Shown: in pieces, positions 1 to 64,000 of the stretch
How positions within the stretch are numbered: the first letter of the stretch is position 1
Layout of the letters: every line of letters starts with the position of its first letter
From: an uncultured Chloroflexia bacterium
GTDB taxonomy: Bacteria; Chloroflexota; Dehalococcoidia; DSTF01; JALHUB01
Assembly (NCBI GenBank): GCA_963835655.1
Contig: CAWIGJ010000003.1
Coordinates: forward strand, 868,372 to 932,371
Direction of reading: 5' to 3'
DNA length: 64,000 nt
The notes under the pieces: generated by a model
The model's input: the letters and a program-made list of their open reading frames with translations, nothing else
Databases searched by the model: none
What the model was told of the DNA's origin: nothing
Position numbers and translations under genes: made by a program

Positions 1-1033
1 GCGCCGTTTCCGCAGCCGCGCGTTGTTCCAGATCGCGCTCACCGCCGTCTTCATTGGAATTCTCATTTGGCGCGTCAATATCATCCGCGTCTTCCAGACC
101 TTCGCTCATGTCCATTACTACTGGGTAGTGCCAGCACTTCTTTGCTTCAGCGCCTCGAAGCTTATTCACGCCTATCGCTGGCAGCTCCTGCTGGCTGAGA
201 CGGAAGAGGCCCCGCTTCCGGACCTTTTCGCTATCTATCTTGTCTCCAATATGGCGAACAACGCCGTTCCCTTCCGCATTGGCGATGTGATACGGGTACA
301 GGTGCCTGCGCAGCGCTTCGGCATCCCTCGCGCCGAGCTGGCGGCCGCCGTATTCGTCACAGAAACGGTCCTCGACGGCTTCACCTTCCTTATCTTGACG
401 CTGATCGTTCTGAGCTTCCTGCGAGTTGACATTCTGCCAACGAGCCTCGCCTTGAGTCTGGCGGTACTGGTTACGCTCGCGTTCGTTGGGGCATTGGTCG
501 CGTCGCGCATTCGGCCTCCGCGCAATCTTGCGAATTCATCGTGGCTAGGCTTCCTCAGCGACCGTACCCGTCAGGCAATCGGAAGCGCCGTCCCGGAATT
601 CATCGAGGGTTTGGCCGCAATGAGGGAGCCGCGGCGGACACTGCGTGTCATCGCCGTCTCCTTCCCTGCCTGGCTCGTCGAGGCGCTGATGTATTGGTTC
701 TTCGGCCTCGCCTTCGACCTGCACCTCGCTTTCGACAAGTTCATCGTCATCATGATCACGGCCAACATCGTCGTCGCCTTGCCCCTAACGCCCTGGAACC
801 TGGGAACGTACGAGGTAGCCCTTCAGGCCGTTCTCGTCGCTCTCGGCGTTAATGGCTCGCTCGCCGCCAGCTATGCTATCGGCACGCACCTCTTCTCCAT
901 CTTCTGGATCACACTCACCGGATTAGTTGCGATGTGGCTTCTGCGACTGGACATTCGTGACGTGATGTCAATGCGGTCACGTCCCGGTGCGAGGGAGGCG
1001 CACGAAGCGCGTCACAGAGTCCAGTGGCGATAG
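1..1033 (+). CDS. Lysylphosphatidylglycerol synthase TM-region / flippase-like (UPF0104) membrane protein, probably 5'-truncated by the window edge
   Basis: Multi-TM protein with family motifs (RW..LL, N...P.R.GD..R, P.TP..LG.YE). The frame is open from base 2 to TAG 1031-1033. Confidence 0.8.
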   Translation, partial: RRFRSRALFQIALTAVFIGILIWRVNIIRVFQTFAHVHYYWVVPALLCFSASKLIHAYRWQLLLAETEEAPLPDLFAIYLVSNMANNAVPFRIGDVIRVQVPAQRFGIPRAELAAAVFVTETVLDGFTFLILTLIVLSFLRVDILPTSLALSLAVLVTLAFVGALVASRIRPPRNLANSSWLGFLSDRTRQAIGSAVPEFIEGLAAMREPRRTLRVIAVSFPAWLVEALMYWFFGLAFDLHLAFDKFIVIMITANIVVALPLTPWNLGTYEVALQAVLVALGVNGSLAASYAIGTHLFSIFWITLTGLVAMWLLRLDIRDVMSMRSRPGAREAHEARHRVQWR

Positions 1034-1040
1034 AAGAGGT

Positions 1041-1877
1041 TCAGTAGGTCTCGCCGCGTTCGCTGACCGGTGGCTCGCCCTCGATGGCGCGGAATTCGTC
1101 TTCGCTGAGCGGCGACAGGCTGCCCTTGCGGTAGGAGTCGTAAAGGGCGAATAAGTCGCGCTTGTGCGGCCGCTTTCGCCCGATGGGGCACTTCTGCCAG
1201 TCCTCGTAGGTCTCGTCACAGTAGCCCGTCCGGCGCTCGCCGCACTTCGGCTGCAGATGGCGTGCCAGCTCCGGTGCTACCCGGTTGACTTCTGCCCGCA
1301 TCAGCGACGCGACCTTTCGAAACTCCCACTGAGCGCGAGTGCACAAGCGCAGGTCGCAGATGTGCAGCAGCGACTGGAAGTTCACCGTTATCTTGAAGTT
1401 GGTCTGGGCGGCGTTAGGGATCAGAAAGCGCGCGTCCTCCGCCGGCACGCCCGCATCCAGCATCTCCTGGTAGAGGCGGCCCAATGCGACGAAGGCATCC
1501 TCCATCTTTCCCGCCAGGCCAGCGGCGCGCACCGACTCTGGCAGCGTGAACGGGAACTCGCCTTCCTTGAACGCGACATAACGCTGGCTCTGCTGTTCGA
1601 AGCTGATACCGATGCGATGCCGTACGAACTGATGGCTGAAGGCCCGTGTCACTCCCGAGATGGCGAACTCGAACCACACCTGCTCCAGCGGCGACGAATG
1701 CCCGGTTTCCAGCCGCTTCTCGACGAAGTCGAGCATCTGCTGCCGCGTGATCCGTTCCTCTTCGATGCGTGCGTCTATCTCCGCCGGCTTGAGGGCAGAA
1801 TAGGCCGTTCGGTAGGCAACGTACAGCGACCGCACCGGGTCGTGGCTGTGGTCCAGGAGTTTGACTTCGATGGGCAA
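1041..1877 (-). CDS. thyX: FAD-dependent thymidylate synthase ThyX
   Basis: GHSSPLE and RHRIGISFEQQSQRYV (RHRx7-8S signature), DAR.L.PN and LR.C.RAQWE motifs. Confidence 0.95.
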   Translation of the reverse strand: MPIEVKLLDHSHDPVRSLYVAYRTAYSALKPAEIDARIEEERITRQQMLDFVEKRLETGHSSPLEQVWFEFAISGVTRAFSHQFVRHRIGISFEQQSQRYVAFKEGEFPFTLPESVRAAGLAGKMEDAFVALGRLYQEMLDAGVPAEDARFLIPNAAQTNFKITVNFQSLLHICDLRLCTRAQWEFRKVASLMRAEVNRVAPELARHLQPKCGERRTGYCDETYEDWQKCPIGRKRPHKRDLFALYDSYRKGSLSPLSEDEFRAIEGEPPVSERGETY

Positions 1878-1971
1878 GCGCTGCCGTCCTTCGGGAGATT
1901 CCGGTATCTATTCTAGCGCGAGGCAATAGCAGGCACTAGGTCCGAACGAAGGAAAGAAGCCAAACGCTTTC

Positions 1972-3084
1972 TCAGGCTACGGCTGTCCCAGTGTGGCGGT
2001 CTGGCACCAGCACCTCTGTCCCGACCGTCAGCAGCGATGGCTTGGGGGCCGCCTGGTGAACTATCTCCTCATACAGGTGCAAGTAGCGGTCGGTCATGCG
2101 CTCGGGGCCAAAGTTGACCTCGACGTGACGGCGGCAGCGCCGCGGATCGATCTGGTCTACCTTCAAGACCGCGTCGACCATCTCGTCTACGTTGTCCACC
2201 AGGAATCCTGTTTCGCCGTGGACGACGAGCTCCGCGGCAGCGCCGCGCCTGAAAGCGACAACGGGTGTGCCGCAAGCCATAGCCTCTGCCATTACCAGGC
2301 CAAAGGGCTCTTCCCAGCAAAGGGGCAACACGAGCGCGTGCGCGTTCTTGAAGAGTTCTCGCTTTAGTTTAGCGTCGGCTTCGCCCAGGAAGCGCACACG
2401 GTCGCCATCGACCAGCGGCTTCAACACCTCGTTAAAATAGTTGGTGTCCGCGGGATTAGGGTCGACCTTACCGGCAAGGATAATCCGGCGACCCAAGCGT
2501 TTCGCCACCTCAACCGCCAGGTGCGGCGCCTTGTCGACGGAAACACGGCTCAGGAATAGCAGATAATCATCCTTCTTCGCGTTAAACGGGAAGCTGGCGA
2601 CGTCGATGGCGTTGTAGACAGTGCCGGCGTAGTTGCGGTTCATCACTTGCGGCATTGTCAGCTTCTCTGATCGGCTGATGGTGTTGTACCAGCCTTCGTA
2701 ATGGTCCCAAACGAACTTCGTTGCTGGCGTAATGAGGCAGTGCATCGTCGAAAGCATCGGCGTTGAGACCAGGTGACTCATCGCCATTACCGTTTCACCG
2801 ACATGATTATGAATAATGTCATAGGAATCAGCGTCGACAAGTGACGCCGCAGCATGCATGAGAGCGTACCAGTCACGATCCGGCAGGTCTGATGCGGTAC
2901 GAAGGCTTCGATGATAGATAGAACGTAGTTCGGCGCTGGTCTTCGAGTCGCCTGAGGCCCACAGGGTCACCTCGTGCCCGCGACGGACCAACTCTTCGAC
3001 CAGGACACTGACGACCGCCTCGGTCCCTCCGTATGCAGGTGGAGGCACTGTTTCCCATAACGGCGCAAGCTGAAGGATTCTCAT
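1972..3084 (-). CDS. Glycosyltransferase family 4
   Basis: VPPPAYGGTE N-terminus and WEEPFGLVMAEAMACGTPVV GT-B motif; SD AGGAGGAGG upstream. Confidence 0.9.
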   Translation of the reverse strand: MRILQLAPLWETVPPPAYGGTEAVVSVLVEELVRRGHEVTLWASGDSKTSAELRSIYHRSLRTASDLPDRDWYALMHAAASLVDADSYDIIHNHVGETVMAMSHLVSTPMLSTMHCLITPATKFVWDHYEGWYNTISRSEKLTMPQVMNRNYAGTVYNAIDVASFPFNAKKDDYLLFLSRVSVDKAPHLAVEVAKRLGRRIILAGKVDPNPADTNYFNEVLKPLVDGDRVRFLGEADAKLKRELFKNAHALVLPLCWEEPFGLVMAEAMACGTPVVAFRRGAAAELVVHGETGFLVDNVDEMVDAVLKVDQIDPRRCRRHVEVNFGPERMTDRYLHLYEEIVHQAAPKPSLLTVGTEVLVPDRHTGTAVA

Positions 3085-3351
3085 TGCCCCCCTCCTCCTT
3101 TCTTGAGATGCGATGGCCGGACTGTGCGTTGACAGCCTTCGTTGTGGGTCCGCCGTTATGGGGAATCGGGACTATTGCCGGGTGGGAGCCCCTCTTCGTA
3201 GTTCAACCTTGAAAATACCACATGGGGAAAGGGATCGCAATTAGAAGCGAGTTTTGGTCTCTCTCTAGCAAAGGCGAGGATAGGGCTTCATTCTCCAGAT
3301 TTCGCGAGGTCGGGCGAACGTGGAAGATGAGGCGGTCCCTGAGAGGTATCG

Positions 3352-3960
3352 CTAGAATCGCGCGAACGACGTGCCTTGCCAGAGGATAACGGCGATAGCC
3401 GCTCCGGAAATGAAAGGGGCGTAGGGGATCGGGTCCTTACGGCTTCTGAGGCCCGTCGCGAGCAGCACAACCGCAACAACGCCGCCGGCAAGGGCCATCA
3501 GGAATAGGCTGTCGCCGACAAGCGGCCAGCCCAAAGCTAGTCCAACGAACACAGACAGTTTGACATCGCCAAGACCCATTCCGCCGCGTGAAACGACCAG
3601 CACGATAAGCATGAAGCCGGCTGACAACGCTCCACCAATGAGAGCCTCACGCAGGTCACCATGAGGCATGAATGCGGCTGCCAGAAAGGCGAAAAGAGCT
3701 GCTGGATAGGTGACGACGTTCGGCACGCGGAAAGACATAAGGTCCGTTGCTGCACAGGTGACGAGGACGGCAATGTACACCGCGACGACGGCCGTCTCGC
3801 CTGCGGTTCGGTAGCGCATTCCCGCGCCGGCAACGAGCCCGAGCGCGACAACCACGAAGACACGTGTCTGCCACGACGTTGATCGCAGGTGCTCGAGGAG
3901 GCGTCGTCCAGCGCCGAGATTTGTGAGCATGTTGAGGCGGCGTCCGGAATCAGCGGCCAT
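3352..3960 (-). CDS. Prepilin peptidase, A24 family
   Basis: TD...RVPN, GMGLGDVKL and IPYAPFI motifs with multiple TM segments. An alternative start at 3930 is possible. Confidence 0.85.
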   Translation of the reverse strand: MAADSGRRLNMLTNLGAGRRLLEHLRSTSWQTRVFVVVALGLVAGAGMRYRTAGETAVVAVYIAVLVTCAATDLMSFRVPNVVTYPAALFAFLAAAFMPHGDLREALIGGALSAGFMLIVLVVSRGGMGLGDVKLSVFVGLALGWPLVGDSLFLMALAGGVVAVVLLATGLRSRKDPIPYAPFISGAAIAVILWQGTSFARF

Positions 3961-4090
3961 AGATCATCCTTCCGTCTCTATAGTTTCGGCCCTTTGAGGG
4001 TAATCCTGCTATTAGGCGAATCCCCCATTCCGCTACTAGAGAAAGGCGACGAACCTCTCCCCACGGAACAACGTGTACTCGCGCTCCCTG

Positions 4091-4123
4091 CTTTGTGGAC
4101 GAAGCGGTGACTCGGGAGTACAC
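4091..4123 (+). promoter_or_regulatory. Putative sigma70-type promoter of the first acyl-CoA ligase
   Basis: (TTG)TGGACG-N17-TACACT; the same architecture recurs upstream of the paralog. Confidence 0.4.
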
Positions 4124-4162
4124 TGGCGCTGCTCAGCCGAGAAGTGGGCAAAGGAGGCAACC

Positions 4163-5695
4163 GTGTCCGTTCCAACCAACATGCGCGAGCTTATCGAATT
4201 GTATCAAGACGAGCGGGCAGACCAGCCCTGTGTCCTCTGGCGCGACGAGGAAATCACTTACCGTCAGTTGAACGAACGCATCAATCGGGTCGCCAACGGA
4301 CTCAAGGCGATGGGTATCAAGAAAGGTGATGTAGTATCTGTTTACCTGCCGAACTGCCCTGACTACTTCTACGTCTGGTTTGGAATCCTGAAGCTCGGAG
4401 CCGTCTTCGGCCCGATCAACGCGCTCTTCAAAGGAGACGAGGTTCGGCACGTCCTTAGCGACTCCGGGGCGGTCGCAGTAGCCACGAGCCAAACGCTTAT
4501 CGATACGATCAACGCGGCCAAGCCCTCCTGTCCGGCGCTCCAGCACGTCATCTGCCTCGAAGGCGCAGCGGGTGGCGCTTCCGCCTACGCTGACCTCCTA
4601 AAGCAGCCGGCAGAGCTTGCTCCCGTCGAGATCGCTCGGGACGACTTGGCGGCAATCGTCTACACTTCCGGCACGACGGGCAAGCCCAAGGGCGCGATGC
4701 TCTCGCATTGGAACTACGTCTGGGACACCATGGCCTCGGCTGAGCTTGTGCCCGTTCCCATCGGCGAAGGGCGCCTCGGGCTTGTCCTACCCCTCTTCCA
4801 TGCCAATGCTCAGGTCACAAGCCTGACCCAGTTCCTAACGGGCGGCTGCGTGGCCATGTGGGAACGCTTCAGCCCGACCGACTTTTGGGAGACTGTGGAT
4901 CGTTATAAGCCGAAGACTTTCTCCTCAGTTCCCACGATGCTATCAATCCTGCTCAGTGCTCCTGTCGGGGAAGGACTAGACATAAGCAGTCTGGATTTCG
5001 TCATCTCCGGCGCGGCGCCGCTGCCGGTCGACGTCATGCACCGTTTCGAGGAGGCGTTTGGACTCCGCATCATCGAGGGCTACGGACTGACAGAGGGCAC
5101 ATGCGTGTCATCGCTGAACCCGTACTGGGGCGTGCGCAAAGCCGGCTCTATCGGGCTGCCCATCCGCGGCCAGGCGATGAGGATCGTCGACGATGAGATG
5201 CGCGAAATGCCGCCTGGCGAGTACGGCGAAATCGTGGTCAAGGGGCCCAACGTTATGCAGGGGTACTACAATAACTCCAAGGCGACAGCACAGACAATCG
5301 TCGATGGCTGGCTGCGAACCGGGGACATGGGCTACCTGGACGGGGACGGTTACGTCTTCATCGTCGACCGCAAGAAGGACATGATCATCCGCGGCGGCGA
5401 AAACATCTACCCGCGGGAGATCGAAGAGGTCCTCTTCACACACCCGCAGATCGCCGACGCAACCGTCATCGGACGAAGCGACGTCGTGTGGGGGGAGCAG
5501 GTCGTCGCCGTCATCGTGCCTACAGCTAATGCCTCTCTCACCATCGACGAAGTCATCGGCTTCTGCAAGGAGCGCCTCGCCGACTACAAACTGCCACGCG
5601 ACGTGGTCTTCCGCAGTGACCTGCCGAAGACGCTGACCGGCAAGGTGCAGAAGAAGGCGCTGAAGGAAGAGCTTTTTGGCTCTGGCCAAGGCTAG
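4163..5695 (+). CDS. Long-chain fatty acid-CoA ligase (ANL superfamily), copy 1
   Basis: [25 protein letters not shown] and KTLTGKVQK motifs; GTG start after AAGGAGG. Confidence 0.92.
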
Positions 5696-5752
5696 CCCTT
5701 TTCATACTTCGGCAGGGAACTAAGAGCAGCAAAGGCTAAATCGTTCAACGCC

Positions 5753-5784
5753 TTGTGGACAGAGCAAAATTACGTCTGTAAACT
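5753..5784 (+). promoter_or_regulatory. Putative sigma70-type promoter of the second acyl-CoA ligase
   Basis: (TTG)TGGACA-N17-TAAACT. Confidence 0.45.
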
Positions 5785-5819
5785 GATGCTATCCGTGTGA
5801 AACTAGTGTAGGAGATACC

Positions 5820-7349
5820 GTGTCTTTTCCCTCCAATGTCCGTGAACTTGTCGAATTGAATCTGGAAGACCGAGCCGACCAGCCATGCGTCATGTGGCGC
5901 GACGAGGAGATCACCTACCGGGAGCTGAACGAACGCGTCAACCGCGTTGCGAACGGGCTCAAATCCATCGGCGTGAAGAAGGGGGACGTAGTATCCGTTT
6001 ACCTGCCGAACTGCCCTGACTACTACTACGTCTGGTTCGGCATCCTCAAGCTCGGAGCCGTGTTTGGGCCGATCAATGCTCTCTTCAAGGGCGACGAAGT
6101 CAGACATGTCCTCAGCGATTCCGGTGCCGAGGCTGTCGTCACTAGTGCTTCCATGGTCGATACGATAAACGATGCCAAACCCTTCTGTCCTGCCCTGAAG
6201 CACGTTTTCTGCCTCGAAGGTGCAACCGGCGGCGCCTCTGCCTACGCCGACCTTCTGAAGCATTCAGCGGAGCTTGGCCCAACGGAAGTCGCGGGCGATG
6301 ATCTCGCGGCCATAGTCTACACGTCGGGTACCACCGGCAGGCCAAAGGGCGCGATGCTCAGTCATTCGAACTACATCTCCAACGCTGCGGCTGCCGCGGA
6401 CCTGACTCCACTGGTGCAGGGCGAGGGACGCCTCGGACTCATCATGCCTCTCTTCCATGTCAACGCGCAGGGAAATAGCCTGACCCAGTTGCTCAGCGGT
6501 GGGCGCATCGCAATGTGGGAGCGGTTCAGTCCGAGCGAGTTCTGGGAAAACGTTGACCGCTACAAGCCGAAGGCGTTTAGCTCCGTTCCGACGATGTTGG
6601 CCATCCTTCTGTCAACGCCTGTGAAGAAGGAGCTTGACGTGAGTAGTCTCGATTTCGTTTCCTGCGGCGCAGCGCCGCTGCCGCTCGAGATCATACACCG
6701 GTTCGAGAACGACTTCGGACTGCGCATTCTGGAGGGCTACGGGCTGACCGAGGGAACGTGTGTGTCGTCGCTGAACCCGTACTGGTCACCACGCAAGGTT
6801 GGATCAATCGGGCTACCGATCCGCGGCCAGGCGATGAAAATCGTTGACGACAATATGAATGAGCTGCCGGCCGGCGAGTATGGCGAGATCGTCATCAAAG
6901 GCCCGAACGTCATGAAGGGCTACTACAACAATCCACAAGCCACAGCCGAGACGATCGTCGACGGCTGGCTGCGCACCGGCGACACCGGCTACGTGGACGA
7001 TGACGGCTACTTCTTCATCGTCGACCGCAAGAAGGACATGATCATCCGCGGCGGCGAGAACATTTACCCGCGCGAGATTGAAGAGGTCCTGTTCACTCAC
7101 CCACAGATTGCGGAGGCGTCGGTTGTCGGCCGCAAGGACCTCACCTGGGGCGAGCAGGTTGTCGCTGTCGTCGTGCTTGAATCGAACGCGTCCTTGACCG
7201 CGGACGACATCATCGGCTTTTGTGCGGAGCGCCTCGCCGACTTCAAGCTACCCCGAGAAGTGATCTTCCGCCAGGAGCTGCCAAAAACACCGACCGGCAA
7301 GGTCCAGAAGAAGGTGCTGAAGGAAGAGCTGTTCGGGCCAGCCAGCTAG
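5820..7349 (+). CDS. Long-chain fatty acid-CoA ligase, tandem paralog copy 2
   Basis: Same ANL motifs; colinear and highly similar to 4163-5695. Confidence 0.92.
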   Translation: MSFPSNVRELVELNLEDRADQPCVMWRDEEITYRELNERVNRVANGLKSIGVKKGDVVSVYLPNCPDYYYVWFGILKLGAVFGPINALFKGDEVRHVLSDSGAEAVVTSASMVDTINDAKPFCPALKHVFCLEGATGGASAYADLLKHSAELGPTEVAGDDLAAIVYTSGTTGRPKGAMLSHSNYISNAAAAADLTPLVQGEGRLGLIMPLFHVNAQGNSLTQLLSGGRIAMWERFSPSEFWENVDRYKPKAFSSVPTMLAILLSTPVKKELDVSSLDFVSCGAAPLPLEIIHRFENDFGLRILEGYGLTEGTCVSSLNPYWSPRKVGSIGLPIRGQAMKIVDDNMNELPAGEYGEIVIKGPNVMKGYYNNPQATAETIVDGWLRTGDTGYVDDDGYFFIVDRKKDMIIRGGENIYPREIEEVLFTHPQIAEASVVGRKDLTWGEQVVAVVVLESNASLTADDIIGFCAERLADFKLPREVIFRQELPKTPTGKVQKKVLKEELFGPAS

Positions 7350-7457
7350 CCATTTTCACGACTTCGACACAGAAGAGAATGTCGCTGCCACCTCTTCTGC
7401 ACTTGCGGGCTGTAGGCTAAGGGACAGAGCCACTCTAGGATGGAGGAGGCGTGAACG

Positions 7458-7949
7458 ATGCTACGTAGTATCGGTCTTCTGCTGTTGCGCGTGAATTTGG
7501 GCGGGACGCTAATGGCGCACGGCTACCCGAAGCTCTTCGGTGGGGCGGGGAAGCTGCCGCCGGAACGGCTTGCAAAGGCCCTCGGCCCCAACTGGGCGCC
7601 GTTCTTCGAGAGCACCGGTCCGCACGGTTTTGCTGCGGGCCTGGAGCGAATGGGAGTGCCGTATCCGTTCGCCGGCGCCTATGCGTCCGGTATAGCCGAG
7701 TTGTGCGGCGGCGCCGCAATCGTCCTCGGGTTCAAGACTCGGCTGGCCGCATTGGCCGTGATGGGCAACATGGCCGTGGCTATCTGGAAGGCTCACTGGC
7801 CAAAGGGGTTCTTCGGCCAGGGCGGCTACGAGTTCCCGATGGCGCTGGCAGCCGAGGCAGCGACGCTTGAGATGGCCGGGCCCGGAGCGCTATCTGTCGA
7901 TGCTATCTGTTCCGCCATCTGCAAGAACGCGAAGAACGGCGAAGACTGA
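7458..7949 (+). CDS. DoxX family membrane protein
   Basis: LLRV..G....HG..KLFG, E..GG..L.LG..TR and GGYEF motifs. Confidence 0.88.
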   Translation: MLRSIGLLLLRVNLGGTLMAHGYPKLFGGAGKLPPERLAKALGPNWAPFFESTGPHGFAAGLERMGVPYPFAGAYASGIAELCGGAAIVLGFKTRLAALAVMGNMAVAIWKAHWPKGFFGQGGYEFPMALAAEAATLEMAGPGALSVDAICSAICKNAKNGED

Positions 7950-8041
7950 CTCCAGTGCCCCAGCTAGTGTGGCCACGCGTCGAATTCGACGTTCGGGTCA
8001 GCCGCTGGGCGTTCGGAGCCGAGAGGCAAGTTCGACCATTC

Positions 8042-8227
8042 CTAGCCGCCAACGACGGTGACGCCGACTAGAGGGGGCAGAGCAGACGAGTCGGAATGCG
8101 GAGTTGGCCGTGCGGGAGTCAACGAACTGATGGGGTTGTCGCTTCTCGGCAGAGCGCAGGCCGAAAGCGATAGCAGTGGCAGAAGCAGCAGCGCCCTCAG
8201 GGCTAATTTGCGGATCTAACTTTGCAC
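8042..8227 (-). pseudogene. Remnant of a lipoprotein gene with an amber stop at codon 4
   Basis: GGAGG-N5-GTG gives MQS*IRKLALRALLLLPLLSLSAC (signal peptide plus lipobox). TAG at 8218-8216; next TAG at 8044-8042. Confidence 0.4.
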
Positions 8228-8245
8228 GTCTTCCTCCGCGGGCAC

Positions 8246-9304
8246 CTACGGGATAAACGCGGTGTAGCGTATCTCCTGCTCACCTGAGTTGACAGCAGGG
8301 TCCAGGAAGGCGGCGTAGTCACCCTCTCCGGCAACGTACGTCTTGAAGAACGCGGTCGCGTAGAAGTTGACGAACTTGTGCGCCTCGTCCTGACTGATGT
8401 TGTCGGCGGTGCAGCCAATTTGTGGCACGGCAATCGCGCAGTCGTCACCGTAGGCGTTGTGGCCTCCCCGCGGGAAGACGAGCAGAAAATGCGGCAGCGT
8501 CGTGCTGATCCCCTGATAGAACGTTTGCATATCCGGGACCGGACAGCGAGTGTCGAGGTCGCCCCCGAGCATCATCAGCGGCATATCGACTCTGTCCGGC
8601 GGCGGCACCACTGCTCCAACGCAGGGCGCCATCGCCATCGCCGCCTTGAAAGGCGTGCCCTCCGCCGTCGTCGACTCGCGCACCGTGTCCGTCCCGCCGA
8701 AGGAATGCCCCGCCACGCCGACGCGACCACCGTCCAGAAGCTGGTAGAAGGACGACGAGGAATCGTCGCTCAGCTTCAGTACCGAGTCGAGGGCGAATGT
8801 CAGGTCGTCAGGGCGGTTGGCGTAGGAGTCGGCCATGCCTTCAGCCGTGCAGCCTGCTTGGCCGGGCGCGAAGCAGTCGGCGCTCAGGTTTCCCGGATGC
8901 GACGGCGCGACGACAACGAAGCCGTGCGAGGCGAGATAAGGAGCGAAGTACGTCGGAGCGTAGGGCGAAGCGCCGCCGGCGCCGTGCGACCAGATGATAA
9001 CCGGGAAGGGAGCCCCGGCCTGCGCGGGCTTTGCATCACGCACGCCATCGACCGTCTGGTCAATCGCGCCGTTGTCCGCGCTGTCGTCGGCTGGATACCA
9101 GACGAAGGTGTCGAGGACGCGCGGCTCGCCCGTCGTTGAAGAGACGCGTTCGAAGCTGAATTCGCTGACGCCCACGGCATAGGGGCCGGGGGAGCCGGGA
9201 TCGAGGGCAGCGGGTTCGTTGCGTGATGATCCGCACGAGGGAACGAAGGCCGGGAGCAGCACAAGTACAGAAACCGACAGGAACAACCGGAACGGGTGGC
9301 GCAT
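8246..9304 (-). CDS. Secreted/lipoprotein alpha/beta hydrolase (PAF-acetylhydrolase/dienelactone-hydrolase-like)
   Basis: Signal peptide with Cys, FPVIIWSHG, YLASHGFVV, GHSFG nucleophile elbow, GDLD acid and GGHNAY His. Confidence 0.85.
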   Translation of the reverse strand: MRHPFRLFLSVSVLVLLPAFVPSCGSSRNEPAALDPGSPGPYAVGVSEFSFERVSSTTGEPRVLDTFVWYPADDSADNGAIDQTVDGVRDAKPAQAGAPFPVIIWSHGAGGASPYAPTYFAPYLASHGFVVVAPSHPGNLSADCFAPGQAGCTAEGMADSYANRPDDLTFALDSVLKLSDDSSSSFYQLLDGGRVGVAGHSFGGTDTVRESTTAEGTPFKAAMAMAPCVGAVVPPPDRVDMPLMMLGGDLDTRCPVPDMQTFYQGISTTLPHFLLVFPRGGHNAYGDDCAIAVPQIGCTADNISQDEAHKFVNFYATAFFKTYVAGEGDYAAFLDPAVNSGEQEIRYTAFIP

Positions 9305-9441
9305 CCTGCTGCCTCGCGAGAGCAGATCAGGCCTTAGTGTAGCCGATCCCGTGTTTTCGTGCCTGCTCCAGTAGCAGGGAAGACCCGCTACGGTTAGACT
9401 GAGTCTATAACCGGAGCGCAGATGTGAGACGGAGGACTGGC

Positions 9442-11088
9442 ATGAGAAGCGATGTCATTAAGCCGCGCAGGCCCCTTTTCCTACCGATGGGCAGGACTAG
9501 CCAGGAAATGCAGAAGCCGCTCGTTGCCATTATCAACTCCCAGAATGAGCTGGTGCCCGGCCACGAGCACCTCGATCAAGTCGCGAAGGCGGCCCGGGAA
9601 GGCGTCATAGCCACTGGCGGCACGCCCTTTGAATTCCCTGCCATCGCCATCTGCGACGGCTGGGCTGAGGGACACGGCGGGATGTGCTATCCGCTGCCCA
9701 GCCGGGAACTCATCGCCGACTCCATTGAAGCGATGATGATGGCACATGCGCTTGACGCGATGGTCTGCGTCACGAACTGCGACAAGATCACACCGGCAAT
9801 GATGATGGCGATGGCCCGCCTAAATGTGCCTTCGATCATCATCAGCGGGGGGCCGATGCTTCCCGGACGGTTCTGTGGACAGCGGATCGACGTGAGCAAG
9901 ATTGCAGAGTTCGGACCCCGGCTGCAAAAGGGCGAGATGACTCCCGGCGACTTCCTCGAGGTCATCAATCGGGCGGCGCCGACTTGCGGCTCCTGTGCTG
10001 GCCTCTTCACTGCGAACAGCATGAACTGCATGGCCGAAGCCCTGGGGCTGGCGCTTCCCTGGAACGGTACTATTCCTGCCGTTTACGGCAGGCGCCGTGA
10101 GCTGGCGAAGTTCGCAGGCATTAGAGTCATGGAGCTGTACGAGGCGGGAGTGACGCCCCGGTCGATATTGACGCGCGCGGCATTCGAGAACGCCATCACC
10201 GTTGACATGGCTATCGGCGGCTCGTCGAACACAATCCTCCACTTGATGGCGCTGGCGCAGGAGGCAGGCGTGGAGCTGGACCTGGCTACGTTCGATCGTA
10301 TCAGCCGGAACACCCCGCGTCTCTGCAACCTCAGTCCCGCCGGTAACCACTTTGTTGAGGACTTGTATGAGGCGGGCGGCATCCAGGGTGTGATGAAGGA
10401 ACTGGCGGGCAAGGGCCTGCTGCACCTCGACGCGATGACGCTGAGCGGTTTCACGGTCGGTCAACTGATGGAAGTTGCTCAGATTACGGACCGGAACGTT
10501 ATCCGGTCGATCGACGACCCGTACTATGCTGAAGGTGGTCTGGCGCTCCTCTACGGCAACATAGCCGAGGATGGCGCGGTCGTCAAGCAGTCCGCCGTGG
10601 AGCCGGAGATGATGCGGCACGAGGGGCCGGCGCGCGTCTTCAATTGCGAAGAGGACGCCCGCGACGCCATAGGCTCCGGCGCCATTCACCCCGGTGAGGT
10701 CGTTGTTATCAAGTACGAGGGGCCGAAAGGCGGACCCGGAATGCGCGAGATGCTGTGGGCTACGTCTGCGATCGTCAGCGCGGGCCTGGAGGCCGAGGTT
10801 GCGCTGATTACGGATGGCCGCTTCTCGGGCGCGACGAAGGGCGCGGCTATCGGCCACATCTCGCCTGAGGCGATGGAAGGTGGCGCGTTTGCCGTTATCG
10901 AAGAGGGCGACGTTATCGAAATCGACATCCCGGCGAAGACGATGAATGTGCGGTTGCCGGCGGAGGAGATCAAAAGACGGCTCGCGAACTGGGAGCGGCC
11001 GCGTCAGGACGACCTGCTGCCTTATCTGGCGAGATATGCATCGTTGGTCACGTCGGCGAGTACCGGTGCCGTGCTGAGAAGGCCTTAG
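9442..11088 (+). CDS. ilvD: Dihydroxy-acid dehydratase
   Basis: AICDG, NCDKITP, GSCAGLFTANSMNC, GPKGGPGMREM and TDGRFSG motifs; ATG after GGAGGA. Confidence 0.95.
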   Translation: MRSDVIKPRRPLFLPMGRTSQEMQKPLVAIINSQNELVPGHEHLDQVAKAAREGVIATGGTPFEFPAIAICDGWAEGHGGMCYPLPSRELIADSIEAMMMAHALDAMVCVTNCDKITPAMMMAMARLNVPSIIISGGPMLPGRFCGQRIDVSKIAEFGPRLQKGEMTPGDFLEVINRAAPTCGSCAGLFTANSMNCMAEALGLALPWNGTIPAVYGRRRELAKFAGIRVMELYEAGVTPRSILTRAAFENAITVDMAIGGSSNTILHLMALAQEAGVELDLATFDRISRNTPRLCNLSPAGNHFVEDLYEAGGIQGVMKELAGKGLLHLDAMTLSGFTVGQLMEVAQITDRNVIRSIDDPYYAEGGLALLYGNIAEDGAVVKQSAVEPEMMRHEGPARVFNCEEDARDAIGSGAIHPGEVVVIKYEGPKGGPGMREMLWATSAIVSAGLEAEVALITDGRFSGATKGAAIGHISPEAMEGGAFAVIEEGDVIEIDIPAKTMNVRLPAEEIKRRLANWERPRQDDLLPYLARYASLVTSASTGAVLRRP

Positions 11089-11095
11089 CAGTCGA

Positions 11096-11124
11096 TTGAC
11101 TTCGTCTGAGGTTCGGCCTACGAT
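11096..11124 (+). promoter_or_regulatory. Putative sigma70 promoter
   Basis: TTGACT-N17-TACGAT upstream of the FmdB-like gene. Confidence 0.55.
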
Positions 11125-11142
11125 CGTTGCAGGAGTCGTGCG

Positions 11143-11373
11143 ATGCCACTATACGAGTACTACTGTCCAGTCTGCGAAAGCAAGTTCGAGGTGCTACGGC
11201 CAATGAGCCGTTCCGACGAACCGGCCTCGTGCCCGAGCGGCCATGAGGGCGCCGAACGCACCATCTCCGTCTTCTCGGCGCTGACGAAGGGCGCTGACGG
11301 CGAGGTATCGTCGGTGGCCAGCAGTTGCAGCAGTTGCACGACCGGCGATTGCGGGAGCTGCGGCATCGCCTGA
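11143..11373 (+). CDS. FmdB-family zinc-ribbon protein
   Basis: MPLYEYYCPVC...FE...CPSG plus a Cys-rich C-terminus. Confidence 0.9.
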   Translation: MPLYEYYCPVCESKFEVLRPMSRSDEPASCPSGHEGAERTISVFSALTKGADGEVSSVASSCSSCTTGDCGSCGIA

Positions 11374-11518
11374 AGCGTCGATCGCACCCCCGCCCGCGCC
11401 GTCTTAGTTCCGACTGTTCCCCAAGGATTGCTGTCTGATACGCGCTCCTGAATTGCCTCTAGCCACGCCGTTAGACACGCGCTCGCTGCCATTCCCCAAC
11501 AGGATTTGAGGCCTTCGA

Positions 11519-12265
11519 CTAACCTTCTTCCGAGGTGGCGAGTTGAGCGCCCTGCTGGCTGGGTTGAGGAGCGCGCTTCTCCGCGCGATGCGCTAGCGTT
11601 AGGTGAACAGTCGACGCAATGCCGATGACCGCAGCTTCGACCAGGGTGAGGATTCCGAGGAACATCGTGATGTCGTACCAGAAGCCGTCCGGGAACATCT
11701 GGATCAGATGATCCGTCGCCGGGTTCAGCTCCCAGAGGTTGTTGTTGAAGGCGATGCGATGGAACTGCTCGAAGGCCTGGTCGAACCCGCTCATCGCGAC
11801 CAAACCCAGCGAGACGATAATGCCAATCGTCAGCAGCGACCCGGTCAACGTTTCAATCGCCAGCTTTCGCATCGGCCGCTCACGCGCCCATATGAATACG
11901 CCGACGACATAGGCCATAATGTATACAAGCGCCACTTCCTGGAGATGGTTGACGAAGCGGAAGACACCCTTCACGTCCTTAAGGTGAAGAACTTCCCGCT
12001 CGTTGAAGAGCGAGATCTCGCGTGTCCCCTGCTTCACCTGAATTGAAACGTACTGAGTGTTATCGTTGAAATAGCCGCGAAGCTCGTGAGTGGCCCGGAT
12101 TAGCTCGTCGTGAGCAATGCCGGTGCGGGCCGGCGCATTGTAGTGGTCGATGGAGTAAGTGTAGATTCGCTGCTCATTGGCTAGGAAGCGGACGTTGGTT
12201 CCGATGAGAGCGACAGGAATAGCGAGGACAAAGAGCACAGTTGCCAGGGCACGGACGACCGCCAA
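11519..12265 (-). CDS. TIGR01906/DUF1461 family membrane protein (Lit-like)
   Basis: ERE..HLKDVK.VF and FEQFH.I.F.N.LW.L.P..D.LI.MFPDGFW motifs. TTG start chosen after AGGAAGG; GTG 12289 is an alternative. Confidence 0.85.
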   Translation of the reverse strand: MAVVRALATVLFVLAIPVALIGTNVRFLANEQRIYTYSIDHYNAPARTGIAHDELIRATHELRGYFNDNTQYVSIQVKQGTREISLFNEREVLHLKDVKGVFRFVNHLQEVALVYIMAYVVGVFIWARERPMRKLAIETLTGSLLTIGIIVSLGLVAMSGFDQAFEQFHRIAFNNNLWELNPATDHLIQMFPDGFWYDITMFLGILTLVEAAVIGIASTVHLTLAHRAEKRAPQPSQQGAQLATSEEG

Positions 12266-12315
12266 TCCACACCTTCCTCGCCTGTGCACGCCCCGCCCGT
12301 CACAAGTACTACCGC

Positions 12316-12368
12316 AATATTAGGTATACACTTTAGCCTTGTCAACCCTTTTCCAGGCCTTTTATAAT
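12316..12368. promoter_or_regulatory. Overlapping divergent sigma70 promoters
   Basis: Plus strand: TTGTCA(12339)-N18-TATAAT toward mazG. Minus strand: TTGACA-N17-TAATAT toward the DUF1461 gene. Confidence 0.5.
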
Positions 12369-12393
12369 CGAACCGCTGCTTCTTGGGGGATTT

Positions 12394-13182
12394 ATGACCG
12401 AATCGCAGAAACATCATGAAATCGACCTGCACACCTTCGACGGACTGCGCGAGATCGTCCGCCGGCTGCGTGCCCCTGATGGCTGCCCGTGGGACCGCGC
12501 CCAGACGCATGAAAGCCTTCGCCGCTATCTCCTGGAGGAAACGTACGAAACGCTCGACGCTCTCGATGCTGGCGAAGCGGTCAAGCTGCGGGAAGAGCTG
12601 GGCGACGTCCTCCTGCAAATACTGCTCCATTCTCAAATTGCCTCCGAGAGCGGCGAGTTCACGATAGATGATGTCATAGCAGGCATCGCTACAAAGCTGG
12701 TGCGTCGCCATCCGCACGTCTTCGGCGAGGCGAAGGTGGATACACCTGAGGAGGTCGTCCTCAAGTGGGAGGCGATCAAGATCCAAGAGCGCGGCGGCGA
12801 GTCGCTGCTGAAGGACGTTCCTCAGACGCTGCCCGCTCTCGCCTATAGCCAAGCCCTCCAGGAGCGCGCCGTCGCTGCGGGCTTCGAGTGGCCCCAGATC
12901 GCCGACGTGCTTGACAAGCTCACAGAGGAGGCTGGCGAACTGACGGAAGCGGATACGCCGGCGCAGAAGCGCGAGGAGATGGGTGACATCCTCTTCGTAC
13001 TCGTCAGCCTGGCGCGGAAGCTCGGCCTCGACGCCGAAGAATCGCTACGGCTGGCCTCCCGCCGTTTTCGGACTCGCTTCGAGAGACTCCTGTCGATCGC
13101 AGCCGAGCGCGGGCTGCGCCTCGAAGACCTCCCCATCGACGCCCTGGAATCCCTCTGGCGTGAAACCAAGCCCCAAGCGTGA
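12394..13182 (+). CDS. mazG: Nucleoside triphosphate pyrophosphohydrolase MazG
   Basis: LRAPDGCPWDRAQTHESL, EELGDVLLQ and KLVRRHPHVF motifs; two-domain MazG. Confidence 0.95.
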   Translation: MTESQKHHEIDLHTFDGLREIVRRLRAPDGCPWDRAQTHESLRRYLLEETYETLDALDAGEAVKLREELGDVLLQILLHSQIASESGEFTIDDVIAGIATKLVRRHPHVFGEAKVDTPEEVVLKWEAIKIQERGGESLLKDVPQTLPALAYSQALQERAVAAGFEWPQIADVLDKLTEEAGELTEADTPAQKREEMGDILFVLVSLARKLGLDAEESLRLASRRFRTRFERLLSIAAERGLRLEDLPIDALESLWRETKPQA

Positions 13183-13279
13183 AGCGCGTAGAGCGGCGAT
13201 TCTGCCCGCGGCTCGTCGCTATCTCGGTCATTGACGGGCCAAGATCGCGGCTGCGATACTGAGGTTGAGGAGCACGGCG

Positions 13280-13705
13280 ATGAAGGACCAGCCGCCCTTC
13301 GAGACCTTCGACCACACCGCCGATATCGGGATCGTCGCCCATGGCGCCAGCCTCGCTGAAGCCTTCGCCAACGCCGCTAAAGCAATGTTCTCCCTTATGG
13401 TCGACCTCGACAAAGTCGAATCACGCGAGGAGCGCCGGGTCGAAGTCGAAGCCGACGACCTCGAAGGCCTGCTCGTCGCCTGGTTGGCGGAACTGCTTTA
13501 CCTGAGCGAGGTCGACAACCTCGTCTTCAGCCGTTTCGAAGTGCAGGAAATCAGCGACACACGCATCGTCGGCCGCGCCTTCGGCGAGCCACTCGACCTT
13601 GAACGCCATAACCCGCAACTCATGATCAAGGCCGTGACCCGCCACATGCTCCAAGTCGCGCCCGAAAACGGCGGCTTCCAGGTCCGCGCCATTCTCGACA
13701 TCTAG
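13280..13705 (+). CDS. Archease
   Basis: DHTADIG N-terminus, IKAVT.H and ILDI C-terminus; directly upstream of rtcB. Confidence 0.93.
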   Translation: MKDQPPFETFDHTADIGIVAHGASLAEAFANAAKAMFSLMVDLDKVESREERRVEVEADDLEGLLVAWLAELLYLSEVDNLVFSRFEVQEISDTRIVGRAFGEPLDLERHNPQLMIKAVTRHMLQVAPENGGFQVRAILDI

Positions 13706-15172
13706 GTGAACGCAATGGTCAAGGGATGGCTAAGCTCGCTGGAGAAGGTCGACGACTTTCGCTGGCGTCTACCTGTCAGCTACAAAGCAGGCATGCGCGT
13801 GCCGGGCCTTATTTACGCCGACGAGCGCCTCCTGAGGACGATGGCCGAAGACCAGGCCGTCGAGCAGGTGGCGAACGTTGCCTTCTTGCCGGGGATCGTC
13901 GGCTATTCCATGGCAATGCCCGATATCCACTGGGGTTACGGCTTCCCCATCGGCGGTGTGGCCGCGATGCGACTTGACGACGGGGTTGTCTCGCCCGGCG
14001 GCGTCGGTTTCGATATCAACTGCGGTGCGCGGCTTCTTCGCACGAATCTGACAGAAGGGGATATCCGCCCCGTCCTCGACCGTCTCGCCGACCAGCTTTT
14101 CCGCGACGTTCCATCTGGCCTCGGCGCCCACGGCCCGCTTCGCGTTAGCAACAAAGAGCTCGACGAGGTTATGCTGCGCGGCGCGGCCTGGATGCTCGAC
14201 CGCGGCTGTGGTATGCCTGACGACCTGGAGACGACGGAGTCGCGCGGCTGCCTGGCGGGTGCCGACCCATCGAAGGTCAGCCAGCACGCCCGCGAGCGCG
14301 GCCGCGAGCAGCTGGGGACGCTTGGCGCCGGCAATCACTTCCTCGAGGTCGAAGCCATCGAGGCCATCTACGACAAAGAGGCGGCGTCGGCTTTTGGACT
14401 GGAGGTTGGATGCGTTGTCGTCTTCTTCCACTGCGGCTCGCGCGGCTTCGGTCATCAAGTCTGCCAGGATTATCTTGCCGTAATGGAGAAGGCATCGCGC
14501 CAGTTCGGCTTTGCGCTTCCCGACCGCCAGCTCGCCTGCGCGCCGGTCGACTCCAAGCCGGGCAAGGACTACCTTGCTGCTATGGCATGCGCCGCCAACT
14601 TCGCGTGGGCCAACCGCCAGGCCATCGCCCACTGGATCCGTGGCGCCTTTGCCCGCGTCCTCGGTCGCAGTGCGGACGAACTGGGCATGACGCAGCTCTA
14701 TGATGTCGCTCACAATATCGCAAAGGTTGAAGAACACCGCTTCGGCGGGCAGTCGATGCGGCTGTGCGTCCATCGCAAGGGGGCCACGCGCGCCTTCCCG
14801 CCCGGCCATGCCGAAGTGCCGACGCGCTACCGAAAAGTCGGCCAGCCCGTGCTCGTGCCCGGCGACATGGGCCGCTACTCGTACGTTTGCGCGGGCACCG
14901 ATCAGGCGATGGCCGAGACCTGGGGCTCCACGTGCCACGGCGCGGGCCGGATGCAGAGTCGGGGCGCCGCCCGGCGATCGCTCAGGGATGTTGACATAAT
15001 GGGCGGCCTGGCGGCGCGAGGGATCGTCGTTAGGGTGCGAAACAGGGCACTCCTGGCCGAAGAGGCAAGCGAGGCCTACAAGGACGTGGCGGCCGTCGTT
15101 GAAGTGCTGGACAGGGCGGGAATCTCGCGCAAGGTGGCGCGCATGAAGCCGCTGGCGGTCATCAAGGGCTAG
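13706..15172 (+). CDS. rtcB: RNA-splicing ligase RtcB
   Basis: MPDIHWGYGFPIGG, GFDINCG, GNHFLE, HCGSRG, HNIAK, HRKGATRA, CHGAGR and EEA..AYK motifs. The start may be ATG 13715. Confidence 0.96.
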   Translation: MNAMVKGWLSSLEKVDDFRWRLPVSYKAGMRVPGLIYADERLLRTMAEDQAVEQVANVAFLPGIVGYSMAMPDIHWGYGFPIGGVAAMRLDDGVVSPGGVGFDINCGARLLRTNLTEGDIRPVLDRLADQLFRDVPSGLGAHGPLRVSNKELDEVMLRGAAWMLDRGCGMPDDLETTESRGCLAGADPSKVSQHARERGREQLGTLGAGNHFLEVEAIEAIYDKEAASAFGLEVGCVVVFFHCGSRGFGHQVCQDYLAVMEKASRQFGFALPDRQLACAPVDSKPGKDYLAAMACAANFAWANRQAIAHWIRGAFARVLGRSADELGMTQLYDVAHNIAKVEEHRFGGQSMRLCVHRKGATRAFPPGHAEVPTRYRKVGQPVLVPGDMGRYSYVCAGTDQAMAETWGSTCHGAGRMQSRGAARRSLRDVDIMGGLAARGIVVRVRNRALLAEEASEAYKDVAAVVEVLDRAGISRKVARMKPLAVIKG

Positions 15173-15761
15173 GGGTCTCTTCTCCGCCGGCAGTGTTCTG
15201 CGATTCGTTTTCCGCCTCCTGTAGCCACGGCTGGACCTGTGTGAAGAAGGCGTCGAGGTCGTTGTTGTTTTCCAGCGCCGACTGTACGTCCCCCAGGAAC
15301 GCGTCATAGCTTTGCAGCGTTGGGACAGCTTGCTGGTAGACGTCCCGCAACGTCGACGGCGCCAATTGCGACAGCATCGCGACCAGGTTCGCCGTGCTTC
15401 CCGGCGATGGCGTTGCTCGCGCCACGGCCGTCGATGACGCCTCGCTGAAGTAGTCAGTGGTGTCCTGAAGCTGCGGCTCGCTCCCCATCCAATCTGCGCT
15501 CGCGTGCAGGACGCCAGATAAGTAGTCATTCGCATCGGCCAAGGCGGGCACCCGGCTGCTCGCGACGTGCAGTCCGACGACGAGCAAGAGGGCGGCGATC
15601 GCCAGCGCCAGAATCGACGTCACGGCCAGCCGGAGGAGCGCCAGGAGGCCTGTTCCCAGCAGTCTCGCCGTGCCCAGCGCCAGCGATAGCGGCAGCGGTC
15701 GACGTGGCAGAAACGGCGGTTCTCCCTCGAGCGGTTCGTAGCGAATTGTTGGCTTTGTCAC
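15162..15761 (-). CDS. Hypothetical membrane-anchored protein
   Basis: N-terminal hydrophobic helices followed by a helical/acidic domain; overlaps the rtcB 3' end by 11 bp. Confidence 0.55.
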   Translation of the reverse strand: MTKPTIRYEPLEGEPPFLPRRPLPLSLALGTARLLGTGLLALLRLAVTSILALAIAALLLVVGLHVASSRVPALADANDYLSGVLHASADWMGSEPQLQDTTDYFSEASSTAVARATPSPGSTANLVAMLSQLAPSTLRDVYQQAVPTLQSYDAFLGDVQSALENNNDLDAFFTQVQPWLQEAENESQNTAGGEETPSP

Positions 15762-15920
15762 TCGCGCGTTCGTACCTCATATATTCAAACGCGGCGACTG
15801 GACAGACGTAACGGCGGGAACGTATGTGAATGCAGTGTGACATGTCCCCGGCTGGTGGTTTCCCTAACAATGTGTAAGTCGTAAAGTGGAATGCGTTAGC
15901 GAAACTCTCGAGGGGCTGCC

Positions 15921-17165
15921 ATGAAAAAGGTCTTTGTCACGTCTGCGATCGGATTCGTCTTTCTCGCTCTCACGCTTTTCTTCGCGGGCTGCGGCAGCAG
16001 CAGCACGAGCAACAAGATCGATCAGCCAGATGTCGTGCCGTTGCCTGCCGATAGCACGGTCACCCTGGAGCAGGTCGACGCCCCGGACGCCAACGCTGAA
16101 GGCAAGCTCTACCTGGGCGATACGACGACAGGGCAGATCTTCGAAGTCAAGACGGACCCCGAATCCTGGCTCTCCGGCTATCAGTGGATTTCGCCGACCC
16201 AACTCATCGCCGCCGGCTACTACCATGATTTCTTCTTGCTCGACCTGACCGCCAAGACTCTTCACCGCCTGCCGGACACCATAACTCCGTCCAACGTCTC
16301 TTTCTCTCACTCCGGCGAATTCATGGCCGTCACCGGACCAAATAACGACCTGATGATCTGGTCGACGAAGGACGATAAGCAGGTCTCTGACATATCAACC
16401 GGCGCGATTGGCTATTCGCTCTGGTCACCCGACGATACCCGCATCTTCTGGCCGGGCAGTCCCTCTGGCGTGGCTACCACAGGCGCCCAGCCGGCGATTG
16501 TCAGCATCGACACCGGCACCGGCGCGCTCTCGGCCCGCTGGTCGAACGACGGCAAGTCCATCGTGTTCGGCGATACAGACGGCCTCTACTCGACGGACGC
16601 CACGGCTGGGGTCAAGACGAAGCTCTACGCTTGGCCGGCCGGCCTCCAATTGCTGCCCGACGCGCCGAAGCTCTCGCCCGACGGCAAATACGCCCTCGTT
16701 TCTGCACGTGATGCTGCGGGCAACGGCTTCCGCGCGCTCATCGTTCCGCTTGACGGTTCCGGTAAGGGCGTCCAGATAACAGGCGTCTGGCCCGCGGACG
16801 TCGAATGGTCATCCACCGAGGACGTTGTCGCCGCTGTCGCCGACTGGTGCCAGCCGACCGCTCACCTGCTCCTCGTCAACGCCGACGGCACGACTCGTTC
16901 AACCATCGAAGGCGCCACGCAAATACCGTTTTTCTCAGACGATGGGACGCAGATCGCGTACGTGGGCCCCGACCCACAGTCCGGAACGAATGAGGGGCTG
17001 GTCGTGCGGTCGGCAACGGGCGTTAGCACCGCAACCTTCCTCCCGGGTGTCCTGCGCGATGACGTTTGGTCGCCGGACGCGCGCTGGATAGCCTACACGC
17101 CGGGGCCGGTGTCCTATCAGTGCATGGACACCTCGGGGACGACCCAAGTCCTCCCGTTCCCCTAG
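15921..17165 (+). CDS. Lipoprotein with TolB/WD40-like beta-propeller
   Basis: Lipobox FAGC and repeated WSPD/WS.DG/SPDG blades. Confidence 0.8.
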   Translation: MKKVFVTSAIGFVFLALTLFFAGCGSSSTSNKIDQPDVVPLPADSTVTLEQVDAPDANAEGKLYLGDTTTGQIFEVKTDPESWLSGYQWISPTQLIAAGYYHDFFLLDLTAKTLHRLPDTITPSNVSFSHSGEFMAVTGPNNDLMIWSTKDDKQVSDISTGAIGYSLWSPDDTRIFWPGSPSGVATTGAQPAIVSIDTGTGALSARWSNDGKSIVFGDTDGLYSTDATAGVKTKLYAWPAGLQLLPDAPKLSPDGKYALVSARDAAGNGFRALIVPLDGSGKGVQITGVWPADVEWSSTEDVVAAVADWCQPTAHLLLVNADGTTRSTIEGATQIPFFSDDGTQIAYVGPDPQSGTNEGLVVRSATGVSTATFLPGVLRDDVWSPDARWIAYTPGPVSYQCMDTSGTTQVLPFP

Positions 17166-17310
17166 CCTATTCGATTCGGTTCTCAAACGGACGTGACGGC
17201 CGCTATGTGCATGGACTGCCGTTTGCGCTTCCCTTCGGCGCTTGGACAGACATGAGAATAGGGGAAATCGGGAGGAAGGCTGCGGGCCTATCCCGCAGAA
17301 GTGCAATCGT

Positions 17311-18168
17311 CTACCACCGCATTTCTATCTTCTCGGCGTCGAACGCCTTTTTCAGGCGGCGCCGCAGCTCCCCCATCACGTCCCACTGACGCATCGGACG
17401 CGTCACCCCCAGCACCTTCAGCGATACGCCGCTGTCCTTGAAGGCGTCCACCCGCTCCACGTGCGGCGCTTCCTTGATCAGCTGCTTGTACGTAGCGTCC
17501 GTCGCCAGTTCCAGGCCCACCTTGTCGATTAGCTCCGTTACCCGGTCTAGATCGGCGTCGTAGGCGACGGTAACGTTCATATTCACACCCGACCAGTCAC
17601 GCGTGTAGTTGCTCGCCACCCGTACCTCGCTGTTGGGCACGCTGTGCACCACACCATCGAGGTCGCGCAGCACGGTCCGGCGCAGGTTAACCTCTTCCAC
17701 CCGTCCCGTGACACCGCCGATGCTCACGACGTCGCCGATGCCGTACTGGTTCTCGATCAGGATGAACAAGCCGTTCAGCGCGTCGCGGACCAGAGTCTGC
17801 GCTCCGAAGCCGATAGCGATGCCTGCGATGCCGACGCCCAACAGCAACGCGCCGATGTTTATGCCCAGCTCCGGCAGCACCAGCAGCAGCGCTATCGTTG
17901 CCAGAACAACGTCGGCGGTGCGTGTGACGGCTCCCGACAGTGTCTTTGCGCGCTTCGTCGTCTCCTCCTCGGGGCGGTCCGCCATGTGTCCTCGCACCGC
18001 CGCTTCCACGAGGCGCGGCGCAACAGCGCGAAGGATCATCATCACGACGAAGGCAACCGCAACGATCGCGACGATACGGAGACCGTTCGTGACGAGCCAG
18101 TTCGTCACCCGGTCCGCCGTTATCCGCGCGAAAAGGAACGATGTCATCCCTGCGTCCATGCGCCACAT
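17311..18168 (-). CDS. mscS: Small-conductance mechanosensitive channel
   Basis: GIAIGFGAQTLVRD..NG.FIL.E.QYGIGDVV...G.VE..NLR.T.LRD.DG..H.VPN signature. Confidence 0.9.
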   Translation of the reverse strand: MWRMDAGMTSFLFARITADRVTNWLVTNGLRIVAIVAVAFVVMMILRAVAPRLVEAAVRGHMADRPEEETTKRAKTLSGAVTRTADVVLATIALLLVLPELGINIGALLLGVGIAGIAIGFGAQTLVRDALNGLFILIENQYGIGDVVSIGGVTGRVEEVNLRRTVLRDLDGVVHSVPNSEVRVASNYTRDWSGVNMNVTVAYDADLDRVTELIDKVGLELATDATYKQLIKEAPHVERVDAFKDSGVSLKVLGVTRPMRQWDVMGELRRRLKKAFDAEKIEMRW

Positions 18169-18339
18169 TCTACGCTGGGCAAGGGAGGGGAGTGAAGAGG
18201 GGGATTATGCCCCTCTTCCAAGGGTTACAGGCGACGTGCCCCTGTTCTTCCAGAGAAACAAATCTCGGGTGGGTGGGAAGACAGACGCGCTCTCGGGCGA
18301 CGGGGGAGGAAGTGCCGCGACCGAGCGCCGCTCAGTCGG

Positions 18340-20580
18340 TCACGCCTCTATCTTCTCCAGCGGCGCATACGAAAGCAGCAGCTTTTTGATCCCCGCTTCG
18401 CCCCTGAACGCCACCGTCACCTTCTGGTCCGATCCCTCGAACTCGCAGCTCACGACGATTCCTTCGCCAAACCGCGAGTGCCGGACGTGGTCTCCTGCGG
18501 CGAATGCCGCCTCTGATGGCATCGGCGGCAACGGCTCCCCTTCGGGCGAAGTTGGTCGGTGGAAGGCGCGAATGTGCGTGCGCGGCGCTGCTGCCTGCTG
18601 TCCCGGCGACTCGGGCAGCGCGACAAGCTCCTGCGGGATGTCCTTCAGGAACCGCGACGACGGATTGTGCGTCGCCATGCCCATATGATGTCGCCGGAAC
18701 GCCCGCACAAGGTACAGGCGCTCCTTCGCTCGCGTGATGCCGACGTAGGCCAGCCGGCGCTCCTCCTCCATCTGCGATGGCTCATCGAAGGAGCGGATGT
18801 GCGGCAGCAGCCCTTCCTCCAGTCCGACAATGAAGACGACCGGAAACTCCAGCCCCTTCGCGGCGTGCAGCGTGATCAGCGTCGCCGCGTCCACCTTCTC
18901 GTCGTAGTCGTCGGTGTCCGTCATGAGGGCCGCTTCCTCCAGGAATGTCGGCAGCGACGCATCGGGCGCCAGTTCGTCGTACTCGGCGGCAACGTTCCGC
19001 AGCTCCTCGACGTTATCCCAGCGGTCCTCGCCGTCCTCGAACTCCGATAGCAGATACTGCCGGTAGTCGATGCTCTCCAGCAGGCGCGTCAGCAGGTCGG
19101 AGACCGTCAGCGAGGGCGCCTCTGTGATGAGGTCGTTGAGCAGCTCCAGGAATGCCAGCAACGCCTTGACGGTCCTCGAAGCGAAGGGATGACGGCGCTG
19201 CCCGGCGTCGTCGCCTGACGACTCTTGTTCCGCCACCAGCTGCAGCGCCGAGTAGGCAGGAATGCCCATCTCACTCGACCAGCGCTGTAGCTCCTCCAGC
19301 GTCCTCTGGCCGATCCCCCGCGCTGGCACGTTGATGACGCGCACCAGGCTCAGGCTGTCGAACGGATTGTGGATCAGCCGCAGGTAGGCAATCACGTCCT
19401 TGACTTCACGCCGCTCGTAGAAGCGCGTCCCGCCGACCAGCCGGTAGCGCAGGTTCTCGCGTACGAACACCTCCTCCAGCGGCCGTGACTGCGCGTTCGT
19501 GCGGTACATGACGGCGATATCGCCATAATGGTAGTCGCCCGAGCGCACCAGCGACTGCGCCTCGTTGGCGACAAACTCCGCCTCGTCCTCTTCGTCGTAT
19601 GCCTCGTACGCGATGATGGGCCCGCCGGGGCCCTTCTCCGTCCACAGCTTCTTCTCCTTGCGCTGCTGATTGACGCTGATGACGGAGTGCGCGGAATCGA
19701 GGATGTTCTGGGTCGAGCGGTAGTTCTGCTCCAGGTACACGACGCGGGCATCCGGATAATCGCGCTCGAAGTTGAGGATGTTGCGTAGGTCGGCGGAGCG
19801 CCAGGAGTAGATCGACTGGTCGGGGTCGCCGACCACGCAGATGTTGCGATGCAGTCCGGCAAACTGACGAGCCAGTACGTATTGTGCGACGTTCGTGTCC
19901 TGGAACTCGTCTATCAGCACGTGTAGGTAGCGCTCCTGGTACTTCCGCAGAACGTCCTCGTTTTGACGGAAAAGCAGCGCCGTCTTCAGCAGCAGGTCGT
20001 CGAAGTCTAGGGCGCTGTTGGCCTCCAGCGCCGCCTCGTACCGCTCATAGCCTCGTGAGACGATCTCTTCAAAGTAACTGGCGACCATCTTCGCGTACCC
20101 CTCCGGCGTCGTCAGCTCGCTCTTCGCCTTGGAGATGGCGGCGAGCACGGCCCGCGGCTGGTAGCGCTTCGGGTCGATTCCTACGTCGGACAAGACGCGT
20201 CGCATGACCGTCATCTGGTCGGCATCGTCGTAGATGACGAAGCCGCGGGCGACACCTGCCCGCTCGCCGTCGATGCGGAGGATGCGCGCGCACACGGCAT
20301 GGAACGTGCCGAGCGTCAGCGCCCGCGTCCGCTCGCCGATGAGGCCGTAGACGCGGTCGCGCATCTCTCGGGCCGCCTTGTTAGTGAAGGTGACAGCGAG
20401 CACGCGATACGGGTCGACGCCGCGCTCCGCAACTAGGTAGGCTATGCGGTGGGCGATAACCCGCGTCTTGCCGCTGCCGGGTCCGGCGAGTATCAGCAGT
20501 GGCCCTTCGGTCGTCTGCACGGCCTCTTGCTGAGGCGGATTGAGTCCCTCGAGAACGTTCATGCTTGCTGGTCTATTCAA
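18340..20580 (-). CDS. pcrA: ATP-dependent DNA helicase PcrA/UvrD
   Basis: GPGSGKT, DEFQDTN, VGDPDQSIY.WR, LEQNYRST, TLHAAKGLEF and EERRLAYVGITRA motifs plus a C-terminal Tudor-like domain. Confidence 0.96.
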   Translation of the reverse strand: MNRPASMNVLEGLNPPQQEAVQTTEGPLLILAGPGSGKTRVIAHRIAYLVAERGVDPYRVLAVTFTNKAAREMRDRVYGLIGERTRALTLGTFHAVCARILRIDGERAGVARGFVIYDDADQMTVMRRVLSDVGIDPKRYQPRAVLAAISKAKSELTTPEGYAKMVASYFEEIVSRGYERYEAALEANSALDFDDLLLKTALLFRQNEDVLRKYQERYLHVLIDEFQDTNVAQYVLARQFAGLHRNICVVGDPDQSIYSWRSADLRNILNFERDYPDARVVYLEQNYRSTQNILDSAHSVISVNQQRKEKKLWTEKGPGGPIIAYEAYDEEDEAEFVANEAQSLVRSGDYHYGDIAVMYRTNAQSRPLEEVFVRENLRYRLVGGTRFYERREVKDVIAYLRLIHNPFDSLSLVRVINVPARGIGQRTLEELQRWSSEMGIPAYSALQLVAEQESSGDDAGQRRHPFASRTVKALLAFLELLNDLITEAPSLTVSDLLTRLLESIDYRQYLLSEFEDGEDRWDNVEELRNVAAEYDELAPDASLPTFLEEAALMTDTDDYDEKVDAATLITLHAAKGLEFPVVFIVGLEEGLLPHIRSFDEPSQMEEERRLAYVGITRAKERLYLVRAFRRHHMGMATHNPSSRFLKDIPQELVALPESPGQQAAAPRTHIRAFHRPTSPEGEPLPPMPSEAAFAAGDHVRHSRFGEGIVVSCEFEGSDQKVTVAFRGEAGIKKLLLSYAPLEKIEA

Positions 20581-20681
20581 AGGGAAGAGATGTGTGGGCC
20601 TCTGTGCGGCAGAATCATTCTAGCACCGGCATCGCTGCCGCTCAACGAAGATCCTCGGCGATGACAAGACTTCCGGCAGCA

Positions 20682-20690
20682 TGCTATAAT
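20682..20690 (+). promoter_or_regulatory. Extended -10 promoter
   Basis: TGCTATAAT upstream of the gene at 20735. Confidence 0.5.
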
Positions 20691-20734
20691 CCTAGGACTG
20701 TGCCGCCGTCGCGGCCTTCGCACATTCGTAGGAG

Positions 20735-21349
20735 ATGAAGGCTATGCTGGCTCTTTGGGGACCGTTCTCCAGTTGGGAACAGGTGATAATGCTCATCGTT
20801 GCCCTTGCTGCTTCCTACTGGGCTATTCTCTGGCTCGGCGCCGCCATCTGGACGTATCGTGACATGAAGGACCGCGGCAGCGACTCGGCTTCGCAGGCCG
20901 TCGCAGTTCTCTTGGTGCTCGTCTTCAACTTGCCAGGACTCATTCTTTACCTCATACTCCGTCCGCACGAGACGCTGGCTGAAGCCTACGTCCGAAACCT
21001 GGAGACCGAGGCGATGCTCCACGAGATGAACGAGCAGGAGGTCTGCTACGCTTGCCAGAAGCACATCCGGCCCGACTTCGCCTTCTGCCCACACTGCCGG
21101 ACACGATTGCAGGAAGCCTGCGCCAACTGCGGCAGGCCGATGAGCCTTAACTGGGCCATCTGCGCCTACTGCGGACGGGAGCGCATGGCGGGTGCCACCT
21201 CTGTACCGCGGCCTGCGCCAAAACGAGTCCAGGTTGTTCCGCAATCCGGCAGCAGCGAACCGACGCCAATACTTTCGGTGAAACCGCTTTCGCCGGATGC
21301 CGGCCCTTCGGCAACGGACACTAGCCCTCGCAACGTTCCAGGGCTCTAG
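20735..21349 (+). CDS. Membrane protein with double zinc ribbon (DZR)
   Basis: Two TM helices, YLILRP, four CxxC pairs and a Pro-rich tail. Confidence 0.85.
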   Translation: MKAMLALWGPFSSWEQVIMLIVALAASYWAILWLGAAIWTYRDMKDRGSDSASQAVAVLLVLVFNLPGLILYLILRPHETLAEAYVRNLETEAMLHEMNEQEVCYACQKHIRPDFAFCPHCRTRLQEACANCGRPMSLNWAICAYCGRERMAGATSVPRPAPKRVQVVPQSGSSEPTPILSVKPLSPDAGPSATDTSPRNVPGL

Positions 21350-21477
21350 CCAGATCCGCTTTCTCGTCCTGGACCGCGGCTTCAATGCCTCGGCCTTATT
21401 CTATCGGGCAGCGTTGAGCGGATTCGCAACCGCTGATGCTATGATGAAACTTGATAAGCTCATTCGAAGGAGTTCCA

Positions 21478-21843
21478 GTGGCATCCCTAACCGTCGCCCT
21501 GACCGATGCCCCCTACGGCAAGCAGCGCTTCTATAGCGCGCTGCGCTTCCTCCTCGTTGCCCTGCACGAGGGACATAAGGCAAATCTATTCCTCATGGAA
21601 GACGCAGTCTTCGCAGCCAAGAAGGGGCAGGCACCGCCTGACATGCCGGTTGGCAATGGCATGCCGAACTGCGAGGAACTCCTCAAGGCTGCTATCGCCG
21701 AGGGACTAACCGTTCGGGCCTGCCGCGTCTGCTGCTCTGAACGGGGAGTCTGTGATGATGAGATCATCGACGGCACCAAGATCGGTTCGATGCTCGATCT
21801 CGTCAACTGGGTCATCGAAAGCGACAAGGCCCTCTTCATCTAG
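21478..21843 (+). CDS. DsrE family protein
   Basis: APYG..R..SALR, LFLMEDAV and ACRVCCSERG motifs; GTG after AAGGAG. Confidence 0.85.
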   Translation: MASLTVALTDAPYGKQRFYSALRFLLVALHEGHKANLFLMEDAVFAAKKGQAPPDMPVGNGMPNCEELLKAAIAEGLTVRACRVCCSERGVCDDEIIDGTKIGSMLDLVNWVIESDKALFI

Positions 21844-21875
21844 TTCGGGTCGTCGGTGGCCGAAGGAACGGCATT

Positions 21876-23105
21876 GTGGAACTGGAAATACGGCCGGTAA
21901 GTAGCGAAGAGCTGGAAGAATTCACCTTCGCCAACCTCTACGCCTTCAACCAGGACCGTCGCCCCGAAACCGTGCATGACGCGGCACTGCGGCTGGCAGA
22001 GCGCATTGACTGGGAACTGCCGCTGGGCGCCTACCTCGACGGTCGCCTCGTCGCCGGCCTCCGCGTCATCCTGTCGACTATGCGCATCAATGGCGCCGAA
22101 CTGCCGCTGGCTGGAATCGCCGGCGTCGCCTGCCTGCCGGAGCACCGCCGCAAGGGCTACGTCGGCGCCCTGCTCAAGCGCGCGTTGATGGACATGCACG
22201 ACAGCGGCCGTCTGCTCTCCGCCCTCTACACGCCGCATGTTGCGCTCTATCGGCGCTATGGCTGGGAGATCGCCGCTCGAAACGTCCGCTATTCCTTCGG
22301 CCCGAAGGCCGTAAAGACTCGCGTCCCGCCGCCGTCTGCCGGGAGCATTCGTCGCGTCACTGTCGATCAGTGGCCCCTTCTTGACACCCTCTACGAGCAG
22401 TACGCTGCGTCGCGGAATTGCGTCATTGCTCGTCCGGAGCATTGGTGGCGCAAGCGCATCTTCGGCTGGGAACGTGAGGTGCCCGATGTAGCAGTCTATG
22501 AGGACGGCGAAGGGCGTGCGCGTGGCTATATCATATACGCGACGCGCTCCGGCCAGCCGCCCGACCGACCCTGGCCTCAGACGCGAATGTGGGTGCGCGA
22601 GTTGGTTACACAGGATGGCGAAGCCTATATTGCCCTGATCAACTATCTCCTCTCGCACGACATGCACGAACGCATCGAAATGCAGGTGCCGCCTGATGAC
22701 CCACTCCTCAACCTCCTCGACGATCCGCACCAGGTCGAGGTGCAGGCGTGGTCTTCGCTGATGCTCCGCATTGTCGACGTGCCGGCGGCGCTGCGAGTGC
22801 GAGGCTGCCGGCCTCAGATTGAGGCACGGCGCTTCACCATCGCTGTCAGAGACAAAATATTGCCCTGGAACGAAGGGGCGTGGTCGGTCGAAGCGGCCGG
22901 AGACGTTTTGAACGTCGATCGATACTACGGCGAAGCAGATCTGACGCTCGACGCAACGGTTTTGGCGGCGGTCTTCTCAGGGCATCTGTCGGTCCAGGAA
23001 GCGGCCCGAGCCGGACTCATCGAAGTCGCGAGGCCGGAGACGGTGGATGCCGCAAACGCAGCGTTCGCTCTCGACCGTCCGCCATTCTGCCTCGACTACT
23101 TCTGA
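21876..23105 (+). CDS. Eis-like GNAT acetyltransferase with C-terminal SCP2-like domain
   Basis: VACLPEHRRKG, LYRRYGWE and MLRIVDV..AL motifs. Confidence 0.88.
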   Translation: MELEIRPVSSEELEEFTFANLYAFNQDRRPETVHDAALRLAERIDWELPLGAYLDGRLVAGLRVILSTMRINGAELPLAGIAGVACLPEHRRKGYVGALLKRALMDMHDSGRLLSALYTPHVALYRRYGWEIAARNVRYSFGPKAVKTRVPPPSAGSIRRVTVDQWPLLDTLYEQYAASRNCVIARPEHWWRKRIFGWEREVPDVAVYEDGEGRARGYIIYATRSGQPPDRPWPQTRMWVRELVTQDGEAYIALINYLLSHDMHERIEMQVPPDDPLLNLLDDPHQVEVQAWSSLMLRIVDVPAALRVRGCRPQIEARRFTIAVRDKILPWNEGAWSVEAAGDVLNVDRYYGEADLTLDATVLAAVFSGHLSVQEAARAGLIEVARPETVDAANAAFALDRPPFCLDYF

Positions 23106-23296
23106 CCGCCTCGCCCGTCACGTGCGTCGCTATCTGGCCCTCCCTCAATCAGCCGCCTTCATCCTCTCCGTCTCCCCTGCGGAAGGAGCGTGAAAAATAC
23201 CGCGCCCCGCGTAGAGAAAGCGCGAACATGCCTCTTCCGTAGCAGGAAATCCGCGCGTTCAAAACGAAACGCATGAGGATGAATCATCAAGGGGAC

Positions 23297-23325
23297 TTGA
23301 CATTCAGGGAAAGGCAGCTTAGTCT
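23297..23325 (+). promoter_or_regulatory. sigma70 promoter
   Basis: TTGACA-N17-TAGTCT. Confidence 0.65.
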
Positions 23326-23331
23326 CTTAGC

Positions 23332-23407
23332 GCGGCTAAGGGGGATTGGGCGCCAGGGGGTGGAGTGGGACCACCGGCAGTACAGCCCCGCCGCCGGAGG
23401 TTAGCCG
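23332..23407 (+). ncRNA. Candidate structured 5' leader (cis-regulatory RNA)
   Basis: CGGCTAA(23333-39) pairs with TTAGCCG(23401-07) next to the SD and ATG. Nested GGCG/CGCC, GGG/CCC and GGTGG/CCACC stems. Confidence 0.4.
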
Positions 23408-24598
23408 ATGTTTCTTAGGGAACGGATTACCAGGCGCCGCTTCATAGTCATGACGGCAGCCATGGCCGGTGTTGCCGCCACAAGTCTTGGCGCCAGCAGC
23501 TGTGAACCGCCTGACCCCGATCCGCTGGTCCCCACTCGCGGACGCGAGCAAGGTATGGCCCACTTGGCCTGGGCCTGGCACTTCGGCGTCGACGGCCCAC
23601 CCGAGAAGATGGCCTCTGTTCTGGCGCAGAACAATCTAGGGCTGATCCTCAAGACCCACAACGGTACCGATTGGATGTCGAAATGGGACACGTCGGAGTG
23701 GGCCATTACCGGCCCTGGCCGTGTACAGGTGCTCGCCAACTACTTTGAGAAATACGGCATTCCCTTCCACAGCTACTGGGTTGCACAAGGACTGAACCCG
23801 CAGCTCGAAGCTTCCATGTGCTCCGACGTCATCAATGCGGGTGCTCGCAGTATCTTCGTCGACCTGGAGCCATGGGCGGGTTACTGGCAGGGTTCAGAGC
23901 AAAATGCGCAGCTCTTCGTGCAGCAGTTTCAGCAACTTCAGCCGAACGGAACGCTATATCTCTGCGTCGAGCCGCGCCCATGGGTTATGCCCCGTATCCC
24001 GATGGCCGAATTCGTTTCGATCAGCCAGGGCATTGCCCCAATGATCTACTGGGACACCTTCAACACGCCGGACAACATCAACTACTTCAACTCGAACGGC
24101 TGTCCAGTCGGGCAGGAAGGCATCTGCCCGGAGTTTCTGCTCGATGTCTCCAACTCCATGTTCTCAGGCTACCGGCTTCCCATCTATCCGGTCGGGCAGG
24201 GTGCGTCCAGCTACGATGCTTGGGTGCGCTTCCTCACCCGCGCTTATCAACTGAACATGGGCGCCGTCTCCGTCTGGCGCTATGGCGTTGCTAACCCTCA
24301 GATCTGGCCACTGCTGCACTACAATCAGCCACGACCGGGCATAAGCTGGGGGCAAGCCAGTCTTGCCGTCGGTGGCACCGCTACCGTAACTAACACCGGT
24401 TCCTGCCTGAACGTGCGCGAGTCCCCTTCAGCATACGCACGTGTAACCGGTTGCCTGTTCGACGGCAATGTGGCGACCATCCGGGACGGTCCGGTGGATG
24501 CCGACGGCTATCGCTGGTGGCTGGTGGAAACGAGTTCCGCCAGCGGCTGGGTCGCAGACAGCGACGGACAAGGGACTGTCTGGCTCACACCTTCCTAG
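23408..24598 (+). CDS. Tat-exported (lipo)protein with glycoside-hydrolase-like barrel and C-terminal bacterial SH3 domain
   Basis: TRRRFI Tat motif, Cys after the h-region, and LNVRE.PS...DGPVDADGYRWW SH3_3-like tail. The catalytic family is uncertain. Confidence 0.7.
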   Translation: MFLRERITRRRFIVMTAAMAGVAATSLGASSCEPPDPDPLVPTRGREQGMAHLAWAWHFGVDGPPEKMASVLAQNNLGLILKTHNGTDWMSKWDTSEWAITGPGRVQVLANYFEKYGIPFHSYWVAQGLNPQLEASMCSDVINAGARSIFVDLEPWAGYWQGSEQNAQLFVQQFQQLQPNGTLYLCVEPRPWVMPRIPMAEFVSISQGIAPMIYWDTFNTPDNINYFNSNGCPVGQEGICPEFLLDVSNSMFSGYRLPIYPVGQGASSYDAWVRFLTRAYQLNMGAVSVWRYGVANPQIWPLLHYNQPRPGISWGQASLAVGGTATVTNTGSCLNVRESPSAYARVTGCLFDGNVATIRDGPVDADGYRWWLVETSSASGWVADSDGQGTVWLTPS

Positions 24599-24762
24599 TC
24601 GTCGCACAGTCTCCTGAGACAGCCCGTTTCTCGCTTTGTCTGGTAGCTACGGGCCGCAGATCGTTTAGCACAAGGGCGCGATTAGTGGCGTTCTGAGCGA
24701 AAAAGGGCGCCGTTGAGAGCTATCGGCAGGGTTCGCTAGTTACCGCGACCCGCGTACTTTGC

Positions 24763-24791
24763 TTGTCGGGCGGAACTTGATTGTCTATAAT
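24763..24791 (+). promoter_or_regulatory. sigma70 promoter of the tRNA cluster
   Basis: TTGTCG-N17-TATAAT. Confidence 0.65.
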
Positions 24792-24835
24792 AGGGTCGCT
24801 CCGCGAGATGTCGCTGGCATTAGGCGGAAGCGGAG

Positions 24836-24910
<75 letters not shown>

Positions 24911-24913
24911 ATC

Positions 24914-25002
24914 GCCGAAGTGGCGGAACAGGTAGACGCGACAGTCTCAAAAACTGTTGAGGGGCAACCCTCGTGCCGGTTCGATCCCGGCCTTCGGCAC
25001 CA
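24914..25002 (+). tRNA. trnL: tRNA-Leu(CAA)
   Basis: GCCGAAG acceptor, ACAGT-CTCAAAA-ACTGT anticodon arm, long variable arm, CCA. Confidence 0.96.
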
Positions 25003-25068
25003 TTCGCGTTGTCCACGTGAGAGGCGGGATGCACCCGCTTTCATTAGTGTGGGGATAGCTTGGATCGC

Positions 25069-25142
25069 TGCCGAGTGGTGTAATGGTAGCACCAGGGACT
25101 TTGGATCCCTTAGTCCAGGTTCGAGCCCTGGCTCGGCAGCCA
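25069..25142 (+). tRNA. trnQ: tRNA-Gln(TTG)
   Basis: TGCCGAG/CTCGGCA acceptor, AGGGA-CTTTGGA-TCCCT anticodon arm, CCA. Confidence 0.96.
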
Positions 25143-25161
25143 GGAAATCTTCTTGTGGTGC

Positions 25162-25237
25162 TCCCCGATAGCTCAATCGGTAGAGCGGGCGGCTGTTAAC
25201 CGCTAGGTTGCAGGTTCGAGTCCTGCTCGGGGAGCCA
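25162..25237 (+). tRNA. trnN: tRNA-Asn(GTT)
   Basis: TCCCCGA/TCGGGGA acceptor, CTGTTAA anticodon loop, CCA. Confidence 0.96.
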
Positions 25238-25340
25238 GTATCATACTCCCGTCGTTTTATCTTCTCTCTGCCCATCTTTGCTGATCACAATCCGTCGGAG
25301 CCGTATCCATCGATATTCAGAGTGGTGATACCATCCAGGC

Positions 25341-25802
25341 ATGGGGAAGTCGCGGCCTCCGACTGCACGCGTGGACGAAGCCGTTGTGGAGCTTGTGCCG
25401 AATACTGATCATAAGATACCGGCTCGCTGGGCGATTGATTGCGTCGAGCGCGTCATCCCATATTTCGAGAGAATGTATCCAGAAGGTTTCCGCCCCCGAA
25501 ACGCCCTCGAGACGCTTCAGGCATGGATAGATACGGGTGTGTTCAGAATGTCCGTGATCCGAAAGGCTTCGCTTGCAGCCCACGCTGCGGCCCGCGAAGT
25601 AGGGGAGGATAACGCAGCTCGCTTGGCTGCTCGCGCTGTTGGCTAGGCGGTGGCGACAGCGCACGTCGCCGGTCATTGCATCGGCGCTGCTTACTATGCT
25701 TTGCAGGCCGTCCTCAGGGCCAACCTATCTGACTCAAATGCTTCGATAGCCGCGGAGCGCGACTGGCAATTGGAGCACCTCCGGAAGCTTTCTCGAAGCT
25801 GA
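25341..25802 (+). pseudogene. Imm5-like 'putative immunity protein' interrupted by an in-frame TAG
   Basis: WAIDC.ERV...FE...RPR.A...AHAAARE...AARAVG*AVATAHV...ERDWQL; TAG at 25644-46 where Gln is expected; the frame continues to TGA 25800-02. Confidence 0.75.
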
Positions 25803-25941
25803 GATCGGCTGGAGCCCACTGCCTTCTGCCAAACGGACTTACTCTTCCAGTTCTGCCGTGGCCATGGTCTGCCTTATAGTGTCCGCCCCGATTTAGGCTG
25901 AGCTTTCCTCTAGACTCCGCCTTGCGCCTCAGATTCGACTC

Positions 25942-26799
25942 TTGGATCTGGGGCAACTTGCCGATTCTAAGTTGATGAGAGGAAACCGCTCACGTCGAGC
26001 GACGCTGCCTTTCCTGCTCGTGGGTATGTCGGCGGCGTTCGGCGTCTTCGCCCTGGCATCGCGGCGGCGGAGGCAGGACTCACAACTGCTTGAGAGCAGC
26101 TTGCAACCGGCTTGCGAAGTGCTGCCGGAGGCTGAAGCTATATCCGAGCCCGTCTCTGCGCCTAAGGATGTGCCCTCCGGCGGCCACGGCTTCCCTCGCA
26201 TACCCCTTGCCGCTTACGTGCTCGGATTATCCATCGCGCTGGTGCCTATTGCCGCCCAGGCGACCAGCCGCCTTGGTCTGGGGAACGATGCTCTCGTCTG
26301 TCAGTCGACGATGGAGGCTACCGATCCTTCTTGCAACAACCCTCTCGACGTCAAACACGCACGCGACAGTCTGGACAATGTCCTGGTCGCAGCGCAGCCC
26401 ACCGTCCCGAGACCAACACCCATAGCAGTACCAACACCTGAACCTGGCGCATCCCCTGAGGAAATTGCACCGGTCTATGTGGCGATGGCTTCGACGAGTT
26501 CGGGGATCACCTACGGAATCGCGACGTGGTACGGGATAGTAGATGGCTTCGGCCCGGAAGATACGATGGCCAACGGCGACCAATTCAATCCCTACGATCC
26601 CACTACCACAGCCGCCAACCGCTGGCCGCTGGGCACCTGGCTAAACGTTTGCCACGAGGACCGCTGCATCAACGTCCGTGTCACTGATCGCGGCGGCTTC
26701 ACTCACGCGCTTGACCTCTCGATGGCCGCCTTCGAATCGCTGGCCCCTCTCAGCAGCGGCGTTATCGACGTCTCTATTCAGGTTATCAGCTACCCTTAG
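25942..26799 (+). CDS. Membrane-anchored RlpA-like double-psi beta-barrel protein
   Basis: GIATWYG...ANG..F...TAA....LGT...V.V.DRG....LDLS..AF motif with a Pro/Thr linker. The start may be ATG 25975. Confidence 0.8.
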   Translation: MDLGQLADSKLMRGNRSRRATLPFLLVGMSAAFGVFALASRRRRQDSQLLESSLQPACEVLPEAEAISEPVSAPKDVPSGGHGFPRIPLAAYVLGLSIALVPIAAQATSRLGLGNDALVCQSTMEATDPSCNNPLDVKHARDSLDNVLVAAQPTVPRPTPIAVPTPEPGASPEEIAPVYVAMASTSSGITYGIATWYGIVDGFGPEDTMANGDQFNPYDPTTTAANRWPLGTWLNVCHEDRCINVRVTDRGGFTHALDLSMAAFESLAPLSSGVIDVSIQVISYP

Positions 26800-27572
26800 C
26801 GCCCGTTGTAGACGGCCTTTCGCTTCTCAGCGAATGCGAGGGGCCCTTCCTTCGCGTCATCGGTGGTGTGAACGAAGACCGAGAAGAGTGATTCCATTCG
26901 CAGCCCGTCCATGAGCGGCAGGTCGAGACCCTTCCATGCCGCCTCCTTTACCAATCGGACCGCTATCGGAGCACTTTCATTGATCCGCTCGGCTAACTCC
27001 AGCGCGGCCTTCAGCACTTCGCCCTGGGGGACGATGTGGCTCACCAGCCCGATCCGGTAAGCTTCCTTGGCGTCGATGTGCTGCCCCGTGAACATCATCT
27101 CCAAGGCGATGCTTGGCGGCACCACGCGCGGTAGGACTTGCGTTCCTCCATCGCCGGGGATGATGCCGCGTGTCACCTCAGTCAATGCGAAGGCTGCGTT
27201 CTCGGACGCGATGCGAATGTCGCAGGCCAGCGCGAGCTCGAGGCCGCCCGCGAGGCAGTAGCCATTGACGGCGGCAATAATTGGCTTCCAAAGTTGAATG
27301 TTGCGAAGGACAACTGCCATCGTCGACATAGTGATGTCGGCGCGGTGTCGCTGCTGGCGGAGGCTCATCTCCTTCAGGTCAGCGCCGGCGGAGAACGCCT
27401 TGTTGCCGCTGCCAGTGAGGACGAGCGTGCGGGCCTCGTCATCGTCGCGGAACTTGAGGAACGACTCCCGCAGCTCGGCGGCCACCTCCTGGTTGATGGC
27501 GTTCATCGCCTCCGGCCGGTTGAGCGTCAGCACGATGGTCCGGTCGCGCTTCTCGTAGAGAACGACGGGCAT
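26796..27572 (-). CDS. Enoyl-CoA hydratase/isomerase
   Basis: LNRPEAMNA, AFSAGADL, GYCLAGGLEL and F.EKRK motifs. Confidence 0.93.
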   Translation of the reverse strand: MPVVLYEKRDRTIVLTLNRPEAMNAINQEVAAELRESFLKFRDDDEARTLVLTGSGNKAFSAGADLKEMSLRQQRHRADITMSTMAVVLRNIQLWKPIIAAVNGYCLAGGLELALACDIRIASENAAFALTEVTRGIIPGDGGTQVLPRVVPPSIALEMMFTGQHIDAKEAYRIGLVSHIVPQGEVLKAALELAERINESAPIAVRLVKEAAWKGLDLPLMDGLRMESLFSVFVHTTDDAKEGPLAFAEKRKAVYNGR

Positions 27573-27646
27573 AGCATCCTCCTCTCCCGTCAGGCCACTC
27601 TTGGAGTTTTGTTAGGAGTAATCGACTTGACGCCGACGACTGAATG

Positions 27647-28219
27647 CTACCAGTTCTCGGCCAGCAACTCAAAGAACGCTTTGGCGTGCTTGCAGGCAGG
27701 GCATGCATCGGGAGGTTCGGTGCTCGTGTGGACGTAGCCACAGTTCCGGCAAACCCAGCGCACTGGCTGGTCCTTCTTGAACACTTTGCCTTCGCGCACG
27801 TTTGCCAGGAGCGCGTTGTAACGCTTCTCGTGCTGCTTCTCAGCGACGGCGATGGCCCGGAACGTCTTCGCAATCTCGTCGAAGCCCTCTTCCAGCGCGA
27901 TTCTCGAGAACTCTGGGTACATCTCGCTGTGCTCGTAGCGCTCGCCCGCGGCCGACTCTTCGAGATTCGAGGCCGTCTCACCGATGACGCCAGCGGGAAA
28001 CGAAGCGACGACTTCAGCGGCTCCGCCTTGGAGGTACTTGAAGAGTTGCTTCGCGTGTTCTCGCTCGTTGTCCGCGGTCTCCAAGAAAAGGGCCGCTATC
28101 TGTTCCAGCCCTTCCTTGCGTGCCTGACTGGCGAAGAAAGTGTAGCGGTTCCGCGCCTGCGACTCTCCGGCGAAAGCCGTGAGGAGGTTTCGTTCGGTTT
28201 TCGAGCCTTTCAGCTCCAT
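27647..28219 (-). CDS. rbr: Rubrerythrin
   Basis: AFAGESQARNRY, NEREHA, E..YE...MYP, EKQHE and a C-terminal rubredoxin CRNCGY...CPAC. Confidence 0.95.
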   Translation of the reverse strand: MELKGSKTERNLLTAFAGESQARNRYTFFASQARKEGLEQIAALFLETADNEREHAKQLFKYLQGGAAEVVASFPAGVIGETASNLEESAAGERYEHSEMYPEFSRIALEEGFDEIAKTFRAIAVAEKQHEKRYNALLANVREGKVFKKDQPVRWVCRNCGYVHTSTEPPDACPACKHAKAFFELLAENW

Positions 28220-28421
28220 TGTTCTCTCCTTTTGGGAATGGCAGGCGTGGACGCCCGCGATCGCGACGCTATGCTTCATTCTACGAGATGGCGGTCGCCG
28301 AGTGTAGATGGGGCAGCGACGAAATGTCGCTTCTCCGCCAGTTACTCGCGTGCCGCCGGGATATTCATGGGACCGTGCCGGGGAGATAGGAGAGAAGGGC
28401 AGATATTGAGGGTAGGTTGTC

Positions 28422-28473
28422 TGGTGCCGAGGGGCGGAATTGAACCGCCGACACCATGATTTTCAGTCATGTG
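28422..28473 (-). mobile_element. 3' fragment of tRNA-Phe(GAA); att-like island boundary
   Basis: The minus strand reads ATGACTGAAAATCATGGTGTCGGCGGTTCAATTCCGCCCCTCGGCACCA (anticodon arm to CCA); the D-arm and 5' acceptor strand are absent. Confidence 0.85.
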
Positions 28474-29417
28474 TCGCAGCGCCTAGCGCCTCTCAACTGT
28501 CTTTAGATTCAAGAATCGAAATTCTGACAACTATCATGTGCTACCGCCGAAACAATTATGTGCTCGCCGACACCTCCTTTCTCAAGCCAGTCATGTGTTT
28601 CGCTTCTGCGCTAGCATCCCTCTGGTTTGGCCTCGTGTCAACCCCAAGATGAACAGAAGCAGCCGGCCCATTTCGGCCCGTGCATTCCGCGCCGCGAAAA
28701 GGAAACGCGTTTTCAAGCGCGCAATTTCACGCCGCTGAACTGAACGATTCAGCGCGATTATCGAGAAAACAAAAGCAGATCGAAGGCAAACAAAGTATTG
28801 AAATTGAAAGTGCGATGTCGTCCTCCGCTCTTCTGATCGACGTCTGAGAACAGCAGGTGAAGCGCGTCACATGCGCTGCCAACGCAGCGTCTCCTTGCTG
28901 AGAGCAGAACTTGAGAAGTCTCGGTCTCAACGCTGTTTTTGTTTTTTTGTTTTGATCGATGACTTCACGAAGCGAAAGGACGAGGGCAGTTCTGACCTGT
29001 ACCAGGGCTTGCCAATATCTTGGCTCAAGATTTGGCCAGCGCTCATCTATGTCATGGCTCGAGATTCGGCCAAATCTCGGCTCATATCATGGAGCTATGT
29101 CTCGAGTCATAGCTTGATCCGTATCTGGGCATAGTTTGATGATGATTCAAGGCTCGTGTCATGGCTCTACGTCTTGAACAATGGTTTGGCAAGTCATCGC
29201 CAATGTATCGGATCGTCGAGGGGTGGCGAGCGGTCTAATTGAGGTAACCCAGGAATAGCGCACCTGCTCTGACTGCGTCCTCCTTGAGTCGACGTCCCGA
29301 CCCGTACCGAGGATGTCGAACCTCTCGCGCGTTAAGTCATTTCAGGGCGTTTCATGAAAGAGCGGATCCACCGACTGAGACTGCGGGTCTCGAATCCAAC
29401 GGGCGGGACCGACATGG

Positions 29418-31788
29418 CTACCGCACGATTACGGTCGTTGGCATCAAATCCGACGGCTGAAGTAAGCGCCGTTCGCCGACAATCTCGAAGCTGCCCCTTA
29501 GCCGGATGTCCTCCGATGAACTCCCCACAAGAACATCGACCTGTCCCGGCTCAATGACGAATTGCATGTCCTGGTCGTAGAAAGCGAGCTGGCTCACGTC
29601 GAAGCGGAAGGTCAGCTGGCGTGTTTCACCAGGCCTGAGAGCGATGCGTTGAAAGCCTTTCAACTGCTTCACAGGCCGCGTGATGCCGACGGCGGCCTGG
29701 TGCACGTAAAGCTGGACAACCTCTTCGCCAAGTCGTGAGCCGGCGTTCGTCACTTTCACATGCACATCCACTACTGCGTTCGCTGATACCTGCGGGGTGC
29801 TCAGTTCGAGGCCGGTATATTCGAAGCGTGTGTAGCTGAGGCCGTGCCCAAAGGGGAATAGCGGCTTGGCCGGGAGGTCTGCATAGTCGCCCCTAGCACT
29901 GCGTCCACCCGAGGGCTTGTGCCCATAGTAGACCGGCACCTGTCCGACGGAGCGAGAGAGCGAGACCGGAAGCTTGCCGCCGGGCGGACTATCCCCGAAG
30001 AGTATGTCAGCAATGGCGTTTCCGCCTTCCTCTCCAGGGAGCCATGCTTCCAGCACAGCTGGCACATGCTCGGCGATCCAAGGAAGAGCGAGTGGACGGC
30101 CGTTGATGAGGACAACGACGGTGGGCGTGCCAGCAGAGACGACCGCTTCGACCAGAGCCTGCTGCACACCGGTTAGCCCGAGGTCGGCGCAGTCTACAAA
30201 CTCGCCGGTCGTACAGCCCTCCACGAGTCCCGACTTCCCGCCGACCACCACCACAACCGCGTCGGCCCGGCGTGCGACTTCAACCGCCTCTGCAAACCCC
30301 TCTGTCGAATCGCCAAGAAGGTCGCATCCGCGGGCGGTCAGGATCTTCATTTGTCGACCGACTTTGTTCTGGATTCCTTGAAGCACACTCACCATAGAGA
30401 CGAAATATCGCTCCAGGTCGGTAGCGCCGGCGGCCTCAGGCCGCGGCGCGGCGGCAACATCGCTGGCCGCTCCGAACAATATCCCCTCAAGATGAGAGGG
30501 ATAATGGTAATCCCCCTGGAGCAGTCGGATGCTGTCAGCGCTCGGGCCGATGACCGCTAGCGTTTTCAGGTCGCGCGAGAGAGGTAGGAGATCGCCCTCG
30601 TTCTTCAGGAGAACAATGGATTCTCGCGCGACACGGGCGGCCAGACGGCGTTGCTCCGCAGTGTCGAAGATAGCGGGCGCCGCATCCGCGTCGACATACG
30701 GGTTCTCAAATAGGCCGAGCTCAAACTTCATGCAAAGGACGCGCGCCACAGCCTGGTCGACCTGGGCAATGTCAACGCGACCGTCGGCAAGCGCCTCGCG
30801 AAGCGGCTCGTTATAGTAGTCGAGAACCGGGAGCTCAACGTCCAGTCCGGCCTGAAGCGCCAGACGCGCCGTCTCCTCTTTGTTTGCGGCCACTTGGTGA
30901 TAGGCCATAAGCGTCAGAGTTGTGAAGTAATCTGATACGATGACGCCATCGAAACCGAGAGAATCACGGAGGAGAGTCTTCAGCAACTTGGCCGAGGCGC
31001 CGCAAGGCACGCCATCGAGTTCGTGGTAAGCGTTCATAACCGACGCCAGGCCGGCTTCCCTGATAGCCGCCTCAAAAGGCCTAGCGAAGACCTCGAGCAA
31101 TTCGCGTTCCGGAATGTGGGCAGGCGCCCAGTTCAATCCTCCCTCAGAGGCGCCGTAGCCGAGAAAGTGCTTTCCCGTGGCGACGATACCGCACCGCCGG
31201 TTCTCTCCCTGCAAGCCTCTTACGTAAGCGACGCCGATCCGGGAGATGAGGTAGGGGTCCTCGCCGAAGGTCTCCTCCGTCCGGCCCCAACGCGGGTCAC
31301 GCGCGACATCTCAGGACAGGAGCCAAAGCCTGGTGCGCCCCGACCGCACGCATCTGTTCTCGAATGACGTTCGTCATCTCTTCGATCAGGTCCGGGTCCC
31401 AGGTACTGGCGAGGCCGATGGCCTGAGGGAAACACGTAGCGTCTCGCGCACAATAGCCGGCGCAGCTCTCTTCGTGAACGATAGCCGGTATGCCGAGGCG
31501 CGTGTTCTCTACAAGGAACCTCTGGATTGCGTTCGCGAGCTGGGCGCTCTCCCGCGGCCCGAGAACCGTCCGGCCGCCAATGCGGGATATATGTCCTATG
31601 CCATGGCGAAGCGTCTCCCTAGCCTTCGCCCCTGAGAAGGATTCTCTATCCGTCAGTGCAGTTACCCAAACTCCGCCCATCTGCGCGACCTTCTCCTGGA
31701 TCGTCATTCGAGAAAGGAGGTCGCTAACGCGCTCGTCGTCACTCAGATTCGGATTGTGATAGGGGGCGGTCTCAGAGTTTCCGTTCAT
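29418..31788 (-). pseudogene. GH3 beta-glucosidase/beta-xylosidase with a +1 frameshift
   Basis: The N-part (31297-31788; EKVAQ, HEE..AG, FPQAIGLA) and C-part (KHF, VSDY, Fn3) join if one base at ~31311 is removed, restoring APVLDVARDPRWGR. Confidence 0.88.
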
Positions 31789-32001
31789 TACGTCCTCCGC
31801 TAGAATCGGTCCTTGGGCTGTCTTTCGTGCTCACCGAGTCTTCTGTGCTCCAGAGCAGAATCGAACTCCAGATACTCCCTAAGGGTCTGCCTAGGTTCTG
31901 AGGAACCAGGGCGTCTTTGCATGTCCCTCTTCCGATAACCTGGCAGGAAGAGCACGTACCGAGGGCAGGTGCCATGTGCAGCATTTCCGGAATTCTCCTG
32001 C

Positions 32002-33021
32002 TCAGGGCGAGGTGGTGTATGGACGGGGTTCGCCGATGCTGCTCTGCCGGATCACCAGCTTCGTTGGAATCGTCACGGAGGTCGGCTCGGTTCTTCGCCT
32101 CTCAATCTCATCGAGTAAGAGTTCGATGGAGCGTTTGCCCCAGGCACTGAAGTCTTGGTGAACGGTTGTCAGCGGTGGCATGTAAAAGGCGGATTCGGGC
32201 GTATCATCGAAGCCCGCGACAAGGACATCATCGGGCACGCGCGCTCCGCGCTCGTGCAATGCGCGCAGAAGGCCGAGTGCCATGTGGTCGTTCGCAGCGA
32301 ACACTGCTCGGACGTCGGCGCGCTCCGCGAGTCGCTGGCCGAGCTCGTACCCGGATGCCGGAGTCCAGTCGCCCGCCAGAGGTTCGGGCACTTTCACTCC
32401 GGCCTCGTCGAGCGCACGCCGCCAGCCCGTCATTCGCTGACGGGCCGCCAACCAATTGTCGGGCCCTGCTATATGCCAGACGGTGGGTGCCCCCTCGGCG
32501 AGAAGGTGCTGCGTCGCAGCAGCAGCGCCGCCGAGTTGGTCCATGCTCACGACCGATCGGCCGGCTGTTTCTTCACCTTGAGTCATCACAATCGGCACGT
32601 CGGCGGGGAAGCTGCGCAGGGCCTCCGGCGAACCGGTCAGGGGCGTGATGGCTACGATGCCCTCAACCCGTTGAAGTGCAAGGTGCTCGACAGCGTCGCT
32701 CATGGCACCGCCGTTCGGACTGTCGATCGAAACGATGCTGACGAAGTAGCCCGCGGCGCGGGCCACCTGCTCGAGGGCGTAAAGATGGCCGGCGGGTCCG
32801 AATGTTGTGGCCTCGATCGCGATCACACCAATGACTCCCGATCGACCGGAGGCGAGGGCGCGGGCTGCGGAGTTCGGCCGGTAGTTGAGCGTTTGAGCAG
32901 CGTCAAGCACCCGCGCCCGCGTACCGCTTCGCACCAAGGGGTGCTTGTTGAAGACACGAGACACGGTTTGCGGGGAGACGCCGGCAAGCCGGGCGACGTC
33001 AGACATAGTGGCAGAGCGCAT
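32002..33021 (-). CDS. LacI family transcriptional regulator
   Basis: TMSDVARLAGVSPQTVSRV HTH, YRPN..AR.L, ANDHMALG and GFDD...PPLTTV motifs; ATG after GGAGG. Confidence 0.95.
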   Translation of the reverse strand: MRSATMSDVARLAGVSPQTVSRVFNKHPLVRSGTRARVLDAAQTLNYRPNSAARALASGRSGVIGVIAIEATTFGPAGHLYALEQVARAAGYFVSIVSIDSPNGGAMSDAVEHLALQRVEGIVAITPLTGSPEALRSFPADVPIVMTQGEETAGRSVVSMDQLGGAAAATQHLLAEGAPTVWHIAGPDNWLAARQRMTGWRRALDEAGVKVPEPLAGDWTPASGYELGQRLAERADVRAVFAANDHMALGLLRALHERGARVPDDVLVAGFDDTPESAFYMPPLTTVHQDFSAWGKRSIELLLDEIERRRTEPTSVTIPTKLVIRQSSIGEPRPYTTSP

Positions 33022-33190
33022 CCAGTCACCTCCTGACATCTGCTGATGATAGCGCACACACTAAAGATCAAGCAACAAATTGGCGTGGCTAGACTCCGCA
33101 CACATCCCCTAACCACTTGCAGATGATTGCGCCAACATGCTAGACTGCCTCATCAAGGAATCGGCACAACGGCTACGAAAGGGGGACGCC

Positions 33191-34801
33191 ATGTTTTACC
33201 AGACGAGGGTCTCTCGTCGAGGTTTTCTTGCCGGAGCTGCTGCTGCTGGAGGGGCGGCTGGCCTTGTTCTCATCGGCTGTGGCGGAAAGAGCGAGAATGC
33301 CGGACTAATCACTCCGACCGCCGCGGCAGGCGAGCCGAAGAAGGGTGGCACGATCAGACTCAGGAACAACGCTGCCATCCTCAGCCTTGACCCCAATATG
33401 ACTGAAGGGGTCTCCTGGGCCCCCTACTTCTACAGTTACGTGGTTCAACCGACCGACTGGCATGCCCCTGATTACACAATTGGCGATCTTGCGGAATCCT
33501 GGGAGACGCCCGACGACAACCATTGGATCTTCCACCTGCGAAGCGACGTTAATTTCCAGAACGTCGCACCTGCGAACGGGCGGCCTCTGGTCGCGCAAGA
33601 TATCGTCAAGAGCATCGATCGCTACCGGTCAACGCCGAATGCCGGACTCGCCTGGACCCAGTGGACTGAAAGGTACGAAGCGACCGATGAACACACGTTC
33701 ACGGAGATAACGAAACAGCCCTACGGATACTTCTTGTATGACCTGGGCAGCCCCGCCACGGCAATAATGGCGACGGAGGCAATTGATCAGTTCGGTGACC
33801 TGAAGACGCACGTCGCGGGCAGCGGCCCTTACACGCTCCAGTCGTACGACCCAAACACGTCCCTGGGGGTGGTGCGCAATCCCACCTATTACCAGGACTA
33901 CCCTTACGTGGACGGCGTCAGCATCAAGGTCTACACCGACGATTCGGCCGCCCAAGCGGCGTTTCGGGCGGGCCAGATCGATGCCTACGATGCAGCCACC
34001 AAGCCCGCGGCGGACAACGTAAGCGGCGTGAGCGGCGTGACAGTTCAGAAGTACCTGAATCGCCAGTACACCGTGTTCATGATGAACGCCGTTCAGGAGC
34101 CAAGGTTCAAGGACGAGCGAATTCGTGAAGCCATAGACCTTGCCCTTGACCGCAAACAGATGATCGACAAGCTATGTTTTGGCAATGCTGAACTGGCCGG
34201 CCCGATACCGCCCATCTGGCCGGCCGCCCTTCCGCCCGAGGAGATCGACGCCGCGTACACGAGAGACGTGGCCAAGGCGAAACAGCTTCTGTCCGCAGCT
34301 GGTGCTTCTGACCTGGCGTTCGATCTGACGTTCGGGACCTACGCAGACCATCCAGACCGCGCCGCGATTATCCAAGCCAACCTGGCGGAGGCTGGCATCA
34401 CGGCCAACCTCAAACCCGCCGATGTCGGCACCTGGCTGAGTAACTTGGAGAGTAATAACTTCGTTAGTACGACATTCCAGCACCTATCCTACCTATCCGA
34501 CTACATTCCGATAAACTGGCACCACAGCCACGGCTGGGGCCATCTCGATACCACGTATACCGGAGTTGATGATCCGCAGGTTGACGCGATGATCGATCAG
34601 ATCAATGGGACGATCGACGACCAGACACGAATCAAGCTAGAGCAGGATACCCAACGGCTCATTCTGCAGCGTCACGGCCCGACGCTCACACTGTATCAGC
34701 CTTACAACTACTGGGCCGCTTACGACTACATCAAGGGCTACAAGCCGACGTCGTTCGGCTTCGGGCTGTTCAATTACGGTTACTGGATCGACAAAGGATA
34801 G
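33191..34801 (+). CDS. ABC transporter substrate-binding protein, family 5, Tat lipoprotein (paralog 1)
   Basis: SRRGFL Tat motif, IGC lipobox, GDLAESWE.PD, GSGPY, D.R.R.A..LA.DR and YWIDKG end. Confidence 0.92.
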   Translation: MFYQTRVSRRGFLAGAAAAGGAAGLVLIGCGGKSENAGLITPTAAAGEPKKGGTIRLRNNAAILSLDPNMTEGVSWAPYFYSYVVQPTDWHAPDYTIGDLAESWETPDDNHWIFHLRSDVNFQNVAPANGRPLVAQDIVKSIDRYRSTPNAGLAWTQWTERYEATDEHTFTEITKQPYGYFLYDLGSPATAIMATEAIDQFGDLKTHVAGSGPYTLQSYDPNTSLGVVRNPTYYQDYPYVDGVSIKVYTDDSAAQAAFRAGQIDAYDAATKPAADNVSGVSGVTVQKYLNRQYTVFMMNAVQEPRFKDERIREAIDLALDRKQMIDKLCFGNAELAGPIPPIWPAALPPEEIDAAYTRDVAKAKQLLSAAGASDLAFDLTFGTYADHPDRAAIIQANLAEAGITANLKPADVGTWLSNLESNNFVSTTFQHLSYLSDYIPINWHHSHGWGHLDTTYTGVDDPQVDAMIDQINGTIDDQTRIKLEQDTQRLILQRHGPTLTLYQPYNYWAAYDYIKGYKPTSFGFGLFNYGYWIDKG

Positions 34802-34843
34802 CGGCGACCTTTTTGACTTGCGTGGACTAAAGGCATCCTTGGC

Positions 34844-36112
34844 ATGGCTATGACGATGGCGCAGAAAGCGCTGGCGAGGGCCGCCGGTAAGGATGAAGTC
34901 CTCCTAAGCGAATACGTCACCGCTCGCGTTGACCGCTGTATCCTCCACGAGGTCTTTGCTGCAGCGGGCTCGACCCTTGAGGCAGCCGGCATTTCCCGCC
35001 TTCATGATTCTCAGAGTGTTGTCGTCATCAACTGCCTTTGGTTCCCTGCCTTCGGACCTGAACAGGCTCGAGTTCATGCGATCGGCCGCCACTTCGCAGA
35101 CGCTTTCGGTGTTGAGAACTATCTCGGCGGAGCCGGCACTTGTAATCTCCCGCCCATCGAGCAAGGCTTCATCCGCCCAGGCGAGCTCGTCCTCGGAACC
35201 GATTCGCACAGCACTACCTACGGCGCCCTGGGCGCGGCCGGCGCCGGAATCGGTCTGACTGAGATGGCCTGGGTTCTGGCTACGGGTAGCCTCTGGATGC
35301 AGGTGCCGCCCACGATTCGTTTTCGCCTCACCGGTAATCCAGGGCCGGCCCTCATGTCGAAGGACGTCATGCTCTGCATAGCCGGGAGGTATACGACGGA
35401 GGTGGCCCAGTACCAATCGGTAGAGTTTGCCGGTCCGCTTGCTGAGGGGATGTCTATCGCGAGCCGGATGACGATGAGCAATATGGCGGCGGAGATAGGG
35501 GCGAAGTTTGCCTTCTTTGCCGCCGATGAGAAGACGGTGGCGTATCTGACGGGACGTGTCAAGGGCGAGGTCTCGACCTTTGGGCCGGACCCTGATGCCG
35601 AATACAGCGCGGACTACGAAGTAGACGTGAGCGGGTTAGAGCCCCAGGTGGCTTGCCCGGACGACCCGGGGAATGTCGTTTCCGTACGAGAGGTAGCGGG
35701 GACGAAGGTGGACCAGTTCTTCCTGGGGTCGTGCACCAACGCCCGTCTAGAGGACCTGGCGGTAGCGGCGGACATACTCAAGGGTAAGAAGGTCTACCCT
35801 CGCTCGCGTCTAATCGTGACGCCGGCGTCGAAAGAGGTCTATCTGGATGCGCTGAGGGCGGGGTACCTGGAGACGCTGGCAGAGGCTGGGGCGGTCATAA
35901 CCTCCTCCGGCTGCGGCGCCTGCCCGGGCTTTCACATGGGTCTGCTCGCCCCGGGCGAGGTCTGCCTTTCGACGACGAACCGCAACTTCAAGGGCCGGAT
36001 GGGGAGTCCCGAGGCAAAGATATACCTGGCGTCGCCCGCGACGGTCGCTGCCTCTGCCAGCGAGGGTGAAATCGTCGACCCGACGACACGATGGAGCGGG
36101 GACGCCCTTTAG
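34844..36112 (+). CDS. LeuC/HacA-like aconitase-family large subunit, copy 1 (atypical N-terminal catalytic motifs)
   Basis: GTDSHSTTYGA, GSCTN, CGAC and STTNRNF are present; the canonical DH and CHQ motifs read NCL and CNL. Confidence 0.88.
   Translation: MAMTMAQKALARAAGKDEVLLSEYVTARVDRCILHEVFAAAGSTLEAAGISRLHDSQSVVVINCLWFPAFGPEQARVHAIGRHFADAFGVENYLGGAGTCNLPPIEQGFIRPGELVLGTDSHSTTYGALGAAGAGIGLTEMAWVLATGSLWMQVPPTIRFRLTGNPGPALMSKDVMLCIAGRYTTEVAQYQSVEFAGPLAEGMSIASRMTMSNMAAEIGAKFAFFAADEKTVAYLTGRVKGEVSTFGPDPDAEYSADYEVDVSGLEPQVACPDDPGNVVSVREVAGTKVDQFFLGSCTNARLEDLAVAADILKGKKVYPRSRLIVTPASKEVYLDALRAGYLETLAEAGAVITSSGCGACPGFHMGLLAPGEVCLSTTNRNFKGRMGSPEAKIYLASPATVAASASEGEIVDPTTRWSGDAL
35165..36081 (+). 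repeat. 917-bp near-identical repeat, copy A
   Basis: Matches 36542-37458 (offset 1377) with about 12 substitutions counted by eye. Confidence 0.95.
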
Positions 36113-36220
36113 CCAGGCAGGACGACCGAAACGGCAGATCGTAGGCCGCTCACGGTAATCTCCGATCGATGACATGATCTGGAAGACTTGGAGGGATCCG
36201 GTTCTGTTGGGAGCGCTCTC

Positions 36221-37501
36221 ATGGGCATGACGATGGCGGAGAAGGTTCTTGCACGGGCATCGGGCCGCGACGTCGCCGCGGCAGAAGAGTATGTCACCGC
36301 CAGTGTCGACAGAGTGATGGCCCATGAAGCCTTTGCCGCCAGCTGCCTCCTTCTGCAGTCGAACGACGTTTCCTCGTTTGCCAAACCTGACCGGATCGTC
36401 GTTGTCATGGATCACTGGTACCCGGCTCCCACGGTACGTTACGCGCAGGCCCACGCTATCTGTCAGCACTTTGCTGAGAAGTTCGGCGTGAAAAACTACT
36501 TGGGTGGCGCCGGCGTTTGCCATCAAGTTCTTCCAGAGCGTGGCTTCATCCGCCCAGGCGAGCTCGTCCTCGGAACCGATTCGCACAGCACTACCTACGG
36601 CGCCCTGGGCGCGGCCGGCGCCGGAATCGGTCTGACTGAGATGGCCTGGGTTCTGGCTACGGGTAGCCTCTGGATGCAGGTGCCGCCCACGATTCGTTTT
36701 CGCCTCACCGGTAATCCAGGGCCGGCCCTCATGTCGAAGGACGTCATGCTCTGCATAGCCGGGAGGTATACGACGGAGGTGGCCCAGTACCAATCGGTAG
36801 AGTTTGCCGGTCCGCTTGCTGAGGGGATGTCTATCGCGAGCCGGATGACGATGAGCAATATGGCGGCGGAGATAGGGGCGAAGTTTGCCTTCTTTGCCGC
36901 CGACGAGAAGACGGTGGCGTATCTGACGGGACGTGTCAAGGGCGAGGTCTCGACCTTTGGGCCGGACCCTGATGCCGAATACAGCGCGGACTACGAAGTA
37001 GACGTGAGCGGGTTAGAGCCCCAGGTGGCTTGCCCGGACGACCCGGGGAATGTCGTTTCCGCACGAGAGGTAGCGGGGACGAAGGTAGACCAGTTCTTCC
37101 TAGGGTCGTGCACCAACGCCCGCCTGGAGGACCTGGCGGTAGCGGCGGACATACTCAAGGGTAAGAAGGTCCACCCTCGCTCGCGTCTAATCGTGACGCC
37201 GGCGTCGAAAGAGGTCTATCTGGATGCGCTGAGGGCGGGGTACTTGGAGACGCTGGCAGAGGCTGGGGCGGTCATAACCTCCTCCGGCTGCGGCGCCTGC
37301 CCGGGCTCGCACATGGGTCTGCTCGCCCCGGGCGAGGTCTGCCTTTCGACGACGAACCGCAACTTCAAGGGTCGGATGGGGAGTCCCGAGGCGAAGATAT
37401 ACCTGGCGTCGCCCGCGACGGTCGCTGCCTCTGCCAGCGAGGGTGAAATCGTCGACCCACGCGAAGCGCATCCCGAAGCGATACTCACCGGAGGAACATA
37501 A
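36221..37501 (+). CDS. LeuC/HacA-like aconitase-family large subunit, copy 2 (canonical)
   Basis: MDHWYP, GVCHQV, GTDSHSTT, GSCTN and CGAC motifs. Confidence 0.93.
   Translation: MGMTMAEKVLARASGRDVAAAEEYVTASVDRVMAHEAFAASCLLLQSNDVSSFAKPDRIVVVMDHWYPAPTVRYAQAHAICQHFAEKFGVKNYLGGAGVCHQVLPERGFIRPGELVLGTDSHSTTYGALGAAGAGIGLTEMAWVLATGSLWMQVPPTIRFRLTGNPGPALMSKDVMLCIAGRYTTEVAQYQSVEFAGPLAEGMSIASRMTMSNMAAEIGAKFAFFAADEKTVAYLTGRVKGEVSTFGPDPDAEYSADYEVDVSGLEPQVACPDDPGNVVSAREVAGTKVDQFFLGSCTNARLEDLAVAADILKGKKVHPRSRLIVTPASKEVYLDALRAGYLETLAEAGAVITSSGCGACPGSHMGLLAPGEVCLSTTNRNFKGRMGSPEAKIYLASPATVAASASEGEIVDPREAHPEAILTGGT
36542..37458 (+). repeat. 917-bp near-identical repeat, copy B
   Basis: Matches 35165-36081. 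Confidence 0.95.
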
Positions 37502-37502
37502 G

Positions 37503-38006
37503 ATGAGGCACGTGATCCGAGGCCGCGTCTGGAAGTTCGGCGACAACGTGAACACCGATGTTATGGCGCCGTGGGATACGATCTCACAACCCTGGGAAGA
37601 GGCTCGCCACAGAGTCCTCCATATTCGTCAGGACTTTGTGGAGGGGATGCGGGCGGGGGATGTCATCGTCGCCGGACGGAACTGGGGCTGCGGCTCGAGT
37701 CGAGAGCAGGCGGCGCAGTACCTTAAGGATCTGGGGCTGGCGGCCGTCGTTGCGGAATCATTTGGGCGTATCTACTTTCGCAACAGCATAGCCATTGCCT
37801 TCCCCAATATAGCCTGTCCCGGTGTCGCCGGCGACTTTGACGACGGCGATCAGATCGAAATCGAACTGGAGACCGCCGCTGTTCGCAATCGCTCGAAGGG
37901 GAGAAAGCTCCAGGGGCAACCTTATACAGCGGAGATGCTGGAGATTGTGCAGAAGGGCGGCCTTATGGCCCTTCTGAAGGAACGAAGGGCAGCGGGACTT
38001 CTGTGA
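37503..38006 (+). CDS. LeuD/HacB-like small subunit
   Basis: FGDNVNTD, AGRNWGCGSSREQA and AESFGRIYFRNSI motifs. Confidence 0.93.
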   Translation: MRHVIRGRVWKFGDNVNTDVMAPWDTISQPWEEARHRVLHIRQDFVEGMRAGDVIVAGRNWGCGSSREQAAQYLKDLGLAAVVAESFGRIYFRNSIAIAFPNIACPGVAGDFDDGDQIEIELETAAVRNRSKGRKLQGQPYTAEMLEIVQKGGLMALLKERRAAGLL

Positions 38007-39076
38007 AACGCATCGCCATAATCGAGGGAGAGGACGCGGCGCCCGAAACGATCCGCCCAACAGTCGAGATACTGGCATCGTTTGATCTGCCGATCCAGTT
38101 CCTGTATCCCCCGGTGGGCCTCCCAGCCGAACAGCAGTTCGGCGACAATTTCCCTGCGGAGGCGAAACGGATCATCGACAGCTCGGATGCAGCTTTGTTT
38201 GGGGCAACGAGCGGTCCTTCCGTGCGCGCGCTCTTCTACCTGCGCTGGGGGCGAAAGACATACGCGAACGTGCGCCCAGTTCGATGGTTGCCTGGCGCCA
38301 TAAGCCCATTGGCCAATCCAGAAGGCATCGACTTTGTCATCGTGCGGGAGAACATGGAGGACATGTACGTCGGCATCGAGGGCGATCTCGCGACGCTTTC
38401 GTCGGAGTTCACCTGGCGGGCGACTGGACGCGCCGCGGCAGAAGCTGCACCGGGGAAATACGCCGTGAAGGTCATAACCGAGGCAGGGAGCCGCCGTATC
38501 GCCCAGTTCGCCTGCCGACTCGCGGAGCAGCGCCAGCGGCGTGGCTTCCCCGGAAGAGTGACGGTAGGAACTAAGCACAACATGTTGTTCCAGTCTGACG
38601 GCCTGTTCCGGGAGGTCGCGGAGGCGGTTGTCGGCCGACATGACGGACTGACATTCGAGTCGTTTATTATCGATGATTTGGCGAGAAGGATGGTCTCCGA
38701 TCCTCAATCATTCGACGTCGTTCTCCTTCCTAACCTGTATGGCGATATCCTCTCCGATGAAGCCTCCGCGCTCGTAGGCGGACTGGGGCTCGCACCGTCG
38801 GGATGCTATGGGGATGACTATGCGTATTTCGAGAGCGCGGGCGGGTCGGCACCTGACATCGCGGGACAGGGCATCATCAACCCGACCGCGACGCTCCTCT
38901 CAGCGGCCATGATGTTGGACTATCTGGGCTTCGAATCAGAAGCGAGACGACTGGCGACGGCGATTGAAGGCGTCTACCAAGAAGGCCTTAGCCTGACTCC
39001 TGACCAGGGAGGGACGTCAAGAACGACAGATTTCTGCAGCGAGGTTAGGCGCCTCCTAGAGGAGGGTTGCTACTGA
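38003..39076 (+). CDS. Isocitrate/isopropylmalate-family decarboxylating dehydrogenase
   Basis: YANVRP, IVREN.E.MY, PNLYGDILSD and GSAPDIAG...NP.A.LLS motifs; GTGA overlap with the small subunit. Confidence 0.92.
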   Translation: MKRIAIIEGEDAAPETIRPTVEILASFDLPIQFLYPPVGLPAEQQFGDNFPAEAKRIIDSSDAALFGATSGPSVRALFYLRWGRKTYANVRPVRWLPGAISPLANPEGIDFVIVRENMEDMYVGIEGDLATLSSEFTWRATGRAAAEAAPGKYAVKVITEAGSRRIAQFACRLAEQRQRRGFPGRVTVGTKHNMLFQSDGLFREVAEAVVGRHDGLTFESFIIDDLARRMVSDPQSFDVVLLPNLYGDILSDEASALVGGLGLAPSGCYGDDYAYFESAGGSAPDIAGQGIINPTATLLSAAMMLDYLGFESEARRLATAIEGVYQEGLSLTPDQGGTSRTTDFCSEVRRLLEEGCY

Positions 39077-39207
39077 AACACGCAACCTAGCCGCCTTGGC
39101 GAAGATTGCCGCCTTTCCTGATCCCAAGTGTCATCGAGAGTAGCATGAAGGCGAACCCGACCAGCCACGGATCACAGAATCCAAAGGAACGTTTAGGCGA
39201 CGCGACG

Positions 39208-40338
39208 ATGTCAGTGACGCACGAGCGTCAATGCGCCAAGACCATCGAGCGTTGGGAGTCCTTCTGGTCGTTGGAGGACATCGGAAGGCCCCTGTGGGTG
39301 TTTCCGGCCGCGTCGACCAACTTTGCTGTCTATGCCCGCACAATGTCGTTGAAACAGTTGTTCCGAGAGAAGGAGCTCCAGCTCACGACCGAGCTCGCAA
39401 CCCTCAAGTGGCGTGATCAGATGGAAATCGACGACGACTTTGTGCCGCAGTTGCAGCCTCAAGGAGGCGTCACTGTCTTCGCCTCCGCCTTCGGCTGTCA
39501 AGTTGAGTACTTTGAGCATACGCTGCCCTGGGCGCACCCGGTTATCACGAAGGATGATCCGCCGGAGAAGGTGTACGACCTGAAGCCGCCAGCGGTAACT
39601 GATGGGCAGCTTGGTGCGATGCTTGAATTCACCGACTACTTCGTTGCCGAAACAGGCGGCCGCTACCCGATTGCCCTAACTGACACGCAGGGGCCCTTGG
39701 ACACGTCTTACCTTGTCTGGGAGCCGAGCGCCTTCATGCTGGCGATGTACACCAATCCCAAGGAAGTGCACCACTTAATGCGCCTAGTCACCGACCTGAT
39801 TATCAAGTACGTGAAGGAGCAAAGGGCTCGTTCGCCCGAGTTCATGCCCTGTCACCATCCGCCTCTCTGGCTGCCAGATGGGCGCGGAATCGCAATAAGC
39901 GACGACGGGTTGGCCGTAATAAGCGCAAAGCTGTACGAGGAGTTCTGTCTTCCGTATGTGAATGAGCTCTCTGATGAGTTCGGCGGGATACTCATCCACT
40001 CCTGCGGCAAGTTCGTCCATCAACTCGACAATCTCGGGAAGGTGAACAATTTGCGAGGCCTGAATTTTGGAGCGACCGAGACACCTTTCGAAGCGATCTG
40101 GGAGCGCTTCAATGACAAGACGGCCCTGATCCCTCACCTCGGGCTGAATAACGTGGGCGGCCAGATTCACTTCGAGAACAACGAAGAGTTCATGGGTAGC
40201 CTACTCAGAACGAGAACCCACAATCGCGGGCTCTGCATTATCGTCTCGCCAGCAGAAGGCGAGCTAACGTCATCACAGCCCGATCCCCTGAAGACATTCT
40301 TCGAGCGCACACGGCAGATGCTGGTGCGTTTCAGCTGA
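39208..40338 (+). CDS. Uroporphyrinogen decarboxylase-like / MtaA-CmuA family protein
   Basis: TDTQGPLD, MLAMY..P..VH.L, ISDD and IHSCG motifs. Confidence 0.75.
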   Translation: MSVTHERQCAKTIERWESFWSLEDIGRPLWVFPAASTNFAVYARTMSLKQLFREKELQLTTELATLKWRDQMEIDDDFVPQLQPQGGVTVFASAFGCQVEYFEHTLPWAHPVITKDDPPEKVYDLKPPAVTDGQLGAMLEFTDYFVAETGGRYPIALTDTQGPLDTSYLVWEPSAFMLAMYTNPKEVHHLMRLVTDLIIKYVKEQRARSPEFMPCHHPPLWLPDGRGIAISDDGLAVISAKLYEEFCLPYVNELSDEFGGILIHSCGKFVHQLDNLGKVNNLRGLNFGATETPFEAIWERFNDKTALIPHLGLNNVGGQIHFENNEEFMGSLLRTRTHNRGLCIIVSPAEGELTSSQPDPLKTFFERTRQMLVRFS

Positions 40339-40340
40339 AG

Positions 40341-40716
40341 TGCATCGAAGCGGCGAATGACGAATCGGCTCAGGACAGGGGGCTGGCGCGGCAACTGGAT
40401 TTTGCTTCGAATGAGTCTATTCTCGTTGCAGTGAACACCGGCTTAGATAGGCTCGCCCTGGGCAAGGGAGAGGAGTTGCCCAGGGCGAAAGGGTCATCAG
40501 ATGTGATCGGCGTGAACTACTGCCCGCGAGAAAAGTCCATGCAGAGAGAAGACAGACGGAATGGTCGTTCAAACACTTCGGACACATGGGAATGCGGGCC
40601 TTGGAGCCGGAAACGCTGAATCGGGTGCGGCGCCCGGTCGCCCGGTCGCTTGCCTGTTCCGCGGGATCGCGAAGAGCAGCACGATGAGCGCGGCACATCT
40701 TCAGGGCTATCTGGGC
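40341..40716 (+). pseudogene. Eroded internal fragment of a GH1-like glycosidase
   Basis: One frame reads DRGLARQLDF.SNESIL.AV.TG...P.AKGSSDVIGVNY. Shifted frames give MG..ALEPETL and RGIA...AHL.GYL, resembling the GH1 C-terminal half. No intact ORF. Confidence 0.45.
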
Positions 40717-40757
40717 TAACGGACGACTAGCTGATTGGACTGAAAGGAACCGACAAC

Positions 40758-41930
40758 GTGGAACGCGATCAGTTTACTCCGAGCAAAGAAGACAGGTTTA
40801 CCTTTGGCCTCTGGACGGTTGGCAATACGGGCCGTGACACGTGGGGCGCAGAGGTCCGTGCTGACCTCCCTCCGCAACATATCTTGGAGCGATTGAGCGC
40901 CCTGGGGGCGTATGGCGTTTGCTTCCATGACAACGATCTCGTTCCTTTTCACGCCACTCTGAAGGAGCGCGATCGGATCGTTCGGGAATTCCGAAAGGCT
41001 CTGGTTGATTCGGGCATGAAGCTCACAATGGCGACGACGAACCTCGCGTTTCATCCAATCTTCAGGGACGGCGCTTTCACTGCCAATGACACCCGAGTTC
41101 GCGCGTTTGCTCTCCAGAAGGCCATGCGCGGGCTGGATCTAGCTGCGGAGCTGGACGCTCACATCTATGTCTTCTGGGGAGGCCGAGAAGGCGTCGAGGT
41201 CGAGGCGGCCAAAGACCCGAGAGAGGCGATCAAGCGCTATCGGGAGGCTATGAACTTCCTCTGTGAGTACGCTCTCGATCAGAAGTACGACATGCGCTTC
41301 GCTCTTGAGGCGAAGCCCAATGAGCCGCGCGGCGACATCTTCCTTTCTACGACCGGCCACATGCTTCACTTCATCGAAACCCTAGACCATCCTGAAATGG
41401 TCGGCGTCAACCCCGAGGTTGCGCATGAACAGATGGCCGGTCTGAACTTCGTTCACGTTGTCGCTCAAGCGCTGGAGGCGGGCAAGCTATTCCACATCGA
41501 CCTCAATGACCAGAAAGGGCCGCGCTACGACCAGGACCTGCGTTTTGCTTCAGAAAACCTCAAATCGTCATTCTTCCTCGTGAAGCTGCTCGAGGACTCG
41601 CATTACGAAGGCCCAAAGCACTTCGATGCTCACGCGTACCGCACAGAGGACGAGAACGGGGTTTGGGACTTCGCTCTCGGTTGCATGAGAAGCTACAAAA
41701 TCCTGCAGACCAAGGCGAAGCGCTTCAACGAAGACAAGGAAATACAGGCTCTGCTGTCTGAACTGCAGCGTCCGCACGAAGACGTGACCGAGCTACTCGG
41801 ACCTTATTCACCCGAGAAGGCTAGCCGGATCAAGGCTACGAGTTTCGACGTTGACGGGATCGCCCGCCAGGGGCTCCGTTACGAACGGCTCGACCAGCTC
41901 GTGACGGAGATCCTGTTGGGAGCGCGCTAG
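40758..41930 (+). CDS. xylA: Xylose isomerase (short class I type)
   Basis: FTFGLWTVG, FHDND, WGGREG, EAKPNEPRGD, VNPEVAHE, HIDLN.Q...YDQD and HFDAH motifs. Confidence 0.96.
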   Translation: MERDQFTPSKEDRFTFGLWTVGNTGRDTWGAEVRADLPPQHILERLSALGAYGVCFHDNDLVPFHATLKERDRIVREFRKALVDSGMKLTMATTNLAFHPIFRDGAFTANDTRVRAFALQKAMRGLDLAAELDAHIYVFWGGREGVEVEAAKDPREAIKRYREAMNFLCEYALDQKYDMRFALEAKPNEPRGDIFLSTTGHMLHFIETLDHPEMVGVNPEVAHEQMAGLNFVHVVAQALEAGKLFHIDLNDQKGPRYDQDLRFASENLKSSFFLVKLLEDSHYEGPKHFDAHAYRTEDENGVWDFALGCMRSYKILQTKAKRFNEDKEIQALLSELQRPHEDVTELLGPYSPEKASRIKATSFDVDGIARQGLRYERLDQLVTEILLGAR

Positions 41931-41943
41931 AAGGTACCCTCCT

Positions 41944-43518
41944 GTGAAAGCGGACGAGCCTCGACTCCTCGGCATAGACGTGGGGACCACGGCGCTGAAG
42001 GTCCTGGCGACAGGCCCGGCGGGCAAGGTCATCGCCGTCGCCAGCGCTGCCTATGAGCTGTCGCGTCCGCAAGCAGGTTGGAGCGAGCAGGACCCGGAGG
42101 ACTGGTGGAAGGCGTGCGTTCGAGCTATCCGGAACCTTGGGCGACAGGGCGTCTTTCGGTCGGGCCCGCCGGCAGCCATCGGGCTGACAGGTCAGATGCA
42201 TGGCTCCGTCTTCCTTGATGAAGCGGACAGCGTGCTCCGTCCGGCGATCCTCTGGAACGATCAGCGTACGGCGGCTGAGTGCGACGAGATCGAGAGCAGG
42301 CTTGACCTTGATCGCATTATTGCCCTCACGGCCAACCGTCCGCTCACCGGATTCACCGCGCCGAAGGTCCTCTGGCTGCGCAACCACGAGCCCGAACACT
42401 ACCGGCGCGTTCGCCATGTCCTCCTTCCGAAGGACTATCTCCGGCTGCGCCTCACCGGGGAGTGCGCGACCGATGTCTCTGACGCCTCCGGCACTCTTCT
42501 GTTCGACGTTCGCCGGCGCAAGTGGTCACAGAAAATGCTGGAGGCGCTGCGGATTGACTCCGGCTGGCTTCCTCCCGCTCTCGAATCTCCCGTAATTAGC
42601 GGGCAGCTAACCCGGCAAGCAGCGCGTGCCTTGGGCCTGGCACCAGGCATCCCGGTGGTCGCTGGTGCCGGAGACCAGGCAGCAGGGGCGGTCGGAAGCG
42701 GCGCCGTAGAGTCAGGGATAATCGACGTGAGCATCGGCACCTCGGGCGTCGTCTTCGCGCCCACGCAGGAGCCGCTTTCTGATCCCGAGGCCAGTCTTCA
42801 CTGCTTCTGCCACGCTTCGTCCGACCTCTGGCACGTTATGGGCGTTATGCTTTCTGCCGGCGGCTCCCTCCAATGGCTCAGCGATTTGTTTCGGAGCGTT
42901 TCTTCTAAGCGCCTCGCAATGGAACTTTGGCTAACCGGGCTGGCGCAGACTGTTCCGGCGGGTTCAGACGGCCTTCTCTTCCTGCCTTACCTGGCCGGTG
43001 AGCGCACACCCCATGCCGATCCTCTCGCCAGGGGCGCCTTCGTCGGTCTCACTGATCGACACGGACCGGCGGAAATGGCACGTGCCGTTATGGAAGGAGT
43101 GGCGTTCGGTCTGCGCGATTCGCTCGAATTGGTGCGGCAGCTTGGTGTTGCCCCGACCGAAATTCGAGTTGTCGGAGGCGGCGCTCGAAGTGTGTTGTGG
43201 CGACAAATCATTGCCGACGTCTTCGGCCTTCCGGTAGCGAGTCTGGCTATGGATGAGGGCGGTGCGTTCGGCGCAGCTTTGCTTGCGGGAGTCGGCGCGG
43301 GCCTTTTCCCCGATGTCCACGCGGCTTGCCGGATCGCCGTCAGAACCGGAGATCGGATCGAACCAGAGCGCAAGACGGCAGTCTTCTATGAAGCGTTGTA
43401 CGGCCAGTACCGCGCTCTCTATCCAGCGCTGAAGAAGCCGTTCCACGCCCTGCACGAACTGTCCACCCGTTCTAACACCCACATTGCAGACTCGGAGGAA
43501 TCAGATGCCTTTTGCTAA
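41944..43518 (+). CDS. xylB: Xylulokinase
   Basis: GIDVGTT, GLTGQMHG, LWNDQRT, GDQAAGA, IGTSGV, PYLAGERTP and GGGARS motifs. Confidence 0.95.
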   Translation: MKADEPRLLGIDVGTTALKVLATGPAGKVIAVASAAYELSRPQAGWSEQDPEDWWKACVRAIRNLGRQGVFRSGPPAAIGLTGQMHGSVFLDEADSVLRPAILWNDQRTAAECDEIESRLDLDRIIALTANRPLTGFTAPKVLWLRNHEPEHYRRVRHVLLPKDYLRLRLTGECATDVSDASGTLLFDVRRRKWSQKMLEALRIDSGWLPPALESPVISGQLTRQAARALGLAPGIPVVAGAGDQAAGAVGSGAVESGIIDVSIGTSGVVFAPTQEPLSDPEASLHCFCHASSDLWHVMGVMLSAGGSLQWLSDLFRSVSSKRLAMELWLTGLAQTVPAGSDGLLFLPYLAGERTPHADPLARGAFVGLTDRHGPAEMARAVMEGVAFGLRDSLELVRQLGVAPTEIRVVGGGARSVLWRQIIADVFGLPVASLAMDEGGAFGAALLAGVGAGLFPDVHAACRIAVRTGDRIEPERKTAVFYEALYGQYRALYPALKKPFHALHELSTRSNTHIADSEESDAFC

Positions 43519-44308
43519 GGTTAATGGAGTGAATCTCTACTACCAGCGACACGGCGAGACCGGCGAACAGCTGGTCTTCATTCATGGCTACGGACGGGAC
43601 ATGACCGACTGGGCATACCAGGTTGCGCAGTTCTCGCCTGATTTTCGCGTCCTTACTCTCGACCTCCGTGGACACGGGAGTTCGGAGGCGCCCGACCGCT
43701 CAGCCTACAGTGTCGAAGAGATGGCGCGAGACGTGCAGGCACTAGCGGGAGTTCTTGGCTTTGAGAGGTACCATCTCGTCGGACACTCCCTTGGCGGTTG
43801 TATTGTCCAGGAAGTCGCGCTCAGTGTTCCCGAGCGGCTGCTCTCCCTGACATTGGAAGACACGGGACCTCTGGGCGCCGTCCCAGACGACCTCGAAAGG
43901 CAGAAGTTCAACGCAATGCAGATCGAGTTGGCTCAGACGAAGGGCATGGCGGCGGTGGTCGATTTGTGCCACCAGTACGTCGGCCGTTTCGTCTTCCTAC
44001 AAGACATGCTGGGGACGGATTTCGACCGACTGGAGAGGATGCCCGTGGAAGCGCTCATCGGCGCCACGCTCGTGGGCCCAAAGTGGATCGGAACGATCGA
44101 CAGAGCCTTATCGATTGCCACGCCGACTCTGGTCATCTGTGGCGAACTCGACGCCGCTCCAATGGTCTTTGCATCGCAGTGGCTCGCCCAGACGATTCCA
44201 AATGCCAGGTTGGAAATGGTTCCCCGCGCCGGTCATTCGCCGCAAAGAGTGCAGACAGAACTATACAATAGGGCGCTGCGACGGCATTTGCAGGAGCACC
44301 ACAGCTAA
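43505..44308 (+). CDS. Alpha/beta fold hydrolase (enol-lactonase-like)
   Basis: FIHG, DLRGHG.S, GHSLGG, GELD and AGHSP motifs. Confidence 0.88.
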   Translation: MPFAKVNGVNLYYQRHGETGEQLVFIHGYGRDMTDWAYQVAQFSPDFRVLTLDLRGHGSSEAPDRSAYSVEEMARDVQALAGVLGFERYHLVGHSLGGCIVQEVALSVPERLLSLTLEDTGPLGAVPDDLERQKFNAMQIELAQTKGMAAVVDLCHQYVGRFVFLQDMLGTDFDRLERMPVEALIGATLVGPKWIGTIDRALSIATPTLVICGELDAAPMVFASQWLAQTIPNARLEMVPRAGHSPQRVQTELYNRALRRHLQEHHS

Positions 44309-44420
44309 GCCGCCGCAGGACAGGGACCCCCAACGGTTGTGATTTATAACTCTGTAGCCGGATGATGTAGCCCTGCATATTTGCGCCTGCCGAAATCAGC
44401 TGCCCAGGCGTTCATACACG

Positions 44421-46001
44421 CTACGTCGCCCGCCAGTGCTCGTCTCCACTTGCATCGATTATCCGATAGCCGACATCGAGCTGTTCCGCCAGCTCGACGA
44501 GATGCGGCGTGTAGTCGCCGAAGGTAAAGGCGAGATGATTGGAAGGCCACATCGCCGCCAGCGCCCGGTCTGAAAGCGATAGCTTCCCTCTCAACACCGG
44601 CCACGACACGTTGTAGCGCTCGTGCTCCGCCGGACCAACGTCCAAAGTCTCGACAACTGTGGCCGCCAGATAGTAGCGCATGTTCTCCCGCCCCAAGCGT
44701 GCGACCGTCACCTCCAACCCGCCAGGCGTTCGGCCTCTCACCGCAGCGCCACCGCCGGCATAAAATATCTCCTGTCCGAAGAATTCGGCGCGCAAGTCTT
44801 TGATATGACCCGCCTCCTCGGGTCGACCGTAGAAGTAAGTCGGGTGCTGCCCACAGTTCACGATTGCCAGCGTGCCCGCTTCGACGTCGCGGAAGTCGCC
44901 GAACGCCGCCGGCTGGCCAGAGAGGAGGTGCAGCATGAGCTGGGTAAGTGCAGTATCCATGTCATTCTCACAGGACGTTGGATAGATGCGCTGTTGTGGC
45001 GTGCCATCGGGGGCCACGTCATTTCCCAGGTAGCATGTGGCGACGCAGGCAGTGCACAGGTTGGCGCTGAGCTCATCCTGGCACTTGATACCCGCAAACG
45101 TGGCGCCGGTTTCTTCGATGATGTCGCGCGCAGCGTAGAACATAGCGACCTGTAGGACGAACTTTCCGATAGACGGGAGGCTTGCACGGCTGAAGTCGAA
45201 TTTGCCGGTTCTTTTTTTGTACTCGACGGCGGCGGCGACGCGGGCATCGAGTATCTCACAATCACTTTCGCCGGGACGGCCACTCCATTTCACCATCGCC
45301 CGAGCGCGCTCGACGATTTCGGACTGATCGCGATGGTCATAGCTCACCTTGAAGAGCTTCTGCCAGAGGTTTGGGTCCGCCGTCGCCGTCGGCATGCGCA
45401 GGGCCTCGCCGCCGAACTGAAGGTACTTCTGCTCGGGAAGTCGCGCGATTGCCGACGCGACGGTTTCGGCGGCGGACGCCCGGCGTTTGAAAAACCTTAG
45501 CTTGCTGAGCACGTCCTCGAGCGTCCACGAGTCCTCGTCGATACGACCGTAGGCGATGTGGAACGACTTGCCCATCGTCCTTAGGGCACCGGCAATCGCC
45601 ATCAGCGCGACGAGGCCGGGCACCTGAGTGTCCTTGTAAGCGAACAGCAGCAGCCGCGAATTGCCTCCTCCACCGCCGAGCAGCAGCCGCAGCGTTGACT
45701 CATAAACGTCGACGGCGTCGACAGAATCGCGTGGGAACGTCCAGGAACCCTGATTGAGAATGAGAGCGTCGGGCCGGGCATCCGCGATGCGCTTCGCCTG
45801 GCGCACGACAAGGTCATGGTTCCAGGCTATCTGATCCTCGCGCGCGAAGCCGTCCCCACCTCGAATGACCTCGACGCCCCGGGCGGTAAGCGCGTCAATG
45901 AGCAGCGCCTCGTGGTGTAGCATGAGGTCAAGGTTATCAGAGCGCACCCAGGCGCGATTGTCGTTTGGCGAGAAAACGCCGACACGAATACGCTCGTTCA
46001 T
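44421..46001 (-). CDS. L-fucose/D-arabinose isomerase-family protein
   Basis: W.FP, KCQDELS, CEND.D.ALT, NCG and GGAAV...PG.VTVARL motifs, consistent with the FucI/AraA superfamily. Confidence 0.75.
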   Translation of the reverse strand: MNERIRVGVFSPNDNRAWVRSDNLDLMLHHEALLIDALTARGVEVIRGGDGFAREDQIAWNHDLVVRQAKRIADARPDALILNQGSWTFPRDSVDAVDVYESTLRLLLGGGGGNSRLLLFAYKDTQVPGLVALMAIAGALRTMGKSFHIAYGRIDEDSWTLEDVLSKLRFFKRRASAAETVASAIARLPEQKYLQFGGEALRMPTATADPNLWQKLFKVSYDHRDQSEIVERARAMVKWSGRPGESDCEILDARVAAAVEYKKRTGKFDFSRASLPSIGKFVLQVAMFYAARDIIEETGATFAGIKCQDELSANLCTACVATCYLGNDVAPDGTPQQRIYPTSCENDMDTALTQLMLHLLSGQPAAFGDFRDVEAGTLAIVNCGQHPTYFYGRPEEAGHIKDLRAEFFGQEIFYAGGGAAVRGRTPGGLEVTVARLGRENMRYYLAATVVETLDVGPAEHERYNVSWPVLRGKLSLSDRALAAMWPSNHLAFTFGDYTPHLVELAEQLDVGYRIIDASGDEHWRAT

Positions 46002-46050
46002 CGCGGTCTTGCCTCCCTATGCTTACGCAACATGGGCCGTGTCTAGGTTG

Positions 46051-47139
46051 TTAGGGAACATCCGGGCGCGGCAAACGTTCGGCGGCAGGCGGTAGTTCCG
46101 GAAACAGGGCATGCGGCTCGGTCTGGTACCAGTACGCCGTGCTGGAGTAGTCATTACTAAGACTGTTTGCGTGTCCATGTTCGATCGTGACCCGGATCGA
46201 GTTCTCGAACATAACCGGGTCTTCAATGTGAAAGCGGTAGAGTGAGTTCTTGCCCCTCCACGGCCATTCTTCAGTGCCGCTGTAAACAGTGACACCGTAG
46301 TAGGGGGCGCAGAACTCGCGTCTCGGCGAGAACGCGGTGTTGAAGTAGTCCTCCGTGCCCGTGCCGTGCAGCGTCGGCGGCCAAACGTCGCCGTCGATGA
46401 AGATCATGTCGTCGCCTTCCCCGTACCAATCGTTCATTTGTCGCGAGAAGCAGTCAATATTGAGGTTGCAGCCGACGTAGTGGCCGCGGCCTTCGGCTTC
46501 GAGGATGACATAGTTGTCTTTGCCGTCAAGGTTCGGCGTCGACCATACATTCTTGCGCAGCTCGCTGAAATCGCCGGACGCGGGGTCATCGTCATACCGG
46601 CCTTTGCCCCAGCCCTGCGTTGGGTTCTCGCGCCGCCACTGCGCGTGGAAGCGCGCCAGGCCGTCATCGATGTGATCGTGCTCCTCATAATCGACGTAGT
46701 AATAGAAGATCATGCCCTGGTCCGACTCGTTGCCCACTTCGATGCGGCCGCGCGAAGCGAAAGGCATCGGGAAGAAGCAGTTGAATCCGCGTCCGTCCTG
46801 GGGACTCATGCTCAGGGGCAGCGACCAGAAGTCTTTTACAATGCCGTGGCCGATGCCGAAGAAGTCACCGATAGGAGCCTCAACGCAGGGACTCGAAGCG
46901 CCGTCCCAGTACATGCGCAGAACAGTGGTTCGGGCATAGAAAGGATTATCGCGCGTGGCCATTGTGCACCAGATGTGGCGGATGATGCCCGGCCCGGTAA
47001 TGTCGCAGAGAACCGCGCGCTCCTTCGGTAGCAGCAAGACGAAGTCGGCGTTGCCGCCCTTCCGGTCCCAACTCGATGCCCGTCGCCGGCGACCGTCGCG
47101 CAGACTCGCAAGGTTACTCAGAGACGTACCACCGATCAT
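46051..47139 (-). CDS. DUF2961 / glycoside hydrolase family 172 protein
   Basis: ASS.DR.GGN.D, GPG.I.HIW.T, LRMYWDG...P.VE.P.GDFFG, EGDD.IFIDG, GTGTEDYF and YRFH..DPV.F...IRVTIEHG motifs. Confidence 0.92.
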   Translation of the reverse strand: MIGGTSLSNLASLRDGRRRRASSWDRKGGNADFVLLLPKERAVLCDITGPGIIRHIWCTMATRDNPFYARTTVLRMYWDGASSPCVEAPIGDFFGIGHGIVKDFWSLPLSMSPQDGRGFNCFFPMPFASRGRIEVGNESDQGMIFYYYVDYEEHDHIDDGLARFHAQWRRENPTQGWGKGRYDDDPASGDFSELRKNVWSTPNLDGKDNYVILEAEGRGHYVGCNLNIDCFSRQMNDWYGEGDDMIFIDGDVWPPTLHGTGTEDYFNTAFSPRREFCAPYYGVTVYSGTEEWPWRGKNSLYRFHIEDPVMFENSIRVTIEHGHANSLSNDYSSTAYWYQTEPHALFPELPPAAERLPRPDVP

Positions 47140-48857
47140 TGTTCCTCCCGCGAAAGCGCAGCCAATCCCTCGTCACTGCGCGTCCGATGCCGAGTATTCA
47201 CGGCAACCGATGACGTTCTACCGTCGCTTTGCATTATCCGACGATAATCAAGCTGATGCTCGTACATTTGCAGGAACACCCGATGTTTGGCCTCAAGAAA
47301 AGGCTTGCGGCTGCGGTTCGGCCTTACTATCTCAGCCTTTGGGCTCATGGAATCGACAGCCGTGAGTACCGAAGGATGAACACCTGCCGCGACCGCAGCG
47401 AGCATCGCTGAACCCAGCAGCACCGGTTCAGTGTCCGGCGCAAGGTAGACGTCGCAGCCGGTGACGTCGGCGTGCTCTTGCATGAGTAGCGGATTCTTGC
47501 TTCCGCCGCCGCAGGCGTGCAGCCGTCGAATGGCGTAGCCGGCGCTGTTCATCTCGTCGATGATGTGACGCGTGCCATGTGCGATCGCCTCCAACGTCGC
47601 GAGATAGAGAAGCGCGAGGTTTCGCGGGGACGAATCCAGGGTTAGACCGCTGATCATGCCGCGGGCGTGGCTGTCGGCGCGCGGCGAGCGGTTACCGTGG
47701 AAATAGGGCAGCACGTGCAGGTCTGTGAGTGCCTTCTCCTGCTCGGCCACGCTCATGGTGGCCAGATCGCTGTTCAGGACTTCATAGACGGTGCGGCCGG
47801 AAGCAGCAGCGGCCTTGGCGATGGCCCGGTATGCAGCGTGGTTTTCGATGACATGGTCGATGAGCGAACCAGTGGCGCTCTGGCCACCCTCGTTCAGCCA
47901 CATCCCAGGTACCATCGCGCCGTAGTACGGGCCCCAGACGCCGTCAATGAACCGCGCTTCCGATGACACAGCCATGTGGCAGGAGGATGTCCCGGCTATC
48001 AGGGCGAGCCGGTCGTCTAGCCGGCCCAGGCCAGCGCCAGGCTCATTCGCGCGGTGCATTCCGAGAACACCGATGCCGCCGGCGTGGGCGTCGATGATGC
48101 CCGTGGCGACCGCGATGCCTGCTTTCAGACCAAGCTCGGCAGCGGCAGCCTGTGTTAGGGAGCCCGCGCGAGAGCCGATCGGTGCAACCCGCGTGCCGGC
48201 CCGTCCGCCTTGGAACAGATCTTCGAGGCCGATCTGCTTGAAGAATGTGAGATCCCAGGCGCCGGGCTCCCCCTGATGCCCGAGATACGTCCACTTGCAG
48301 ACGACGGTGCACAGGCTGCGTACGTCGTCGCCGCAGGCTTGGAAGACAAGGTAGTCGGCCAAGTCAAGGAACTTGCCAGTATTTGCCCAGGTTTCCGGCA
48401 GGTTCTCCTTAATCCATTTCAGCTTCGGCGGCTCTTGTTCCGGTGAGAGCTTGCCGCCGACATAGCGAAGGACAGCGTGGTCGGTGGCATTGATGCGGTC
48501 CGCCTGGTCCTGGGCGCGGTGGTCCATCCAGACGATGATGTTGTGAGACGGGTCGCCGGTCGGAGAAATAGTGATTGGGCGGTTATCACGGTCGAGGGCG
48601 ACAAGCGAGCAGGTTGCGTCGAAGCCGATCCCGGCGATACGCGAAGGCTTCACCGCCGCGGCACGGATCGCTTTGCGCACGGACTGCGCCGTCGCCTCCC
48701 AGATCTGCCTGGACGACTGCTCGACGCAATCTTCCTGCGGGTGGAACACGTCGATGTCGGTAGATTCGGCGGCGAGTACCCGGCCGTCGGACGCAAAGAC
48801 GCCGGCCCTTACACCTGCCGTACCGACATCAACGCTGGCAAGAAAGCGCTCGTCCGT
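47136..48857 (-). CDS. FGGY-family pentulose (D-ribulose-type) kinase; apparent ACG start
   Basis: GFDATCSLV, WMDHRA, IIDAHAGG, GTSSCHM, EGGQSATG and FHGNRSP motifs. The N-terminal VDVGT motif lies upstream of GTG 48749, with only ACG 48857 as a plausible start. Confidence 0.85.
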   Translation of the reverse strand, partial: TDERFLASVDVGTAGVRAGVFASDGRVLAAESTDIDVFHPQEDCVEQSSRQIWEATAQSVRKAIRAAAVKPSRIAGIGFDATCSLVALDRDNRPITISPTGDPSHNIIVWMDHRAQDQADRINATDHAVLRYVGGKLSPEQEPPKLKWIKENLPETWANTGKFLDLADYLVFQACGDDVRSLCTVVCKWTYLGHQGEPGAWDLTFFKQIGLEDLFQGGRAGTRVAPIGSRAGSLTQAAAAELGLKAGIAVATGIIDAHAGGIGVLGMHRANEPGAGLGRLDDRLALIAGTSSCHMAVSSEARFIDGVWGPYYGAMVPGMWLNEGGQSATGSLIDHVIENHAAYRAIAKAAAASGRTVYEVLNSDLATMSVAEQEKALTDLHVLPYFHGNRSPRADSHARGMISGLTLDSSPRNLALLYLATLEAIAHGTRHIIDEMNSAGYAIRRLHACGGGSKNPLLMQEHADVTGCDVYLAPDTEPVLLGSAMLAAVAAGVHPSVLTAVDSMSPKAEIVRPNRSRKPFLEAKHRVFLQMYEHQLDYRRIMQSDGRTSSVAVNTRHRTRSDEGLAALSREEQ

Positions 48858-48860
48858 AGT

Positions 48861-50459
48861 CTAGCCTTTGTCTATCCAGTAGTCGTACTTGAATAGCCCG
48901 AAGCCGTTCGCAGTTGGTGTGTATCCCTTGATAAAGTCCATCGCGACCCAGTAAGCGTATGGCTGGTAAAGGGTGAGCGTCGGTCCGTGGCGCTTCAAGA
49001 TCAGCCTTTGCACATCGAGCCACGTATTGATCCGCTGCTGTTCATCGAGGATCGTTTGGGCATTCTCAATCATCGAGTCGACCTGCGGGTCGTCGACGCC
49101 GTAGTTGAACGCTTCGCTGTTGCTGAATCCGCGGCTTTGATGGAACGCCAGGGAGAAGTCAGAACCGAGATAGGGCAACTGCTGCATCAAAGTAGCCTCA
49201 AAGCTGCCGCTGTAGTACTCGGATATCCATGTGCCCTGATCTCGCTCGGCTAGGTTCGCTGTGATGCCAGCCTCCGCCAGGTTGCTCTTGATTAATGAGG
49301 CGAGGTCTGCCTGGTCCGGCGAGGAAACAAATGTGAGCGTAAAGCTCAACCCGTCGGCGCCCGCAGCAGATAGAAGACTCTTTGCCTTTGACACGTCTCT
49401 CGTGTAGGCCGCTTCAATCTCTTCCTTGGGTAGAGCCTCGTTCCCTCCTGAAGGGGGTATAGGGCCCGCCAGTTCACCGTCGCCGAAGCATATCTTCTCG
49501 ATCATCTGATTACGGTCAAGGGCCAAGTCAACCGCCTCGCGGACCCGCTCGTCCTTGAATGCCGCCAACTTTGAGCCATTGAGTATGAAGGTCATGTATA
49601 TACTTTGCAGGTATTTCTGAGTGCTGGCGCCGCTGACGTCCTTGACGGCGTCGGCGCTCGGCTTGTTTGTCGCGTTATAGACGTCGATCTGACCGCTGCG
49701 GAAGGCTGCCTGAACGGTGGCGTCATCAGTGATCACCTTAATGCTCTGCCCGTCCACGTAAGGATAATCTTGGTAATAGGTAGGGTTGCGCACCATCGAC
49801 ACCCCATCGTTGGGTCGATAGTCGGTCAGCATGAACGGCCCGCTGCCGACAACCTGAGTGCTAAGGCTATCCGCCGCTTCCACGGGAACGATGGCTGCTA
49901 TCGGGCTACCGAGCGTCAGCAGCACGGCCCAGCGTGGGTCCCTAGTCGTCAAGCTGAACGTATAATCGTCCGGAGCCGAGTAACCGATTATCCAGTCGGT
50001 CCAGGCCTGGGGAACGCCCGGCATACTCTTCATCCGGTCATAGCTCTTGACGATGTCGCCGGCCACAAGGGCACGGCCATTGGCTGGGGCGACATTCTGA
50101 AAGCGGACATCGTTGCGGATCTTGAATGTCCAAGTGACATCGTCGGGCATCTCCCACGATTCTGCCAGGTCACCGACGTTGCCCTTCCAGTCAGTCGCGT
50201 GGATCACATAACTGTAGAAGTCGGCGGCAGTTAGAAGGCCCTCCGCATTGTGAGGGTCTAAGCTAAGGATGGACGATGGGTAAGAAGTGCGGAGGGTGCC
50301 GCCGCGCACCGGTTGACCCGTCGCGCCTGTCGGGCCGGGAGTAAGCAACCCTCCCTGCTTGCTTCCGCCGCAGCCGATGAGAACGAACCCTGCGGCCCCT
50401 AAGGCTGTCACGGCCCCTCCCATGAAGCGCCGGCGCGATACCCTGGTTCTATACAACAT
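48861..50459 (-). CDS. Family-5 ABC substrate-binding Tat lipoprotein (paralog 2)
   Basis: SRRRFM Tat motif, IGC lipobox, GDLAESWE and YWIDKG end. Confidence 0.92.
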   Translation of the reverse strand: MLYRTRVSRRRFMGGAVTALGAAGFVLIGCGGSKQGGLLTPGPTGATGQPVRGGTLRTSYPSSILSLDPHNAEGLLTAADFYSYVIHATDWKGNVGDLAESWEMPDDVTWTFKIRNDVRFQNVAPANGRALVAGDIVKSYDRMKSMPGVPQAWTDWIIGYSAPDDYTFSLTTRDPRWAVLLTLGSPIAAIVPVEAADSLSTQVVGSGPFMLTDYRPNDGVSMVRNPTYYQDYPYVDGQSIKVITDDATVQAAFRSGQIDVYNATNKPSADAVKDVSGASTQKYLQSIYMTFILNGSKLAAFKDERVREAVDLALDRNQMIEKICFGDGELAGPIPPSGGNEALPKEEIEAAYTRDVSKAKSLLSAAGADGLSFTLTFVSSPDQADLASLIKSNLAEAGITANLAERDQGTWISEYYSGSFEATLMQQLPYLGSDFSLAFHQSRGFSNSEAFNYGVDDPQVDSMIENAQTILDEQQRINTWLDVQRLILKRHGPTLTLYQPYAYWVAMDFIKGYTPTANGFGLFKYDYWIDKG

Positions 50460-50900
50460 CGTTAACCCCCCTTCGTCTGCAACTAGACTCCCGCCTCTTT
50501 CGCTGGTTCATGTTGAGGTGTGCCTGTAGATGCAGCCGAATTCGCAAATTCGCGTGTCTCTGAGCGAATCGCAGAGTAGCAGCCGGACCAGAGGCTTGTC
50601 AAATGGGTGGAGATTGAATCTGTGGAGAGTTGCGGTTCTTGCTTGGTTACCCCCAAAGGTTGTTATTTCGAAATCGCCCCATTGGGGTCTGGCATTCGAT
50701 ACCACATCATCGCATACTGTTGACCGAAACCGGAAGATTGTGAGAGATTCAGGGCCGCTCAACTTTGGCGTCGTTCAGTGCGTGTAGCAGCCGTCATCTT
50801 GTCCGTGCCGCGGGAATCTGGAGGATGAACAGGTATTTCGCACACATCCCGCAACCTCATCGGCAAATCAAAACAGGAGAAGCGACAAACGGAGGAGGAC

Positions 50901-52514
50901 ATGCTTTACCAAAAGAGGATCTCACGTCGCGGTTTTCTGGCCGGAGCGGCGGCCACGGGAGGCGCGGCCGGGCTTGTTCTCATCGGCTGCGGCGGCAAGA
51001 GCGAGAATGCCGGATTGATCGCTCCGACGGGTGCGGCAGGCCAGCCGAAGAAGGGCGGCACCATTCACTTCTACACTCTAGCACCTGTTCTGAGCCTTGA
51101 ACCCGCCTCGGTTCAGGGATCCGCTTGGGCTAACTTACCGTACAGCTATGTCGTTCAGCCGACCGACTGGCACGCCCCTGACTACATAATTGGCGATCTC
51201 GCGCTGTCATGGGAGACGCCTGATGACGTGACGTGGATCTTCCACCTTCGCGACGATGCTAAATTCCCAGATATCGCGCCCACAAATGGTAGGCCGCTGG
51301 TTGCCGACGACATAGTGAAGAGCATCGATCGGCTACGCACGAAACCGGGCGTCCCCCCCGGATGGGACGAATACACGGAAAAATACGAGGCGGTGGACGC
51401 GCGAACGTGGAAGGAGACCACCAAGAAGCCATATGGTTACTTCCTGTACGACCTGGGGGGCGGCGCGACCGGCATCGTGGCTACGGACCTCGCGGAGAGT
51501 TACGGTGATGATCTGTCGAGCAAGGTGGCCGGCAGCGGGCCTTACACTGTGAAATCGTACAGTCAAAATGAAGGGTTGGAGGTGGTGCGCAATCCGCTCT
51601 ACTACCACGACTACCCGTATGTCGATGGGTTCAATTTCAAGGTCTTCACAGACGATGCGGCTGCGCAGACGGCTTTCCGGGGCAGGCAGATCGATGCCTA
51701 CAGTCCGCCCAGCAAGCCGACGGCGGACAACTTGAGGAGCGTTAGCGGCGCGAGCATCACGAGGTTCCTGGACCAGGAATGGAGCGTGTTCGTGGTGAAT
51801 GCCGTGAAGTTCCCTCAGTTCAAGGACGAACGGATACGAGAGGCAATCGATCTGTCATTGAACCGGCAGCAGATGATCGACAAGCTGCTCTTCGGAGATG
51901 CCGAGCTTGCCGGCGCGGTGCCGCCGTACTGGCCGGCCGCGCTCCCGAAGGAGGAGATCGAAGCAGCCTATCAGCGTGACGTGGAGAAGGCGAAACAGTT
52001 GCTTTCGGCGGCCAACGCATCGGATTTGACGTTCGATCTCTCCTTCGCCAGCTACCAGGACAACCCGGACCGCGCGGCGATCATCCAGAGCAATCTAGCC
52101 GATGCTGGAATCACCGTAAACCTGAAAACTGCAGATGTCGGCACTTGGCTGGATGCTCTACTGAAGAACGACTACGTAAGCACGACATACACTCAACTGC
52201 GGTACGGAAACGACTGGGTGGCGGTCAACTGGCAGCACAGCTGTGGTTATACCCACTCGGAAGCCAACTACACCGGGGTTGACGATCCTGAGGTCGACGC
52301 CCTAATAGACCAGATCAACGGGACGATCGATGACCAGGAGAGGACAAAGCTGGAGCAGGATATGCAGCGGAAGGTCCTTGCCAGGCACGGGCCAATGTTT
52401 ACCCTGTACCAGCCGTATGACTATTGGGCGGCCTACGACTACGTCAAGGGTTACACGCCGACATCGAACGGCTTTGGCCTGTACAAGTACGACTACTGGA
52501 TCGACAAAGGCTAA
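50901..52514 (+). CDS. Family-5 ABC substrate-binding Tat lipoprotein (paralog 3)
   Basis: SRRGFL Tat motif and YWIDKG end; closely colinear with paralog 1. Confidence 0.92.
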   Translation: MLYQKRISRRGFLAGAAATGGAAGLVLIGCGGKSENAGLIAPTGAAGQPKKGGTIHFYTLAPVLSLEPASVQGSAWANLPYSYVVQPTDWHAPDYIIGDLALSWETPDDVTWIFHLRDDAKFPDIAPTNGRPLVADDIVKSIDRLRTKPGVPPGWDEYTEKYEAVDARTWKETTKKPYGYFLYDLGGGATGIVATDLAESYGDDLSSKVAGSGPYTVKSYSQNEGLEVVRNPLYYHDYPYVDGFNFKVFTDDAAAQTAFRGRQIDAYSPPSKPTADNLRSVSGASITRFLDQEWSVFVVNAVKFPQFKDERIREAIDLSLNRQQMIDKLLFGDAELAGAVPPYWPAALPKEEIEAAYQRDVEKAKQLLSAANASDLTFDLSFASYQDNPDRAAIIQSNLADAGITVNLKTADVGTWLDALLKNDYVSTTYTQLRYGNDWVAVNWQHSCGYTHSEANYTGVDDPEVDALIDQINGTIDDQERTKLEQDMQRKVLARHGPMFTLYQPYDYWAAYDYVKGYTPTSNGFGLYKYDYWIDKG

Positions 52515-52527
52515 GCGACGGAAGGAG

Positions 52528-52830
52528 TGACCTGCCCCCCGAAAACGAGCCGAGATCCAATATTACTCTTCAGCGAGAGAATAGAGGATGGGCGGCAGAA
52601 AGGGGGCATCTCAGCGGGGCAGCAAGAAGCACACAACCGACGAGACCATCGGCAGGCCGAGGTCGCTCTGGCGCAGGTGTGGGGTGCCGGTTGTGGGGAG
52701 GCAAAATGCCGTCCGTATCTGGACGGTTGACGGGATGAGGCATATGGAACAGCCTTGAGGCATCATATCCTCCCGGAGGTCCAGCCTTGCCCTGTGGGGC
52801 AACAATATCGGATCCGTATCTGCGCAGGTG
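52528..52830 (+). mobile_element. Eroded IS3-family (IS407 group) 5' relic
   Basis: TGACCTGCCCCC IRL-like end. Broken frames give KKHT.DE.IG / RQAEVALAQ / DGMR (OrfA-like) and an AC..VGQHRS-like OrfB start. Confidence 0.55.
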
Positions 52831-52996
52831 AAGCGCCGGCCAACCCGTACTCGTGGCGGAGACCACCGAGAACCGGTGAGCCGATGTTCCGTGAGGCCTT
52901 GCTCAGCTGCCAAAAAGATAGATAGTCGCCGCTTGGTCGCGCGAAAAGGCCGGGCTCGTCGCCTGGCTTCGTAACCAATGCAACCCGCGAGAACGT

Positions 52997-53042
52997 TGGA
53001 GCGGGAAACGGGACTCGAACCCGCGACCCTCCGCTTGGGAAG
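52997..53042 (-). mobile_element. 3' fragment of tRNA-Gly(CCC); att-like scar
   Basis: The minus strand reads CTTCCCAAGCGGAGGGTCGCGGGTTCGAGTCCCGTTTCCCGCTCCA; the 5' half is missing. Confidence 0.85.
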
Positions 53043-53229
53043 GATGGGGTGGACGAAGCCGCTTTTTCATAGGGTATTTCAAACCGAGTCTGCCCGTTTT
53101 TCAAAACCGCACTTGCCGCATTCTTGGCAATCGGTATCGTATACGAGTATCGTCGACACCTGTCTCGATCATGCCGGTCGCGGAGCCCTTGTCTCGTCCT
53201 GTCGATGCACAGACTGGTAGAGCATCTGC

Positions 53230-53292
53230 CTCTGACGCACGGCGTTGATGCAGCTTTTTGTCTCCGACGCACGCGGCTGATGTTGCTTTTGT
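53230..53292 (+). repeat. Two imperfect ~32-bp tandem repeats upstream of an acyl-CoA ligase
   Basis: CTCTGACGCACGGCGTTGATGCAGCTTTTTGT followed by CTCCGACGCACGCGGCTGATGTTGCTTTTGT. Confidence 0.6.
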
Positions 53293-53433
53293 TTAGACAA
53301 GCACTCGGGCTTTACCCCTCACTCTTTCAGGATGGCGCTGGCCTCACTCGCCGCGAGGAACTAGAATCCGTTCGCAGGATCCGCGTCGCATGACGTCACA
53401 TATGATGGAGCTGCTTCTTGTAAGGAGAGAACC

Positions 53434-55161
53434 ATGGGGCCTTTTCCGCAGTACAGCCGCAACTACCCGCTACTTCTCACCTCATTCATGAAGAGACCTG
53501 TAGACCTCTATCCGGACGAGATAGGAGTCGTCTACCGTAATTCTCGCACTGGCAGGACGTTCCGGTTTACTTGGAAGCAATGGTATGAGCGAACAAGCCG
53601 GTTGGCGAATGCACTGCTGAAGCTGGGAGTTCGCCCGGGAACCGCGGACAAGCCGGGCGATCGTGTGTCGACCATCGCCCTAAATCACAACGCCCATCTC
53701 GAGCTCTACTACGGCGTTCCCTGTATCGGCGCCGTGCTTCATCCGATTAACATGCGCCTCTCGCAGGACCACATGGTCTACACCATTAATCATGCCGGGG
53801 ATTCCGTCCTCTTCTTCGACGACATCTTCCTGCCGCTGGTCGAGACGATCTACGACCGGATCAAGGACACGGTCAAGAAGTTCGTCTACATCTCGGACGA
53901 GCCAGGGCTGCCGAAGGAGACGAAAATCGAGAACCTCTACAGCTATGAGGACCTCCTGGCAGAGGCGTCGCCCGATTTTGAATGGCCAGTGCTACACGAA
54001 GACACGAAGGCGACACTCTGCTACACGACCGGCACCACGGGCTTGCCCAAGGGCGTAATGTTCAGTCACAGGGCGCTGTATCTGGAGGCTATCCATCTGA
54101 TCTGTTTCGACGCTTTGAGCAATGATCCGGATCATGCGCACGAAGGCGAGTCCCGGGTTGTTTTGCTCAACACTCCACTGTTCCACATTCATGGTTGGGC
54201 CGCTCCCTACTATGCGGTCTTCGCCGGCATGCGGATCGTGCTGCCGGGCACGTTCACGGCCGACGGTTTCTGTGAGCTTGTGCAAAACGAGCAGGTTACG
54301 AGCACTCAGGCAGTGCCAACAATGCTGGCGATGCTCCTCGAGTACCCGGACGTCGGCAAGTACGACCTGAGCAGCATACGGAACTGCGGCGTGGGCGGCG
54401 GCGCCTTGCCGCTCGGCTTGAAGACAAAGGCCGAGAAGCTATTCCCGTTCAAAGCCGCTTCTGGCTACGGCATGACCGAGACAGCGCCTGTGACTATCGC
54501 TGCCTTCATCAAGAAGGATGATGCTGAGCTATCGGAGGAAGAGCGGGAGAAGCTCCTAGTGAAGACAGGCATCGCGATTCCGGGGCTCGACGTGCAAGTC
54601 GTTGGTGAGGACGGAAAACCGGTGCCTTACGACGACTCGACGCTAGGAGAGATCGTCATCCGCGGGCCGTGGGTGATGGATGAGTACTTCAAAGACCCCG
54701 AGCGCACGGCGGAGGTTTGGCGGGGCGGCTGGTTCCACACCGGCGATGTCGCCAAGGTCGACGAAAAGGGTTACATCACCATCGCGGACCGGCAGTCCGA
54801 CATCATTCGAAGCGGCTCGGAAATGGTGCCGACAGTCCTCCTTGAGAACACCGTCGCCTCGGCCGACTTCATCCTGGAAGCGGCGGTTGTCGGCGTGCCG
54901 GATGACAAATGGGGCCAGCGGCCGATGGTGATGGTCACCTTGGTCCCCGGCGCCAACGCGACGGAAGAAGACGTGATGAAGCATCTGATGATTGAGGGCG
55001 TCGACAAGGGCAAGATCACGAAGTGGATGCTTCCCGACTATGTCCTCATTACGAAGGACATTCCGAAGACCAGCGTCGGCAAGTTCAACAAGCTCGTCAT
55101 CAACCAGAACGTGGCAGACTTCGTGTCGAAGGCAAAGCGCGTGCGGACCTTGAGCAGCTAG
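53434..55161 (+). CDS. Medium/long-chain fatty acid-CoA ligase (AlkK/DmdB-like clade)
   Basis: CYTTGTTGLPKG, PLFH.HGW, GYGMTE, GWFHTGD and PKTSVGKF motifs. Confidence 0.92.
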   Translation: MGPFPQYSRNYPLLLTSFMKRPVDLYPDEIGVVYRNSRTGRTFRFTWKQWYERTSRLANALLKLGVRPGTADKPGDRVSTIALNHNAHLELYYGVPCIGAVLHPINMRLSQDHMVYTINHAGDSVLFFDDIFLPLVETIYDRIKDTVKKFVYISDEPGLPKETKIENLYSYEDLLAEASPDFEWPVLHEDTKATLCYTTGTTGLPKGVMFSHRALYLEAIHLICFDALSNDPDHAHEGESRVVLLNTPLFHIHGWAAPYYAVFAGMRIVLPGTFTADGFCELVQNEQVTSTQAVPTMLAMLLEYPDVGKYDLSSIRNCGVGGGALPLGLKTKAEKLFPFKAASGYGMTETAPVTIAAFIKKDDAELSEEEREKLLVKTGIAIPGLDVQVVGEDGKPVPYDDSTLGEIVIRGPWVMDEYFKDPERTAEVWRGGWFHTGDVAKVDEKGYITIADRQSDIIRSGSEMVPTVLLENTVASADFILEAAVVGVPDDKWGQRPMVMVTLVPGANATEEDVMKHLMIEGVDKGKITKWMLPDYVLITKDIPKTSVGKFNKLVINQNVADFVSKAKRVRTLSS

Positions 55162-55290
55162 AACTCGGTAGCCTTCGACTCACAGAATTGATGCAGCCTC
55201 TGTCTATCACGCACAGGGTCGTAACCACCGCTTGGGGGAGTGGCAAGTATGACACACAGTATCTGTACCGAGCCCCACGCGTCCTCGAGG

Positions 55291-55965
55291 CTACCACCCC
55301 GGTGGAGCGTTGGGAGTCCACATCATGGCCAGAAGGGCATCGCCGCGGTCCCGATTGACCGGCCTGAACACCTCCCACTCGTGCCGCTCCACCTGCACCT
55401 CGACAAGCGGGTAACCGATCGGCTCGCCCGCTCCGATGCAGACGAAGGTCTCCGGGTCGAAGTCGTGCACCCCGTACGCTTGGGCGATGGCCTGACCTAC
55501 CTCCTGCTGCCACACTGTCGGGCGCACCCCCGGCGTCGGAACCAGCGCTGCTCCCAGCGTCATGACGCGCATGGCGGCGGGGTGAGCGAAGCGGCCGACC
55601 GATAGTCGGCGTGAGCTGTCCTCCACTCGTGCGGCTCCAAGGGCAAGGACCTCCAGGTATGCGAAGAGGCCTCGCCGCCGGAACTGAGGGGCGATGCAGG
55701 AGATGCCGGCCAGGTTGACGGCCTGCGCCGGCAGTCGCGGCAGGTCCATCATCCGGCACTCGCCGAGAGCGAAGCCGGCCGGGATGCCCTGGTGCTCAGC
55801 CAGGGCCAGGTGGCGCAGCACCCGCAGGGACTTCTCGACGTGGGCACGGTTGGCCTGACGGTAGTTCATCTCGAAGAGCGCGAAGATGGTCTCGAGGTCC
55901 TGACTCGATGCCTTGTCCGTCTCGATGACCCTGAAGTCGAATGGCGAGAAGTCGCGGGTTTTCAT
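55291..55965 (-). CDS. GNAT-fold protein
   Basis: CIAPQFRRRGL motif A. The start is uncertain; the frame is open to 56052. Confidence 0.65.
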   Translation of the reverse strand: MKTRDFSPFDFRVIETDKASSQDLETIFALFEMNYRQANRAHVEKSLRVLRHLALAEHQGIPAGFALGECRMMDLPRLPAQAVNLAGISCIAPQFRRRGLFAYLEVLALGAARVEDSSRRLSVGRFAHPAAMRVMTLGAALVPTPGVRPTVWQQEVGQAIAQAYGVHDFDPETFVCIGAGEPIGYPLVEVQVERHEWEVFRPVNRDRGDALLAMMWTPNAPPGW

Positions 55966-56170
55966 ACCGGCCGGATCATACTCCGTCCCCGCCGCGGGTG
56001 CACGTCGATGTACTGGATGGCGTGGCCACAGCAACCTCGACTGTGCCAGCAATCAGGGGCAGTTCACTCTCCAGATGTGATGGAGCGCGATGACCCAACA
56101 GGCCAGATACCGGGGTATAATCGGCCCGGACGAGTCAACACCACAGAGCGCGCACCAGAGGAACGAGCCA

Positions 56171-57115
56171 ATGAATGAGCAAGCTAACCGAGAAATGAAG
56201 TTCGTGGAGAACTTCATTGAGTTTGGGGCGCTGCATCGCGCACGCGTCGCCTGGGGCCTGCGCGAACAGTTCAGGCGGACTCCGAAGGAACAGGCGAACT
56301 TGCGCGCGTCGCTGGCACTGGATCTCGTCCAGACATACTTGAACACCTTCGAGGACATCGCGATCTGGCTGCATGTCCTGCAGAAGTGGACCCGACGCGA
56401 AGGCAACGTCACAGAACTCCTCGACAGAGAGCGGGCCCTCGGTCAACGACACCACGTCAGCCATCTGCAACGACTCAGCGTGCCTGAGGGTGGTCACACC
56501 GGAGAGAGCCTCGGACGCCGGCTTGGTCTTCCGTACAAGGATCGGGACAACTGGGAGGCGGTGCACCCCTCTAGCCGAGACCGACTGCGGCGGGACATCG
56601 ATGAGCTGGCCAGGCTGTCTAACGCTCTCTTCTCAGGGGCGCAGAGTTGGACAAGGTCGGGCGACTTGGGTCTATGGAGGGCATGGAACAAGACTAAACA
56701 CGGCATATTCGTCACTCTGAGGCGAAGCAGGACAGGAGCAGGGAACATCCTCACAATCCACGTCAACCCCGACGATCTCGGGGAACGCTATGAGCTGCCC
56801 GTGCAGGACCGACACTTAGTGAGGCTGTTGGTGAGGACCTTCATGGGTTGCGTCTTTCTGGGGCGCGCGCTGGACGTTGTGTATCAGCTTCGGTTTCAGC
56901 GCGTGCCTGAGGTCAGTTGGATGGCCCACGCTGCTGCCATGAATATGACAGAGGTTAGACGAGAAGACGTCGAGGAGGTGCTCACCGCCTCGCATGTTCA
57001 GAGGCAGTCCTGGATGCTCGGCTCTGGCCCTCACGATCGGCCGTATCAGCTTGAGTCCACGTTCGCCCTCAAGTTGGCCTCCGGGTGGCGGACAAGTGAA
57101 ACCGACACCGACTAG
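56171..57115 (+). CDS. Hypothetical helical protein, possibly HEPN-like
   Basis: Long ORF with no recognised family; contains WRAWNKTKHG. Confidence 0.6.
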   Translation: MNEQANREMKFVENFIEFGALHRARVAWGLREQFRRTPKEQANLRASLALDLVQTYLNTFEDIAIWLHVLQKWTRREGNVTELLDRERALGQRHHVSHLQRLSVPEGGHTGESLGRRLGLPYKDRDNWEAVHPSSRDRLRRDIDELARLSNALFSGAQSWTRSGDLGLWRAWNKTKHGIFVTLRRSRTGAGNILTIHVNPDDLGERYELPVQDRHLVRLLVRTFMGCVFLGRALDVVYQLRFQRVPEVSWMAHAAAMNMTEVRREDVEEVLTASHVQRQSWMLGSGPHDRPYQLESTFALKLASGWRTSETDTD

Positions 57116-57295
57116 GCGGACTAGGCCATTCGCCGGTATCGCCCCCCTGGTACTCGATGTCCCTTGACTTCGTCGCCCACTAATGCAATTTAGTGTCATA
57201 TTGTCGGGGGCGGATAGGATCGAAGCATCTGCCTCTCACAGACGCTTGAGAGGCTCGCCGTACGCTGGATCAAAGACTGAAGTGAAATGGGGACC

Positions 57296-57366
57296 CTCTG
57301 CCTATCACCCAGAAGGTCGCAGGCCTGCCTGCCGGTAGGCAGGTTCGAGCCCTGCATCGCCCACCA
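57296..57366 (+). pseudogene. 3' tRNA relic (Val-type acceptor) with a 20-nt palindromic insertion in the T-arm
   Basis: Removing 57324-57343 gives ...AGAAGGTC-GCAGG-TTCGAGC-CCTGC-ATCGCCC-A-CCA. Confidence 0.75.
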
Positions 57367-57426
57367 AGACCGCTGCCGAGCGGCGCTTCTCGCCTTGGCT
57401 AATCACAAGAGTGTTTGGCACGACCA

Positions 57427-57455
57427 TTGACAGGCTGTTAACGTAAGAGTAGTTT
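57427..57455 (+). promoter_or_regulatory. sigma70 promoter of the leader/GYD unit
   Basis: TTGACA-N17-TAGTTT. Confidence 0.65.
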
Positions 57456-57482
57456 GTCAGCGCACACACAAAGGAACCGCCG

Positions 57483-57521
57483 GTGATTGCACCACCGACG
57501 GCCCCAGTTGCCGAGCCCTGA
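57483..57521 (+). CDS. Putative attenuator leader peptide MIAPPTAPVAEP
   Basis: AAAGGA-N7-GTG, 12 codons with 4 Pro, stop inside hairpin strand 1. Confidence 0.5.
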   Translation: MIAPPTAPVAEP

Positions 57522-57556
57522 CGCAGCCAGGGTCGGCCTGCTTACACTACCATGGC

Positions 57557-57592
57557 AGGCCCCGACCGCGGAAGGCTCGGGGCCTTCTGTTT
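57557..57592 (+). terminator. Intrinsic terminator in the GYD leader (attenuator 3:4 hairpin)
   Basis: AGGCCCCGA/TCGGGGCCT stem followed by TCTGTTT; overlaps a competing antiterminator. Confidence 0.65.
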
Positions 57593-57673
57593 GAAGGCGC
57601 AGACTGAGAAAGGGGCCCAGCGCAAGTGCTTCGCTAGCCAGGGCAAAGTAAGTAGGAAACAAGGAGGTTCCCC

Positions 57674-57997
57674 ATGCCAAATTACCTCGTTCAGGCCGCC
57701 TACACACCACAGGCGTTGGCCGCCATGGTCAAGAGCCCCCAGGACCGACTTGAGCCCACTCGCCAGGTGGTCGAGAGGCTCGGGGGCAAGATGCTGTCTA
57801 TGTACATGTCTTTCGGTGAATACGATATCGCGGGTGTGGGGGAACTGCCGGACAACGTTTCCGCTGCTGCGTTCTCCCTAGCCATCTCCGCAGGCGGGGC
57901 AGTTAGGGCAGTAAAGACCACGCCTCTCATGACTATGCAGGAAAGCATCGAGGCTTTCCGCAAGGCGGGTCAAGCTGGGTATCGGCCGCCAGCCTAG
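57674..57997 (+). CDS. GYD domain-containing protein
   Basis: MPNYL....YT..A...M...P..R......E.LGG......GEYD...V.E.PD...TTPL.T..E pattern; SD AAGGAGG. Confidence 0.88.
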   Translation: MPNYLVQAAYTPQALAAMVKSPQDRLEPTRQVVERLGGKMLSMYMSFGEYDIAGVGELPDNVSAAAFSLAISAGGAVRAVKTTPLMTMQESIEAFRKAGQAGYRPPA

Positions 57998-58105
57998 GCG
58001 AGTCCTTTCGCCGCTGGGCTTCGTTCTCGGCTAGGAGGGGGCTGGTGGCCATACTCAAGCCAGCTCCGGCAGTGGTCCCCAAGGCACACAAGGAGGGAGC
58101 AGCAC

Positions 58106-58405
58106 ATGCTATTCGTGGGTATCGGGACGCCAGTACGCGGCCTAACTTGGCGGCAGACACAGGAATACGCAAAACTGTACCGCCAGTGGACACCCCCTCC
58201 CGGATATGACGTAAAGGCGCTGTACTGGGGCTCAGAAGGCAGCGTTGTCACGGTTGTCGATGTCCAGACATCAGCCGCCGGCTACGAGGCAGGGCTGCCT
58301 TGGACGGACATGGAGTGGAAGGTCATACCGGTTGTCGAGGCGGCCCAAGCGGTGCAAATCCAAGACAAGGTTACTGCCTGGGCACAGAAGATTCTGGGGA
58401 GTTAG
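58106..58405 (+). CDS. DUF3303-like small ferredoxin-fold protein
   Basis: W.PP.G.......W...G......D......PW.D.EW.VIPV pattern. Confidence 0.65.
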   Translation: MLFVGIGTPVRGLTWRQTQEYAKLYRQWTPPPGYDVKALYWGSEGSVVTVVDVQTSAAGYEAGLPWTDMEWKVIPVVEAAQAVQIQDKVTAWAQKILGS

Positions 58406-58490
58406 CGACAAGTCTCTGTATTGCGGGGGCCACCGCCTTCTTCCAGGTCGGGTCTCTGGGAGGAGAAGTGTTTTACAGAAAGGGGAGACA

Positions 58491-59828
58491 ATGAAAATCG
58501 GACGCTCTACGCCGCTCATTCTCCTGCTGGTTGCAGCACTATCAGTCTCCGCCCTGTTCGTCATCTCCTGCGGGTCTAAGCAGGAGGCTGGCGGTGGGGG
58601 AACGACGACCGGGGACACAACGGGCGTCACGGACACGGAGATCAAAATCGGCAGCCTTCTGCCTCTTTCCGGCGCTGCCTCGCCGTGGGGGATCCCGTTC
58701 GCACAGGGGATGAAGGCCTACTTCGACTATATAAACGACCAGGGCGGCATTTGGGGTCGCAAGATTAACCTGATCGTTGGCGACAGCCAGTACAGCGGGC
58801 CAATTGCCACGGAAGCAGCCAAACAGATGATCGATCAGCAGCAGGTGTTCGCCTTCGACGGGAACCTCGGGACGGAGGTGGAAGCCGCTGTCAGGGACAT
58901 GATCGACGCTGACAACATTCCCGACTTTAACATCCTCAGCGGCTCGACCCAATTTGTAGAACCGTTTCAGAAGAACCGTTTCACCGCCATGGTTCCCTAC
59001 ACAGAGGAGGCGAACATAATCGCAGGCTATCTTGAGAAGACATACGCGGGCAAGAAGGTAGGTATCCTTGCCCAGAACGACGAGTACGGAAAAGAGGGTG
59101 GAGCCGCCACCGCCCAGGCGCTCAAGGACTCCGGCGCCGTCACGGATGTCTCCACCGAGTGGTACGAAGCCAGCGCGACAGATGTGACTTCCCAGATGCA
59201 GCGCCTGAAGGGAGACAACGTCGACGTCGTCGTGTTGTGGGGCGGGCCGACGCAGGCCGCGAGCATGATGAAGACCGTCCGCGAGACCCTTAGCTGGGAC
59301 GTCCCGCTGATGGTCGATGAGGCCGCCAGCAGCGGGGATCTCGCAGTGCTTGCGGGACCGAAAAACATGGATGGTGTCGTGGGCGTGGCCATCACGGAGA
59401 ACACCGACCTCAACACTAATGACGTCCCGGGCATCGTCTCCCGAAGAGAGATCTTCCAGAAGTACGCGCCCTCAGGCTCGACCTGGAACGCCATGGCCTT
59501 CGCCGGCTACTACACCGCTGAGGGCTTCGCCGCTATCGTGAAGCAGAACGGGCCGAATCTCACCCGCGAGTCCTTCATCGCGACAGCGGAGAACGTCTGC
59601 AAGTGGAAAACGGACATCTCCCTGGTTCCGGAGAGCACCAGCCCGACCGACCACAAGTTCATCGAGGCCGAGGTCTTGACAAAGGCATCGATTGACCCGA
59701 ACGATCCCACGAAGGTGAATTTCACGCCCTTCGGCGACCCGGTCAGCTACGAATCCACGACGGACTGCAAAGTCCCGAAGGCACCGGCGGGCGCCAAGAA
59801 CCAGCCGGGCCCCGATATCGGACAGTAA
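58491..59828 (+). CDS. Branched-chain amino acid-type ABC substrate-binding lipoprotein (paralog A)
   Basis: ISC lipobox, GVTDTEIKIG..LPLSG, GGI.GRKI, QNDEYGK and GPNLTRE motifs. Confidence 0.9.
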   Translation: MKIGRSTPLILLLVAALSVSALFVISCGSKQEAGGGGTTTGDTTGVTDTEIKIGSLLPLSGAASPWGIPFAQGMKAYFDYINDQGGIWGRKINLIVGDSQYSGPIATEAAKQMIDQQQVFAFDGNLGTEVEAAVRDMIDADNIPDFNILSGSTQFVEPFQKNRFTAMVPYTEEANIIAGYLEKTYAGKKVGILAQNDEYGKEGGAATAQALKDSGAVTDVSTEWYEASATDVTSQMQRLKGDNVDVVVLWGGPTQAASMMKTVRETLSWDVPLMVDEAASSGDLAVLAGPKNMDGVVGVAITENTDLNTNDVPGIVSRREIFQKYAPSGSTWNAMAFAGYYTAEGFAAIVKQNGPNLTRESFIATAENVCKWKTDISLVPESTSPTDHKFIEAEVLTKASIDPNDPTKVNFTPFGDPVSYESTTDCKVPKAPAGAKNQPGPDIGQ

Positions 59829-59895
59829 CAGGCCGTACACGGCTAGGAGAAGAGTTCAGACTCGGTCTGGCGCGACATTCAGAGGAATCAGAAGC

Positions 59896-59930
59896 AGGCG
59901 GGAGGTCGTATGGTCTCCCGCCTTCCCTCC
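59896..59930 (+). terminator. Putative intrinsic terminator
   Basis: AGGCGGGAG/CTCCCGCCT hairpin followed by a pyrimidine run. Confidence 0.55.
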
Positions 59931-60020
59931 TCTCGCGCGGCTGCTATGCCAGGCGGCGGCTCACCTGGCTGGTGCACTCGTGTGCGTCCGGTAGCCCCCA
60001 TAGACCGCCAGCTAAACCTT

Positions 60021-60054
60021 CACCGGAGTGTGTGAAACTGTCCACGTGGGAACA
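60021..60054 (+). repeat. 34-bp direct repeat, copy 1 (IS-end-like)
   Basis: CACCGGAGTGTGTGAAACTGTCCACGTGGGAACA; 32/34 identical to 61612-61645. Confidence 0.85.
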
Positions 60055-60218
60055 CCCTCGGGTCAGGGCGAAGTGGCCCGTAGCGTATGCGGCTCTCCCC
60101 CCTTCGCTGCATAGCGGTTCCCTCAGAGACCAATTTCCTGCTCCCAATCGCCGATCGGTGCACCACAGGCGCCTCTCGTCTATGATCTCCTGCATCGAGG
60201 CAGCGAAAGGATACTCCC

Positions 60219-61505
60219 ACGGCAGGACAATCGAGCTTAGCTCGCCCTAGGGTCTTCTACGGCTGGTGGGTGGTCGCCGCGCTGTGCACCGTGATGTTCC
60301 TCAGCACGGGCTGCACCCTTTACGCAATGGGCGTCTTCGTCCGCCCGCTTGAGGATCAATTCGGCTGGTCGCGCGGACAAGTGTCCGCTGCGCTTTCGCT
60401 ACCCCCCCTGATTGGCGGTCTCTTCTCGCCTGCCGCCGCCGCGCTGTTGGACCGGCTGGGCGCCCGCTTCTTGATCGGCGTCGGCGGCTTCATGATGGGG
60501 CTTTGCGTGGGGCTGCTTGGCCTCACGTCGTCTCTCGCATACTTCTGCCTAATGCTCATGCTGATGGCGGCCTGGCAGTCGGGGACAATGTTCCCCGCCG
60601 GCCCCATCATCTCCTACTGGTTCGACCGCAGGCGGGGGCAGGCGCTCGGCTTCGCGACGGCGGGCATCGGCCTGGGCGGCCTTGTGTTCGCGCCGCTAGT
60701 TGCCTTGCTGATCGACGCTTTTGGCTGGCGGGCGACCTTCTACATGGAAGGCGGCATCATCATCGCGGTGATGGCGCCGCTGGCCCTCTTCGTCATCCGG
60801 CAGCGTCCCAAGGACATGGGGCTGCTGCCCGACGGCGACGCGACCGCTGCGGACAGTCTCGGGGGAGAGGGGATTGCCGGCGGGGGCTGGTCGCTGGCAG
60901 AGGCGGTGCGGACGCCGACATTCTTTGTTGTGACGGCATCATTCAGTCTGGCATCCGCGACCCTCAGCGCCGTGCTCATCCACGTCGTGCCGTTCCTGGA
61001 GGACCAGGGGTTCTCCAGCGTTAAGGCCGGGCTGATCCTGGGTTGCGTCTCGGGCACCGGCATCGTGGGGAAGATAGGGTCGGGCTACCTGGTGGATAGG
61101 ATGTCACCGCGACTGGTTACAGCCGGCGTGTTCCTGATGCAGGCGGTTGGACTGGCGATATTGCTGCAAAGCGGCGGCAGCCTTGCTGGGATGGTCATCT
61201 TCGTTCTGGTCTTTGGCTACGCGATGGGCTCGGTGGTGACGCTCCAGCCGATTATGGCGGTCTACTACTTCGGAGTGGTTTCGATAGCGATGATCCTGGG
61301 AGTAATGGTCGCGGTGACAAGCGCCTTCAACGCGCTGGGGCCGATGATCGCTGGCTTCGTTTACGATAGGACGGGAGCATACAGCACTATCTTCGTGGTT
61401 TATGTCGTGCTCGATTGCTTGGCCGCAGTGCTCGTGTATTTCCTGGGCGGTCAGCCGTCGCACCTTCCTACAATTGAACGAGCGCTGCCCGAGGGGACAG
61501 CCTAA
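60219..61505 (+). CDS. MFS transporter; apparent ACG start
   Basis: 12-TM MFS (LLDRLGAR, YWFDRRRGQALG, G.L.DR). The N-terminal RVFYGWW lies upstream of GTG 60270; AAAGGA-N7-ACG at 60219. Confidence 0.85.
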   Translation, partial: TAGQSSLARPRVFYGWWVVAALCTVMFLSTGCTLYAMGVFVRPLEDQFGWSRGQVSAALSLPPLIGGLFSPAAAALLDRLGARFLIGVGGFMMGLCVGLLGLTSSLAYFCLMLMLMAAWQSGTMFPAGPIISYWFDRRRGQALGFATAGIGLGGLVFAPLVALLIDAFGWRATFYMEGGIIIAVMAPLALFVIRQRPKDMGLLPDGDATAADSLGGEGIAGGGWSLAEAVRTPTFFVVTASFSLASATLSAVLIHVVPFLEDQGFSSVKAGLILGCVSGTGIVGKIGSGYLVDRMSPRLVTAGVFLMQAVGLAILLQSGGSLAGMVIFVLVFGYAMGSVVTLQPIMAVYYFGVVSIAMILGVMVAVTSAFNALGPMIAGFVYDRTGAYSTIFVVYVVLDCLAAVLVYFLGGQPSHLPTIERALPEGTA

Positions 61506-61611
61506 CCGGCCGTTGATTGAATGGCGGAGTCGGCAAATCCATTGTCCCGTTTCTCGGTCGGCGCCAGGGCAGCGCTATCCTAACGAGTCAGCATCATGAA
61601 GACTAGACTAG

Positions 61612-61645
61612 CACCGGAGTGTGTGAAGCTGTCCACGTGAGAACA
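61612..61645 (+). repeat. 34-bp direct repeat, copy 2
   Basis: CACCGGAGTGTGTGAAGCTGTCCACGTGAGAACA. Confidence 0.85.
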
Positions 61646-61759
61646 TTAACAGGACGGGGCGAGGCCGACCAAAGGACGGAGAGTGTCTCCATGATGATCT
61701 CTCACGAAAGGCCGATGGAGTAGGGATCGGAAAGCTCGAAAAGAAGGGCCCCCGTTTCC

Positions 61760-61807
61760 TACGGGTTGATTAGCGCGCACGCAAGATGACCGTGCCGAGG
61801 CTCTCAT
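61760..61807 (-). pseudogene. N-terminal relic of a PIN-family toxin
   Basis: ATGA overlap with the antitoxin stop; broken frames resemble MRA.LDTVI.VRALINP. Confidence 0.4.
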
Positions 61808-62131
61808 TCCTCGCTCTCCCTCGCCTCCTTCAGCGCCTCGTCAATTGCCTCGTTGACCTTCTCCTCTGAGCGGCCCTTCAGGCTTTCCCTGACCGGCGCA
61901 AACAGCTCATAGAGCTCCTTCGCCCACGGTGAGCCCTTTCTCTTGCTGGCGACTTTGACTGGTTCGATCTCGAGTTTGTCGCCGCTCAGTGTGATGGAAA
62001 CCATGCCGTTCTCTTCGAGGCGAACCGCCTTCCTCAATTGCCTTCGGAGAAGCCACGATTGATAGAGTTCAGAATTCGATTTGCCCTGACTTCTTTGCGA
62101 GAACGTAAAAGTCAGCTTCACGTATTGACAT
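61804..62131 (-). pseudogene. AbrB/MazE/SpoVT-type antitoxin, probably frameshifted
   Basis: The ATG 62131 frame gives ...KKSGQI then a stop. The GTG 62121 frame gives RRQLR.AVRLEENGMVSITL.GDKLEIEPV plus a helical tail. Confidence 0.6.
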
Positions 62132-62152
62132 AAACGACAAAGAGAGTAGGAT
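62125..62152 (+). promoter_or_regulatory. Putative sigma70 promoter of SBP paralog B
   Basis: TTGACA-N16-TAGGAT. Confidence 0.45.
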
Positions 62153-62252
62153 TCGGTTCATCCGTCGGGGGCGGCTACCTCATAGGCGCCCTTTCGCTCG
62201 GGGCGCTGGTGCACTTGCCGCGTATTTACCTGCAGTCGAAAGGGAGGACGTA

Positions 62253-63656
62253 ATGAGAGTCTCAGTCTTCAGACGGTCCATTCTTTTCCTTGCTACAGCA
62301 CTGACATTATTCGTCCTGTTCGCCGTCTCCTGCGGTGGCGGCACCAAGCAGCAATCGAACGCTGGCGGCGGCGGAGCCACGGCAACCGCGGGTGACACTA
62401 CCGGTGTCACCGACACCTCCGTCAAGCTGGGGACGCTGATGCCTTTGACCGGCGCCATGGCCCCCTGGGGAGTCCCGATAAGCAAGGGAATGGCGGCTTA
62501 TCTAGACTGGATCAACCAGCAGGGCGGCATCTACGGGCGGAAGATAACGCTCGACGTCGGCGACAGCGCCTATACAGGGCCACAGGCGACGGAGGCTGCT
62601 CGGCAGCTCGTGGAGCAGGACAAGGTATTCGCGATGTACTCCAACTTGGGAACGGAGGTTGAAGCGGCCGTCGCCCAATACCTCACCGACCACAATGTTC
62701 CGGACATGTATGTGTTAACGGGATCAAGTTTGTTCGTGATTCCCCCGGTGAAGAACCGCTTTAGCTCCATGGTCAACTACACGACTGAAGGGAAGATCTT
62801 CGCTCAGTACCTAAAAGACAACTACGACGGAAAGAAGCTCGGAATCCTGGCCCAGAACGACGACTACGGCAAAGAGGGCGAAGCAGGAACGAAATCGGGT
62901 CTGCAAGACCTCGGCGCCAATATACAGACCACAACGGAGTACTACGACGCCTCTACTACGGACGTCACCGCCCAGGCGCAGCGGCTGAAGGGCGACAACG
63001 TCGACGTTATCATGTTCTGGGGTGGCGTGCCGCAAGCAGCCAACCTCATAAAGACGGCCCGCACCACCCTCAGCTGGGATGTGCCGATTATCATTAACGA
63101 GGCGTGCGAGGCAGAAATCACGGCGACACTGGCCGGCTACGACAACATCGAGGGCGTAGTAAGCACAACTGTGGGCCTACAGGCGTGGCAGACTGACTAT
63201 CCGGCGGTAGCGAAGATAAAGGACGAGATGGCCTCGGTCGCGCCTGATCTGGCCTTCGACAACTACTCGATGATCGGCTGGGTTCTGAGTCAGTCAATGG
63301 TAGGAGTGCTGAAACAGGCCGGGCCGAACCTCACCCGTGAAGGCTTCCTTGCCGCAGCTGAAAGCACTTGCGACTACATGGTCCCCACCGGCTTGATACC
63401 GTCAAGCACCAGCCCGACAGACCACCAGTTCACCGAGGCTGAGATCTTCGTCAAGGCTACGGTGGACAGGACGGTCAATCCCTCGGTCTTCCACTGGGTG
63501 CCTTTTGGCGACATTGTAGGCTATGAGACTACCCAGAACTGCATGATACCAACGCCGCCGCCGGATGCCACGAAGCAGCCGGGGCCGCCGCTGGGGATAG
63601 AATCATACGCAACCCCAAGCCCGGGCATTAGGGCGTTGCCTACAGTAAGCCAGTGA
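62253..63656 (+). CDS. Branched-chain amino acid-type ABC substrate-binding lipoprotein (paralog B)
   Basis: VSC lipobox, GVTDTSVKLG, GGIYGRKI, QNDDYGK and GPNLTRE motifs; colinear with 58491-59828. Confidence 0.9.
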   Translation: MRVSVFRRSILFLATALTLFVLFAVSCGGGTKQQSNAGGGGATATAGDTTGVTDTSVKLGTLMPLTGAMAPWGVPISKGMAAYLDWINQQGGIYGRKITLDVGDSAYTGPQATEAARQLVEQDKVFAMYSNLGTEVEAAVAQYLTDHNVPDMYVLTGSSLFVIPPVKNRFSSMVNYTTEGKIFAQYLKDNYDGKKLGILAQNDDYGKEGEAGTKSGLQDLGANIQTTTEYYDASTTDVTAQAQRLKGDNVDVIMFWGGVPQAANLIKTARTTLSWDVPIIINEACEAEITATLAGYDNIEGVVSTTVGLQAWQTDYPAVAKIKDEMASVAPDLAFDNYSMIGWVLSQSMVGVLKQAGPNLTREGFLAAAESTCDYMVPTGLIPSSTSPTDHQFTEAEIFVKATVDRTVNPSVFHWVPFGDIVGYETTQNCMIPTPPPDATKQPGPPLGIESYATPSPGIRALPTVSQ

Positions 63657-63660
63657 AAGC

Positions 63661-63702
63661 AATCAGGGCCTCTTCCTGAAAGGCCGAGGCCCTGGTTATT
63701 TT
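63661..63702 (+). terminator. Intrinsic terminator
   Basis: AATCAGGGCCTC/GAGGCCCTGGTT stem followed by ATTTT. Confidence 0.7.
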
Positions 63703-64000
63703 CTCGATCAATCGCGTTGACATCACGAAACCGAGCAGTAGAATCGCTCGGATCCTCCGCGATCATCTCCCGCCCCGACATTGAGATGCTGGAGCCGGTG
63801 ATGTGCGACCTTCTGACTATTGCGCGGGCGCCCGATTGACCGTGATACCGTATGACAGTAAGTGTGGTTGGTGTCATCGGTCCGAGAAGGCTGTCCTGGT
63901 CCATTCCCCACTTGACGTGCAGCCAGACGCCAGTGATCCTTGGAGGTGATGGAGACCGGACCGAATGACTAAGGAGCACGCCAAGATTCGTGTTGCCTTT

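Follow-up and report, generated by a model that had tools for sequence, protein, structure and literature searches.

The locus and its gene

The leader described here lies in a window of 64,000 nt (the whole stretch of DNA that was analysed; all positions are counted from its first nucleotide) that belongs to a 2.49-Mb metagenome-assembled genome of the Dehalococcoidia (Chloroflexota). It precedes the gene of a predicted exported protein, P0001. The upstream neighbour is an Eis-like GNAT/SCP2 acetyltransferase gene, and four tRNA genes are located downstream of the P0001 gene. A preliminary description of this DNA had listed a promoter, a dyad, the two arms of an outer helix, a Shine–Dalgarno (SD) sequence with its ATG and two inner stems (GGTGG/CCACC and GGCG/CGCC), all of which were found exactly where it had placed them (Table 1).

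Table 1. Features of the P0001 leader and gene in window coordinates
Feature	Position	Strand	Remarks
Conserved block CGCATGAGGATGAATCAT	23270–23287	+	5' of the −35 element; orthologue equivalent GCGCATGAGCGTGAATCAT
Promoter (believable)	23297–23325	+	−35 TTGACA 23297–23302, 17-nt spacer, −10 TAGTCT 23320–23325; read directly
Dyad CTTAGC-GCG-GCTAAG	23326–23340	+	CTTAGC 23326–23331, GCTAAG 23335–23340; inverted repeat I14; spans the predicted transcription start
5' arm CGGCTAA of the outer helix H_A	23333–23339	+	inverted repeat I5; partner 23401–23407
G-rich tract with four G-runs	23340–23369	+	runs at 23340–23344, 23348–23350, 23356–23360 and 23367–23369; SD-like and GGA motifs; canonical G-quadruplex pattern
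Hairpin GGTGG-AGTGGGA-CCACC	23359–23375	+	GGTGG 23359–23363, CCACC 23371–23375; in the window and in L107
uORF	23365–23418	+	GTG and 16 codons, then TAG; 2 nt off the main ATG frame; overlaps the main ATG
SD GGAGG	23396–23400	+	7 nt 5' of the ATG at 23408; read directly
3' arm TTAGCCG of H_A	23401–23407	+	7-nt SD–AUG spacer; inverted repeat I5
P0001 gene	23408–24598	+	396 codons (396 aa); TIM-barrel domain at about residues 50–310, C-terminal SH3_3; predicted Tat export

The promoter is believable on the strength of its conservation, the arrangement TTGACA-N17(18)-TAG[G/T]CT being kept in about 25 distinct orthologue loci. It was not listed by a consensus promoter scanner, because its −10 element agrees with TATAAT at only three of six positions. 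From the promoter alone, transcription is predicted to start at about 23331–23333, and the 5' half of the dyad that follows the −10 element is probably upstream of the transcript. The block 5' of the −35 element recurs as GCGCATGAGCGTGAATCAT in several orthologues (L002–L004, L047, L049, L062, L109 and L112), and CGCATGAGGATGAATCAT is possibly a transcription-factor site. The SD sequence is matched by the 3' end of the 16S rRNA, in which CCTCC is present in the same genome.

P0001 begins with a twin-arginine signal (RRRF) that scores just under the cut-off of TIGR01409 and ends in an SH3_3 domain detected at an E-value of 2e-4, under the gathering score. Between these termini lies a central region of about 260 residues without a sequence match in Pfam, NCBIfam or the PDB, and the same searches yielded no family assignment for the catalytic domain. 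The AlphaFold model (18 orthologues; mean pLDDT 81.7) shows a barrel of alternating beta and alpha elements and, after it, a beta domain. Its top Foldseek matches are 4krt, a phage endolysin with GH25 and SH3 domains, 5oq2, the peptidoglycan hydrolase Cwp19 of C. difficile, and GH79 enzymes; the best single-domain superposition is that on Cwp19 (TM 0.47/0.51, rmsd 5.7). Distant homologues of P0001 carry LysM in place of SH3, and a family name for the homologues was found in none of the sources examined. On this evidence P0001 is a reasonable, though not an established, candidate for an exported glycan hydrolase of the cell-wall type. The earlier label of a secreted glycoside hydrolase with SH3 was therefore roughly right: the Tat signal, the SH3_3 domain and the TIM barrel bear it out, but the barrel itself is without a family assignment. 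What emerges is an uncharacterised family, so far confined to the Chloroflexota, of Tat-exported TIM barrels with SH3 or LysM modules.

Conservation of the leader among orthologues

Orthologous loci were collected from 41 related genomes, from public genome and metagenome contigs and from the contigs that encode database homologues. They provide approximately 32 distinct, related leaders, in which the helix arms vary little. The promoter and the purine-rich leader are common to the orthologues, and the leader is always situated 5' of this Tat/TIM-barrel/SH3 gene. Its identity to the window ranges from 0.51 to 0.75, compared to a third-position identity of 0.42–0.58 in the codons of those gene pairs; in the closest pairs the leader reaches 0.74 and synonymous sites 0.51. 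The leader is therefore under purifying selection. It can be aligned even where the proteins share only 55–60% identity, and also where the reading frame is broken. Within it the decamer GGCCACCGGC is near-invariant regardless of frame, an invariance that the interpretation favoured below leaves unexplained.

A nucleotide profile run over the whole genome with nhmmer returned a single site, the leader itself. The covariance model R1, searched against 18 genomes of the family, recovered the orthologue leaders and a few weak matches inside coding regions that had neither a promoter nor a start; alignment A5 was fitted to the model's own structure. A regulon was accordingly discarded as an explanation, nhmmer in the genome and R1 in the 18 family genomes having given the orthologous site only. 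The preliminary description had staked its proposal on conservation in homologous leaders, and conservation is what was found. On these alignments we regard the element as a real mRNA leader that is conserved and gene-specific within a group of uncultured Dehalococcoidia.

Folding of the leader and its helices

The leader of the window folds no better than chance. Its minimum free energy (MFE) is −36.7 kcal/mol. Dinucleotide shuffles give −35.7 ± 3.1 kcal/mol (z −0.31), 70 out of 200 equalling or surpassing the window's leader, and the mean z-score over 29 distinct orthologue leaders is +0.16. The proposed sequestration of the ribosome-binding site (RBS) is not borne out as described: in the predicted ensemble the 7-nt spacer between SD and AUG is paired, but the SD is only partly so, with unpaired probabilities of 0.26–0.91, and opening the RBS (−17 to +12) costs 15.5 kcal/mol, the 75th percentile when ranked among 250 further SD-led genes from this genome. 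Exceptional occlusion of the RBS can be dismissed at that percentile. An anti-SD helix that would form between CCACCGGC and GCCGGAGG and stack on the outer one was likewise rejected at approximately 9 kcal/mol above the MFE fold of the window; both of its strands are invariant and the helix is consequently beyond the reach of covariation.

No single fold unites the leaders. RNAalifold applied to 21 leaders of all clades found essentially no common structure (−0.7 kcal/mol), and a consensus fold for the entire set was abandoned; within group 1, to which the window belongs, it gave −11.2 kcal/mol with a covariation term of −0.27. The outer helix H_A, by which the transcript's 5' end would pair with the SD–AUG spacer, is retained across the window's clade: pairing amounts to 92.8% in 16 leaders of the larger clade and to 153 of 168 cells (91%) in 24 distinct group-1 leaders, and in the window's subgroup most MFE folds have H_A as their closing helix. 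Its arms are near-invariant (CGGCTGA/TCAGCCG) and shuffled partners pair at 91.8%, so that pairing is indistinguishable from two conserved blocks. Double compensatory changes occur in two leaders only, L061 and the window, where a C-to-T change specific to the window in the 3' arm is offset by a G-to-A change in the 5' arm (A-U for G-C); a count of two is matched in 77 of 500 shuffles. In L107, the nearest relative at 76% protein identity, the arms read CGGCAAG/TCAGCCG and five of the seven pairs remain; four to five are kept in L055, L115 and L099. The outer helix of the preliminary description has thus survived as a conserved pairing, but with minimal covariation.

The inner stems fared worse. 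Among 16 orthologue leaders the GGCG/CGCC stem is paired in 57.1% and the GGTGG/CCACC stem in 55.8% of cells, with only the outer two to three pairs of the latter persisting; neither is conserved and both were set aside as elements of the leader's structure. In other subgroups (1b) a mid-leader CCTTCA(A/G)GC element serves as the partner of the 5' arm, with 94% pairing in 13 leaders. This mid-leader helix has a compensatory change in L099 and, when extended, further compensatory pairs, as in L055; 20–38 of 500 shuffles do equally well. The mid-leader partner is lacking in the window's subgroup. Overall the leader displays neither the covariation nor the stability beyond shuffles by which a structured cis-regulatory RNA would generically be recognised.

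Searches for known riboswitches

The preliminary description had made out a faint core resembling the ZTP (pfl) riboswitch and had proposed a translational switch. At gathering thresholds, Rfam detected four tRNAs in the whole window and nothing else; a permissive scan of 23100–23500 (E ≤ 10) gave no match on the leader strand, and a scan of 16 orthologue loci (E ≤ 1) matched no leader. The ZTP model RF01750 (gathering score 39 bits) is absent from the leader, from these orthologue loci and from the entire genome, and the stems that made up the presumed core are not conserved. The second class that had been considered, the c-di-AMP riboswitch (ydaO; RF00379, gathering score 38 bits), has three full-length copies with 77–91 bits at other loci of the genome and no match at 23100–23500. 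The covariance-model method is thus sensitive in this lineage, and the leader is not one of these elements. Membership of both classes is ruled out by these searches and the tentative ZTP-like call is withdrawn; nor did the analysis give any indication of ligand-dependent switching. A literature search on riboswitch candidates of the Chloroflexi and on SH3 returned nothing relevant.

Migration of the start codon

A sister clade sheds light on the origin of the leader. In group 2 (L007–L010 and L014) the codon at the position of the window's ATG is TTA, GTG, TTG, TTG or CTG and is not preceded by an SD. Located 48 nt upstream (42 nt in L014, owing to a 6-nt indel) is a conserved ATGGGAGAC, in frame and free of stops. 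In group 2 and in L054 the homologous ATG, in the context ATGGGAG, is an in-frame codon and has been called as the start; in the public gene calls the group-2 proteins begin with MGDFEPSG or MGDNGPSS and the L054 protein with MGSHRPSS. Members of the window's clade have GTG or ATG as the homologous triplet, which in most of them is out of frame, and subgroup 1b has ACG. In L042, L055 and L116 the triplet and the main ORF share a reading frame, and in L056 an internal deletion makes the adjacent GGAGG the SD of the gene. Of 30 distinct leaders, about 24 have ATG, GTG or TTG at the upstream site and five have ACG. On the alignments and gene calls, the start codon can be shown to have moved between clades.

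The region from 23365 onward, part of the supposed ZTP-like core, is by this alignment a homologue of N-terminal coding sequence, which explains much of the conservation between clades. In the window the upstream triplet is the GTG at 23365, with the SD-like GGGGGTGGA 5' of it; it opens 17 codons that end with the TAG at 23416–23418, 8 nt past the ATG at 23408. The leader hence combines an upstream start in an SD-like context with a stop that overlaps the main start. Frame, length and peptide of this upstream ORF (uORF) vary among orthologues, where it has between 2 and 18 codons or is fused to the gene in frame, and a conserved leader peptide was rejected on account of the variation in frame and length. 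The C-to-T change in the 3' arm of H_A that is specific to the window also creates an in-frame TAG at 23402–23404.

Interpretation of the leader

How, then, is the leader to be understood? It is unlikely to be functionless, that is, a decaying former coding sequence in which the complementarity of the arms is due to chance in GC-rich DNA. A single-sequence fold no better than chance, the weakened helix of the nearest relative L107 and a region that is in part demonstrably coding elsewhere all favour decay, but conservation clearly above that of synonymous sites in the closest pairs, and alignability at 55–60% protein identity even with the frame broken, speak against it. Decidedly unlikely is a role as the target of CsrA (or of another RNA-binding protein), in which a CsrA dimer would bind purine motifs containing GGA, one of them inside the SD, and repress translation. 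The genome encodes CsrA (C2:675721–675870; PF02599, 69.9 bits) next to a LuxR-type response regulator and not among flagellar genes, and the protein is found throughout the order (all 41 related genomes); GGA occurs four times in the leader of the window, once within the SD and once in the GGTGG/CCACC hairpin loop, and a motif of the form RGGGAU about 10 nt 3' of the 5' arm is kept in most orthologues. However, four GGA in 76 nt at 44% G are near the expectation from composition, which by our own estimate is about two, the hairpin that would present a GGA is not conserved, and the fourth G-run contains no GGA in seven leaders, where it reads GAGAGG or GAGGGG (L046, L047, L049, L050, L053, L114 and L116). 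The same G-runs could form a quadruplex in the RNA, or in the non-template DNA, that modulates translation or transcription. The genome has few canonical patterns, 79 over the two strands of its 2.49 Mb (0.016 per kb per strand), and one of them lies here on the sense strand; nevertheless, of 32 distinct orthologue leaders only 12 have four runs of at least three G with loops of 1–7 nt and 20 do not, and the alternation of GGGGG with GGAGG suits SD-like purine motifs whilst harming a quadruplex. We grant a quadruplex a very slight chance, and a conserved one was rejected on these counts. Selection at the level of the DNA, with the start-site dyad, the initial transcribed region or both serving as a repressor operator, appears exceedingly improbable. 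It would account for a 6+6 dyad with a 3-nt centre immediately 3' of the −10 element, for a similar dyad (TCGAC-GCG-GTCGA) at the same position in L099 and for the other conserved block 5' of the −35 element, but the dyad is imperfect in L107, differs in register or sequence in other orthologues and is absent or shifted in most, and conservation extends about 75 nt downstream, far past a typical operator.

It is very unlikely that the leader is a new lineage-restricted riboswitch or condition sensor, with the purine-rich core as the sensor and a 5' arm that has alternative pairings. Purifying selection on the leader favours such a device, as does the switch geometry of subgroup 1b, where the 5' arm can pair with either the mid-leader CCTTCAAGC or the SD–AUG spacer, and in L012 an 8-bp GGGCCTCC/GGAGGCCC repeat could sequester the SD, in competition with an upstream GGAGGC. 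Against it stand the lack of an Rfam family match, of a consensus fold across clades and of excess folding stability, covariation counts within the range of shuffles, the missing mid-leader partner in the window's own subgroup, the restriction of the motif to one gene per genome and the translation of part of the 'aptamer' as N-terminal coding sequence in group 2. The broader possibility of an undescribed cis-regulatory RNA of one Dehalococcoidia family, whose 5' arm toggles between the mid-leader partner and the SD–AUG spacer or whose purine core binds CsrA or a small ligand, is a distant prospect; if true, such an RNA would govern how much of a Tat-exported, cell-wall-active enzyme is made.

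The reading that we prefer, and to which we assign a probability of about one half, is that of an ordinary gene-specific structured leader without ligand sensing, which carries a relic or alternative upstream initiation site, now with an overlapping uORF. Positions 23332–23407 would constitute the purine-rich and weakly structured 5' leader of a Tat-exported TIM-barrel/SH3 protein that belongs to one Dehalococcoidia family, and its sole clade-wide helix would join the first 7 nt of the transcript (CGGCUAA) to the SD–AUG spacer (UUAGCCG). Inside the leader would lie an older initiation site, SD-like G-runs followed by NUG-GGA-G, at which the proteins of sister clades start according to the gene calls (MGD.../MGS...). 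In the window's clade a new SD and AUG may have arisen approximately 45 nt downstream of the old site, which would survive in the window as the GUG that opens the uORF. The terminal helix may tune initiation and/or protect the 5' end, and ribosomes loading at the upstream site would melt this helix and terminate over the main start, resulting in either coupling or competition.

The conservation of this leader thus stems in part from a start codon that has moved: identical positions code for protein in one clade, belong to a uORF in a second and stay untranslated in a third. This calls for caution in the hunt for riboswitches in uncultured GC-rich lineages. The expression signals of the P0001 family are unusually well conserved and amenable to simple reporter tests.

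Comparison with known systems

The ZTP riboswitch (pfl, RF01750) shares with the leader its G/C-rich character, a CCACCGG-like stretch and a 3' element near the SD, and in GC-rich bacteria ZTP elements usually act by translational control. The two differ in that the product of the gene behind the leader combines a Tat signal with a TIM barrel and SH3_3, the gene not being connected to purine or folate (one-carbon) metabolism, and in that covarying helices of two subdomains would be expected, whereas the GGCG/CGCC and GGTGG/CCACC stems of the window are not conserved. Riboswitches for c-di-AMP (the ydaO/kimA class) precede cell-wall hydrolase genes in some phyla and, as RF00379, the class is in use in the same genome; the leader, at about 75 nt, is unlike the 134-position model. 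Leaders repressed by CsrA, such as those of glgC in E. coli and hag in B. subtilis, likewise have several GGA motifs, one within the SD, in a genome that encodes CsrA; they differ from the leader of the window in that its GGA count is not clearly above composition and that the presenting hairpin is not conserved.

The 5'-terminal stem-loops that stabilise the ompA and aprE leaders resemble the present case in that the first nucleotides of the predicted transcript are paired. In contrast to those local hairpins, the partner in the window is 60 nt away beside the start codon, and the 5' end is a predicted one. Leaders with a uORF that overlaps the main start offer a further parallel. The window leader departs from them in having neither a terminator nor a stalling motif and no conserved frame, length or peptide, and in that some orthologues use the upstream start as their own. 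It shares with them an upstream NUG after SD-like purines and a stop 8 nt past the AUG, and, as in those systems, the helix over the main RBS would melt under the ribosomes of the uORF.

Conserved sequence upstream of the promoter

Sequence conservation extends beyond the leader and its promoter. A second conserved block, located immediately 5′ of the -35 element in the window, also precedes the -35 element in orthologue loci L002-L004, L047, L049, L062, L109 and L112. A TGTAACA(A) motif recurs farther 5′ of this block and, in other families of the order, likewise precedes orthologues. The TGTAACA portion is degenerate in the window. Signals 5′ of the -35 element, be it the block, the TGTAACA(A) motif or both, are listed for further loci (L007-L010, L014, L016, L017 and L020). 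The upstream element may be a transcription factor site. Past the GNAT gene and before the promoter, the minus strand carries a terminator-like hairpin with a T-run; no minus-strand gene ends at this hairpin, which could serve to stop antisense transcription or could have arisen by chance.

Features flanking the main gene and c-di-AMP riboswitches of the same genome (G000)
Feature	Location	Strand	Remarks
Terminator-like hairpin and T-run	window 23200-23225	minus	between GNAT gene and promoter
Second conserved block, GCGCATGAG-N-TGAATCAT	window 23270-23287		immediately 5′ of -35
Near-consensus promoter, TTGTCG-N17-TATAAT	window 24763-24791		precedes tRNA cluster
Cluster of four tRNA genes	window 24836-25234		directly 3′ of main gene
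Full-length c-di-AMP (ydaO-class) riboswitch	C2:673817-673948		covariance-model match
Full-length c-di-AMP (ydaO-class) riboswitch	C3:985305-985437		covariance-model match
Full-length c-di-AMP (ydaO-class) riboswitch	C2:548236-548372		covariance-model match

Start codons and upstream reading

Sites that are occupied by ATG or GTG start codons in relatives are in some loci occupied by ACG. The codon aligned to the ATG of the window is ACG in L054 (836-838), where the SD and spacer are retained before it, and the upstream start site is ACG in five leaders (L050, L052, L053, L061 and L112). In L115, near the GAAGGCTGG-ACG-GCG site, GAAGG and a further 4 nt are followed by ACG, which is GTG in L055. 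Specific to the window is a C-to-T substitution that turns the 3′ arm TCAGCCG into TTAGCCG and gives rise to an in-frame TAG at 23402-23404, directly ahead of the ATG. This stop shuts the in-frame upstream reading; the same reading is open in several orthologues (L004, L042, L050 and L053).

Orthologues and genomic surroundings

The L014 orthologue (G008:C1:1008928-1010107), which derives from a complete genome, matches in two pieces, residues 3-299 and 320-394, and in public protein P0064 a scrambled C-terminus takes the place of the SH3 domain; together these suggest a frameshift or assembly error in the gene. The same four-tRNA cluster recurs in at least one orthologue locus (L049).

Elsewhere in the genome, the three c-di-AMP riboswitches score 77-91 bits, and one is located ~1.8 kb 5′ of a CsrA gene (C2:675721-675870), from which a LuxR-type response regulator gene separates it. 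The CsrA model also matches the ORF at C3:542177-542395, through two distinct segments that cover model positions 2-27 and 12-50. ORFs with this split match are 117-130 aa long and occur genus-wide at equivalent loci in relatives, besides canonical CsrA; the product may be an unusual CsrA-like protein.

Follow-up and report, generated by a model that had tools for sequence, protein, structure and literature searches.

A tandem pair of LeuC/HacA-family large-subunit genes with a core homogenised by gene conversion and a remodelled active site in one copy

Two adjacent genes of the window (the whole stretch of DNA analysed here, 64,000 nt) encode LeuC-like large subunits that are nearly identical over most of their length and strongly diverged at their N-termini, where the first gene, copy 1, lacks catalytic residues that the second, copy 2, retains. 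The question raised by this locus is how two neighbouring genes came to be so alike in one part and so different in another, and whether copy 1 still serves as a subunit or is being lost.

Judged by profile searches, both copies are archaeal-type LeuC/HacA-family large subunits. They exceeded the cut-offs of the subfamily models NF001614 (Table 1) and TIGR02086 (434 bits for copy 1 and 495 bits for copy 2; cut-off 410), and the subfamily model TIGR01343 was also reached by both. The equivalog cut-offs of TIGR02083 (LEU2; 392 and 428 versus 611 bits) and NF040615 (HacA; 364 and 417 versus 550 bits) were missed, as was the cut-off of 560 bits of TIGR00170 (207 and 217 bits for the two copies). 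Copy 2 matched PDB entry 4KP1 over residues 1-415 with E=2.5e-118. In fold and length the copies resemble the large subunits of the isopropylmalate/citramalate isomerase and the homoaconitase of Methanocaldococcus jannaschii (4KP1, 4NQY, 4KP2), with which both also have in common the cluster cysteines, the GTDSH motif and a separate LeuD partner. They differ from the M. jannaschii-type enzymes in that they stay below the equivalog cut-offs, that no synthase gene is present in the cluster, and that copy 1 is devoid of the equivalents of aconitase Asp100, His101 and His147.

The genes are arranged in an apparent operon (Table 1). A single small subunit common to both copies had been predicted originally, and the LeuD-like gene is indeed the only small-subunit gene within the window; it adjoins the large-subunit pair, and its translation contains the catalytic-serine motif GSSRE. 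Its stop codon is overlapped by the start of the IPMDH-like gene, which stays below the cut-off of every equivalog model and is present in every orthologous module. The three-gene module of LeuC-like, LeuD-like and IPMDH-like genes is probably catabolic. Copy 1 is preceded by the Shine-Dalgarno sequence AAAGG, 11 nt upstream and weaker than those of copy 2 and of the LeuD-like gene, and it lies inside the operon, with no terminator-like site seen in the spacer that follows it. For the solute-binding protein gene, an ATG at 33191, after GAAAGGGGG, is a likelier start than 33137. Within the N-terminus of copy 1 lies VVVINCLWFPAFGPEQAR; a peptide spanning it would be unique to that N-terminus.

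Table 1. Coordinates of the features of the locus, given as positions in the window.
Feature	Position	Strand	Evidence
Family-5 solute-binding protein with Tat signal, first in apparent operon	33137..34801	+	PF00496 3.5e-66 and TAT signal match
Copy 1, LeuC/HacA-family large subunit, 422 aa, ORF intact, active site remodelled	34844..36112	+	NF001614 476 bits (cut-off 385)
Copy 1, diverged N-terminal 107 codons, gap-free	34844..35164	+	identity 48% to copy 2, 50-56% to orthologues
Copy 1, codons 64-65 TGC CTT (Cys-Leu), at the place of aconitase Asp100-His101	35033..35038	+	
Copy 1, codons 101-104 AAT CTC CCG CCC (Asn-Leu-Pro-Pro), at the place of His147-Gln-Val-Leu	35144..35155	+	
Copy 1, younger conversion tract	35165..35684	+	1 difference in 520 nt versus 36542-37061
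Copy 1, older conversion tract, with derived Y318 and F363	35685..36081	+	11 differences in 397 nt versus 37062-37458
Spacer between copy 1 and copy 2, 108 nt	36113..36220	+	GGGAG 7 nt 5' of the copy 2 ATG
Copy 2, canonical LeuC/HacA-family large subunit, 426 aa	36221..37501	+	NF001614 525 bits
Copy 2, D64-H65	36410-36415	+	
Copy 2, C100-H101-Q102	36518-36526	+	
Copy 2, core, conversion partner of 35165-36081	36542..37458	+	
LeuD/DmdB-family small subunit with GSSRE (Ser642/Arg644 equivalent)	37503..38006	+	TIGR02087 154 bits
Isocitrate/isopropylmalate-type beta-decarboxylating dehydrogenase (IPMDH-like)	38003..39076	+	PF00180 1.8e-76

The original prediction had described a 917-bp core with about 12 differences, three of them visible in the protein and none in the first 360 bp or so, next to about 107 diverged codons, and these counts turned out to be exact. 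Aligned at an offset of 1377 nt, the two cores differ at exactly 12 positions (35527, 35685, 35710, 35725, 35746, 35749, 35795, 35867, 35931, 35932, 35995 and 36016 in copy 1), all of them beyond the first 362 nt, and the resulting amino-acid differences are V/A at 281, Y/H at 318 and F/S at 363 (copy 1/copy 2). The first 107 codons, on the other hand, align without a gap at only 54% DNA identity, and their third positions agree between the copies in 35% of cases, compared with a random expectation of 29%, i.e. they are saturated. The C-terminal tails, comprising the last approximately 10 codons outside the tracts, have diverged as well. Identity of 98.7% over 917 nt beside a stretch of 54% identity cannot be due to chance.

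Between the copies the core showed dN of 0.005 and dS of 0.04 (dN/dS 0.14), while dS of the N-terminal segment was saturated; each core was equally distant from those of the orthologues (dN 0.12-0.15, dS about 1.7-2.0). A maximum-likelihood-ratio split at 35685 divided the core into the two tracts listed in Table 1 (permutation p about 0.006). The low dS of the core beside a saturated N-terminus, the sharp boundaries and the two tract ages together support homogenisation of the core by gene conversion, which the original prediction had proposed, in at least two events of different age. The GC content at third positions of the core exceeded that of the N-terminus; since orthologues show the same trend, nothing is deduced from it about biased conversion.

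It is hardly credible that assembly or polishing created the tandem pair, or the near-identity of the cores, from strain variants or by mis-polishing. The metagenomic source gives some cause for such a suspicion, and so does the coverage of only 2-5x in X1, the one run that holds parts of the stretch; furthermore, no public run contained the stretch that is unique to the N-terminus of copy 2. Nevertheless, independent short unitigs of X1 matched three parts with 0 mismatches, namely 34908-35173 (the N-terminus of copy 1 as far as the start of the core), 35884-36034 (with the core variants specific to copy 1) and 36045-36266 (the core end, the tail of copy 1, the spacer and the start of copy 2). 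Read evidence, proposed originally as a safeguard against misassembly, is thin and covers these three parts, the junction between the copies included. The contig has a length of 1.44 Mb, and 12 ordered, mostly synonymous differences are unlike a collapsed repeat.

Regarding the origin of the pair, the metagenomic orthologues of copy 2 (identity 77-82%, in the N-terminus 68-79%) all reside in modules with a single large subunit (LeuC-like, LeuD-like, Iso_dh). Each of seven orthologous loci contained one large subunit and no remnant of a second, and in none of 80 genome loci were two large-subunit genes direct neighbours with no small subunit separating them. In the N-terminal tree, copy 1 was placed in the same clade as copy 2 and its relatives P0155-P0159 with support of 99/97, on a terminal branch of 1.68 compared with 0.03-0.25 in relatives, which is 7-10 times longer; a sister relation of copy 1 and copy 2 was not rejected (AU test, p=0.28). 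An origin as old family-level paralogues is rejected, as the copy 1 N-terminus nests inside the orthologue clade, and in this sense the "old paralogs" of the original prediction did not hold up against the tree and the single-large-subunit relatives. The placement of copy 1 in the clade of copy 2, whose other members have one large subunit, implies that the module's own gene was duplicated within this lineage. We consider it very probable (roughly 0.85) that the large-subunit gene was duplicated in tandem in this lineage and that the core was then repeatedly converted.

According to this reading, homologous recombination would since the duplication have repeatedly overwritten codons 108-413, which would explain why these stay 98.7-100% identical. 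This part contains GTDSH, the three cluster cysteines and the substrate-binding Arg/Asn residues; the first 107 and the last approximately 10 codons are not covered by the tracts and have reached synonymous saturation. Alternatively, the duplication could be recent, and copy 1 could have received its first 107 codons by recombination from a foreign orthologue or a third paralogue. Within the clade the tree does not resolve copy 1 as the sister of copy 2, and its identity to P0158 and P0159 (56%) is slightly higher than that to copy 2 (48%), as such an import would allow. We nevertheless regard it as very unlikely: no donor-like sequence was present in the searched protein collections, the offset of the cores also brings the start codons and the entire segment exactly into register, the C-terminal tails have diverged too, as expected of old duplicates with a converted middle, and the sister relation of the copies is compatible with the data.

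Concerted evolution by gene conversion is established for duplicated bacterial genes such as tufA/tufB and the rRNA operons (surveyed in PMC6053082). As in those cases, the paralogues described here are far closer to each other than to orthologues, with sharp tracts and repeated events. However, conversion spans only three quarters of the gene in this pair, while in tufA/tufB-like cases whole functional genes stay equal, and the unconverted quarter bears half of the active site, which is lost in one copy.

The loss was read from translations and alignments: the motifs VVVMDHWYP and GVCHQV of copy 2 correspond to VVVINCLWFP and GTCNLP in copy 1, confirming the earlier reading that DH and HQ are present in copy 2 and absent from copy 1. 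The changes are in register with copy 2 and comprise D64C, H65L, H101N and Q102L as well as V103P and L104P. In a profile alignment to pig mitochondrial aconitase, the family's DH fell on CDH (Asp100-His101) and its CHQ on IHQ (His147), so that the originally assumed correspondence to His101 and His147 was right and extends to Asp100; these residues are kept in copy 2 and replaced in copy 1 by Cys-Leu and Asn, respectively. Among 114 homologues, the positions of D64C, H65L, H101N and Q102L are 85-97% conserved, and the invariant sites that changed in the copy 1 N-terminus include all four catalytic positions (p=0.008). An enrichment of double-hit codons at the active site was not significant (p about 0.1). 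Both copies retain GTDSH, GSCTN and CGAC, and with them the Asp165-Ser166-His167 motif and the three cluster cysteines, again in agreement with what had been noted before; NRNFKGR is retained in both as well.

The roles of aconitase Asp100, His101 and His147 are set out in PMC8184944. Copy 1 is missing the general-acid pair Asp100/His101 as well as His147, by which the water on the fourth iron is held, and canonical dehydration and hydration are therefore predicted to be impossible for it. As most fold-defining residues and the frame are kept, copy 1 is predicted to fold and to bind both a [4Fe-4S] cluster and LeuD. It would then compete with copy 2 for the single LeuD or act as its partner, copy 2 plus LeuD being the predicted working isomerase. 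Judging from these residues, copy 1 probably acts as a subunit that is non-catalytic or altered, unless the gene is being lost.

Several properties of the unconverted segment would fit continued constraint, as would the core dN/dS of 0.14 and the position of copy 1 inside the operon. On the N-terminal branch of copy 1, dN was about 0.36 and dS at least about 1.2, giving an omega of about 0.3 or less, an upper-bound estimate because dS is saturated, compared with about 0.1 in orthologues. The 422-codon ORF is intact and free of indels relative to any orthologue. Substitutions affected 17 of 58 clade-invariant positions and 33 of 49 variable ones (p=1e-4), and of eight family-invariant residues without a catalytic role, copy 1 retains seven (T4, K8, D30, P68, R82, G98 and E106). 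An AlphaFold model of copy 1 reached a pLDDT of 96, which is alignment-driven and indicates fold compatibility only.

A loss of function after the duplication, with the N-terminus drifting while conversion from copy 2 kept the rest healthy-looking, is possible, if doubtful. The intact frame would then be owed to luck and to the fact that only 321 nt are unprotected. Copy 1 stands alone: no close relative of its N-terminus and no sharer of its substitutions was found in 5.8 billion protein clusters, nor was there a match in 1.84 billion representatives, and a search for its variant state in other species returned no orthologue of this N-terminus. None of the RNA runs held the stretch. Since a single large subunit suffices in relatives, the pathway does not depend on copy 1. 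Drift would also be consistent with its long terminal branch and weak Shine-Dalgarno sequence, with the disappearance of every active-site residue of the N-terminal segment together with the gain of two prolines, and with Y318 and F363 of the older tract, both derived and unusual core residues, the latter adjoining the CxxC ligands at a position that is invariably A, G, T or S in the family. Compared with a normal orthologue, copy 1 has approximately 30 extra substitutions, which fall on conserved and variable sites with little preference. In simulations, a neutral phase at the end of the branch, amounting to about 0.155 substitutions per site, yielded this excess, with a probability of 0.36 that no stop codon arose; the absence of stops alone is therefore no argument against decay.

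However, third positions saturated relative to copy 2 and all orthologues imply that the N-terminal segment has long been separate, and it still has about 50% protein identity and neither an indel nor a stop. Approximately 50 neutral substitutions would normally bring several indels. The original prediction had offered an altered subunit or a decaying copy held intact by conversion, and had linked simple decay to neutral dN/dS combined with the lack of any homologue sharing the substitutions. Such homologues are indeed missing from the collections searched, yet dN/dS is about 0.3 and not the neutral 1, and simple decay is not demonstrated. This ratio, the absence of indels and the retention of most fold-defining residues lead us to favour a maintained large subunit, catalytically disabled or altered, over simple decay, although we would give this assignment no better than even odds. 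Its N-terminus evolved at a rate several-fold above that of every relative, and both active-site motifs in it were replaced.

That such proteins can be under long-term selection is suggested by a conserved clade devoid of the catalytic residues. A family of LeuD-LeuC fusion proteins (P0013, P0273-P0282) has lost Asp100 and His101 and carries Asn in place of His147, while keeping GSSRE, G[ST]DSH, the cysteines and NRNFxGR; it is conserved across many contigs, next to a prpB-like lyase and hydrolases. The same residues are lost in copy 1, with the same change of His147 to Asn, but the family is fused and has another gene context. Membership of copy 1 in this fusion family is rejected, as copy 1 is unfused and the tree places it with its own orthologues (99/97). 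The fusion family is probably the better target for new aconitase-superfamily chemistry.

Copy 1 together with LeuD could itself be active through the Fe-S cluster and the LeuD serine base without the His101 acid, in another elimination or isomerisation or on another substrate of the same pathway. The fusion clade, with its cluster and substrate-binding motifs kept, and the retention of GTDSH, the cysteines and NRNFKGR in copy 1 would fit this idea, which we nonetheless find quite improbable, given that copy 1 stands outside the fusion clade and shares only the Asn state with it, that its variant residues are conserved nowhere else, and that two prolines and the leucines resemble loss rather than a new catalytic set.

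A more specific form of the maintained subunit, which we rate as rather unlikely, would be a selected non-dehydratase Fe-S protein acting as a regulator, a sensor or a hetero-oligomer partner that titrates LeuD or substrate. The core held identical by conversion would preserve binding of the cluster, the substrate and LeuD, whereas the private N-terminus would switch off or change the chemistry, and copy 1 would be a convergent parallel to the fusion family, which likewise has Asn at the place of His147 and is devoid of the Asp-His pair. Within the aconitase superfamily, IRP2 and, as an RNA-binding protein, apo-IRP1 are catalytically inactive. They have the aconitase fold without hydratase chemistry, as proposed for copy 1; however, they are eukaryotic monomers of four domains whose second function is known, whereas copy 1 is a three-domain bacterial subunit that keeps all cluster ligands. 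A literature search on inactive LeuC paralogues and dimethylmaleate hydratase yielded nothing useful.

Altogether, this locus offers a clear example from nature of concerted evolution that affects only part of one bacterial gene pair, in which the converted part bears the cofactor- and substrate-binding residues and the unconverted part bears the acid catalysts, all of which are lost in one copy. Every family model gives both copies the same name. In the event of decay, copy 1 illustrates how a dying gene can be masked from annotation by conversion. A functional copy 1, by contrast, would be the first LeuC-type subunit described as non-catalytic or re-purposed and would imply that conversion can keep the binding surface of a pseudoenzyme matched to its active partner. 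Should copy 1 be a non-dehydratase subunit, it would represent a bacterial pseudoenzyme whose "binding half" is maintained through concerted evolution with an active paralogue.

Copy 1 and copy 2, two LeuC-like large-subunit genes, share a 917-nt core (35165-36081 and 36542-37458, offset 1377 nt) that differs at exactly 12 positions, none of them in the first 362 nt, resulting in three amino-acid differences. The preceding 107 codons align gap-free and in perfect register with 48% protein and 54% DNA identity, third positions being 35% identical versus 29% expected from composition, and the C-terminal ~10 codons likewise differ. The originally noted near-identical core with divergent N-termini was thus borne out, and the motifs it assigned to both copies were correct: copy 1 carries D64C, H65L, H101N and Q102L in register with copy 2, followed by V103P and L104P. 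GTDSH, GSCTN, CGAC and NRNFKGR are retained in both copies, including the Fe-S cysteines, alongside the single small-subunit gene that had been noted.

Coordinates of the gene pair, neighbouring genes and large-subunit variants
Feature	Coordinates	Length	Remarks
Copy 1	34844-36112	422 aa	same orientation as copy 2
Copy 2	36221-37501	426 aa	same orientation as copy 1
LeuD-like gene	37503-38006		only one present
IPMDH-like gene	38003-39076		one present
URO-D/MtaA-like gene	39208-40338		downstream of the dehydrogenase
Family-5 solute-binding gene	48864-50468		minus strand
Family-5 solute-binding gene	50856-52511		plus strand
Variant large subunit	L025:9235-10410		second LeuCD-like pair
Variant large subunit	L029:2700-3926		second LeuCD-like pair
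Variant large subunit	L037:1075-2295		second LeuCD-like pair
Variant large subunit	L074:643-1863		second LeuCD-like pair
Variant large subunit	L079:4171-5448		second LeuCD-like pair

The low-coverage sequencing run X1 (2-5x over the region) yielded zero-mismatch unitigs along the copy 1 N-terminus as far as the beginning of the core (34908-35173), across copy-1-specific core variants (35884-36034) and across the junction that runs from the core end through the copy 1 tail and the spacer to the start of copy 2 (36045-36266), and the window sits on a 1.44 Mb contig. No public run matched the unique part of copy 2, and X1 may be the source sample instead of an independent one. We consider it very unlikely that the tandem structure is an assembly artefact.

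In an N-terminal tree with close orthologues, copy 1, copy 2 and the orthologues P0155-P0159 formed one clade (99/97), with end branches of 1.68, 0.25 and 0.03-0.16, respectively. This nesting rules out an old family-level paralogue and argues that copy 1 is a duplicate of the module's own large-subunit gene. This tree did not establish a sister relationship of the copies, which an earlier tree built without the close orthologues had recovered, and an AU test did not reject it (p=0.28). N-terminal synonymous distance from copy 1 to copy 2 and all orthologues was saturated, so these segments would have been separate about as long as the orthologues; core dS was 0.04 between the copies and ~2 to every orthologue. 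The two patterns together are explained only by gene conversion or by a comparable recent replacement. Of the proposed recent conversion between old paralogs, the conversion therefore stands and the old paralogs do not. Core mismatches are unevenly distributed (one in the first 520 nt and 11 in the remaining 397 nt, with a permutation p of about 0.006), and the probability of a mismatch-free first 362 nt is 0.0024, which points to at least two conversion events and hence to repeated homogenisation. At either end the tract borders a strongly conserved peptide block (GFIRPGELVLGTDSH and YLASPATVAAS), and these blocks could be resolution points of recombination between diverged copies. The conversion reading is supported and refined to a lineage-specific duplicate with recurrent conversion.

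Both copies passed subfamily models for archaeal-type LeuC/HacA large subunits and neither passed the equivalog models for LeuC, HacA or aconitase; copy 2 matched the M. jannaschii isopropylmalate/citramalate isomerase large subunit (4KP1) with E=2.5e-118. Aligning a 20-homologue profile with pig mitochondrial aconitase placed the family DH on CDH (Asp100-His101) and CHQ on IHQ (His147), confirming the anticipated equivalence to His101 and His147. In aconitase, His101 is the proton donor to the leaving hydroxyl, and the fourth-iron ligand is held by His147, Asp165 and His167 (PMC8184944). By this mapping and these roles, copy 1 lacks the acid catalysts yet keeps the cluster ligands. The serine base lies on the small subunit.

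No promoter-like or terminator-like site interrupts the run from a solute-binding gene through copy 1, copy 2 and LeuD to the dehydrogenase, and these genes look like one operon. For the solute-binding gene, the longest ORF begins at 33137; within 33137-33193, the ATG at 33191 is the more likely start because it is preceded by GAAAGGGGG and opens straight into a twin-arginine signal (MFYQTRVSRRGFLAG). Two further family-5 solute-binding genes in the window are 57% and 67% identical, in table order, to this operon-heading gene (33137-34801). The URO-D/MtaA-like gene (PF01208; weak MtaA/CmuA-family matches) probably lies outside the conserved three-gene module, since the orthologous modules in L082-L088 lack it.

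Searching copy 1 residues 1-108 against 5.8 billion clusters returned only two non-self proteins, both canonical. In an exhaustive phmmer search of 1.84 billion representatives with residues 1-120, the best identity was 49%, and no match combined Cys-Leu with Asn-Leu; the other NC/NL homologues envisaged earlier did not appear. A comparable search using the copy 2 N-terminus returned 220 proteins (best identities 79, 75, 73, 71 and 68%). On each contig of these best relatives a single large-subunit gene is accompanied by a LeuD gene (167 aa) and an Iso_dh gene (354-357 aa); upstream there is neither another large subunit nor a remnant of one, and adjacent large-subunit genes without an intervening small subunit occurred in 0 of 80 more distant genome loci. 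In a Chloroflexota MAG (L008:4163-8897) the genes are ordered LeuC-LeuD-LeuC-LeuD-IDH-like, with DDH and ILHQ in each of the two large subunits; unlike in the window, the LeuC-LeuD pair is duplicated, not the large subunit alone. The copy 2 N-terminus (36221-36541) carries G22E, G49D, D55K and R82Q at sites invariant in the five closest orthologues; Arg82, 93% conserved family-wide, is retained in copy 1. Copy 2 also has a longer end branch than single-copy orthologues (0.25 versus 0.03-0.16), and both copies may have undergone post-duplication relaxation or co-adaptation.

We give roughly even odds (about 0.5) to copy 1 being maintained, yet catalytically disabled or altered, and lean towards a non-catalytic or altered subunit. 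Its frame is intact and its 107 codons show no indel relative to any orthologue. Three-way decomposition of NG86 distances over the N-terminal segment assigned a dN of about 0.36 to the copy 1 branch and 0.13 to that of copy 2; as dS is at least ~1.2 per branch, omega for copy 1 is at most about 0.3, versus ~0.1 in orthologues. Changes avoid conserved sites (17/58 clade-invariant versus 33/49 variable positions; p=1e-4), and the family-wide invariant non-catalytic residues T4, K8, D30, P68, R82, G98 and E106 are kept, while all four catalytic invariant positions are changed (p=0.008). Within the core, the two copies give a dN/dS of 0.14. This evidence favours maintenance over decay of copy 1, which we regard as the less likely reading, although copy 1 is a singleton and has the weakest ribosome-binding site of the operon, no RNA run matched the stretch, and a single large subunit suffices in relatives. 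Moreover, its ~30 substitutions above the normal orthologue load are rather evenly distributed; a neutral phase of ~0.155 substitutions/site would account for this excess, with a 0.36 probability of no stop codon. Copy 1 also carries the derived Y318 and F363, the latter beside the CxxC ligands, at a site that is occupied by small residues only in 114 homologues. Truly new chemistry in copy 1 seems distinctly improbable.

One phmmer match, P0013, is a 604-aa LeuD-LeuC fusion, small-subunit domain first, that shares with copy 1 the loss of Asp-His and an Asn in place of His147. A search with P0013 recovered a conserved clade of such fusions (P0273-P0278 and P0280-P0282; 588-610 aa, with 51-89% identity over that region); the N-terminal tree rules out copy 1 as a member of it. 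All members replace D-H by T-A, T-G, T-M, S-L or T-L and C-H-Q by I-[IV]-N-Q, and lack the His of M-x-H-E; GSSRE, G[ST]DSH and NRNFxGR are retained, as are the serine base, cluster cysteines and Arg motifs. P0013 (L081:8001-9815) neighbours a prpB-like lyase, an isochorismatase-like hydrolase and an alpha/beta hydrolase, and has no NCBIfam equivalog. This uncharacterised family probably performs a different chemistry within the aconitase superfamily. A further variant subgroup, in second LeuCD-like pairs of several genomes (see table), has D-C or D-L for D-H and G-[ST]-H or G-Q-H for C-H-Q.

The conserved fusion clade shows that aconitase-fold subunits without Asp-His and His147 can be under long-term selection.

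Follow-up and report, generated by a model that had tools for sequence, protein, structure and literature searches.

Two D-arabinan loci have been published. That of Microbacterium arabinogalactanolyticum combines an ABC importer and a GH172 of the cytoplasm with an isomerase and a kinase that lead to D-ribulose-5-phosphate (Shimokawa et al. 2023, PMC10509167). In PUL42 of Dysgonomonas gadei, a predicted fucose isomerase exceeded all other such proteins in abundance on D-arabinan (Al-Jourani et al. 2023, PMC10115798). According to work cited in PMC12307932, Escherichia coli B uses D-arabinose through FucI and the FGGY D-ribulokinase DarK. Within GH172, catalytic residues have been reported for αFFase1 of Bifidobacterium dentium (E270/E291; PMC8605356) and for D. 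gadei Dg79 (E256/E277; bioRxiv 10.64898/2026.08.13.744632), and Gly299 of αFFase1, which follows the -1 subsite Trp, is small enough to accommodate the additional hydroxymethyl of Fruf (PMC8605356). Because the logic of the pathway is on record for the Microbacterium and Dysgonomonas loci, the novelty of the locus described here is that of a variant in new lineages and not of the scheme. New are the lineages, the use of a hitherto unstudied family of isomerases, and the lack of a normal start codon in the kinase gene.

The locus lies in a 64-kb stretch of DNA (hereafter, the window) from a soil bacterium of the Dehalococcoidia type, Chloroflexota. Four co-oriented minus-strand ORFs encode SBP1, a family-5 solute-binding protein of 532 aa (SBP_bac_5; 48861..50459), an FGGY pentulose kinase of the D-ribulokinase type (TIGR01315, FGGY_N/C; frame 47136..48860), a predicted cytoplasmic GH172 exo-alpha-D-arabinofuranosidase of 362 aa (DUF2961; 46051..47139), and a protein of the L-fucose/D-arabinose isomerase superfamily (526 aa; Fucose_iso_C + Fucose_iso_N1; 44421..46001). 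A family-5 paralogue, SBP2 (537 aa; SBP_bac_5, 203 bits; 50901..52514, plus strand), is transcribed divergently from the four-gene cluster. With moderate confidence, we read the cluster as a minimal route by which scavenged alpha-D-arabinofuranosides are used in the cytoplasm. The suggestion that this is undescribed in the lineage seems right, because the literature searched ties no GH172 to Chloroflexota.

The earlier note had described four tightly spaced genes in one orientation, all of which were recovered. Two of its junctions are exact, namely the ATGA overlap of the GH172 start ATG with the kinase stop (47139-47136) and the 49-nt gap between GH172 and the isomerase (46002-46050); GGAGG lies 5 nt upstream of the GH172 ATG. 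Its 3-nt gap between SBP1 and the kinase stands if the kinase starts at ACG, and fails from the first canonical start (111 nt). It is valid only with the ACG start because a canonical start is absent ahead of the ATP-binding motif of the kinase.

The GH172 protein scored 287.7 bits against DUF2961 (PF11175; cut-off 27), and its PDB matches included 4kq7 (2.5e-85), αFFase1 (7v1v; 9e-78) and D. gadei Dg79 (8ah3; 1.6e-75). The exo-alpha-D-arabinofuranosidase 8ic8, which we take to be ExoMA1, was matched at 5e-41. The catalytic glutamates are intact, with E241/E263 aligned to αFFase1 E270/E291 and Dg79 E256/E277, and in the -1 subsite W238, D264 and Y151 align to αFFase1 W267, D292 and Y187'. W298 of αFFase1 is replaced by F270, a conservative change common to the three closest orthologues, and Gly299 by Ser271, a position occupied by Cys in BACUNI_00161 and in Dg79, which is Araf-active. 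The protein leaves no space for a signal peptide. A tree that placed it among characterised members grouped it with no particular characterised enzyme. The family call of the earlier note agrees with the profile and structure matches and with the intact catalytic pair and -1 subsite, and the protein is predicted to be an exo-alpha-D-arabinofuranosidase.

The isomerase scored barely over the cut-offs for Fucose_iso_C (44.5 bits) and Fucose_iso_N1 (32.1 bits), and the N2 domain (PF07882) was not detected by the Pfam search. We assign it to a separate clade, not to FucI orthologues, because of this N2 absence, its score against the NCBIfam FucI equivalog (PRK10991; 26 bits vs cut-off 775), its length (526 aa vs about 590 aa for FucI proper), and its 15–18% identity to solved FucIs. 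Searching the PDB with the single sequence gave no match, and the profile recovered 3a9r, 6k1f and 1fui at ~1e-8. An AF2 model (pLDDT 88.9, pTM 0.91) searched with Foldseek matched 3a9r, a D-arabinose isomerase, first (1e-26), followed by 1fui, 4c20 and 6k1f (~1e-25), with L-arabinose isomerases (AraA) next. Residues E345 (CEND), D369 (GDFR) and H489 (NH) align to the FucI/D-AI motifs TEND, ADVR and ANH and do not vary among 24 members of the clade. They correspond to E337, D361 and H528, the catalytic/Mn residues of E. coli FucI, and E and D are 24 residues apart here and in FucI alike. The clade is rare (~4 full-length 50% clusters among 1.84 billion representatives), and all homologues are from uncultured lineages. 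The FucI-superfamily fold, with a D-arabinose isomerase on top and the catalytic/metal triad kept, accords with the fucose-isomerase-like protein proposed previously, and the enzyme is predicted to convert D-arabinose to D-ribulose.

The kinase scored 618 bits against TIGR01315 (cut-off 408.7, rounded to 409) and fell below the equivalog cut-offs for L-ribulokinase (PRK04123, 296 vs 428; TIGR01234, 238 vs 583), xylulokinase (XylB, 163 vs 380) and fuculokinase; it matched PDB 3gg4/3l0q with E 4e-178. Characterised enzymes of the pentulose kinase subfamily are D-ribulokinases, for example human FGGY and yeast Ydr109c. Another is RbtK (PMC3245297). The FGGY pentulose kinase named in the earlier note belongs to this D-ribulokinase-type subfamily, so that its family call holds, and its non-canonical start went unmentioned there. 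After the SBP1 stop (TAG, 48863-48861), the frame reads ACT ACG GAC GAG CGC TTT CTT GCC AGC GTT GAT GTC GGT ACG, and ATG, GTG, TTG, CTG and ATT are all absent before the DVGT motif. This phosphate-1 motif (DxGT) is in frame as VDVGT, and the sole candidate start ahead of it is an ACG, with AAAGG 7 nt upstream and the in-frame SBP1 stop 3 nt upstream. The first canonical start (GTG 48749) lies 37 codons in and excludes the DVGT motif, and the orthologues have an ATG start 8–11 codons ahead of it. The kinase start is probably the ACG at 48857-48855. In model bacteria, translation initiates very poorly at ACG. Since the kinase needs a non-canonical start, its level is probably low, or coupled to SBP1 translation. 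The TAG-ACT-ACG junction letters are identical in related populations (three metagenome runs from two studies), the contigs that span the junction differ at four sites, all of them synonymous and in third codon positions and two lying within the ATP motif, and population differences in the N-terminal half of the kinase number 28 synonymous vs 8 non-synonymous. These patterns argue that the N-terminal stretch is coding and under purifying selection. Separately, another gene of the window has the same AAAGGA-N7-ACG layout.

SBP1 (Pfam SBP_bac_5, 216 bits) has an N-terminal twin-arginine signal and lipobox (SRRRFMGG...LIGCGGS), and is likely the receptor that takes up the imported glycoside outside the cytoplasm; no characterised structure is close to it (best PDB match E 9e-24). 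SBP2 is 51% identical to it over the full length, with the same signal peptide and C-terminus, and may share its uptake function. The locus holds binding proteins only and not a complete transporter. There is no ABC permease gene within ~130 kb of the cluster; the genome has 19 BPD_transp_1 genes, each >130 kb away.

The genomic context was profiled for 106 loci encoding the isomerase clade. Immediately upstream of the isomerase, a GH172 gene in the same orientation stood in 20 of 79 loci and an RbtK-like kinase in 10 of 69; immediately downstream, an XylB-like FGGY kinase stood in 21 of 78. An FGGY kinase adjoins the isomerase in about half of the loci, many Bathyarchaeia among them. Both GH172 and a kinase were present in 16 of the loci with both flanks (n = 50), and 20 had no partner gene. 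The linkage of GH172, isomerase and FGGY kinase recurs in Bacteria and Archaea, and one contig (L078) has the same kinase-GH172-isomerase order at 80–87% identity. L-fucose would be the better fit in one relative, whose isomerase has a putative glycosidase of the GHL6 type and a glycyl-radical enzyme as neighbours.

In the proposed route, SBP1, a Tat-exported lipoprotein, would bind, outside the cell, a small oligosaccharide or glycoside that contains D-arabinofuranose, and pass it to an ABC permease whose genes lie elsewhere. The signal-less GH172 would cleave off alpha-D-Araf at the termini by a retaining mechanism with two glutamates, E263 serving as the nucleophile and E241 as the acid/base, and the isomerase would convert the D-arabinose to D-ribulose, with E345, D369 and H489 as its metal site. 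The TIGR01315 FGGY kinase, translated from a non-canonical start (ACG, or reinitiation past the SBP1 stop), would phosphorylate D-ribulose to D-ribulose-5-phosphate, which would enter the pentose phosphate pathway by ribulose-phosphate 3-epimerases (Rpe; two copies in the genome). GH116 (PF04685) was not found in the genome (92.5% complete) while control genomes matched, and a search of the genome for the endo-arabinanase GH183 (DUF4185) gave no match, yet its controls were silent as well. The route from D-arabinofuranosides to D-ribulose-5-phosphate suggested in the earlier note draws support from the enzyme families, the recurrent synteny and the two published D-arabinan loci. We infer it with good support because the residues are kept, the model matches, and GH172 and kinase neighbours recur.

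A decaying or part-functional operon, in which the spacer and ATG were lost, the kinase is untranslated and the route is incomplete, appears unlikely. Such an operon might retain a working GH172 and isomerase, and D-ribulose would require another kinase. Loss would fit the lack of all five start codons before the DVGT motif. On the L078 contig the kinase begins with ATG after a normal spacer of 33 nt, yet the SBP there has shrunk to a 68-aa remnant, so cluster members do decay, and in the genome G017 a second kinase-isomerase copy is disrupted by stops and frameshifts. Decay is opposed by the junction letters kept across related populations, by the excess of synonymous changes at the junction and in the N-terminal half, and by AAAGG ahead of the ACG in a layout repeated in a second gene of the window.

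It is quite improbable that the isomerase and kinase are a module for a free monosaccharide captured by the SBP (L-fucose, D-arabinose or another rare sugar), with GH172 unrelated or acting on another glycoside. Such a module would suit the eight of 78 loci in which an SBP1 homologue (50–54%) immediately follows the isomerase without GH172 or kinase, the kinase-isomerase pairs without GH172 in several phyla, and the usual acceptance of both L-fucose and D-arabinose by FucI-type enzymes, 3a9r and 1fui being top folds. GH172 orthologues are also solitary in close relatives: those of G006, G010 and G011 (80–85% identity) stand in unrelated contexts in genomes without the isomerase and kinase, so GH172 is not obligatorily tied to a D-arabinose route. 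However, its frequency upstream of the isomerase (20 of 79) is far above chance for a family with at most two members per genome, it lies here between kinase and isomerase with the ATGA overlap, and a pentulose kinase without an aldolase suits D-ribulose-5-phosphate, not the L-fuculose-1-phosphate route. An alpha-D-fructofuranoside or difructose dianhydride I route, like that of αFFase1, is very unlikely, although αFFase1 is the second-best PDB match of GH172, also cleaves pNP-alpha-D-Araf (PMC8605356), and is not set apart by a tree that fails to separate clades. That reading is weak because Ser replaces the small residue Gly299 and because the genome has no GH32 that could split inulobiose (control genomes matched for GH32). 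The Cys of Dg79 and BACUNI_00161 at this site has been argued to clash with Fruf (Kashima et al., PMC8605356), the B. dentium locus has GH32 and neither isomerase nor kinase (PMC8605356), and fructose use would call for neither an aldose-ketose isomerase nor a pentulose kinase.

Compared with known systems, the D-arabinofuranoside route favoured here shares with αFFase1, a difructose dianhydride I synthase/hydrolase, the GH172 family, the catalytic glutamates, the -1 subsite aromatics and a cytoplasmic location, the αFFase1 gene adjoining an ABC importer (PMC8605356). It differs in the Gly299 to Ser change, the lack of a GH32 partner, and the isomerase and pentulose kinase neighbours. The likeness to E. 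coli B (work cited in PMC12307932) lies in a FucI-type isomerase yielding D-ribulose and an FGGY D-ribulokinase yielding D-ribulose-5-phosphate, activities that are predicted here. The isomerase here is linked to a glycosidase and not to the fucose regulon, is ~65 residues shorter than FucI with 15–18% identity to it, and has no detected N2 domain.

D. gadei PUL42 also encodes GH172s with a 'fucose isomerase', and this isomerase is strongly induced on D-arabinan there; the GH172 here matches Dg79 (E 1.6e-75) and shares its catalytic residues. PUL42 is a Bacteroidota SusC/D-type system with periplasmic GH172s and endo-arabinanases, whereas here there are one cytoplasmic GH172 and SBP-dependent uptake. 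The Microbacterium locus has, as here, an ABC-type binding protein, a signal-less intracellular GH172, and a putative isomerase and kinase leading to D-ribulose-5-phosphate. Its SBP is of family 8, not 5, its GH116 exo-beta enzyme and GH183 endo-arabinanase were not detected here (GH183 controls silent), and its ExoMA1 is distant from the GH172 here (144 bits); the locus here has no permeases, an isomerase from an uncharacterised clade, and a Chloroflexota host. GH172, isomerase and kinase stand in one locus, as in Microbacterium and Dysgonomonas, and L078 as well as many loci of Bathyarchaeia show this combination again.

Four co-oriented minus-strand frames are present as the earlier note described them. 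They encode a family-5 solute-binding protein with a twin-arginine signal and lipobox (SBP1, 48861-50459), an FGGY kinase in the frame directly 3' of it (47136-48860; TIGR01315 pentulose-kinase subfamily), a GH172/DUF2961 protein (46051-47139; DUF2961, 288 bits) and an isomerase (44421-46001) matching the Pfam fucose isomerase N1 and C domains weakly, above threshold. The ATGA overlap and the 49-nt gap claimed between these genes are both exact in the sequence, and the GH172 and isomerase genes have strong GGAGG ribosome-binding sites. The full open kinase frame aligned with NCBIfam TIGR01315 from profile position 4 onwards at 618 bits, against a cut-off of 409, and fell below the NCBIfam equivalog cut-offs for L-ribulokinase, xylulokinase and fuculokinase. 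Promoter and terminator matches in 44200-51000 were no more numerous than in shuffled sequence, a repeat search of the divergent spacer (50460-50900) gave weak repeats only, and a search for RNA runs returned nothing.

The 3-nt gap reported between SBP1 and the kinase holds if the kinase starts at the non-canonical ACG of the ACT ACG that follows the SBP1 stop TAG in frame. The kinase frame, which continues the SBP1 frame past TAG, reads ACT ACG GAC GAG CGC TTT CTT GCC AGC GTT GAT GTC GGT (TTDERFLASVDVGT). Upstream of GTG 48749 it contains no ATG, GTG, TTG, CTG or ATT, and this GTG is 37 codons into the frame; a start there would remove the DxGT phosphate-binding motif, which in kinase orthologues from other genomes lies 8 to 11 codons downstream of an ATG start. 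AAAGG occurs 7 nt upstream of the ACG, itself 3 nt past the in-frame SBP1 stop. Sequencing or assembly error was ruled out, because junction-spanning contigs of related populations (~97% identity), from three metagenome runs in two studies, carry identical letters at 48855-48863. Read-through fusion of SBP1 and the kinase was rejected on topology, since an exported lipoprotein would be joined to a cytoplasmic kinase. All 4 differences in the adjoining kinase stretch of those contigs are synonymous third-position changes, 2 of them within the ATP motif, and 28 of the 36 population differences in the N-terminal half are synonymous. Most likely the kinase is still translated, either from ACG or by reinitiation past the SBP1 stop; less probably, it is a pseudogene. 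Elsewhere in the window, an MFS transporter frame (60183-60272) lacks a canonical start upstream of its conserved RVFYGWW motif and shows AAAGGA-N7-ACG, a possible start near 60219 with the same layout as at the kinase start.

In a more distant relative (locus L078, metagenome contig Ga0315281_10001518), the kinase-GH172-isomerase order is retained with 80, 87 and 83% amino-acid identity, respectively. Its kinase starts at an ATG after a normal 33-nt spacer, and the SBP gene (3940-4143) has shrunk to a 68-codon in-frame remnant with the Tat/lipoprotein signal peptide fused to the last 17 residues. Given this normal spacer and ATG next to a collapsed SBP, the SBP1-kinase arrangement in the window looks derived. 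The related genome G017 has an intact kinase-isomerase copy on contig C15 and a second one on contig C5 (L034 / L059, 2465-5661) that in-frame stops and frameshifts disrupt.

The GH172 protein matches BACUNI_00161, αFFase1 of Bifidobacterium dentium, Dg79 of Dysgonomonas gadei and the solved exo-alpha-D-arabinofuranosidase 8ic8, which we take to be ExoMA1. Its alignment retains W238, E241, E263, D264 and Y151, the counterparts of which are W267, E270 (acid/base), E291 (nucleophile), D292 and Y187' in αFFase1 (PMC8605356), and W253, E256 and E277 for the first three in Dg79 (bioRxiv 10.64898/2026.08.13.744632). In a maximum-likelihood tree, with weak and long-branch-affected deep branches, it grouped with no single characterised enzyme. 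The gene has no space for a signal peptide, and we infer that the enzyme acts in the cytoplasm, in the predicted D-arabinofuranoside route.

As a single sequence, the isomerase found no relative in the PDB. A 24-member profile of its clade reached the B. pallidus D-arabinose isomerase and L-fucose isomerases at ~1e-8, and aligned E345, D369 and H489, all invariant across the clade, with catalytic/Mn residues. The AlphaFold model, a confident one (pLDDT 88.9), had the D-arabinose isomerase 3a9r as its best structural match (1e-26), followed by L-fucose and then L-arabinose isomerases; identity to all of these was 12-18%. The clade is small (~4 full-length clusters at 50% identity among 1.84 billion representatives), occurs in uncultured organisms only and is at best annotated as "L-fucose isomerase-like". 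The analysis points to it as the candidate missing D-arabinose isomerase of these lineages.

The genome is a five-contig assembly of 2.49 Mb, and the MAGs related to it carry the labels Dehalococcoidia or Chloroflexia. Among the 30 closest genomes, GH172 was detected in 11, the isomerase in 5, a kinase orthologue in 1 and the four-gene cluster in none; conservation was therefore sought in metagenome contigs. The resulting synteny set comprised 106 loci with a member of the isomerase clade, drawn from 26 genomes and 80 metagenome contigs. GH172 is directly upstream of the isomerase on the same strand at 20 of 79 loci with enough flank, and an XylB-like FGGY kinase is directly downstream at 21 of 78; most of the latter are Bathyarchaeia loci in which GH172, isomerase and kinase form a tight trio. 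An RbtK-like kinase is directly upstream at 10/69 loci, and both GH172 and a kinase are present at 16 of the 50 isomerase loci with both flanks visible. The synteny survey suggested by the earlier note thus finds GH172 and FGGY kinases recurring beside the isomerase across phyla, a strong indication that the three are linked. The use of two different FGGY clades in one slot argues that the isomerase product is a ketose needing phosphorylation. In the window's own family, an SBP1 homologue (50-54% identity) is often directly downstream of the isomerase (8/78 loci). At one locus, on a related metagenome contig (L064, 5848-16269), the isomerase (80% identity) is flanked by an SBP1 homologue, a GHL6-type putative glycosidase weakly similar to alpha-L-fucosidases and a glycyl-radical enzyme, which hints at L-fucose-type use of the same isomerase clade there.

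The cluster lies in a pentose-catabolism neighbourhood, as xylA (Arthrobacter-type xylose isomerase, 544 bits) and xylB (xylulokinase, 573 bits) are convergent to it at 40758-43518, with an alpha/beta hydrolase gene (43484-44308) in between. The genome also has two ribulose-phosphate 3-epimerase genes, and a search of it for GH116 gave no match. SBP2 (50901-52514, plus strand), divergent to SBP1, is 51% identical to it. These two and a third family-5 SBP (33137-34801) have no ABC permease or ATPase gene alongside them in the window and are orphans, since all 19 ABC permease genes of the genome (BPD_transp_1) are >130 kb from the cluster. A URO-D/MtaA-like protein was seen near sugar-utilisation genes twice, in the window (39106-40338) and beside the L064 isomerase locus (2509-3690).

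Family assignments, residues, synteny and published precedents support, by inference, the route proposed in the earlier note, and the cluster probably converts D-arabinofuranosides to D-ribulose-5-phosphate. The remaining share is split among three alternatives: partial decay of the operon, where the abnormal kinase start would be at issue; a module for free sugars to which GH172 is unrelated; and a route for fructofuranosides. On the free-sugar module, GH172 orthologues (80-85% identity) adjoin unrelated genes in genomes without isomerase and kinase, and mainly for this reason an obligatory GH172 link is disfavoured; the recurrent trio bears on the other side. On the fructofuranoside route, the window GH172 has Ser at the αFFase1 Gly299 position; Cys occupies it in Dg79, which is active on arabinan, and in BACUNI_00161, and would clash with fructofuranose according to Kashima et al. 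(PMC8605356). A genome search found no GH32. An L-arabinose route (AraA/AraB/AraD) was ranked low because the kinase scores below the cut-offs set for AraB, the neighbourhood lacks a class II aldolase/epimerase and, to our knowledge, no GH172 acts on L-arabinosides.

Beyond the preferred D-arabinofuranoside route, we tentatively propose that the 520-aa isomerase clade is an unrecognised D-arabinose isomerase family, and that the GH172-isomerase-FGGY kinase trio is a portable module with which uncultured sediment and soil lineages (Bathyarchaeia, Dehalococcoidia, some Actinomycetota) recycle D-arabinofuranose from Actinomycetota cell-wall necromass or other D-Araf glycans, the kinase here being made from ACG or by reinitiation past the upstream stop. 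Mycobacterial-type cell walls have D-arabinofuranose as a signature sugar, and the enzymes that degrade it became known only in 2021-2023. This catabolic logic appears to be present both in streamlined Chloroflexota of soil and in many Bathyarchaeia, in the latter as a compact set of three genes, which suggests that fragments of D-arabinan regularly serve as a carbon source in soils and anoxic sediments. GH172, isomerase and kinase are all readily amenable to biochemistry, and the start-less kinase is a clean natural example on which non-AUG initiation or termination-reinitiation could be studied in Chloroflexota. The cross-domain module and the abnormal kinase start are the chief added value of this analysis.

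The pathway logic itself is already known. The published locus of Microbacterium arabinogalactanolyticum combines ABC uptake, a cytoplasmic GH172, an isomerase and a kinase to yield D-ribulose-5-phosphate, the same logic as in the window (PMC10509167; its supplements do not state the family of the isomerase). PUL42 of Dysgonomonas gadei encodes a predicted fucose isomerase that is more abundant than any other such protein during growth on D-arabinan (PMC10115798), and E. coli B handles D-arabinose with FucI and an FGGY D-ribulokinase (PMC12307932). In agreement with the claim that such a route was undescribed in this lineage, our literature search found no paper tying GH172 to Chloroflexota or Bathyarchaeia. 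Endo-acting enzymes of the published D-arabinan systems were not detected here, the GH183 search of the genome giving no match and control genomes being likewise silent. What sets the window cluster apart from those systems is the Chloroflexota lineage, the divergent isomerase clade, the family-5 SBP, the lack of detectable endo-acting enzymes and the start-less kinase.

Follow-up and report, generated by a model that had tools for sequence, protein, structure and literature searches.

Among the closest described systems, the E. coli attenuators trpL, hisL and pheL combine a promoter-proximal short ORF with its own SD and four RNA segments that can enter mutually exclusive pairings, with an intrinsic terminator that precedes the structural gene; since the ORF extends into segment 1, the position of the ribosome decides which fold is formed. 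In E. coli tnaC, RF2-dependent termination stalls at Pro24-UGA, and tnaC blocks Rho. The Salmonella leaders mgtL and mgtP (of mgtA and mgtCBR) are short ORFs with Pro codons whose translation changes the choice between stem-loops (PMC3641672, PMC6460261), and a C-terminal Pro causes pausing at termination in YbeL (PMC3834316). The locus analysed here lies in a 64,000-nucleotide stretch of DNA from an uncultured Chloroflexia bacterium (the whole stretch is called the window) and has the same arrangement of promoter-proximal ORF with SD, four segments and intrinsic terminator as trpL, hisL and pheL, with an ORF overlapping segment 1 such that the position of the ribosome would decide the fold. 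With mgtL and mgtP it shares the short leader ORF with Pro codons, the translation of which would change the choice of stem-loop, and with tnaC and YbeL a nearly invariant last sense codon for Pro followed by UGA, where a lingering ribosome would constitute the antiterminating state.

A sequence-only reading of this locus had described a trp-like attenuator composed of a promoter, an SD, an ORF and three hairpins, and when the sequence between 57000 and 58800 was read all of these elements were present at the coordinates given below, all on the plus strand. The putative sigma-70-type promoter, TTGACA-N17-TAGTTT, is located at 57427-57455 (-35 box at 57427-57432, 17-nt spacer, -10 box at 57450-57455). 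Its -35 box is invariant in all copies of the unit and the -10 box is TAGTTT, TAGTCT or TACTTT; a scan for consensus promoters omits 57427-57455, given that TAGTTT equals TATAAT at only three of six positions. An SD-like AAAGGA (57470-57475), the AAGG of which is retained in 13 of 14 full-length copies, is found 7 nt before the GTG at 57483 that opens a 12-codon ORF (MIAPPTAPVAEP, 57483-57521) ending with TGA at 57519-57521. Strands 1 and 2 (GCCGAGCCCTG/CAGGGTCGGC) can form hairpin 1:2 at 57510-57537 with the stop codon at the edge of the loop, strands 2 and 3 can form the candidate antiterminator pairing in two possible registers (57530-57566, the register proposed earlier being 57532-57566), and strands 3 and 4 form a conserved intrinsic terminator with its stem at 57558-57584 and the U-rich tail TTCTGTTTG at 57585-57593. 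The next gene on the same strand encodes a GYD-domain protein of 107 aa (57674-57997; Pfam PF08734, E = 3.8e-24) with at least 1567 homologues in the search, and its 5' UTR, which includes the SD AAGGAGG (57608-57673), is common to GYD loci without the unit (L005-L009, L042, L044). The second gene of this cassette encodes a DUF3303 protein of 99 aa (58106-58405; Pfam PF11746, E = 1e-7); no solved structures related by sequence to GYD or DUF3303 were found.

Relatives of the locus were collected in several ways. The GYD protein was used as query in a metagenome scan, which gave at least 35 loci, and the window was compared with them by blastn. A pattern scan of species-representative genomes gave at least three more true copies of the unit, in two Dehalococcoidia MAGs (L037 and L039) and on a 'Chloroflexia' MAG chromosome (L040), together with three other matches that lie inside genes and are due to chance. 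At least 14 distinct full-length copies, which share 85-90% identity, were found in metagenomes and in Dehalococcoidia and Chloroflexia MAGs, and about 30 further partial variants, mostly gap-free across the ORF, were obtained from public assemblies; the latter were Logan contigs from 20 metagenome runs and 3 runs labelled metatranscriptomic that were aligned to the region, and the variants were pieced together from clipped ends and difference tables. A covariance model (R1) made from nine unit copies matched unit copies only in about 245 kb of fetched DNA, with the best score of all for the window copy, and no additional copies were found in the window or the fetched loci beyond the homologous sites. 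Searches against Rfam 15 gave no relevant match at E up to 1 for 56500-58600 and, for five related loci, nothing except tRNA and rRNA at E up to 0.1.

L037 and L039 are the most distant copies and their homology begins exactly at the -35 box, and the minimal conserved unit is 57427-57593, from promoter to U tract. The sequence-only reading depended on the ORF and stems being conserved in relatives; the promoter, the ORF, the terminator and the competing pairing are all kept there, and the unit is positioned directly before genes. Because of this conservation in relatives the presence of the unit goes beyond chance, and we regard 57427-57593 as real and conserved. On balance we favour its description as a self-contained portable unit that consists of a strong promoter, a structured leader of about 130 nt with a 10-12-codon ORF, and an intrinsic terminator.

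The region 5' of the promoter appears to belong to the context of the unit. A conserved spacer at 57368-57426 on the plus strand, which contains the small hairpin CCGCT-GCCG-AGCGG, is nearly invariant in L001-L005, L010, L040, L043, L051 and L045 and is missing 5' of the unit in L037, L039, L047 and L048; it is therefore outside the minimal unit. Further upstream, at 57306-57366 on the same strand, blastn identified a relic of a tRNA-Val(TAC) gene, namely its 3' half, which runs from the anticodon loop to CCA and has its T arm interrupted by a 20-nt insert: positions 37-54 and 50-77 of the tRNA-Val in locus L003 correspond to 57306-57323 and 57339-57366, respectively, both at 100%. No tRNA was reported at 57306-57366 by ARAGORN, and a tmRNA or odd tRNA at 57207-57368 was rejected since ARAGORN and Rfam were negative and blastn pointed to the relic. 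A role of the unit as terminator for the upstream tRNA was likewise rejected, as the conserved promoter intervenes. Immediately 5' of the unit in L001-L004, L040 and L043 is tRNA-Val(TAC), either the gene or only the 3' half, and in L003 the last 45 nt of the tRNA-Val are repeated 1.35 kb downstream so as to bracket the leader, GYD and DUF3303. The relic at 57306-57366 is best taken as an islet boundary or att-like repeat, being context rather than part of a switch, and the tRNA-Val loci resemble a succession of small, integrase-less islets flanked by att sites.

The minimum-energy fold of 57455-57600 calculated with RNAfold consists of a further hairpin, termed hairpin 0, together with 1:2 and 3:4, and has a free energy of -65 kcal/mol (z = -2.6; 3 of 200 shuffles were as stable). 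Hairpin 0 (57473-57505, plus strand), in which the segment around codons 4-8 is base-paired to the SD and GTG, is absent from the description in the sequence-only reading. Helix statistics were obtained from alignment A4, which holds the 14 distinct full-length copies. In hairpin 0, 95.5% of the cells were paired and there was one compensatory pair; in L048 a change from G-C to C-G at 57474/57504 (alignment G17/C47) retains the hairpin and weakens the SD. The energy of hairpin 0 is -14.6 kcal/mol in the window and -32.5 kcal/mol in L010, where it is a perfect 13-bp helix. For the terminator 3:4 the paired fraction was 95.7%, and 6 of 10 pairs vary, each on one side only and all through G.U, a pattern that we read as the signature of a plus-strand RNA helix; its energy ranges from -18.6 to -22.8 kcal/mol and in its tail the letters change while U-richness is kept. 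A minus-strand terminator called at 57505-57473 was rejected given that no gene on the minus strand would end there and that 3:4 tolerates plus-strand G.U only, and the call is treated as a by-product of hairpin 0.

Hairpin 1:2, as proposed from the sequence alone, is present in both sequence and fold and has a fixed core (CCCTG/CAGGG, invariant), but with 90% pairing, 5 of 10 pairs broken by substitutions and none compensated, its base is the least conserved helix. For the pairing 2:3 the outcome depends on the register. The register proposed earlier is 90% paired, without any two-sided change of a pair among the 14 copies; at 57536/57562 G-C, A-U and G.U all occur, which gave one compensatory pair when 9 copies were counted. 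RNAalifold instead gave a nested fold in which 1:4 encloses 2:3 in the other register (90.9% paired), with two compensations from G-C to A-U, at 57531/57561 and 57536/57556. The covariation score of the nested fold together with hairpin 0 was reached by 1 of 500 shuffles, which is only suggestive since kinship alone, without structure, can outscore shuffles. Pairing 2:3 is 90-94% paired with 1-2 compensatory pairs and an ambiguous register, and its energy (-12 to -21 kcal/mol) is comparable with that of 3:4 (-19 to -23 kcal/mol). In both ribosome-free folds strand 4 is paired immediately before the U tract. When the segment that a ribosome at the stop would occupy was masked, the window and L043 folded as 2:3 without 3:4, and in the remaining copies the terminator was still the minimum-energy structure; with the terminator preferred under masking in most copies, any switch there must be kinetic. 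Stems are conserved and loops and linkers variable throughout, without an aptamer-like core of invariant unpaired nucleotides, and a metabolite riboswitch or a known RNA family was rejected on the basis of these variable loops and the lack of an Rfam match.

In 12 of the 14 full-length copies the ORF is intact, with equal length and frame from GTG to the identical TGA, and the peptides of the intact copies are MIAPPTAPVAEP, MIAPPTVPVAEP, MIAAPAAPDAEP, MKRPPAASVTEP, MTQPPTAPRTEP, MTQSPTAPRTEP and MTQPPTAARTEP. These leader peptides are rich in Pro, Ala and Thr, have 10-12 residues and vary in their N-terminal half; depending on the copy, codon 4 specifies Pro, Ala or Ser and codon 8 specifies Pro, Ser, Ala or Gln, and E11 is replaced by Lys in some variants. 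A proline or EF-P signal, which had been suggested from the Pro codons, gained no comparative support, as Pro-Pro is not maintained across copies, many of which have Ala or Ser at codon 4. CCC-TGA (Pro12-UGA) is invariant in 14 of 14 full-length copies, and a minority of assembly variants have CGA in place of TGA. The codons that are conserved, namely P5, E11, P12 and the stop, are all within RNA stems, which makes constraint on the peptide and constraint on the RNA inseparable, and Pro12-UGA belongs to strand 1 so that its conservation is confounded with RNA pairing.

Six variant contigs, perhaps one clade, form a subfamily without the GTG (now GCG or GCA) in which an in-frame ATG is found at 57486-57488, in the loop of hairpin 0. 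The replacement starts are ATG-ATG in X5, ATG-GCC in X2, ATG-GTG in X12, ATG-GTG and ATG-TCG in X13, and an in-frame TTG-ATG (57486-57491) in X25. That the ATG is retained amid otherwise diverged hairpin-0 loops argues for a needed start codon. Other variants have a broken ORF: a 1-nt deletion at 57491 is present in L002, X4 and X15, a 1-nt deletion at 57507/8 in L005, L039, X2, X13 and X15, and a loss of the stop (TGA to CGA at 57519) in X2, X9, X12, X13 and X15. Frameshift or stop loss has thus affected at least five lineages, and the full-length or locus copies concerned include L002, L039 and L005. The indels that break the ORF fall in unpaired positions, as expected of a non-coding RNA, and a manual tally of variable sites in the ORF, distant copies included, gave about 7 first-position, 3 second-position and 4 third-position sites, i.e. 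no third-position excess. In the frameshifted copies the frame initiated at GTG is open through the terminator, ending in L002 at the TGA of the U tract, and one may speculate that a logic of 'translated means read-through' could survive in them. Among the three metatranscriptomic runs, which come from a related study, a variant copy in one short contig of a run labelled metatranscriptomic begins near the predicted transcript start, DNA carry-over being a possible source.

Given these observations we lean towards the unit being a translation-coupled attenuator. All transcription of the downstream gene or genes from the unit promoter would pass through the terminator. Without a ribosome, the partner of strand 4 just before the U tract would be strand 3 (strand 1 in the nested fold) and transcription would stop at about 57590. 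A ribosome at the last codons, where Pro-UGA-C is a context of slow termination, would cover strand 1 to about 57533; with strand 1 covered the 2:3 pairing would persist, strand 4 would be left partnerless and RNA polymerase would read on. Hairpin 0, by burying the SD and start codon, would set the frequency with which the mini-ORF is translated. A ribosome paused at a Pro-stop has its 3' border about 12 nt past the stop codon (PMC3834316); here this would be about 57533, with most of strand 2 left free. With the stop at the end of strand 1, strand 2 would stay uncovered by a ribosome that halts there. The Pro-UGA-C context fits a dwell-time device, yet it is confounded with RNA pairing. That the ORF is translated and that the ribosome affects the fold are inferences.

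The ribosome-mediated attenuation put forward in the sequence-only reading stands in its geometry, which lets a ribosome at the end of the ORF free strand 2, but is weakened by an SD and start codon that are buried in hairpin 0 and by an ORF that is broken in at least five lineages. The evidence for an attenuator includes the 12 of 14 intact ORFs, the relocated in-frame starts, the plus-strand terminator and the competing 2:3 pairing. Against it, a hairpin 0 of -32.5 kcal/mol, as in L010, should nearly abolish initiation, the L048 compensation favours the helix over the SD, the ORF has no third-position excess and in some copies is broken, and the terminator is favoured in most masked folds. 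The downstream genes (GYD, DUF3303, SnoaL-like and subtilase) have no link to proline or any amino acid.

The main rival of the translation-coupled attenuator, which we consider rather unlikely, is an RNA-only cis-regulatory leader in which a trans-acting protein, an RNA or a physical signal acts on hairpin 0 or the long hairpin, the ORF being accidental in a GC-rich, CCN-rich stem. Such a leader would account for the conservation of hairpin 0, for its G-C to C-G compensation at the expense of the SD and for the perfect 13-bp helix in L010, but would leave unexplained that the GTG-less subfamily retains an in-frame ATG in the otherwise variable loop of this hairpin. Frameshifts and stop loss at unpaired positions in at least five lineages are compatible with it, whereas the frame and length kept in 12 of 14 full-length copies are not expected for an accidental ORF. 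It is also consistent with the coincidence of conserved codons with stems and with the single-stranded 5' segment CGCACACAYAAAGG, which is conserved beyond the needs of an SD; however, the loops vary freely without an aptamer-like core or an Rfam match, and in its various contexts the unit has no linked gene for a candidate regulator.

The unit is not specific to GYD. Module A (57368-57593, with promoter, leader and terminator) precedes GYD in L001-L004 according to blastn and alignments, and module B (57608-58437, with the GYD 5' UTR, GYD and DUF3303) occurs without module A in L005-L009, L011, L015, L042 and L044. Homology to related loci stops at 58437, and a terminator-like site is found at 58437-58465. 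In L010, module A is located 1.1 kb 5' of GYD and directly before another gene: the end of the unit is 36 nt from the start of a SnoaL-like gene, which encodes a protein of 341 aa with N-terminal signal-like and C-terminal anchor-like segments. The unit precedes a truncated SnoaL-like gene in L037 and a subtilase gene in the MAG L039. When contigs with homologues of the SnoaL-like gene were fetched and searched with R1, the unit was found before this gene in 4 of 4 look-ups, and it was present in 10 of 10 loci (L045-L054) that hold five distinct sequences in differing neighbourhoods, ending there 28-30 nt before the SnoaL-like start. We take the SnoaL-like gene, predicted to encode an exported protein, to be the regular partner of the unit in related Chloroflexota. 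An attenuator of GYD (and DUF3303) as such, which was the original proposal, had to be given up in view of the SnoaL-like and subtilase genes that follow the unit and the GYD-DUF3303 pairs that exist without it; a GYD-specific attenuator was rejected on the same grounds, GYD having other upstream regions and the unit preceding other genes.

In every case the unit has the orientation of the gene that follows, at a distance of 28-82 nt, and in the window 82 nt separate its end from GYD. Its position directly before the SnoaL-like gene in all ten loci indicates a cis-acting leader rather than a free-standing gene. A scan of the window gave no promoter-like site between the terminator and GYD, so that GYD in the window probably depends on read-through of the terminator. 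The junction at 57597-57612 resembles the SnoaL RBS region and the segment 5' of GYD in L010, and the fusion of the leader to GYD-DUF3303 in the window was probably brought about by deletion of a SnoaL-like gene. The unit was found before GYD only in islets next to tRNA-Val.

This probable origin invites the reading that the window unit is a leftover, i.e. a promoter and leaky terminator fused to GYD by the SnoaL-like deletion, with constitutive low expression and GYD unregulated. The junction, which looks as it would after deletion between similar segments, the other upstream regions that GYD has elsewhere and the patchwork of tRNA relics at the locus all agree with it. We nevertheless find this improbable, given that the fused form is conserved with intact ORF and stems in L001, L003/L004, L040 and L043 at 87-88% identity and that the top R1 score belongs to the window copy itself. 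Less probable again is an independent gene for a trans-acting small RNA whose position before genes is incidental: a strong promoter and terminator of its own enclosing a hairpin region of about 130 nt, conservation of the single-stranded 5' end and movement between contexts would suit such a gene, but the constant co-orientation with the next gene at 28-82 nt, the occurrence before the SnoaL-like gene in all four independent look-ups and, at the SnoaL-type loci, the interval of about 30 nt including the SD from U tract to start codon, with no room for a separate promoter, do not.

Should the translation-coupled switch be real, leader-ORF attenuation would extend beyond amino-acid operons, and the genes under its control would be those of exported or unknown-function proteins in a poorly studied phylum. 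Read-through would respond to the presence or dwell of a ribosome at Pro-UGA, as opposed to starvation for a single amino acid in the classical case, and the switch would travel as a cassette along with its promoter; it would also offer a first way into the regulation of the GYD, DUF3303 and SnoaL-like genes, which are uncharacterised. A tentative and doubtful extension is that the unit is a mobile 'translation-gauge', in which the dwell at Pro-UGA-C, the least favourable context for termination, of a ribosome on the hairpin-gated mini-ORF, and thereby RF2 activity or translation capacity, sets read-through, the cassette having moved before unrelated cargo, including that of integrase-less tRNA-Val islets, in Dehalococcoidia-like Chloroflexota. 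If the leader is RNA-only, it would still be an undescribed conserved leader family and a candidate for RNA family libraries. No description of the unit leader was found in Rfam 15 or in the literature searched, and this literature had no report of attenuation by leader peptides in Chloroflexi or of a leader of GYD genes.

Compared with trpL, hisL and pheL, the unit has no run of codons cognate to a pathway and its downstream genes are not biosynthetic; its SD and start are buried in a hairpin, and it is portable between unrelated genes. Unlike in trpL, its stop ends segment 1, and the predicted logic is 'translated means on' instead of 'stalled at hungry codons means on'. It differs from mgtL and mgtP in having no conserved consecutive Pro codons, in its cargo, in its intrinsic terminator and in that a proline or EF-P signal is unsupported. 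With only 10-12 residues its peptide, unlike that of tnaC, could not reach through the exit tunnel to serve as a ligand sensor; the unit uses an intrinsic hairpin terminator with a U tract where tnaC acts on Rho, and its Pro-UGA is confounded as part of strand 1. Taken together, the unit differs from known attenuators in its portability, in its non-biosynthetic and mostly exported cargo, in the position of its stop codon and in its buried initiation site.

In the related contig L003 (479-1901), the last 45 nt of tRNA-Val, from the anticodon loop to CCA, recur downstream as a direct repeat, and the two copies enclose the leader unit (promoter, 12-codon ORF and intrinsic terminator) together with the GYD and DUF3303 genes. 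The same arrangement was found in L001, L004, L040 and L043, the spacing of the repeats in the five loci being 1.35-1.9 kb, and in L043 the end of the preceding islet abuts the next tRNA half. These repeat-bracketed segments have the appearance of att-flanked islets arranged in tandem, and no integrase was seen. The beginning of L003 (1-555) is the end of an rRNA operon, with the 23S 3' end, tRNA-Met, 5S rRNA and a terminator in that order, followed by a separate promoter and the tRNA-Val, and the leader unit lies directly 3' of this tRNA.

Upstream of the leader unit in the window, a relic derived from tRNA-Val(TAC) was observed at 57207-57366, in which tRNA positions 37-54 and 50-77 are retained at 100% identity, with a palindrome of 20 nt (57324-57343) inserted between them. 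These pieces are preceded by about 100 nt, starting GGGGGCGGATAGG, for which pairing to the 3' acceptor strand is possible; no tRNA or tmRNA was called at 57207-57366 by ARAGORN or Rfam. The GYD-DUF3303 cassette, comprising the two genes and the GYD 5' UTR (57608-58437), has a sharp right boundary at 58437. The tRNA gene adjoining it differs from contig to contig and can be Pro(CGG), Ala(CGC), Arg(CCT) or Val(TAC) (cassettes beside tRNA genes: L007 1646-2500, L010 715-1311 and L015 1480-1556), and around 875-915 L010 carries an additional truncated 5' half resembling tRNA-Arg(CCT).

The promoter region of the leader unit (57428-57458) shows dyad symmetry, with ACAGGCTGT overlapping the -35 box and the spacer flanked by TGACA and TGTCA. 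The spacer is kept in the close copies (L001-L005, L010, L040, L043) and is different in L037 and L039; the dyad is a possible operator. Read on the minus strand, hairpin 0 (57473-57505) becomes a 15-pair helix including G.U pairs, followed by TTTGTGTGTG, which makes the site terminator-like, and no minus-strand gene is present upstream of it.

In loci lacking the leader unit, a different conserved leader, about 290 nt long, lies 5' of GYD (L005 353-644, L007 ~2200-2440, L042 ~560-790), with long-range pairing between GGCGGGGCC and GGACCCCGCC and then CCTGTTCGC. It had no Rfam match and may be a second structured leader for GYD, unrelated to the leader unit. The leader unit also consistently precedes the gene of a SnoaL-like domain protein family of about 340-360 aa (L010 1347-2372 and homologues P0122-P0192), whose members have a hydrophobic segment at the N-terminus and a C-terminal tail, 'LPTWWY...hydrophobic...RRRW', similar to a sorting or anchor signal.
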